Source of the DNA: Jimgerdemannia flammicorona | Taxonomy: Eukaryota | Direction of reading: 5' to 3' | NCBI GenBank assembly: GCA_003990765.1 | Contig: RBNJ01000334.1 | Location: 1-32,773 of the forward strand | Length of the DNA: 32,773 nucleotides | Shown here: positions 1 through 32,773 of the stretch, piece after piece | How positions within the stretch are numbered: position 1 is the stretch's first letter | How the letters are laid out: each line of letters begins with the position of its first letter | Program-made: the position numbers and the translations under genes | Notes under the pieces: model-generated | Database searches by the model: none | Told to the model about the DNA's origin: nothing | The model's input: the letters and a program-made list of their open reading frames with translations, nothing else

Positions 1-39
1 TTTTATAGTCTCTTAGACTGCCCTTTATTACCAAAGTCT

Positions 40-3000
40 ATAGTTCTAACAATACAATGTCACTCCCACCCTCAACCAATGCCCTGTGGGCCCAATCCTC
101 CCCCCTCGGCCTCCCTCTGTCCAAGCACCATCCAATTACCCACTACCTGAATCCTCCCACCACTCTTCTGGGAGATACACTGTACCAAACCCCTGTGGTT
201 CCTCCCACCCAGCCCCCAACCTTACCACCAGCTATTCAAAATGTCCAAAAGTAACCATTCCCAATGTGCCACCTTGTCCCCAACCCCAACCCAATACCCT
301 TCCTCAAAGACATGAACCCAATGCCCAGCCAACCCAACCCACATGGCCAAAGCTCAACCAAGGGTCAGCCATTCATCCCCAACTCTACCCACCAGTCGCT
401 GGCAGAGCTCTCCCCATCTCCCCCCTCCCTCTCCCTCCAAGACACTCAGCCCTACCTGGTTCATAATACATCTCCAAAACTTCTCCAAAACCTCACACTC
501 ACTAAGCCAATGTTCAGGCATTTGTACCACTCCTCCCTCCTGACCAACATTGAAACAATCCTCACACTCGAATACTCCACCAGCCACCAAGTGCCCAGAC
601 CAATAGTTCAACATCATATTCTGCCATAGAACATGCCACCATACCACCCAGAACTTGGGGGGCAGCCACTGCCTCACCCTCTTGCTCCAAAGCCAGAGAC
701 CATTCTAATCCCACTCCTCACCAATTCCAACCCTCTGCCAGGCTTCAGGCCACAGGTCTCCACCTAGGTCTTGCAGACACTCCAGACCCTCGCCAAGCTG
801 AAAGTTCTCCACTGGAACACCACCTAATAGAAGCCTGTCCCACTACTACATCCACAGTCTCCAATCCTCCTTGGCTTCATCACCTTGCCACCAAAGTCTA
901 ATTTTCTTAGTGCTATTCATCACTCCCCACCAGAAGCCCATAAACCACATCCTCCTACTCCCCTCCATGGCCACCATCGCGAGCAGGTCACCTGAGTCAC
1001 CATGTGGGGAGTACCGAATCTCCCACAACCTCTGCATAAGTGGCACCCACTCCTGACCTTGAAGCTCGCTCACCCTTTACAACCACCAAGCTCTCAGATA
1101 TAGAAGCTGCTTAGTAAAGTCCACTAAGCCCAGCCCACCTTTTTCCAAGAGCAGTGTGAGCACCTCCCAACCAACCTGACTTCGCCACCCTCCCCAGATC
1201 CATGACCTTGCCATCTTCAACAACCCCTTGATCACCCAGGTTGGGAAATCCAAATGATATCCCACATACTATAGCTTCGGCATCCAATACACATTCAGCA
1301 CTATCACCCTTCTGGCTAGAGACATATGCCAGCCTCTCCATCACAGCAGAACATTTCCCCACTCCAGAAGTTTACAGTCCCACTATGCCCAGGGAAGAAG
1401 AGATCTGAACACCAAGAAGTAGATCTCCAAATAATGCACTGGTTCATCAGCCAGTACCACTGTCCCAATAATATCGCCACCAACAATTCCAGTGCCCAGC
1501 ACCAGAGTCTTGCATTTGTGCTAGTTTAGTTTAGCACCAGAACCCCTCTCATACCATTCCACAGACCTCTGTAACTCCCCCACATCTACCAAGAAGCCCA
1601 GCTCGACCACCATATCATCAGCAAAGGCCCCCACCTTCCAATTAATTCCTAAAATGTCCAAACCCCCAATCTGATACCGAATTCTGTCCAGTAGAGACTC
1701 CAGGGAAAGGGCATACAATATGGGTGACAAAGGATCTCCTTGCAGTACCCCACATCCCAGGGGAAAGGTCACCCCTCTGTGGCCATTAATGACCAATGCT
1801 GCCTGACTGTCCTCCAAGAGGCTGATCAATGATCCTCAGAACCCTGGGGGGATTCCAATCCATTTCAGCACTCCCTCCAGCCATATCCTCTATCATAAGC
1901 CTTCTTCTGGTCCAGAAACACCAATCTGCCATCTACCCCTGTTGCCTGGGCACCTTCAATCACTCCATGAATCCAAGCTGTCCCATTTCAAATCAGCTGA
2001 CCACTGACAAACCCACACTGCTCCACACCAAGCACCTGCTGAGCAATTCCTTATAGCCTCATCACTAAGATCTTTGTCACCAGTTTGTGGTCCATGTTGA
2101 GAAGCATAATTGGCTGCCGGTTCTTCCAGTCCTCTCACCTCTCCTTATTCTTGTAGAGCAAGGAGACTAGCTCTAAGCACTGTCCCCCAATCCAGGCACC
2201 AGACCAAAGAACTCCATCACACATAGCAGTCATTTCCCCTAGCACCTTGCCCACCCCAGTCATCTTCTGCCAAAAATCCCAGGGAAGTCCATCCTCTTCC
2301 AGGGCTGTCCCCTTACTCATCAAGGCCACAACTCTGCAAATTTCCTCGCTACTCACCAGGTCCCCCAATGCCCCAAGTCCCATTGCAGGGTCTGGGTGCC
2401 AATCCCCCAGCTGCCTTTCAATGTCCAGAGCATCCATTCCTTCTTCCTCCTCACTCTATAGATTCTCCCACTGAGTTCTCAATAGGCCCAGAATCGCCAG
2501 AGTCCCCACCACCAGCTTGCCATTTACATCCAGAACTCCCTCCCACCACTGCTTCGTTCGTCATGCTTGTAGCAACCATGACAAAAACCTAGTAGGCCTC
2601 TCCCCCTCCTCAAGCCCCTGCCACCGCAGTCGGGCCACCATTCTCTGCAACTCCACCTCCTCCTCCCTTCGTAATACTCCTTTAAGCTCCTCTACCTCCT
2701 GCCGGATTCTCACAATATGACAATCAGTCATGTCCCCATCCTCCAGCACACCTGCCCATCTCTCCATGAGTGCTGCCAGATGCTGTGAGGCCCACAGCAC
2801 TCTCCGCCTTTACTGGGTACACTTTCCTTTCCCTACTTCCCTCCAATACCCCTGAGTATTCACCTTCAGTCTTCTCCAGCGGTCCCTAATCCCCAGGCCT
2901 TGTTCCTGCCACCTATCAATATTTCCAACCACCTCTGTTTCCCAACCCTCCCACAACACCCTATCCTCCAATAAGGAAGAATTTAGCCACCAATGTCTAG

Positions 3001-3727
3001 GCCCATCCTCATTTCCCCCAAACCTCCCCCCTCCAAGCAGCCCCCAGTGATCAGACTATGGACACCATACTACTTCTAGCACTGACCAGACATCCACACC
3101 CCAACACTCCGCTGTCAGAACCCAGTCAATCCTGGAGCCCAGCCCTGCTGCCCAGTGGGTGTACACCCGCTTATTGGCCCAAAAATGTCTTCCCGAGTCC
3201 ACCAAAGAACACAACCTCTCTATCTCCAACCAATCACCCAACCTACCACTTTCGTCCCACACACCTCTCCCTCCATCTGTTCTATCCATCTCCTTATCCC
3301 ATATCATGTTGAAGTCACCCCCCATACAGTCCAGCCCAACTTCTCCCAATACATCAGCCTCTTTCAATCTGCGAATCCAATCCACCCTCTCCTCTCTCTC
3401 AGCTGGGCAGTAACAAGACCCAACTGTTAATGAGCCCCATCTAGGCCTCTTCTACATTTCCCACACCACCCAAGACCCCCAATGTCCAATTTCCTCAATG
3501 TCCCCTATCTCTTTCTGAACAAGAATACACACTTTCCCCCTCCATACCACTGTACCCCCCCACTCCTTAGTCCAATCCTGTAAGTCCATATCTGCCTCAT
3601 AATGAACATCCTATAACAAGAAGAGATCTGCATCCAGTCTCTTAAGCCATCCAAATATATACTTCCTTCTAGCCACCCCACATAATCCATTAACATTCTA
3701 TGAGAATATTCTAGTTGTACTGTTCAT
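40..3727 (-). pseudogene. LINE ORF2 (APE endonuclease-reverse transcriptase), disrupted by stops and frameshifts
   Basis: Starts at ATG 3727: MNSTTRIFS*NVNGL...WLKRLDADLFLL*DV. EN, RT and zinc-finger motifs lie in track ORFs 3056-3385, 2135-2437, 1521-1829 and 354-677. The 3' end is approximate. Confidence 0.88.
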
Positions 3728-3758
3728 ATTGAAAAAATGTTGCAATAGCAACCCCAGC

Positions 3759-4975
3759 CTAGAATTCCATACTTATCTCATCTCTAGTCAGATCCAAGTG
3801 CCATTCAGCTTCTAAGTCACTCTCCACATTAGCCTGAGCATCCAGTGCCTCCAAGATTTCCTGACATTCCACCCCATCCACTACCTCCATATCTGACCAG
3901 TAGTCCAAGCAGACTGCATACCACTTCTCTAGTCCTTTCCTCAAGTTCCACAAGAAAAGTGCCCTGTCACTTACAATCTTCTGAAGTTCCTCCTCCCTCT
4001 GATCATCAACTTGATATTCAACCGACTCTAGGAGGACAGTCAGGATCTCATTTCTCATCTTCCTTGGCACCTTCTCCCCCCGTAGGATCTCCTCCCAATG
4101 CCTCTCTTCCATCACCCTGAAATCCTCACCCCCCAGCTCTTCAGCTGCTATCCCTTCCAGGGTCTTCCACATCTACTTCTTCTCATCCACTGTCTCCACC
4201 ACACCCTGAGCGATTTGTCTCCCATCCACCTCAGGGTCCACCAGCATGCTCCTTCTCACTGACTCATCCCACTCCTCATCTGGCATATCCAGCAGCTCCT
4301 CCTCCCCCTCAACTCCACCCAGGACACTATACTGAGGGTGCACACCCTCACCCATTTCGGCATCTGCCTCCAAACCGCCTTCCCTCTCCTCCCCCACTCC
4401 AATCCAAGCCCCACCCTGGGCCATTTCTTCCCTCTCAGTCCAGGCACTCTCCTGCAATCCCACAACTCCCTCTTCTGAGCTTCCACTGGCCCTACCCCCA
4501 CCCAACCTCACCAGCAGCTCCTTCTAGATTTTCCTCCCCTGCATCTTCTCCCAGGCCCTCTTCTCCATCCAGACCCTCTTCCCATCCACCTCCCCCACCA
4601 CCATCCTGGCCTCAAACTCCTTCCAGGCCAATCTCCTCCTTGCAACTGTCCCTTCTAGATCCTCCAGAGCCTCCAACAGGTCCTCCTCCTCCTCCTGGGT
4701 CCCCTTCACCCTTGTGATCTTACACTCCACTGGTCCCCACCGCAGCATTGCTGGCCAGTTCCTTGACTTCCCTGTATTCTCCTTCTCAGCCAGCCTCACC
4801 CTGACATCGATGTCACCAGTCCTAAGCTCCATGCCCTCCCAGACCTTGAACCCAACATCCATGATCTCTCTATACTCCTTGATCACCTCCACAACCAACT
4901 CCCTGGTCCTCTCCTTTGACATGGTAGGAAGATCCAACACTATCAACTGCACCACTCTGGGATCCCAGCACATGC
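3759..4975 (-). pseudogene. LINE ORF1, C-terminal part (RRM-like segment plus acidic helical region)
   Basis: Track ORFs 4524-4988, 4173-4511 and 3759-4172 are in one frame separated by stops. They align with ORF1 of copy B (WDPRVVQLIV...RTGDIDVRVRL vs WDSRVVQLLV...RTGDVDVRIRL). Confidence 0.82.
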
Positions 4976-6850
4976 CAGCTAGTATCAACAGATTTATTAT
5001 CAGACCAATTAGATCAACTTGACAATATAGGTAGTCTTGATAGAAACTTTAATAAGCTTATATTAGAACTTGAAGATCTCATTATATAAGTCTGATTCCT
5101 GTAGAAGTTTTATTAATTTTACCCATTGAATCTCTACCACCAGCTGTTATAAAATCAGAAGAACTAAGAGTAGCTCTCTCAAGGATATCCAGACCTATTA
5201 TACCTTACTCAAGATCTATAATACTATCTTCAAGATACTCAAGTATTTCAAACTCTAGTAATAACTCAAGAAGTAAACCAGAATCAGAACCAGAAGACAG
5301 TAATGATTAAATAGCCACCCCAATATCAACCTTTACAGAATACCCAGAAGAAGACTCAAGAGAATTCCTTGATAAAATTGAAGGAATCACTGCTCTGAAG
5401 AATCTCTTTGCTGAAAGAAAAATTACTATTTATAAGGCCCAACTCAAATAACTAGTCAGAGGAATTTTCAGCTAAGTAAGAAATAATATATATTTAGATC
5501 TTAGAGTAGCCATCTATATAGTACCAATTAGGTAAGTAGAGTATAAAGCTATGACTTACTAGCTTATTGAGAAGTATGCAGGAAATGAGACTCACTCTAA
5601 GGCCCAAAAATCTATCATGGAAATGAAGATGAATCTTAGAGAATCACTCAGGGCATTCTTTAAAGAGAATATATATAACTAGGTTCAATACTACTAACTA
5701 AGATATTATAGACCCAATGACCTTCATGAATGAGATTCTTCTGAACATTACTTAGTATATCTACACTCTAGGTATTAGAAGGCCTAAAGAGTAAGTAGAT
5801 ATAGCCTAAGAATTTTTTGATATCAAATAAAGAACTATCTGGAGTGATCATGATAAAAAAGATAATAAGAAGGACCTCTTGGTCAAAGCTCTATAAGGAC
5901 TCCTCTAAGGACAAGAAGGATCTAAAAAAAGAAAATCAGTCAAAGAAAAGAAGAAAGATAGAAATAAAATCTAAGATCTTAGTTTTAAGTTAGACTGATT
6001 GGTTAGACAGATTGAAAAACTCACTATATACAAAAATTAGAGCTACTTATAAGACAATAGAGGATATATACTACAAAAGAACCAAGGTTATTTACTCAGA
6101 GATAATAGGAGCTATCAGTATAAAGAAAGAAAATATTCTATCTGAGATAGAGCTTAAGTTTAATACTTTTACTGTAGATAGTCCAGATACTATACTACTA
6201 AATATGATAATAGAAGAAGTAACTGGAGAGACTTAGAACTACCAAATTGAAAGAATGAAATCCAGAACAAGAAGACTGAAATTCGCCCTATTGAAGACTT
6301 TGAAGAAAAAAGTAATAGCAAAGACTATAGTGATCTAGACTTATATCCAGTCAAGGTTATCATTAAAAAGATAGTCTACCTAGTAGAGAAAAAGAAGAGA
6401 TCTATAGAAAGACCATTTAGGAATACCAGTAGAAAAATCATCTAAAAAGAAGATAAAGAATATAAAGAAGAGTAAGTAAAAATACCTCTCTGGTCTTCTT
6501 CACCTTTTGTTTCTGAAACAAATGAACCACTTTCAGAAGATAAAGAAATAGAGCAAAAAGAACAAGAGTCTGCTTCTCCAAAGTTTAAGAAAAAGTATAC
6601 TCTGAAGACTATATCCAAAGATATCTATAATGAAGCCTGGTAAAAGATTCAAAAAACTCAGATAGAAGTCTCTCTCCTATAGTTCCTATAATTGATATCT
6701 GCTGAAGTCTGAAATAAATTATTAAGAACTACTAGATCTAGCACTGGCTAAGCTCCAATTCTACAATAAGAATCAGTCCTAATCACTATTCAGGCTATAG
6801 AGAGATATGTTAGCATCTACCTATATAGAGATATTGGAGAACAAAAGGTA

Positions 6851-7093
6851 AAAATTCTCATCAATATAGGAGTAGCTATCTGTATTATTGCTAAATGATT
6901 CCTGGACACACTCCAATGATCTATTGATAGACTATCCAATCTCAGCATCACAGTAACAGATAGAGCCCAAACTCAACCTCTTGAAAAAGTACAAAACATC
7001 ATCATCTTCCTTGGATACATTCAGTTTTCTATTCTAAAAGCTATTATTACTAAAGCTATTACTTATAATATAATTCTTAATATTAACTGAATG
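6851..7093 (+). pseudogene. Retropepsin (aspartic protease) relic
   Basis: Manual translation gives KILINIGVAICIIAK*FLDTL...YNIILNIN*M. This converts to the L-I-D-T-G-A...D-I-I-L-G-x-D-W signature by transitions alone (AAT<GAT, ATA<ACA, GTA<GCA, TGA<TGG). Confidence 0.75.
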
Positions 7094-7191
7094 AAAGAAA
7101 TAAATACAGTTATCAATATTAATCAATAAGTACTCAAATTTGATTATTGAGAAAAGAAGTATAGAGTTAAGGTAACTAGCTATTAGTAGTC

Positions 7192-7292
7192 AAAAAAAAA
7201 AAAAAAAAAAAAAATAAAAAAAAAAAAAAAAAAAAAACACAAAATTAAATATTAAAAAAAAAAAAAAAAAATAAAAGTAAAAAGATATTAGT

Positions 7293-7320
<28 letters not shown>
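7192..7320 (+). repeat. Interrupted poly(A) tract inside the Gypsy relic
   Basis: About 130 nt of almost pure A with short interruptions, directly after the protease and before GAA GAA GAA GAA TCT GAT GAT. Confidence 0.9.
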
Positions 7321-7323
<3 letters not shown>

Positions 7324-8554
7324 CTATCTAAAAAGAATATACTAGTAGTGAGAAATCTACTATAAAAGAAGAAGAAGAATCTGATGATAGAAATGATATC
7401 AGACTTAATTTCCAAATCAATCTAATAGATGATAGACCAGAAGATAATTTATAGACAAAGAATACCATCTCTATCACAATCAGAGCTATTGTAGAATAAA
7501 TCAAAAGATATCTCATCTATTTCAAAAGATACAAGACTCTGAGCACTTCTCCAAGATCATTAAAATAAGAAATTTATCTAGTATAGCCTATCTGGAGTAT
7601 AGAAAAAGAAAGAAGAAATACAATTACACTTCAAGAATATTCACAATTAAAGCTATAGAAGTATAAGTAATTTGGGATTAAAAAATATTCAAGGAAAAAG
7701 AAACTCCTAAATAAGAGATTTCTAAACAAGAGAAGCTTCCTGATAGGATGATTCTTACTAGATATCATTAGAAGATAATGACTCTTAGAATATTGAAAAA
7801 GGACCAAGCATAGTTACTGTTATTTTAAGGCAAGAAATATACTAAGAAAAAAACCTTTTAGCTAGGAAGATATCAGTATCAAATAATCTTTCACTCTCTC
7901 TAAGACTACTACTATCAGTACCATCTGCTGAATTAATAAGAAAGATAGAGACTTTATAGGTCAGAAGTACTGATCATGATCACTCAGACAACTATCTTCT
8001 AAGAAACCACTATAATGTTAAAAGATCAAGCTAGAGGATAAGGTCTCTTCACTCAAACAGAAGTATACCTCTTGGTTATCTTTCTCCTAACCTATAACTA
8101 AGATAGATATTATTTCTCTAAACAATAAGAGATTAATAACTAAGAATAGCATTTTCAAGCAATGAGATATTATAACTATAAAAGACACCCAGATTGCTGA
8201 GACTGCTAGTATCAGAAGATTTATTTCAGCTAAGATATTATTATTCATATCCTGAAGAGAGAAGATGATAGAACTCAGATCCAAAAAAAACCAGACCAAG
8301 AAACCAAAGAAGGAAACTCTTAAGATTTATGATCTAGAAGAAGATATTTTAGCTCTCATTAGATATATCCACTAAGGATAGATAAAAGATATCACCAACT
8401 TTATAAAAATTCTAAATCCTATAGAAAAAGAGGAATTAATTATCTTTGAGATCCCTCTACTAGAGCTAGATAACTGCATCTCAATCTCAGAGTCTAGAGG
8501 CTTACATCCAATAGAGCCTCAGCTCAAGGATAATCTGAACTCAGTAAAGATATT

Positions 8555-8961
8555 GCCCAGTATATTCTGCTACATCCTAAGGCCAAACACCTGACCAAAG
8601 CTTACTAGAAAGACATAGGGTATGATCTCTGCAGTCTAGAGAATGAACCCATCAAGTCTGGAAGAACAGTAGTATTTATAATAAAACTAGCCATATAGCT
8701 GCCTAAAGAAAATTATATCCAGTTGACCTCAAGATCTGGACTTGTCAGACAGAGAGTAACTGTAGAAGAAGAAACTATAGACCCAGGATATACAGGCAAA
8801 ATCAAGATCATCTTACATAACAATGATACAGAATGATACTGAATCTTTAGAGAATAAAAGATTATACAAGAGTCTTCATAGAAGTCAAGACTTCTCAATT
8901 ATAAGAAGTTCCTGAGCTAACTGAGAAAATAAGACAAACTGAGAGATTTGGAAGCTCAGAC
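8555..8961 (+). pseudogene. Trimeric dUTPase relic
   Basis: Manual translation gives AQYILLHPKAKHLTKAY*KDIGYDLCS...SRSGL...IDPGYTGKIKIILHN...KIIQ, then after a frameshift EVPELTEKIRQTERFGSSD. All five dUTPase motifs (GYDL, RSGL, IDxxYxG, RIAQ-like, RxxxxFGSS) appear in order. Confidence 0.9.
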
Positions 8962-9420
8962 AAAAAGGAAGTATACCTCCTTTAAGTCAACCACTTCAAG
9001 ATGAAGAACTGAATATATTATAGAGTCATTATACACAATAGGCAAGTTTTCCCATCAATAGACGGGTTGGACACCACAGTCCAAATTAAAGGGTCAGTCA
9101 TAAGCCTTAGGACACAACATTCACGGAAATGGGATTAGCCCTAAGGGCTTCAAATGAAGTTATTTCACGGTCGGTCATTTTGAGCGACGGCGAAAACTTG
9201 TTTAATACATGTCCATTCACAACATTCTCTTTGAAGGCGACGGCCAGAAAAAGGGATACTTTATGCATATATTTATCATTCCAACCCCAATATCATTCCA
9301 ACACTAATATTAATCATTCCACCCAGCGGAAGGTGATTCTTTCTATAAAGGAGGGCTACGAATGTTCCCGTAATCCGAAAAAAATGAGCTACAAAAAACC
9401 CTTTCAAAAACAAAAGCAGA

Positions 9421-9539
9421 GAATGAGCGGCAAGACGAGGTATTAGAAAAGCAGTGTTAGAACGAGCAGCGAGGTAGCGTTGGTGCGGCAAGACGAGGCG
9501 AGGCGTCGGAATGAGCGGCAAAACGAGGTATTGGAAAAG
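9421..9539. repeat. 31-bp imperfect direct repeat
   Basis: gaatgagcggcaagacgaggtattagaaaag at 9421 and gaatgagcggcaaaacgaggtattggaaaag at 9509, with 2 mismatches. A partial third copy (gcggcaagacgagg) lies between them. Confidence 0.75.
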
Positions 9540-9823
9540 ATCAGATGAGCAACGAGGCTCCCCCTCCCCCCTCTCCAAAAATGAAATTCACTTTTTTCTG
9601 GAATGTCAGAGCAAGAGGGCTGTTGCGTTGGAATGAGTGGGGCGGCTGATACCCTTTATTGATCAACTCTCATAGATTTCATTGGTACATTTTGTTGTGG
9701 AATAACACTAGAATTACTGGAGTAATCGGGAAGAACGACGAGGATGTTTATTGATACTCAAGTTACCGTTTTTCCGCGTTGCAAATTGATGACAAAGATT
9801 GATGGCGTCTCCATTGATGACGT

Positions 9824-10143
9824 TTACATAAATACAAATTGCGCGTTACTCAAGTCAATACATTTTTCACAGAGTACTTTGTACCCTGTCCAGCAACATG
9901 CGCCATCGCCACATGAGCTACGTGTAATTTCGGTATATCCCTCTGGACAACTCCCGGCGCAAAAGGGTGCGGTACCAGACCAGTACCTTGAACATTCTGT
10001 GTAAAAGATGTAAAGTGATTTACAAACATGGAGTTAAATGTTCAACAGAAGTAGTTATTGCTTAACTTACCACCATTGACGTTTGGAACTGACAGGATGA
10101 GGAATAATAGAGACAGCGCAAAAATAAAGTTTGCAGTTCTCAT
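9824..10143 (-). CDS. Small secreted cysteine-rich protein, 81 aa, 2 exons (10143-10071, 9996-9824)
   Basis: Exon 1 encodes a signal-peptide-like MRTANFIFALSLLFLILSVPNVNG. A 74-nt phase-1 intron follows (GTAAGT...TTTTACACAG). Splicing gives the open mature peptide ECSRYWSGTAPFCAGSCPEGYTEITRSSCGDGACCWTGYKVLCEKCIDLSNAQFVFM* with 8 Cys. A TATATATA lies about 45 bp upstream and CpGs are retained. Confidence 0.9.
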
Positions 10144-10601
10144 ATCTATGCTAGTGAAACTTCTCTTAATCTCGGTAAGCCATGGTATATATATGTGCAG
10201 CAATCCACAAGCCGTCTTCAAAGTTGAAAATTTCCCACTCACATTTGGTCAATTACTAAAAACAAGAAGCCTCTGACCAACTGCTTCCTGTGTTGACCAA
10301 TCGGAGCATGGGTCGATAGTCGGAGGGGTGTTAGACTAAATATTTGTAATGTGGTACCCGAGTTGAGATGGAGTTTTATTATTGGATAGAGTGACAATAG
10401 ATGATGTTATTAATTGATTTTTCATGTATATACTACATATATATAAGCATGTGCAGTCAACAGACCAAATATTTATGCACAAATTTTGACCGTTGATCCA
10501 GTACGAAGACCTTTTCGAACGCCACTAAAACTTTGTAAAAGCTGGAGGCAGAAACCTCTTTTGAACCTGGCCCTGGCCGGCCAAAAGTGGCTGAGCCTAA
10601 A

Positions 10602-11086
10602 ATGAATTTTGTCTAATTTAGAAATCAAGACAATTACAGTCGCAAGTAGTGTACCGGCGTACCGACCTTGATCTTGAGGTTCCTGGCCTTGTGACTCAAT
10701 TACACCCACGTAAAGAGGGTGAAAGAAAAAAATTGTCGATCGTTCGGTCGAGTGTATCAATAAGGAGGGACTACGAGGCCGGGAGCGATTTTGAAATAAC
10801 ACGATGACAGCCGTAATGTGATGTCCTGGCCTTGATCAGGGTTGTTCTCGGCCTTGGGACCAAGGCCGGTGCGATTGGGGATAACACGATGACAGTGGTG
10901 ATATTAGGCAATAAGGAGGGACCCCAAGGCCGTGGGCGATTTGAGATAACGTAATAACAGCCATATCTAGATGTCCCGGCGTTGAATAAGATGTTCCCGG
11001 CCTTATGACCAAAATCGCCCCCACGTAAAGAAGTCAAAGTTTTTGGGTTCTGGGAAAAATTAGTGCCTCCTTTAGACAAAATTCAT
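10602..11086. repeat. Segment bounded by a 15-bp perfect inverted repeat with internal ~150-bp imperfect direct repeats (possible MITE)
   Basis: ATGAATTTTGTCTAA at 10602-10616 and TTAGACAAAATTCAT at 11072-11086. A unit caataaggaggga...gcgattt..ataac...atgtcc.ggc.ttga starts at 10758 and again at 10909. cccacgtaaaga occurs at 10705 and 11020. No TSD was found. Confidence 0.5.
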
Positions 11087-11095
11087 CAAAAGTAA

Positions 11096-13029
11096 CAGGA
11101 AATCATAATGTCCTGCTCGCGATCTCATGACACGAAATTACCTTGTGATCTCGTGACACAAAATTACTATTTCCTGCCGGTCTCGCGACATGACCTTGTA
11201 ACACGATCTCGTGGAGCAGAAGGTGACTGCAATATTGATCATTGGTTCTGTATATCTTATAGTTTACTCCCTTAGTGTAGTCTTGTTCTATATCTACATA
11301 ACCTATAGTATATTTGATGTTTGAATAGTAGATCAATAAGAATAGTATTTATTTGATATCACTATATCATTAAAGGAGGCAAGAGGATCTCAGTTTTGGA
11401 ACCCCATAGTATATATTATTATGAGATTCTAAAACTAAGGTCCTCTTGTCTTCATTAATGATCCAAATTTGATATAGTGATACTAAACAAATATCATTCT
11501 TATTGACCTACATACTATTCAAATATCAAATGTGAAGACAAATTTAAACTACAAACATACTATTTTTTTTTTGTTTAATGGACTCATGTCCCATGGATTT
11601 TTATTGGAAGGGAACCTAGACTATATAGGCCAAAACCCTCCCCCACCACCCACCAAGCACTGCCCCCCCATTAACCTAGGCTAGCTATTGTCCAGCAGCT
11701 CAACTATGCCAGGCACAGCAGGGCTAATAAGCCCACACCTCATTCTGCACACCATGCTCTCCCTACCACCAGGGGAAACCCAACCATATGCCAATGACCA
11801 AAAGCACATGCCTGAGAACCCAACGTATGTACAAGGCCATGCCCGAGCTGAATAGAATAGCCCCTGCCACCTCAAAGAGAATGACAGGCAAATAAAAACC
11901 CTCATCAAAGCACAACATGGTGGGTAGGGCCTGGTTCTTCCAGTTGAGGTAAGTAAAGGACTTACATGTGAGGTGGGAGGAAATCCCCAATACCCCACTA
12001 CTCAAGCCTGCGGGCCTCGATCACGTTGCTGTGTCAGCTTCTGGTTCCAGTTGAGTGCAGCCAAGATGCCTGAAATGGGTAGCCTTGGGCCTCCTGACCC
12101 CCCCTGATGACTGGGGCCCAACCCTGCTGACCGCCAAAAGAAGCTGATAGTGATACCTACCACCTAACCATGCTGCACCAATCAAAAGGCCCCACCGAAG
12201 CAGCACCTGCCCCAGCCCCAACAACCGCCCCCAGCCTGGCACCCTACTGGTTCACCGTAATCGCCCTTCCACCTATCTGTGATGGCCATCTCCCCTCCCA
12301 TCCCAATAACACCCAAAAAGCAGTCACCTACACCAGAACCACGCTCGCCGAGAAGCTCGCCAAAGCCAGAGGGCCCCACCACAGGCACCGAGGACCTGCA
12401 GGTAACCTACACTGAGCACTTGATGCCCAAGGTCGGCCGACTCCCTACGTAGCCTGAGACACACCGAGACAACTCCTTGTTAGCAATGGCAAAAGGAAGA
12501 AGGTGCCGCACCAAAACGGGTACACCCTAGATGCAGCTGAAGGCACCAGAATCCGTGAAAAAGTGGAGGAAGCACCGATCTGACACTGATAAAGGGGCAA
12601 CTCATCACCATTGCCCTCCTCCTGCCATGCCCCTGCAGGCACAGCAAACCAACCTGAGATAGAGGGGGTAATATTAGGGGAAAGGGGACTCGGAAGGTCG
12701 CCTACCAAACCTTGTGACTGGTAAGGTAGCAGAGAAAGGAGTGTATTCGCCTTGAACTACAAACATACTATAGGATATGCAGATATAGAACAAGACCACA
12801 CTAAAGGAGTAAACTATAAGATATACAGAACCAATGATCAATATTGCACCAGTCACCTTCTGCTCCATGAGATCATATTACAAGGGTCATGAGTAGGATG
12901 TGTTGCAAGATCACAAGCAGGATGTGGTAACTTCATGTTGCAAGATTGCAAGCAGGACATGGAAATTTTAAGTGCGAGCGAGATAAGCAGGACGTGTGTC
13001 ATGAGATCGCGAGCAGGACATCATTCCTG
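11096..13029. mobile_element. Palindromic foldback/MITE-like DNA element (~720 bp before insertion), interrupted by a retroelement
   Basis: 26-bp perfect inverted repeat at 11108-11133 / 12996-13021. Arms ~11190-11312 pair with ~12770-12890. The inner region 11313-11530 is itself a hairpin centred near 11414. No TSD was identified. Confidence 0.85.
11563..12754 (-). mobile_element. Non-autonomous SINE-like retroelement, copy A (complete, ~1.19 kb)
   Basis: A perfect 16-bp TSD, AACTACAAACATACTA, lies at 11547-11562 and 12755-12770. The A-tail appears as T10 at 11563-11572 and is preceded by AATAAA and a GGAC-atga-GTCC hairpin. There is a second copy at 32208-32773. No RT or EN motifs are present. 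Confidence 0.9.
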
Positions 13030-13543
13030 CACATTAACAGTCACAAATTGGTTCGGACCGTCTTTTACTTGTCTTACGCTTGTATATACGCTTGTAGAGC
13101 GAGTCATAATATAGAAATTCATTCGCCATATTTACAATCAGCTCTCGAAGGTTAATCGGCTCTAAGCAGAGAATTGTTTTGATTCCGTTCGTGAGCTGTT
13201 TTAAGTCGCAAAAAGGGATTTCGCTGTCATAGACAAGATTGAGACCAATATAAACCACATTGATGAACTCGATATAATTAATCCAGTCTGTGTTGCGTTT
13301 GGCTGGTGCAGCCCTCATTTTTAGTGCTGATCTCCCTACTAGGGGAGGAGCAAAACAGACAACGACGTACATTTTAGATAAGCTTCTAATAAAAAAATTC
13401 CTCCATCAGCCCACCTTTCCGTCTCGTGAAATAAATACCCGCCCCTACCCCATTGCTATGCCTCCTTATATTCTCCTTCCTTCTCCTCTCCTCCTATCCT
13501 GTCCCGTTCAACCCTCCCCCACCGCCGCCCCCGATCTACAGAC

Positions 13544-15232
13544 ATGACTGCCACCACGTCTACAATCTACCCCGACATGACCACCACCACGTCTGCCCGG
13601 TTCCTTACTCTCAACATATTTATACGACCACCATTCATCAAGAACAACCTATCTGATTACAAGGACTCCCGCCTCAAATATTTTATTCGGTACGTCCTGC
13701 CACGTTACGACGTCGTCGCACTACAAGAGGCCTTTGCGTTTGGGTCTATACGTAAGGACATCTTAATTTGTAAGGCCCGTAAAATGGGGTTCAACTATCA
13801 CATCGAGAGCATGCGCAAGAACATCTGTGACTGGTCCATCGACGGCGGGCTGTTGATCTTGTCAAAATTTAAGATTGTGGACTCGGCGAAATTGGAATAT
13901 GAGAGGGGTGTTCATAGTGATTGGTAAGTTGGTAGATACATTTTGGATTTAGACGAATATTGAGATGTGAAAAATAATTTTATGACAAAGGATTTATGAT
14001 TTGACCGCAATGAAAATAAATAAATAATAATCGCTCATGCAACCCTCTCCTATCCCTCTCTCTCTCCGCCTTCTGGTACACCCCCAGGTTCGCCGCTAAA
14101 GGCGCCCTTCACGCCCGTCTGGAGTTGAATCCTTCCACCCATCTGGACCTCTTCACGACGCACACACAAGCCTCTTACGGCCCACCCCCTCCAACCCTAA
14201 CCGACTCAGCCACGAAAGTCCGGTTCCGGCAGTTCTCCAAACTTCACGACTTTATCGCTTTCCGGGCTAACCTCCCCACAGGCGCATCCTCTCCGGTAAT
14301 CCCGATCCTGCTCGCGGGCGACCTGAATGTAGACGCATCGCAGCATGTCCCTCCCCCTACGCAGCCGTCTTCAGGTGCATCGGAAGAGTACGAAGCGATG
14401 ATGAAAGTTCTCCGTGGTGACAGCATAGAGGATTTGCCGGCATCCGAGAGACGGATCCCGTTGCTGGTGGACTCCGTGCGAGAACAGCTCGGGTACCACC
14501 CCGTGACGTACGGAGACGTGCAGCTGGGCCCGGATGGCGTGATCGAGCCTGCAGAGACCGTGCTGACCGCCAAGATGGACCAGGGGACCGTGCAGAGTTT
14601 GGATCGCCTCTTGTTCTGTGAGGCAGCGGAGGTGGAGGGAGAGGCAGAGGGAGAGAGGAAACAGCAGGGGTTGGCGGAGGGGGAGGTACGGCAGGAGAGA
14701 TATAGGATCAGGATTGCGAAGACGGCGGTGGAGAAGTTTTTGGTCAAGGATGAGAAAGATGTGACGGATATCTTGCCGTTCACACAAGTTTCAGGTGGGT
14801 TGAGACTCATTTTTTAATACAAGTGTGACGGCAGTGTTCTCTTCCATGACATCATTACATTTGTATGTATTCATTTGTTACCGAGGGGAAAGAGGGGAGA
14901 TTTTTTACTTTTTTTTATTTTATTCATTATGTCAATTTTTCTATCGATTATCATTCCCACACTGCCCCCCTCCTCTCTCCCCTTTCCTTTTCTCGGGGGT
15001 GGGGAGGGGGGGGGGGAAGTATGGTGTTGTGTGCGAAAGGCGGCCGAGAAAAATTAATTGGATGAAGCAGATTTTTCATTTCTTTCTTCCTTTCAAACCT
15101 TTTCTTAACGATTTCTGTAAGAAATTGCTTTGTTAATTTTCTTGCACACATTTAATCTCACATGGACTTTTTTTCTATCGGTCTATAGATCACTACGGTA
15201 TCTCTGCCGTTATCGAGCTGTCGTTCGTCTAA
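13544..15232 (+). CDS. Endonuclease/exonuclease/phosphatase (DNase I-like) family protein, neutral sphingomyelinase-like, 376 aa; exons 13544-13923, 14088-14794, 15189-15232
   Basis: Motifs FLTLN, DVVALQEAF, DGGLLILSKF, DW|FAAKGALH, TTHTQA, LAGDLNVD, SLDRLL and the terminal S|DHYG. Canonical introns (GTAAGT..CCCCAG; GTGGGT..CTATAG) keep the frame and rebuild the catalytic SDH. The substrate is inferred. Confidence 0.92.
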
Positions 15233-15752
15233 GCTGACGCCCGTGTGTCAGAGTAATAACCTGTAGGAAGGGGTGGTGGGTCCGCAGGTTTTTGGGCCAG
15301 ATGCCGGGGATGCCGAAGCGGCGAGACATTCATATCCACCACTTTTTTTTTTTTTTTTTTGTTGGCTGGGTGTCGAGTGGGGCATGGATCCAGCCCCCGC
15401 GACGGTAGTGCGTGCCGCCGTCGTATATATTCTCGTTAGACATTTTCCTTTTCCCTTGACTGTCCACTCATGTGTAATCTAAACCCCCCATAAAACATCT
15501 GCAATTAACCCGTAGTCCGTATCCATTGCCCATCGAAAGCTTGTATCATATCTTGTTCGGCGTTCTGGAAACGACCCAAAATGTGATGTTTGTTGTGTGT
15601 GTGGGGGGGAGGGGACGTGTGATGCCCATTGCTTGACATCGGGGAGCGGATCACGTTATATGATACCAAATATCGCTACCGTCAAGGATCGCCGTTGCAC
15701 TAGATAGTTTAGTTTTGGGATGACGTATTGCATTGGAATCTTATAAAATAAG

Positions 15753-16748
15753 ACCAATGTATCCGATCGAAACCAATAAAGGTAATGTCACCGAACCGGA
15801 TTATATAATAGACTTTAACTGCAACCGCACATGTACTACATGTGTACAGCATATATTTGTGGAATCCCACAACCTCGGACGTCAATATGGCAAAGTGTTC
15901 CCATCACCCCAGAACCACCTGAATATGACTATAGAAGAGTTATACGGATAGGGTGCGCGGCGGCTGCACTACATAGTCCGTACACCTGACTAACGGGCAC
16001 AACGCCAATAAAATTAAAGATTTCGACATGATATTTGATGCTGGAAGACGTTGGCGCTAGAATAATGGGAAATATCAAGTTGACTTGTAAACAGTAGCCC
16101 AAAAGTACCAATATATCCGATCGAACCCAATAAAGGTAATGGCACCGAGCCTGATTATAAAATAAAGTTTCACATGTATATACTTACAGAATCCCAAAAC
16201 CTGGGATGTATATTTATTGTCAATATGACAAGTGTTCTAATCACCACAACCACCTGAATACTATGCCGGCGCGAAATTCAGTTCCTCCTGCCTATTTGAT
16301 CACATACAACCGAACTTAGTAATGATTTTACGAAAAATATTTCAATATTGAGTAGACCAACCACTGACAAAGGCTGCAGGATAAAGTTAGGTTCACGAGA
16401 ACGTGAAGACGTGCGATTTCGCGAGGACGCGCGATTTCGCGAGGACATGCAATTTTGCAAAGGTTGCTTAGTATTATGTGTGGCACAAGTTATGCCTGTG
16501 TCCAGAAACGTTGCGCCAATATTTATTTAAGTGTATTTTAAACGGTTTATTTTTTATTCAAAAGTATTTTATTATTGATGAATTTTGCCTCAAGTAGGCA
16601 GGAGGAACTGAATTTCGCGCCGGCATAGTATGATTGAAGAGTTATTCGGGTATATACTTGGCGGCAGCACTACATAATCCGTACACCTGACCACCCAGCA
16701 CAATGCCAAAAAATTTAATGATTTTGATGCTGGAAAACGTTGGCACTA
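15753..16748. repeat. Diverged tandem duplication of a ~350-bp unit; the second unit carries a MITE
   Basis: accaat.tatccgatcgaa.ccaataaaggtaatg at 15753 and 16107. The blocks gcactacata.tccgtacacctgac and tttgatgctggaa.acgttggc.cta occur in both units. Confidence 0.85.
16261..16628. mobile_element. MITE with TA target-site duplication (Tc1/mariner-type), 368 bp
   Basis: 39-bp TIRs with 34 bp perfect (CTATGCCGGCGCGAAATTCAGTTCCTCCTGCCTA). TA lies at 16259-16260 and 16629-16630. Removing the element restores cacctgaatatga, matching the paralogous unit near 15916. There are three internal 18-bp tandem repeats. Confidence 0.95.
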
Positions 16749-17405
16749 CGTGGGGTGATGTCGTCAGATGACCATATATCACAACAAACCTGTTGTTGTC
16801 AATAGCGTTGGCACTAGGTGGGACGATGTCATCAGATGATCCCATAGAGTACATACCACAACAAACCTGTTGTTTTCAATGGTGCTAGATAGATAATCTA
16901 ATGTTTGGAATAAAAGTTTTTATGGGCGTTCTGGTCTCCGTAAGCCAACAAGTTGTGTTGTACATTTTTCGCACAATGGTACCGGGTGGTTAGGTGGGCG
17001 ATGTTGTCAGATAGAGCACATGCCACTACAAATCTTTCACCATCTGTTGTTTTCAATGGTGCTAGACTATACCAATGTTTTGAACAAAATATTATTATTG
17101 ACATCCTGGACTCCATAAGCCAAAAATATTTTAGAGTAACCGAGAAGGTTACCTACAGACAAGTTTACACCAATGATGTAGCTGGTGTTGCCGGTCATTG
17201 AGGTCAGAGGTTGATATGTATGCATGTCGTCTCGATCCAGGCAGCGTGAGAAAACATGCATCAGAAATACCCGATTCAAACAATATGTTCCCACATGCAT
17301 TAGAAGTAGTTGAATATATTAACATGTGCCAGTCATTGAGGTCAGGAGTTGACACCGTATGCAATCGCACCGATCCAAACACCGTGTTCCCACATGCATT
17401 AGAGT
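16735..17405. repeat. Cluster of nested short local duplications
   Basis: acaacaaacctgttgtt occurs twice, ctgttgttttcaatggtgctaga twice (~16868, ~17044), gtcattgaggtcag twice, and tgttcccacatgcattaga twice. Confidence 0.75.
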
Positions 17406-17659
17406 TTGAAGACATGGTAGGCGTTTTAATGTGTTGATTACACTGTCCGGGAGAATGGCAATGCAAAAGGTTTGGTATTGCAAATGGAACTGATAGTAGA
17501 ACTAGAATATTGTGTATTCAACTTGCTAGAGATGTTCTAGATCATTGTCAAGGAGACCCAACCGGTGTTACTGAGTCTTGGTTTGACTAGAAAGGTCGTT
17601 CCAGAACACGCAGATATGTTCTACACTTTTATTTGGAACATGCGCACATGAAATTATCC

Positions 17660-19053
17660 TCATCCTTCAAGTCGCGCTTTCCAGAAAATCCCCTGTGGCC
17701 ATCGACGTTCCATACTATAATAAAAATATTTTCCCCTGACATACTTTTCCGATACCATTTCCAAATAACCACCATACTCTGAAAATCCTGATGCACTATT
17801 GCCACAAATAACGCACCCCAGCATTGCCGCGCTCTTCAAGGCTGTGATCACACCCTGTGATGACAGTGGATCGAAAGCCAGTGCGCTATCTCCAATTGCA
17901 ATACATTTTCTCTCTGTGTCGAAACCCCGTTTCAGTCTCGCCCTGTGTGCGGCCGTATACTACGGAAAAGCCATGCTGTCCACGATTGCATACTGGAGCC
18001 ATTCGACGATCTCTCGGAGATGCGTGCAGCAGTTCCTGGAACCCATTGTGTCGGCGCGCCTGCTTTGTGGCTGGAGCATTGGCGTCCATATGAAAGGCTA
18101 CCACGCGGTGGTGATCAGGGAGGAGGGAGGTATACCACCAGCCTTCCTCGCTTCAATGAGAGTGTGGTTGTCAAGGTCGGTGGGGTGGTCGAAAGATGGT
18201 GGATCGAAGACAGCATAGAAAGACAGTAATTGGTCGCGCTTCACAGGATGGCATCCTTCTCGGTTGTGTGAGAAGACTTTGAAAGTTACATGGATTTTCA
18301 AGGGGAATAAGTTTTATTCTGAACGGTATCGTCATTTCTCACCTTTCGGGCAATGCAGTGATGCATCGACCAACCAGTAACCAACTCATGACTGCCTTTT
18401 GATCCTGTCTTCTGTCCGGTCACGACCCATCTTCCATCTCCGCAGAATGGAAGGTGGTGCCTTCATATAATTCCAAGGTCCACTTTGGTGCCAGCCTTCG
18501 CCATATGGATTCATAATGGAGTCCCGCTCGTAAATACCTACGAACCCCTAGGATAATGCGTTCCCTATGCACGGGATGTGTTTATTGCGCTTGAACGCAG
18601 AGACTAGTTCTTCCTTACCTAGGGAAGATAGCTTCCGGAGGAAGAGACTCTCCAATCTGAAGGATTGTTGATGACGAGGGAGTAATCGTGTCCAAGACGG
18701 TTAGAATATAGTGTAAATAGGCAATTATCAAAGAGAAGGCGAACATATTGTAAATATCCAACCTTGAACTTCAAGCTATTCAAATTATCCACCACAAGGA
18801 CAGATACCGCCTCATCCTACACAAATTCCATGAGATAGTAGAGTTCCCCACAATATCCGTATAGCAAACATGAGCTCCAGCGGACCACCTTCTGTATTCA
18901 AGATGGCCAAGGCTGTTGCGATACCGGCGAGACCCCCGGCCACAATGAGGACTAGTCAAAGTGCACCAAAATGTTAACGTTCATGGTGTTGGACTTCATT
19001 CATTCAGATTTTTTCATACCTTTGAAATTACGGCTCTCATTCTCCGACTCACT
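17660..19053 (-). pseudogene. FAD-dependent oxidoreductase of the tryptophan-halogenase-like superfamily, LodB/GoxB-like; intron-containing pseudogene
   Basis: Motifs in order across frameshifts: RNFK|VLIVAGGLAGIATA, FK|IGESLPPEA, HIPCIGNALS*G, RDSIMNPYGEGWH, WLVDAS, HTLIEA/EEGWWYTS, RVVAFHMD, IAIGDSALAFDPLSSQGVITALKSA, YYSMERRWPQGIFWKAR. GT-AG introns lie at 19019-18952 and 18762-18657. No in-frame ATG is evident, and there are several deletions and stops. Confidence 0.85.
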
Positions 19054-19232
19054 ATAACGAATTGTGGATCTAACTGACAAATCAACCAGTTTTTATAAAT
19101 CACGATATTTAAACCACCCATTTCTAAAGGACCACATTACATAGTGTAATGTAGTAAATGCTTAACCTGAGAAGTATGGCAGATTTCTATATCTTGAATA
19201 CTTGATCTTCTTTGACTCCTCAGAGTCCTTGG

Positions 19233-20336
19233 CAGGGTGCAGGGGTGAGTGAGTTTAAAATTTATCTGTCCACAGACTTACTAGTTCTTTTATCTCTTTG
19301 CTTTTGAACTATTTTTATCTGAGATTTATTCAACTAGATACTGGAGATATTTATATAAGTTTGCTAGCTATAAGGTAGCTAAGTTAGGACTTTTTTTCTT
19401 ATAAGTTATATTTTATATCTATAAGATCCTTATATTTGTAGAATTCTTATAATTATTTATTTCTTATAAGTATAAGATTCTTACAATTATAGAATTCTTA
19501 CATATAAGATTGAGACTATAATACTATACTAAATTTGAAAATTGAATTAAGATATTATGATCAAATATCTATCTTCTGATTCTTATTCTTAATTCAGATC
19601 ATATGTTACAAATTTTTCCTAAATAGATGATCTTGTTTCTGAAGTATCTATTCAAATATCCAAATCTTTACTAACTATATAGTATTATATTATAATCTAC
19701 TCAATTACTGTTTTCTAGTAATATATTTTATTTATATAAAATCTTTTAAAACTACTTCTCAGAAATAAGTTAGAGCTAGCTCATCATTCTTGAATAACTT
19801 ATAAACTTATTTAGTAATAGTGATCTAAGTATTAGAAATCTGATATTTAGCAATGTATTCTTCTTTAATTATGTCTGACTTCTAATTAAGAAGTTATCTC
19901 AACTTAAAGTATTCTTAGAACTTAGCTTGATATTGATAGACTCTAAAATATAAAATTTATAATAGGTGAGTCTGTACAATACTTTAAATACTATTAAAAA
20001 ATTCCTCTATACTTGAGTATTTAGTAAAATACTATTATCTTTCTATAGCTTACTGAGCAATACTGATAATCTTAAGAACTATAGCTATTATAATATATCA
20101 ATCTAGTATTACTCAAAGATCAGAGTTAAATATATCAAGTCTTATAATAATTAAATATAGTCTTATCAGTAATAAGACAATATAATTATTAAATAGTATT
20201 ATCTGAAGATTTTATCTAGTTTTTCCACTGCACCATCTCGACATTTGATAGTTTCTCCAGCACCACATCTGGTACAACTAGAGTTTTGCCACACTGCCCC
20301 TTTCTCCACTACCTTACTAATTACAATTGTTTGGTA
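19233..20336. mobile_element. Extremely AT-rich, TpA-rich decayed element of unresolved class
   Basis: Abrupt compositional switch after CAGGGTGCAGGGGTGAGTGAG at 19233. The region is almost CpG-free with stops in all frames. No diagnostic motif could be recovered. Confidence 0.45.
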
Positions 20337-20340
20337 GGCC

Positions 20341-20809
20341 ACGGGCAATACAGGTAATATGGGCAATATGGGCAATATGAGCAATACAGGCAAGATGGGC
20401 AAGATGGATAAGATGACAAGATGGCAACATGGGCAACATGGGCAAGATGGGCAGATGGCAAGATAGGCGACATGGGCAAAATGGGCAACATGGGCAACAT
20501 GGGCAACATGGGCAACATGGGCAACATGGGCAACATGGGCAATATAGGCAACATAGGCAACATGAGTAATATGGGCAACATAGGCAATATGGGTGGGCAA
20601 GACAGGCAAGATGGGCAAGATGGGTAAGATGGACAATACGGGCAATATGGGCAAGATGGGCAAGATGGGCAAGACAGCAAGATGGCAAGATGGGTGATAT
20701 GGGCAAGATGGGCAGATGGCAAGACAGGCAACATGGGCAAAATGGGCAACATGGGCAACATGGGCAACACAGACAACATGGGCAATACAGGCAATACAGG
20801 CAACATAGG
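20341..20809. repeat. 9-bp tandem array (ATGGGCAAN, ~50 units) with ~260-bp higher-order duplication; cut by the chromovirus LTR
   Basis: Units are ATGGGCAAC/G/T, ACAGGCAA, ATAGGCAA and ACGGGCAA. The irregular block atgggcaagatgggcagatggcaaga recurs at 20438 and 20699. Confidence 0.95.
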
Positions 20810-21617
20810 TGTAATAACTCTCACTTCTATCCCTCTCTTATCCTTTGAATAATTAGAGAAGTGGACTATTACTTAGGGACTTAGTACACAATATATACCA
20901 AGAAGCCTTCAGTTTGAGGAAGTGCTCACTTAAAGTAGTTGTAGCAGTAGTGCCTTATCTTTCAAAGGTCTTTCTTGGATTTGCCCTCTGTTTCAAAGGT
21001 CTTTCTCTTATGCCCTATTTCGAGGGTCTTGTTCTTTGCTGTGCACAGACTGAATTTGCCTTGGAATTCAGGTTCAATGGGTTTACTTAAGTCTTTGGGG
21101 ATCTATATATTGATCTCAGTTCTGGCAGAAGTTAGCTAGGCTTCTGGAGTTTAGTCAGAAACACTAGAGTCACTTAGATATCATTACTAAGACTCAGGAG
21201 AATGTGTGTGTGTGGGGAGGACTTGATTCTTGTATCAAGGACTGAACTAAAACTGCTTTATTTCGGATGGAAACTGGGGGATATTTATACAAGTTGGTCC
21301 GCGATTTCTGACTAAGTATGAGTGACTAATTTGGTAACTATAATGAGGTTTGTGATCGTGACCTTTATTAGGTGGTTTTTGGTAAAAACAACTTTGTGAT
21401 CAGGATCTCAATTACTAGGCAATGATCAGTTACTGTGGTAACTGTTGCTGTAGTGCTGATTGTTGGGGATAAGCTGGATATCATTTTCCACGTCATTTCG
21501 CATCATTCGCATCATTCGTCATTCATATGTCACACTTCGTTCATATGATGACATCATCGCCGGGTCACGTGATTGCTCGTCATTCATCATGTCCCATCTG
21601 TTCATCATTCTATTACA
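20810..21617 (-). repeat. 3' LTR (808 bp)
   Basis: 7-bp inverted termini TGTAATA (20810-20816) and TATTACA (21611-21617). It directly follows the PPT and contains TATAAATA at 21282-21289 (minus). The partner LTR is not in the window. Confidence 0.85.
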
Positions 21618-21630
21618 TCCTTTCCCCCTT
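21618..21630 (-). promoter_or_regulatory. Polypurine tract
   Basis: Minus strand reads AAGGGGGAAAGGA immediately followed by TGTAATA. Confidence 0.88.
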
Positions 21631-22438
21631 AGAAATCAATGTCCTCGTTGATTGAGAAATTGAGAACCAGGGGAGAGAAAGGTGGGGAATCTTCCTCAGG
21701 GGCAGGGGGGATGGTTATTGCTGATGGCTCGCTGTCCAGGATGGAGAAGTCAATGAGATCTGCAAATGGTTCTTGTATTGGAATAGGTGCTAGTGTAGGG
21801 GTTCTCCATCTGATGCGGTTGGGGCCATCCAAGTAGGGCTCTTGATCTTCATGCCTGGGAATATCCATTCAGATAGGTGGTCCTTCAAAGAGGTCAGAGA
21901 GACCTTGGAGCCATTGGTCAGGGTTGTTATTCAGGAGGGGGCTCCAGTAGGGTTCATAGTCAGTAGACTTGAGGGCAATCCAGGAGTTGGCTTCTTGGGC
22001 AATCTTGACTTCTAGGGCATTAACCTCAGGGAAAGAGAGGTTCTGGAAGTCCTTCAGTTGTATGTAGTTGAGGTTGAGAATCATGAAGGGTACATAGCAC
22101 ATGATTTGATGGACCTTCTTGGCAAGTCTTTGCTCGTACCTGTCTATGTAAGTCCAGTCAGAGACTTGGTCTGTGGGCAGGTCCTTTGCCCATTGGAGGA
22201 GTTGATGGCCAATCTTGTATTCATGCCAGATTTCTAGGTGGCTGGTAGCAAGGTAGGCTCTTTCAATGACTTCACAGTAGTTGAGGACATAGTGTCCTAG
22301 GTTCTGACTAGAGAGGTTAAGGGCCTCTGAGCGGTGGTTCCTTCCTTGGATGGCAATCTGGATGTGTCCAAAGAGGCGGTCAACCTGGCTTGGGAGGGGC
22401 TGGCTGTGGCAGGCAGTTTGGCGGCAGGTGGTAGGCAT
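21629..22438 (-). CDS. Additional ORF of the chromovirus, 269 codons with one internal TGA; unknown function
   Basis: Track ORFs 21869-22438 and 21629-21868 are contiguous and in frame, separated by a single TGA (plausibly from CGA). It has the same sense as pol, its TAA overlaps the PPT, and a TATA box lies upstream. Confidence 0.72.
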
Positions 22439-22502
22439 TCTTGTCTTGTCTTTTCTTTGTGAGGAAAGGGGGATGAGAGTTGCGGAGTATTCTTGCCTTG
22501 GG

Positions 22503-22510
22503 TATTTATA
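22503..22510 (-). promoter_or_regulatory. Candidate internal TATA box for the additional ORF
   Basis: TATAAATA lies 65 bp upstream of ATG 22438 and is identical to the LTR TATA motif. Confidence 0.55.
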
Positions 22511-23080
22511 CTTATTCGCCCATCTGATGTGACCTTCCTTTGGTCACACTTTCTGGCAAAATGCATGACCTGTGCTGTAAGTGGAGCATATGCTGGTTAC
22601 ATGAGGAAATCCTGATTTCAAAGATCTCATCACCCGTCTGTGGTTACACAAGGTTAACAGGTCTTAGTCCACTTTTTTTTTGTCTGGCTGGCACATTTGC
22701 GAGGACTGGCCATCCTGTCTAGGGCGAGGGCTCCCATTGTCGCAGCTGGGGATTCAAACCTCTTGGAAATAGACTTTTCTTGTAATCTGAGGCAATTCTT
22801 TAGTAACAATATCTGTCATGTAGATGGACTTAGACTGGTTTCAACATTGTCAGCTTTCCTAAGTTTCACATGAAGCGTCCATCATCATCCAGCGGAGATG
22901 ACACAGATGGCGTGAAATGGAGTTGTTCAAATGTATTTTGCTTTATGGTACTAGATTGTTCTTTTGCTCGGATATCTTCTTGTTAGTTATCCATAGTGTT
23001 CCTTTTTTTGCAATGTTTGGCATTATATGTTTCTAGATAAAAATATGTGGTATCCTTCTGCTCACTGTGTGCTCCTATAC

Positions 23081-25861
23081 TTAGAGCTGTAGTTCCTTCC
23101 TTTGCTGGGGGGTGAGTGTTTCCATGTAGTCCTGAAGGGCTTCACATGCATTCTTCAGGACTTCTTCTTTTACCCAGGTGGCATCATGGGTGGGGTAACC
23201 CTTCCACTTGATCAGGAAAAAGTGCTTGACTGTTTCAGGATATTTGTGGACCTTGTGGTCAAGTACTTCCTCAATTTCGAATTCCTCATGATCATTGATC
23301 CTAATTGGGGGTGGTGGTGGAACTGTATGCTTGGGGAATGGGTTCTCATAGTAGTCCCTCAATTGGCTGATATGGAACACTGGGTGTACTCAGATATTGT
23401 GGGGAAGTTGCAACTTGTAGTTGACTTCGCTGATTTTTTCCATAATCTTGTATGGTCCAATTCTTCTAGCACAGAGTTTCTTGGCTGGTTGTTGTGCCAG
23501 GGTGTCTGGGTGGAGGTGGTCTGTTCTAAGCATGACCTTGTCACCAATATTGTAGGAGGCTTCTCTTCACTTCAAGTTTGCATACTTGGTCTGGTAGTCT
23601 TGTGCTTCTATGAGAGTATCTCTTGTCATTCGCATAAGGTCAGAAATGGTCTCGGCCAGATCTTGGGCTGCTGGGACTGCTGATTTCATAGTAGTACTAG
23701 GGGTTCTTGGGTGTTGACCATGGTTCAAGAAGAATGGAGTCTTCTTTGTGGAGGTTTGCTGACTGTTGTTGTAGGCAAACTCAGCATGGGCTAGGTACTT
23801 GTCCCAATCATTTTGCTTGTAACAGTAGAAGATACTAAGCATCTGTTTGAGAGTCCTGTTGGTTCGCTCGGTTTGACCATCAGTCTGAGGATGGTAGGCA
23901 GTAGAGAACTTCAGCTTGGTTCCATGGAGGGAGAAAAATGCCTTCCAGAAGTTGCTTGTGAACTTGGTATCTCAGTCAGATACAATGGTGCTAGGCATGC
24001 CATGTAGCCTGAATACTTGGTTGAGGAAGATCTCGGCAATCTCTGGTGCTGTAGCAGTGGTCTTGGTGGGTGCAAAATGGACTTGTTTACTTAGGCGGTC
24101 CATGAATACCACGATGGCATCTCATCCTACCTTGGTCTTGGGGAGTTGGACAATGAAGTCCATTGCAATCTGGTCCCAATTGTGACTCGGGATAGGCAAG
24201 GGTTGCAGGAGTCCTGCTGGTAGCTTGTTACCACTTTTGAACCTTTGGCACATCTCACATGAGGCCACAAAGTCTTTGATATCCTTGGTCATCTTTGGCC
24301 AGTAGAACTCTCTTGAGAGGAGGTTGTAGATCTTTTCAAAACCAAAGTGTCCTGCTGCAGGGGTATCATGGAGTTCCTGCATGATTTTGAGTCGCAGAGT
24401 ATCATTGTTGGGTACAACCACTCTGTCATGGTCCCTGTAAATAAGTCCATCATGGTAGGTGAATCTCTTGGCCATTTGCCTCATGGGTTCTGGAATCTCG
24501 GCCTCTGGATCTTGGCAGAACTGAAGGAAATTCATCAGTGGGCTGTCTTGCTGGTAGCCATCTTTGATCATTTGGGTAAGGTCTCCAATTACTTCGACCA
24601 TGAAGACAAGTTCATCTTCCATGTACCTGGAGAAACCATCAGCCACACAGTTGGTTTTGCCTGGGATATACTTGATTTCTATATCAAAGTTGGCAATGAT
24701 TTCATCCAGCAGACTTGTCTGTGGGTCAGCATGGGCTGTGTGTGAATATACCACAGTGTATGGTGATCAGTGTAGGCCACAAATGGCTATCCTAGGAGGA
24801 AATGGCGCCATTCCTGGAGTGCAGTGACAATAGCCAGGAGTTCCTTCTCATGGGTGGTATACCGGATCTCAGCTGGCTTGAGCTTCTGTGAAAGGTAGAC
24901 CACTGGGCAGTCTTCTTGGCTGAGTACTGCTCCAATAGCAATGTCAGAGGCATCTGTAGTCAGAGTTAATGGTCTGGTAGGATCAGGTGCAATTAGCACT
25001 GGGGCCTCAGTAAGGAGTCTCTTGAGATGGTCCTAAGCCAGGGTACATTCAGGGGTCCATTCAGCTTTGATGTTTACTCCTTTATGGGCCAGGCTAGTCA
25101 ATGGGGCTGCAATAGCAGAGTATCCTTGGATAAACCTTTGGTAATAACCAGCAATACTCAGAAAGCATTGGAGTAGCTTGAGGGTAGTGGAAATAGAGAT
25201 ATCCTTAAGGGCTGATACTTTTCGGGGGTCCATGTTGATACCTTCAGCAGAGATGATATATCCTAAGTACTCAATCTGGTCTTGGTAGAACTTATACTTA
25301 CTCATTTTGGCATAGAGCTGGTGTTCTCGCAGAAGGATCAGTACTTGTCTAAGGTGGGTATAGTATAGCTCTACTGTTTTGCTGTAGATTAGTATATCAT
25401 CAATATACACAAGGACACAGATGTTGAGGAGTGGTCCAAAGATGTCATTCATCAGATACTGGAATGTTGCTGGTGCATTGGTCAATCCAAAAGGCATGAC
25501 TTGGAACTGGTAGTGTCCAAACCATGTTCAGAAAGCTGTCTTCTCAATGTCCTTCTCATCAATGAGAATCTGGTGATAGCCATTTCACAAATCCATTAGA
25601 GAAAAGGTCTTGGCCTTGAAGATTTGGTGTAGCAACTCATCAATCCTGGGCAAGGCATACTGATTCTTGATAGTGATCTTATTGAGGGCTCTGTAGTCAA
25701 TACACATTCGTAGAGAGCCATCCTTCTTCTTGACAAATAGAATGGGGGCTCCAAATAGAGAGTGGCTGGGTTCAATGTACCCTTGGGCCAGTAGTTTGGT
25801 CAATTCATCCTTGAGGGTCTTGAGCTCAGGTTGAGCCAGTTGATAGATACTCTTGTATGGG
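23081..25861 (-). pseudogene. Chromovirus pol (RT, RNase H, integrase, chromodomain), multiple stops
   Basis: [90 protein letters not shown], and EFEIEEVLDH..FLIKWKGYPTHDATW. Confidence 0.95.
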
Positions 25862-25964
25862 CATCTCTCTCCACTACAATTCACATTACACACACTTTAC
25901 AACATACTTTTGAATCGTTTATTGGAGAAAGATATTAAGGAGATATCAACCAGCAAGTGAGCCA

Positions 25965-27977
25965 ATGCATGTCCTAGGTCGGGTGGACCTGGGGCCTTCA
26001 ACTGGCAGCATGTCGGGAGAGGGTATGGACTGGAGATGGGGTCTTTTGGTGGGTCGAGTGGACTGGGCAGCTCAGGGGGTAGAGGAGGCACTGGTGGGGG
26101 GGCTGGAGGGCAGCAGGGAGGGAGCTTTGTGGATGCACTTAAGGCTGGGGGTTGGCCAAGGAGTGCCCACAGTGGACAGGCAGGAGGAAAGGGGAAGCAG
26201 AAGATGGGCGATGCTGGGGGAGCTGGGCCTTTACTGGAGGGAGGTAGAAGGAGTGGAGTAGTGGCTGGGGGTAGTGGTGGGACTGCTGATGGTAGTGTGA
26301 CAGTCAATCAGGAAAAAAAAAGAGATGTGATGGCTGATGGTCAGGGGGGGCAGGGGCTCCCAATGAGGAAGGGGGACCTGGCTGATGGTGTAACGGGCCT
26401 GGCGGTGGCCCCATTGCTCAAGAAGTCAATCTCAGAGTTTGTGGCTACCTTGTGCTTCCGGGGCTTGGCGGTGATGGCAAGGATGGTCCTGGGGCTTATC
26501 TCGTGACAGGTGACTGGTGCGGCCTCAGTGAAGTTCTTGAAGGGCATGGAGGGGGGTTGAGGTGGGCTTTGAGGAGGCTGGCCTACTGGATGAGGCCATG
26601 AAGACAGGAGTGGTGGTTGGGGAGGTGGTGGTCCCCATGGTAAGGTGCTTGAGGTGGGACTCCAGAGTGGTGCAGCTTCTGGTGAGGGGGGTGCCCATGG
26701 TGACTAAGGAGGAGACTAGGAGGAGGGTGGAGGAGGTGATGGTGGAGTATGGAGACATGGTGGACATTGGATTTCAGTTGTGGGAGGAGACAACTATCAG
26801 GACAGGTGACGTTGATGTCAGGATTCGGTTGGCAGGGAAGGAGGCCATAGGGAAGATGAGTGACTGGCCCTCGGTACTGATGTGGGGGGCTGTCATCTGC
26901 AAGGTGTCAAGGGTGAAGGGGAGCGAAGAGGAGGAGAAGGACTTGTTGGAGGTACTAGAGGAGTTGGGTGGTGCTGTGGAGAGGAGGGCGAAGACCTGGA
27001 AACTGTATGAGGAATCGATGTATCTGGAGGTTGTGGGTGGGAGGCGTATCTGTATGGATAAGAAGCAGTGGGAGTGGATCCAGGGATGCAAGAGGCAGAA
27101 GGAGCTGTTGGCAGGTATGATAGGTGGGGGGAAGACGAAGTTGGGTAGAGCTGAGGAGTCTGGAGGTGCTGAGGCCAGTGTCTGGGCTGGTAAAGGAGGA
27201 GAGGAGGTTGATGCGACAGAGGCTGGGGCTGGGAAGGGGCTGGACAAGGACCCATTTGCCAATGGTACCTTTGAAGTGTGGGAGCCAGAGTTGGATGCCA
27301 CCCCCCCCCTACTTATCAGGAGGGGCCCAGTGGGAAAGAGAGGGAGGATGGAGGATACATGGATGCAGGGGGCCTAGCAGGTGCACTTTGGGGTCCCTGA
27401 TGTGGCTCAAGGGGGTCAGGTGGTGGCAGTTGGTGAGGATGAGCTGGTGGATGTCCCTGAGGAGGAGTGGGATGAGGCTGCTAGTGTAGGAGCTGACACC
27501 ATGATGTTGGATGCAGGGTGACCAGGGACTCCGGGAGGGAAGGAGGTGGGGAACTTGTTGTGGGTACACAAGGTGATGGATAACCTCGCAGCAGAAGCAT
27601 TGGGGGAGGTAGACCTGTGGGTGATGCCTGAGGAGCATTGGGCAAGGATCCTGCATGGGGATGGAATGGTGGAGGTACTGAAGATGGAGATTCTGGTGAT
27701 TTTGCTGGAGGAGGAGGGATATGAGGTTGATGAGGTGAGGAAGGCAGAGCTGGGGGTAGTTGCCACTGAGCAGGAAGACTACTGTTGGGCAGAGTGTTGG
27801 GGTCTGCAGCTCTGGCAGGAGGCATGTCTGGAGTATCGTGAGGATTTTGAGGAGCATGAGGATGGGGCAATGGTAGAACTTCTGGGAGAGTTGGAGGCAT
27901 GGGAAGCTGGGGAGAGGGAACTGGCTGCTGAACTTAACTTAGACTTGGTGCAGGAGAGGCAGGATGCCAACTTATAG
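25965..27977 (+). pseudogene. LINE ORF1 (Gly-rich N-terminus, RRM-like core, acidic C-terminal region)
   Basis: Track ORFs 26036-26506, 26562-27377 and 27546-27977. The segment VQLLVRGVP...YGDMVDI...RTGDVDVRIRL...WPSVL is typical of L1/Tx1 ORF1. The start position is uncertain. Confidence 0.78.
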
Positions 27978-28007
27978 GATGGGCTCTGATATATATAATT
28001 ATTCTTT

Positions 28008-31000
28008 ATGAACAGTACAACCAACATTTTTTCCTTAAATGTAAATGGTCTAAGGGGATCTGGGCAGTGTAGGAACATTTTTACTTGGCTCAAGGGATTA
28101 GAGGCTGATCTTTTTTTATTGTAGGATGTTCGATGTGAGGATGAGGATGATCGGGCAGAGTGGACTAGGGAGTGGGGGGGGGCTGCTGCTTGGTTTGGAA
28201 AGGTAGCAATTCTGATAAGGAAGGGTAGAGGAGAGTTGGGGGGAATCAGGAGCTGGGGCAATTGCTTGGTCTGGGGAGATTGGCATTGGCCAAGGTGGGA
28301 ATTGGTGAAGGTGGGCTCTTGCTACTGCCCTGCAGCTAGGGGTGAGAGGATTGCATGGATTAGGGGATTACTGGAGGAGGGTATTCGATTGGAGGAAGGG
28401 GTCGATGTTCTCGGTGGGAACTTTAATATGGTTCAGGATCAGCATCTGGACAGAACTGATGGAGGGAGGAGTGCCGGGAGTAGAAGTGGAGGTCTGGATG
28501 CATGGGAGGAGGTGGAGACATTGAGCTCCTTGGGAGATATGGGCAGAACAAGGTGGGGTGATGCCAGGGTTTACATGTATTGGGTGAATGGCCTGGGCAC
28601 AAGGATTGACTGGATTCTGATGGCGGAGTGCTGGGGTTCGGATGTTTGGAAGGCATTGAAAGTAGAGTGGTGCCCATGGTCTGATCACTGGGGACTATTG
28701 GGGCAGGGGCAGTTTGGGGAGAGTGGAGATGGACCCGGACATTGGTGCCTTAACTCCTCCCTGCTGGCTGAGAAGGGGCTGTGGGAACTGTGGGTGAAGG
28801 ACATTCAGGCAAAAGTTTTTATCTGGAAGCAGGAGGGTTTGCCTGTGGCTGTCCGCTAGATGAGGTTGAAAGAGGCTGCAAGGGTTTATTGGGGTAGAGA
28901 GACTGGGAGGCAGAGAAGGAGGTGCACGAGGTGTACTTCCAGCAGGCTGAGGAGACTACAATCAGATTGGGCAGATTTGCTCGCTGTTGTAGGGGTGGAG
29001 GATTAGAGGATAGAGAGAGCAAAATTGGAGATAGTGGAACTACAACAGGTGCTAAGGGAAGAGGAGGAGACACATATGTGGGGCATGGCTGCTAGGCTGT
29101 GGTGGCAGGGGCTTGAGGAGGGTGAGTGGCCTACTAGGTACTTATCAAGACTTCTCAAAGCTAGGAGAGTATGTCATCAGTGGGAGGGGGTCCTGGATGC
29201 TGATGAGGACATGGTTCATGGCACACAATAAATCCTGGGGGTCTTGAAGGAGAGATGGCAGGGTTTGTGGAGTGAGGGAGAAGGGGGGGCAGATGAGGCA
29301 GAGATTATGGATACACTAGATGAGTGGGGGCCACCGCAGGTTGCTGGACTGGAGGACTTGATTTTACCGATGCAGGGGGAGGAGATCCAGAGTGTCCTGG
29401 CAGCCACTAAGCTTGGGCCGGCGCCAGGGGAGGATGGATTGCCTTGGGACTTCTGGAAGAAGATGGTAAATATCCCTGGAGTGTTGGGTGAGATGGCTGA
29501 TCTTTGTAACCATGTCCTTCGGAGTGGTGAGTGGGTTGGAGAGCAGGATCTGGGGCTGGTGGCCTTACTGTACAAAGACAAGGGGAGGAGGGAAGACTAG
29601 AAGAACTGGAGGCTGATCATGCTTCTGGATATGGACAGGAAGATGGTGACTAAGGTGATTGTTGCAAGGCTGCAGAAGGTTGCCCAACAGGTGCTGGGGG
29701 AAGAGCAGAGGGGCTTTGTTGGGGGCAGGCTAATATGAGATGAGACTGCATGGGTTCATGGTATCATTGAAGGGGCCCAGGCCTGTGGACTGGATGGAAG
29801 GTTGGTCTTTCTAGACCAGGAGAAGGCCTATGACCATATACAGTAGGTGTGGCTGGGAAAAGTGTTGGACCGAATTGGTGTTCCCCCAATATTTAGGGCC
29901 TCTATGTTGAGTCTGCTGGAAAGTAGTCGGGCAGCTCTGACGTATAATGGTCACCGTGGGAGGGCATTTCCCTTGGGAAGAGGAGTACCTCAGGGGGACC
30001 CTCTATCCTCGATTCTCTATGCCCTGTCACTGGAGCCATTGATGGATAGAATTCGCCAGAAGGTAGCAGGGCTCTCTATATATGGTATAGTGTGGAAGGT
30101 GGGGGCCTTTGCTGATGATATAGTGGTTGGACTTGGGTCTGTGGCAGATGTTGAGGCACTTCAGGAGACTGTGGAATGGTACATATGAGGCTTACTCAGG
30201 GGTGAAAATCAACTGGTATAAGTGTGAGACAATGGTGCTAGGGAATGGGCTAGTGGGTGGGGACGTCATTAGAACAATTGTCCCTACTGGTGAAGTGGTG
30301 CAGTATCTGGGCATCTTCCTCTCTGTATATGGTTCTGTCTTGCCACGAGTGTGGTGGGAGGGCAGGGTGAATAGTTGGGGGGAGGCCCTTCGAGGATGGG
30401 GAGGCCGCCATATCTCTCTAGCAGAGCGAGTGTCGATCCCGAATGTATATTAGTTCCCGAAGCTGTGGTATGTGGCATATCACCTCGACTTCCTGGTGTG
30501 GGTGGTGAAAAAGCTGACAAAGGTGGCTAGAGATTGGATTTGGGTGGGGAGGAGGTCCCAGGTCAGTTGGGATACTCTTGCGAGTCCAGTAGTCAGGGGA
30601 GGTCTTGGTCTGGTGGATTTCCCTAAGAGGTTGCACTGCTTGAGAGCCTGGTGGTTGAAGAGAGCTGTGGAACTGCAGGGTGGAGGTTGGGTGCCTCTGC
30701 TACAGAAGGTATGGGAGATGCGAACATCCCCCTGAGGGTTCTCTGGAGATCTGCTCTCTTTGGTAGGGCTGAATGGAGTTCGGAGGCTATGGTTCAAGGG
30801 CTTTTGGTGGGGAGTGGCCGATGGAGCACACCGAATTGGCCTGCAATGGCAAGGTGACAAGGGGGAGGTGGCGTGGGGGCCTAATATGTGGCATTGGGAT
30901 AGACTGCTCCTGGGGGGTACTCTACTGACTGCGTTCGATATTGGGGAGAGAGTGGAGTGTCAGTGGGGGCTTGGCCAGGATCTTTGGCCGAGTAGCTGGC

Positions 31001-31690
31001 AGGCAGTTGGAATTGGAGAGGAGTGGGATTGGGCAGGCATCTGATCTTGGAGTGCTGAGGTATGGAGGTGGCTTCCTCCCAAGTTCTGGGTGGTATGGTG
31101 GCGAATGCTGCAGAGGAATGTCATGCTGAATTTCCACTCGGGGTATTTAGTAGAGGGTGGACAATTTGACTGCGAGGAGTGTTATAGTGTTGGGCAGGCT
31201 GGGGGTCATATACAGACACCGGAATATTGGCTGGGAGAGTGTGAGGTCTTGGGGGAATTTTGGGCTGAGATAGGGGATAGACTGGGTGTGGGGCATCAGT
31301 GGGTGGGGGAGGGGGATCGCTGGGAAGACTTAAGATCTCGGCTTGTAGGTGGGGTGGCAGATAGTTGGCTCACTGTAGGATGGGTGTTAGCAGTATGGGT
31401 GGGACTGGTGGGCCATTGGTTTTTTGTATTTGAAGAGGGGCAGTGGTTGAGGCTATGTGAGAAGGTGTTAAGGTGAGAGAAGCTGGTGGGGGATCTGCTG
31501 ACCAGATGGTGGGTGGGTTGGAGTCCTCAGGGAGGATGACGTCATGGTTTGGTGATGAAGATCTGTAAGCAGAGTGGTGGGAGGGTGGGGATGGTGTTCG
31601 ACAAAGTGGTCTTTCACAGGGAAGGGGTAGGGGGGGGGGGGGCCCCTAGGGGGATTGGATAGGAGGTGGGATCATTGTAATTATATAGGA
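28008..31690 (+). pseudogene. LINE ORF2 (APE endonuclease-RT-zinc finger)
   Basis: MNSTTNIFSLNVNGL at 28008; then CYCPA, GGNFN, TRIDW, WSDH, APGEDGLP, FLDQEKAYD, GVPQGDPLS, AFADD, YLG, GGLGL and CEEC...C. The end is approximate. Confidence 0.92.
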
Positions 31691-31736
31691 TAGATGGGTA
31701 TTAATAAAGAAAGAGAGTCCAAGTGACTATAAAAAA

Positions 31737-32207
31737 GAGGATCCTGCAAGGAGATGGAGTGGTGGCAGCATTGAAGACAGAAATTCTGGTAGTATACTTG
31801 GAGAAGGAGGAATATGAGGTAGATAAGGAGAGGGAAGCTGCTCTGGCAGTTGTAGCGGGTGAGTGGGCTGCCCACTGTTGGACTGAGAGATATAGACTGC
31901 AGATCTGGCAGGAGGCTTATTTAGAGTACCATGAGGAGTTTGAGAAAAAGGAGGATGGGGAGATGGCAGAAATCTTGGCTAAATTGGAGGCTAAGAGGAC
32001 CGAGGAGGCAGAAGCTATTGCTGAGCACAACCTGGATAGGGCATAGGAGGAAGTGGACATGGAGCAGTAAAAGGACACATCTGAAACTATATAATTTCTC
32101 TTATGAATAGTACAACCAACATTTTTTCTTTGAATATGAATGGGTTATAGGACACTTATCAACATAAGAACATTTTTACTTGGCTGAAAGGATTGAAGGC
32201 TGATCTC
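31737..32207 (+). mobile_element. LINE copy C fragment (end of ORF1, start of ORF2), 5'-truncated and interrupted by SINE-like copy B
   Basis: RILQGDGVVAALKTEILVVYLEKEEYEVD matches copy B RILHGDGMVEVLKMEILVILLEEEGYEVD. ORF2 starts at 32103 with MNSTTNIFSLNMNGL*...WLKGLKADL. Confidence 0.88.
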
Positions 32208-32773
32208 CAGCCTCCTTTCTCCGCTACCTTACCGGTCACAAGGTTTGGTAGGCAACCTTCCGAGTTCCCTTTCCCCTATTATTACCCCCTCTACCTCGGG
32301 TTGGTTTGCTGTGCCTACATGGGCATGGTTGGAGGAGGGCAATGGTGATGAGTTGCCCCTTTATCGGTGTCCAATCGGTGTCTTCTCCACTTTTTCGCGG
32401 TTTCTGGTGTCTTCGGCTGCATCTGGAGTGCATCCGTTTTGGTGCGGCGCCTTCTTCCTTTTGCCGTCGTCAACAAGGTGCTGTCTTGGTGTGTCTCGGG
32501 CTACGTAGGGAGTCGGCCGACCTTGGGCGTCAAGTGCTCAGTGTAGGTTACCTGCAGGTCCTTGGTGCCTGTGGTGGGGCCCTCTGGCTTTGGCGAGCTT
32601 CCCGGCGAGCGCGGTTCTGGCGTAGGTGACTGCTTTTCGGGTGATATCGGGATGGGAGGGGAGATGGCCGTCACAGATAGGAGGAAGGGCGATTACGGTG
32701 AACCAGTGGGGTGCCAGGCTGGGGGCGGTCGTCGGGGTTGGGGCGGACAATATTTCGGTGGGGCCTTTCGATT
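32208..32773 (+). mobile_element. Non-autonomous SINE-like retroelement, copy B (5' part; runs off the window)
   Basis: Colinear with the reverse complement of ~12180-12741. It starts at the same ctcctttctc(c/t)gctaccttacc and retains more CpGs than copy A. Confidence 0.92.

Follow-up and report, generated by a model that had tools for sequence, protein, structure and literature searches.

A probable many-copy family of long non-coding retroposons with a fixed 5′ end in the Endogonales fungus Jimgerdemannia flammicorona

Our analysis of a 32,773-nt stretch of J. flammicorona DNA (contig RBNJ01000334.1; hereafter, the window) supports the presence of a family of long non-coding retroposons that are non-autonomous and share a fixed 5′ end. 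This is what the original prediction had proposed, and it is borne out by an identical 5′ base in the two resident copies and by contigs from four public sequencing runs that lie on the same unit. In our favoured explanation, which we regard as probable, these copies belong to a many-copy, ~1.17-kb, non-coding and polyadenylated non-LTR retroposon family of an Endogonales host, copied in trans by a LINE. Mechanistically, (i) Pol II would make the RNA from a fixed start set by the head of the element, acting as an internal or terminal promoter/initiator module; (ii) this RNA would be cleaved and polyadenylated at the element's own AATAAA; and (iii) an APE-type LINE would provide the endonuclease/reverse transcriptase that copies the RNA in trans, with target-primed reverse transcription starting on the poly(A). 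Copying would thus follow a relaxed, L1-like mode, in which no LINE-like 3′ structure is recognised.

Copy A is a full-length insertion of the family at 11564-12754, at the predicted coordinates and with the minus strand as its sense strand. It is flanked by a target-site duplication (TSD), AACTACAAACATACTAT, present as one repeat adjoining the A-tail (11547..11563) and as an exact second repeat on the 5′ side (12755..12771). The repeats are 17 bp long, with differing bases on their borders; the duplication itself had been correctly foreseen, while the 16 bp given for its length had not. Also as predicted, there is an A-tail, of A9-A10 (11564..11572, minus strand), read as T10 on the plus strand at 11563-11572, with the first T of this run (11563) being common to TSD and tail. 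The body of 1169 nt (11573..12741, minus strand) extends from the fixed 5′ base at 12741 to the base before the tail and is spanned by contigs of the four public runs. Its sense strand contains a single AATAAA polyadenylation-type hexamer (11600..11605, minus strand), with the A-run following 27 nt later. A further 13 nt (12742..12754, minus strand) separate the 5′ base of the family from the TSD; they are absent from copy B and represent either filler or an upstream start. Copy A thereby displays a TSD of more than 5 bp, an A-rich end followed by that TSD, no endonuclease or reverse transcriptase coding and membership of a family with shared ends, i.e., features of LINE-dependent retroposons.

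Copy B (32212..32773, plus strand) contains the first 562 nt of the family before it is ended by the end of the scaffold, and is 90.0% identical to copy A over these 562 nt without a gap. Homology between the two begins at one base (12741 = 32212), which is the start of CTCCTTTCTC; the second copy had been predicted to begin near the same point, and the base is in fact identical. Four extra nt (32208-32211, plus strand) separate it from the flank. Since the same base recurs in both copies and in contigs of other runs, the 5′ end is defined as proposed and is not a random truncation. The copies differ at 56 positions, of which 47 are transitions and 23 lie at a CpG, making plausible the earlier reading of the 5′ motif variants as one CpG and its deamination products; copy B is also less CpG-decayed than copy A (CpG o/e of 0.77 vs 0.30). 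A search of the window with nhmmer returned no additional decayed copies of the element. Flanks are seen for two copies, A and B, of which only copy A is complete.

Three copies of APE/RT LINEs share this 32.8 kb with the element. LINE B (25864..31736, plus strand) is a full-length but decayed APE-type LINE with an RVT_1 match and an A6 tail (31731-31736, plus strand), inserted in a gypsy reverse transcriptase; its 5′ boundary was set where homology to gypsy pol ends, and the closest solved structure to its reverse transcriptase is human L1 ORF2p (E 8e-8). LINE A (1..4985, minus strand), with its 3′ end at the window start, is a 5′-truncated relative without approximately the first 780 nt and with 65-68% identity to LINE B, the LINEs having been compared with each other as DNA. 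LINE C (31737..32207, plus strand) is a fragment that holds the end of ORF1 and the start of ORF2, has 70% identity to LINE B, and sits between the tail of LINE B and the 5′ end of copy B. The interior of the element had been described as unlike the LINE, and its likeness to LINE A and LINE B is indeed no more than composition yields, with 47/100 and 12/100 shuffles, respectively, reaching the observed score. When the element was compared with the window by tblastx, the top match other than to itself (E 3e-4; 69 aa, 30%) involves opposite-strand frames and was judged compositional; the remaining matches fall in non-corresponding parts of the LINEs, and full Smith-Waterman comparison against shuffles backs the compositional reading.

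Part of the stretch is contained in 20 of 21 public sequencing runs, none of these being listed as RNA, and contigs were compared for four of these (X1, X2, X3 and X9); the small-share runs (X4-X8 and X10-X21) were left out, with no habitat or host reading drawn from them. Contigs matching the element number 2122 in X1, 199 in X2, 160 in X3 and 63 in X9, all within 11563-12762; these contigs are short and cannot reveal RNA starts, copy number or TSDs, and X9 being RNA is a guess from which no conclusion on expression is drawn. Contig loose ends start at 12741, and both X1 and X2 have contigs with T12 loose ends at 11563. Where contigs extend past 12741, they enter unlike and mutually discordant sequence, with an agreement beyond this base of 0.58 for four contigs in X1 and 0.51 for four contigs in X9, and with one differing contig in X2. 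The adjoining bins (11263-11562 and 12763-13054) have no cover in X1-X3, a blank that carries no weight as evidence.

These contigs bear on the reading of the element as the long 3′ UTR of an autonomous LINE, represented by two 5′-truncated copies. Copy B does lie directly downstream of LINE C in the same orientation, and the sense strand has the G>C skew of the LINEs, but copies extending 5′ into reverse transcriptase coding sequence were not seen. Rather, the likeness of copies and contigs stops at one base, beyond which the sequences differ, so that the 5′ end is fixed and the element is not a LINE 3′ UTR. Moreover, the TSD lies right at the 5′ end of copy A, LINE C breaks off just as ORF2 begins, 3.5 kb short of the expected LINE 3′ end, and the element has no similarity to the 3′ UTRs of LINE A or LINE B. 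This reading is thus largely refuted, and we consider it extremely improbable.

The 2122 contigs of X1 fall into successive identity bands of 294, 635, 897 and 296, i.e., every level of likeness is represented. Together with the 10% divergence between copies A and B, their number and spread of identity indicate a long-lasting amplification with subfamilies. An origin as processed pseudogenes from a single master gene of the host, with strong expression of its non-coding RNA or mRNA, would account for polyadenylation, a TSD, the lack of reverse transcriptase and a 5′ end defined as if by the transcription start of a gene; it also has a precedent in the Magnaporthe WEIRD RNA, described as an approximately non-coding host RNA copied by LINE enzymes (PMC2104539). 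Against it stand the 2122 contigs across all identity bands in one run and the presence of two copies, 10% apart, in one 32.8-kb scaffold, such that we hold this origin to be unlikely. The distinction between a pseudogene set and a "master gene" SINE-like family is partly a matter of words.

Beyond these runs, a further copy of the family stands behind one JGI protein, which was the sole match of a protein search and shares 91% identity with an ORF of copy B; this match says nothing on function. Public metagenome contigs gave no matches to a head pattern or to a purine/pyrimidine-tolerant interior pattern, public genome contigs gave none to two interior patterns, and viral contigs gave none for three of the four patterns tried. 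The fourth, a 17-base head pattern, matched nine viral loci that have no other similarity to the window and were set aside as chance.

With respect to coding capacity, the sense strand has stops in all frames and a longest ATG ORF of 74 aa, a Pfam scan of all five ORFs from the two copies returned no families, and the 56 differences between the copies are spread over codon positions as 18/20/18, i.e., without codon periodicity; the expected lack of coding motifs is thereby upheld. The same applies to the expected lack of a tRNA or 5S head, as ARAGORN detected no tRNA genes in the element and Rfam gave nothing at gathering scores, its three matches at E 2-8 being irrelevant. Although GGTTTGGTAGG / TTCCGAGTCC in the head looks tRNA-like on visual inspection, neither program supports this reading. 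In the sense strand there are nine runs of T>=4, which, combined with the absence of tRNA, 5S and Rfam matches, argue against transcription by Pol III. A classical Pol III SINE was accordingly rejected, given a body of 1169 nt (vs <~700 nt for such SINEs), these nine runs and no small-RNA head with either program. The features of the element (AATAAA, the nine T-runs and the lack of a tRNA-, 5S- or 7SL-like head) fit Pol II over Pol III, in line with the predicted class of polymerase, which remains probable.

At the 3′ end, the original prediction had the element share an AATAAA-hairpin-A-tail layout with the LINEs and borrow from them a 3′ recognition structure; the latter is not supported, and the hairpin in the layout is no better than chance. 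Comparison of the last 140 nt of the element with the LINE 3′ ends gave scores that 181/500 (LINE B) and 151/500 (LINE A) shuffles reach, whereas the ends of LINE A and LINE B are clearly homologous to each other (0/500). The hairpin of the element amounts to a 4-bp GGAC/GTCC stem that 1344/5000 shuffles equal, and differs from the LINE stem in both sequence and spacing; LINE A and LINE B, for their part, end in a conserved AGTCy-AAG-rGACT stem followed by a short A-run, with the LINE A stem matched by 87/5000 shuffles. Common to element, LINE A and LINE B are an AATAAA 19-27 nt before the A-run and a short stem. AATAAA and an A-run are generic for polyadenylated transcripts. A stringent SINE/LINE pair with LINE A or LINE B was rejected in view of the non-homologous tail (151/500 and 181/500), with pairing to a LINE family beyond the window being possible. 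The conserved stem could also mean that the 3′ end which LINE A and LINE B recognise is their own, and that it is not they that mobilise the element. Our preferred reading is the relaxed mode outlined above, in which LINE enzymes probably copy the element via its poly(A) tail; APE/RT LINEs are abundant in the window, and their sole tie to the element is a weak 5′ motif.

That motif belongs to the 5′ head, the first ~45 nt of the element (12697..12741, minus strand, in copy A), which has a pyrimidine-rich start, contains the stretch TCTCCGCTAC and an inverted repeat CTACC..GGTAG, and carries TCTCTGCTAC at 12726-12735. Besides copies A and B, the head recurs as a third copy, head3 (20297..20342, plus strand), which has the same first base and then a different body, consisting of a 9-bp tandem array of GGCAAYATG up to 20809, with a gypsy LTR cutting in at 20810. 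By blastn, head3 and the element head are 81.8% identical over 44 nt (E 1.8e-5), and their local alignment score of 46 compares with 14.6+-2.6 in shuffles (0/500); with transitions ignored, 43/45 positions are alike. For two-letter blast, in which E-values are invalid, use was limited to the identities of two known matches. On sequence comparison, the head thus appears clearly shared with this third element.

The relationship of the head to LINE B is less firm. LINE B carries TCTCCACTAC at 25868-25877 (plus strand), within its first 14 nt, and the consensus TCTCYRCTAC occurs at four sites in the window, i.e., 12726-12735 (minus strand), 32218-32227, 25868-25877 and 20303-20312, vs 0.16 expected (0/100 shuffles gave four); an extended 26-nt pattern likewise has four sites vs 0.01 expected, the pattern having been derived from these very sites. 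Element head and LINE B tip match over 10 nt, or at 17/26 positions when extended, while head3 and the LINE B tip are alike at 20/26 (6/500 shuffles). In a terminus-anchored test tolerating CpG decay, 197/20000 shuffles reached the observed match (p about 0.01), with the motif chosen post hoc, and the local alignment of the element and LINE B 5′ ends is not significant, as 226/500 shuffles reach its score. LINE B provides the one full-length LINE 5′ end in the window. Of the predicted borrowing of a LINE start signal, the motif at the LINE B tip stands, and the link drawn from it is no more than suggestive. Taken by itself, the sequence link of the element to LINE B is weak; the head may be related to the LINE B 5′ tip, for which we put the odds at about even.

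Two rivals to our preferred reading differ in what they make of these similarities. The first is that the family mimics both LINE ends, combining the LINE start signal with a LINE-like 3′ structure recognised by the LINE reverse transcriptase in a stringent-type manner. The location of TCTCCACTAC, no more than 14 nt into the sole full-length LINE, the anchored test (197/20000), the bridging role of head3 (20/26 to LINE B; 6/500) and the layout held in common by all three 3′ ends speak for such mimicry, but the tail comparisons given above speak against its 3′ half, i.e., the lack of 3′ similarity to the LINEs when LINE A and LINE B so clearly resemble each other, a stem attained by 1344/5000 shuffles, a stem sequence and spacing unlike those of the LINEs, and the generic nature of AATAAA and A-run. 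Mimicry of both ends is thus improbable. The second is that the family is LINE-mobilised, but that its likeness to the LINE B tip reflects convergence or chance, with both starting in a pyrimidine-rich host initiator and nothing borrowed from a LINE, and with the head being a module confined to non-autonomous elements or to a host non-coding gene. The shared stretch is indeed short and pyrimidine-rich, the 5′ end alignment falls short of significance (226/500), the same 10-nt run is attained in ~1% of composition-matched shuffles for a motif picked after looking, and the inverted repeat CTACC..GGTAG is found in head3 and is missing from LINE B. However, the motif is confined to its four sites in 65.5 kb (both strands), none of 10740 40-nt windows in LINE bodies reaches the run, and a model of borrowing predicts it just where it lies, at the outermost 5′ end of the sole full-length LINE. 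We regard convergence or chance as an appreciable possibility.

A fixed 5′ end could also arise through RNA processing, with the element being co-transcribed with upstream sequence and then released through self-cleavage by a 5′-terminal ribozyme. HDV-like ribozymes are carried by R2, L1Tc and other non-LTR elements, the 5′ terminus here is sharp and identical in three contexts, and a small hairpin is possible in the head. Nonetheless, no known ribozyme family was matched at E<=10 in the element, the LINE B 5′ end or head3; the predicted head fold is weak and not significant (z -1.65), without nested double-pseudoknot features; and the 13 and 4 extra upstream nt are more readily explained by variable filler or start sites than by cleavage at a precise point. 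Release by a ribozyme is therefore very unlikely, and we retain transcription from a head-set start as the preferred source of the fixed end.

More speculatively, and with a good deal of doubt, the head might be a fungal equivalent of the trypanosomatid Pr77 hallmark, a start module that sets the first transcribed base and that non-LTR elements of Endogonales exchange among autonomous LINEs (LINE B having a diverged version), the 1.17-kb family and at least one other family (head3 with its 9-bp array), with LINE B, LINE C and copy B making up one tripartite insertion. Were the insertion tripartite, it would be a direct footprint of the resident LINE reverse transcriptase copying the RNA of the element. 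Were the head such a common start module, fungi would offer an independent example, the second one, of the way in which non-autonomous retroposons ensure that their copies are full-length and carry a promoter. The head would also be a compact promoter candidate from a fungal lineage that cannot be cultured.

Ultimately, a many-copy non-coding family with exact ends will be useful to annotate and mask Endogonales genomes, and its CpG decay may be used to date insertions. A host gene of the window matches at 100% a protein listed by NCBI under J. flammicorona, which points to this species or a very close relative as the host; this match outweighed an Atlas search with the gypsy integrase, in which plants were the commonest taxon. 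According to a review (PMC10386755), the J. flammicorona genome measures about 240 Mb with >77% repeats, and Endogonales are described as very repeat-rich. Our literature search found no paper on non-LTR families of Endogonales genomes.

Several known systems provide comparisons for the family. Classical SINEs are tRNA-, 5S- or 7SL-derived, transcribed by Pol III and LINE-dependent, with TSDs and an A-rich end; the element differs in lacking a small-RNA head, in being too long at 1.17 kb and in having T-runs that would stop Pol III. Stringent SINE/LINE pairs have common 3′ tails, and no LINE-derived 3′ tail is found here. Human SVA is a 1-3 kb non-coding, Pol II, polyadenylated composite (Alu-like, VNTR and SINE-R), confined to primates and without a fixed L1-like 5′ terminus, which L1 mobilises in trans via poly(A). 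SVA is like the element in being long, non-coding and polyadenylated, and in the LINE mobilisation in trans through poly(A) that is proposed for the latter.

Sadhu elements of Arabidopsis are non-autonomous, non-coding non-LTR retroposons with diverged subfamilies and target sites that fit mobilisation by LINEs (PMC2848041). They form a plant family of moderate copy number in an unrelated host, and the abstract of that report states no 5′ module shared with a LINE. In Magnaporthe grisea, WEIRD is described as a non-protein-coding RNA copied by LINE enzymes, and MINE as template-jump chimeras of such an RNA, a SINE and a LINE (PMC2104539). As there described, WEIRD occurs fused to LINE 3′ parts, whereas copy A is free-standing with its own tail and TSD; template jumps of the MINE type are, by analogy, a possible reading of the LINE B-LINE C-copy B succession (25864-32773).

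For the head, the trypanosomatid retroposons with Pr77 (L1Tc/NARTc, ingi/RIME, SIDER and DIRE) supply a working model, under which the 45-nt head would be a candidate promoter. According to PMC1874656 and PMC8190864, a 77-nt 5′ hallmark is present in both LINEs and their non-autonomous companions and serves as an internal Pol II promoter that defines the RNA 5′ end. Differences lie in the HDV-like ribozyme that Pr77 also contains, with none found in the element, the LINE B 5′ end or head3, and in NARTc and RIME being described as deletion derivatives that keep LINE 3′ sequence, whereas the element is without 3′ or internal LINE sequence.

A further precedent is Eg-R1 (EGRT1) of Blumeria graminis/hordei, a SINE-like, Pol II-type non-autonomous non-LTR element according to a preprint (bioRxiv 10.1101/242271; Wei et al. 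1996, cited there), which lists no A/B boxes, internal T stretches, AAUAAA, TSDs and thousands of insertions. According to the legend of its Fig. S4, Eg-R1 shares its first 88 nt, at near identity, with the 5′ end of NonLTR-5_BG, so that a 5′ end common to a non-coding retroposon and a LINE-type element has already been recorded in fungi. Compared by description only, Eg-R1 is about 670 bp long, our family 1.17 kb; the preprint describes genomic copies of Eg-R1 as being without A-stretches, whereas A9-10 is present in copy A and T12 loose ends in further copies of our family; and the near-identical 88 nt contrast with 45 nt shared here with the head3 element and 10-26 nt with the LINE. The host of Eg-R1 is an ascomycete, whereas that of the element belongs to Mucoromycotina. 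With Eg-R1, Pr77 retroposons and Sadhu on record as precedents, the element described here adds a new family to an already known type of retroposon.

Copy A of the element, the non-coding retroposon on the minus strand, has the anatomy of a retroposon: in sense order, an exact 17-nt target-site duplication (TSD; 12771-12755), 13 extra nucleotides (12754-12742), a body of 1169 nt running from CTCCTTTCTC at 12741 to 11573, a run of 9-10 A directly after the body end, and the exact second TSD copy on the tail side (11563-11547), the bases either side of the repeat being different. The original prediction had recognized this duplication and given its length as 16 bp, one too few owing to a T shared with the tail. 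AATAAA occurs once in the copy A sense strand, 27 nt upstream of the tail. Copy A has inserted into a MITE-like inverted repeat whose two arms (11228-11321 and 12755-12848) are 93% complementary, at the inner boundary of the right-hand arm; this MITE-like or foldback structure has 94-nt arms and contains a second, inner inverted repeat (11328-11369/11470-11511).

The element neither codes for protein nor originates from a small RNA. No Pfam family was found in any of five ORFs from copy A and copy B (the second, plus-strand copy), stops interrupt every frame, the longest ATG ORF spans 74 aa, and the 56 differences between the copies show no codon-position bias (18/20/18), with approximately three non-synonymous changes per synonymous change in every frame; the absence of recognizable coding motifs thus stands. 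So does that of a tRNA or 5S head, with ARAGORN detecting no tRNA, Rfam at gathering scores returning nothing across the whole window, and a relaxed Rfam search of the element yielding only three irrelevant matches (E 2-8). With nine T4-T5 runs on the sense strand, Pol III is unlikely to produce a 1.2-kb transcript; considered alongside AATAAA and the tail, these runs fit an RNA made by Pol II and polyadenylated. From the non-coding body, AATAAA, tail, and T-runs, we judge the reading of a non-autonomous family to be right, with Pol II as the probable polymerase.

The 5′ terminus of the family is fixed. Copy B (32212-32773, plus strand) aligns without gaps to copy A sense positions 14-575 at 90.0% identity, meaning that similarity sets in at precisely the same base in both copies, in keeping with the second copy originally proposed to start near the same point. 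Upstream of this shared base, copy A has its 13 unrelated nt followed by the TSD; in copy B, 4 unrelated nt separate the exact 5′ end from LINE C, a fragment that breaks off where ORF2 has only just begun (32207). We also compared 11263-13054 with contigs from four public sequencing runs, which, being short, bear on neither copy number nor RNA ends. The contigs placed (2122, 199, 160, and 63 for the four runs) all fell within bins 11563-12762 and differed from the element mostly by transitions (137 of 145 listed places in run X1), with loose contig ends at 11563 reading T12. Were the element instead a long LINE 3′ untranslated region, other copies would extend 5′ into common RT-coding sequence; they do not, since contigs passing 12741 enter sequence unlike the window and mutually unlike (agreement 0.58 among 4 contigs in X1 and 0.51 among 4 in X9), as does the single such contig in X2, which differs from the window. 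The end is therefore defined rather than randomly truncated, as originally claimed. In X9 (organism B), 72% of placed contigs continue into unlike sequence, and individual contigs bridge portions of the 5′ third (e.g., 12444>12636 and 12622>12720); these joins, short-sided and of low likeness, hint at shorter or rearranged relatives keeping both ends.

The first ~45 nt of the element (12697-12741 in copy A) form a separable head. Counting the two strands of the window together, its motif, TCTCYRCTAC, has four occurrences where 0.16 would be expected (4 reached in 0/100 shuffles): in copy A, in copy B, at the tip of LINE B (25868-25877, lying 5-14 nt inside the gypsy junction), and at 20303-20312, a site absent from the original prediction. 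At this last site, the whole head is present with the same first base (head3, 20297-20342), scoring 46 in local alignment with the element against 14.6±2.6 in shuffles (0/500) and agreeing at 43/45 positions with transitions ignored. Downstream lies not the family body but a 9-bp tandem array (GGCAAYATG) reaching 20809; the head is thus a module on at least two different bodies. This array is ~470 bp long and is interrupted at 20810 by a putative gypsy 3′ LTR; the ~75 nt before head3 include, as noted by eye, two or three degenerate repeats of the TTTCTCCAC-like start of the head (region 20220-20809).

Whether the head is also shared with LINE B, the window's only full-length LINE, is less clear. 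The LINE B tip matches the element head at 17/26 positions and head3 at 20/26 (6/500 shuffles), and an anchored test (first 40 nt, CpG decay tolerated) gave 197/20000 for element versus LINE B, p-values that flatter the match since the motif had been spotted by eye beforehand. The motif claimed as common to both is indeed at all three sites; plain local alignment of the 5′ ends, however, is not significant (226/500 shuffles), and the window offers no other LINE 5′ end (LINEs A and C are truncated, and no further LINE pieces occur). On these sequence comparisons, the chances that the head and the LINE B tip are truly related seem about even. The reading of the three motif versions as a single CpG plus the two products of its deamination is reasonable given the CpG decay of the window's repeats, with observed/expected values of 0.14-0.21 in the LINEs, 0.30 in copy A, and 0.77 in copy B versus 0.92 in the host gene; the contrast between 0.14-0.30 in transposable elements and 0.92 in the gene suggests methylation-driven repeat decay.

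At the 3′ end, the proposed mimicry of a LINE recognition structure finds no support. The LINE A and LINE B 3′ ends are clearly homologous (0/500 shuffles) and conserve a small stem, AGTCy-AAG-rGACT, just upstream of ATAAAA (LINE A stem, 87/5000 shuffles). The last 140 nt of the element resemble neither LINE B nor LINE A (181/500 and 151/500 shuffles), its 4-bp stem is matched by 1344/5000 shuffles, and the MFE fold of its last 70 nt does not stand out (z -1.72). The feature common to all three ends, an A-run that follows AATAAA by 19-27 nt, is generic to any polyadenylated RNA. Comparison of the whole body with the LINEs likewise gave no similarity except that both have a G>C strand bias, consistent with the interior dissimilarity first described. 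Poly(A)-primed, relaxed trans-mobilization is the simpler reading, and the true partner LINE may belong to a family absent from this scaffold.

The surrounding DNA is rich in other elements; the J. flammicorona genome is put at ~240 Mb with >77% repeats (PMC10386755). LINE A (1-~4985, minus) and LINE C (31737-32207, plus) are 5′-truncated, and LINE B (25864-31736, plus) is inserted in the RT of a gypsy chromovirus (minus; pol 23083-25863, putative 3′ LTR 20810-21617). With LINE A at 65-68% and LINE C at 70% identity to LINE B, these LINEs are old and diverged; they carry APE and RT signatures, and of the solved structures the nearest to their RT is human L1 ORF2p (E 8e-8). LINE sense strands (1-5000, 25864-31736) have G 0.38-0.40 and C 0.13-0.15, with 1-kb windows showing GC skew of ~±0.5; the bias is reversed on the gypsy sense strand, and the element has a milder LINE-type one (G 0.32, C 0.22). 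The LINE B A6 tail (31731-31736) directly abuts LINE C, and no TSD of its own was found for LINE B (longest word common to both flanks, 4 nt). By analogy with Magnaporthe (PMC2104539), 25864-32773 may be a single tripartite template-jump insertion (LINE B-LINE C-copy B); alternatively, the insertions may be nested, the scaffold ending before the copy B 3′ end. A 224-aa open frame without a Pfam family (21872-22543, minus), between the gypsy pol end (chromodomain 23084-23389) and the polypurine tract/LTR, may be an extra chromovirus ORF. The A-rich, very AT-rich stretch at 5100-9000 (CpG observed/expected 0.01; long A-runs at 7192-7330) looks like heavily decayed repeat DNA, and 15753-16727 holds a direct-repeat cluster (68 and 67 nt, 84-87% identity) and a 42-nt inverted repeat (98% complementary). 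The host gene (13430-14814, plus) encodes an endonuclease/exonuclease/phosphatase (sphingomyelinase-like) protein; its ORF 14020-14814 is 100% identical to a J. flammicorona "Endonuclease/exonuclease/phosphatase" (NCBI) and 51% identical to an Endogone sp. protein.

We envisage that the head would direct Pol II to initiate at the first base, with the RNA cleaved and polyadenylated 3′ of AATAAA. A LINE endonuclease would nick an A/T-rich target, and the LINE RT would prime on the element's tail. Full-length copying would bring the head, and thus promoter competence, to the new site, which would account for the predominance of full-length copies that share their first base. Untemplated or template-jump filler is common at LINE-made 5′ junctions, and the 13 and 4 extra nt would fit such filler. 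The 13-nt filler (12742-12754) matches the LINE A ORF1 sense strand (4773-4785) at 11/13 positions, and the window holds 3 non-self hits with ≤2 mismatches versus 0.66 expected. The match is too short to say whether this is a template-jump footprint.

Ultimately, the original observation largely holds, as does the reading of a non-autonomous Pol II-type family; the 5′ end may have been borrowed, and the 3′ mimicry is wrong or unsupported. No description of this family was found in literature on Jimgerdemannia or Endogonaceae transposons and repeats (the original genome paper lay outside the search), and one recent Endogonales genome paper contained no transposable-element terms. The element is a new family from a poorly studied fungal order, of a kind already known and introducing no new principle. 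Its nearest precedent is Blumeria Eg-R1 (10.1101/242271), which is SINE-like yet Pol II-type, with >3000 insertions, an AAUAAA signal, no A/B boxes, and a 5′ end of which 88 nt are shared with a non-LTR element. Among shared 5′ hallmarks, trypanosomatid Pr77, which acts as an internal promoter, is the best studied (PMC1874656 and PMC8190864). Other non-coding RNAs mobilized by LINEs include Sadhu (PMC2848041) and WEIRD/MINE (PMC2104539).
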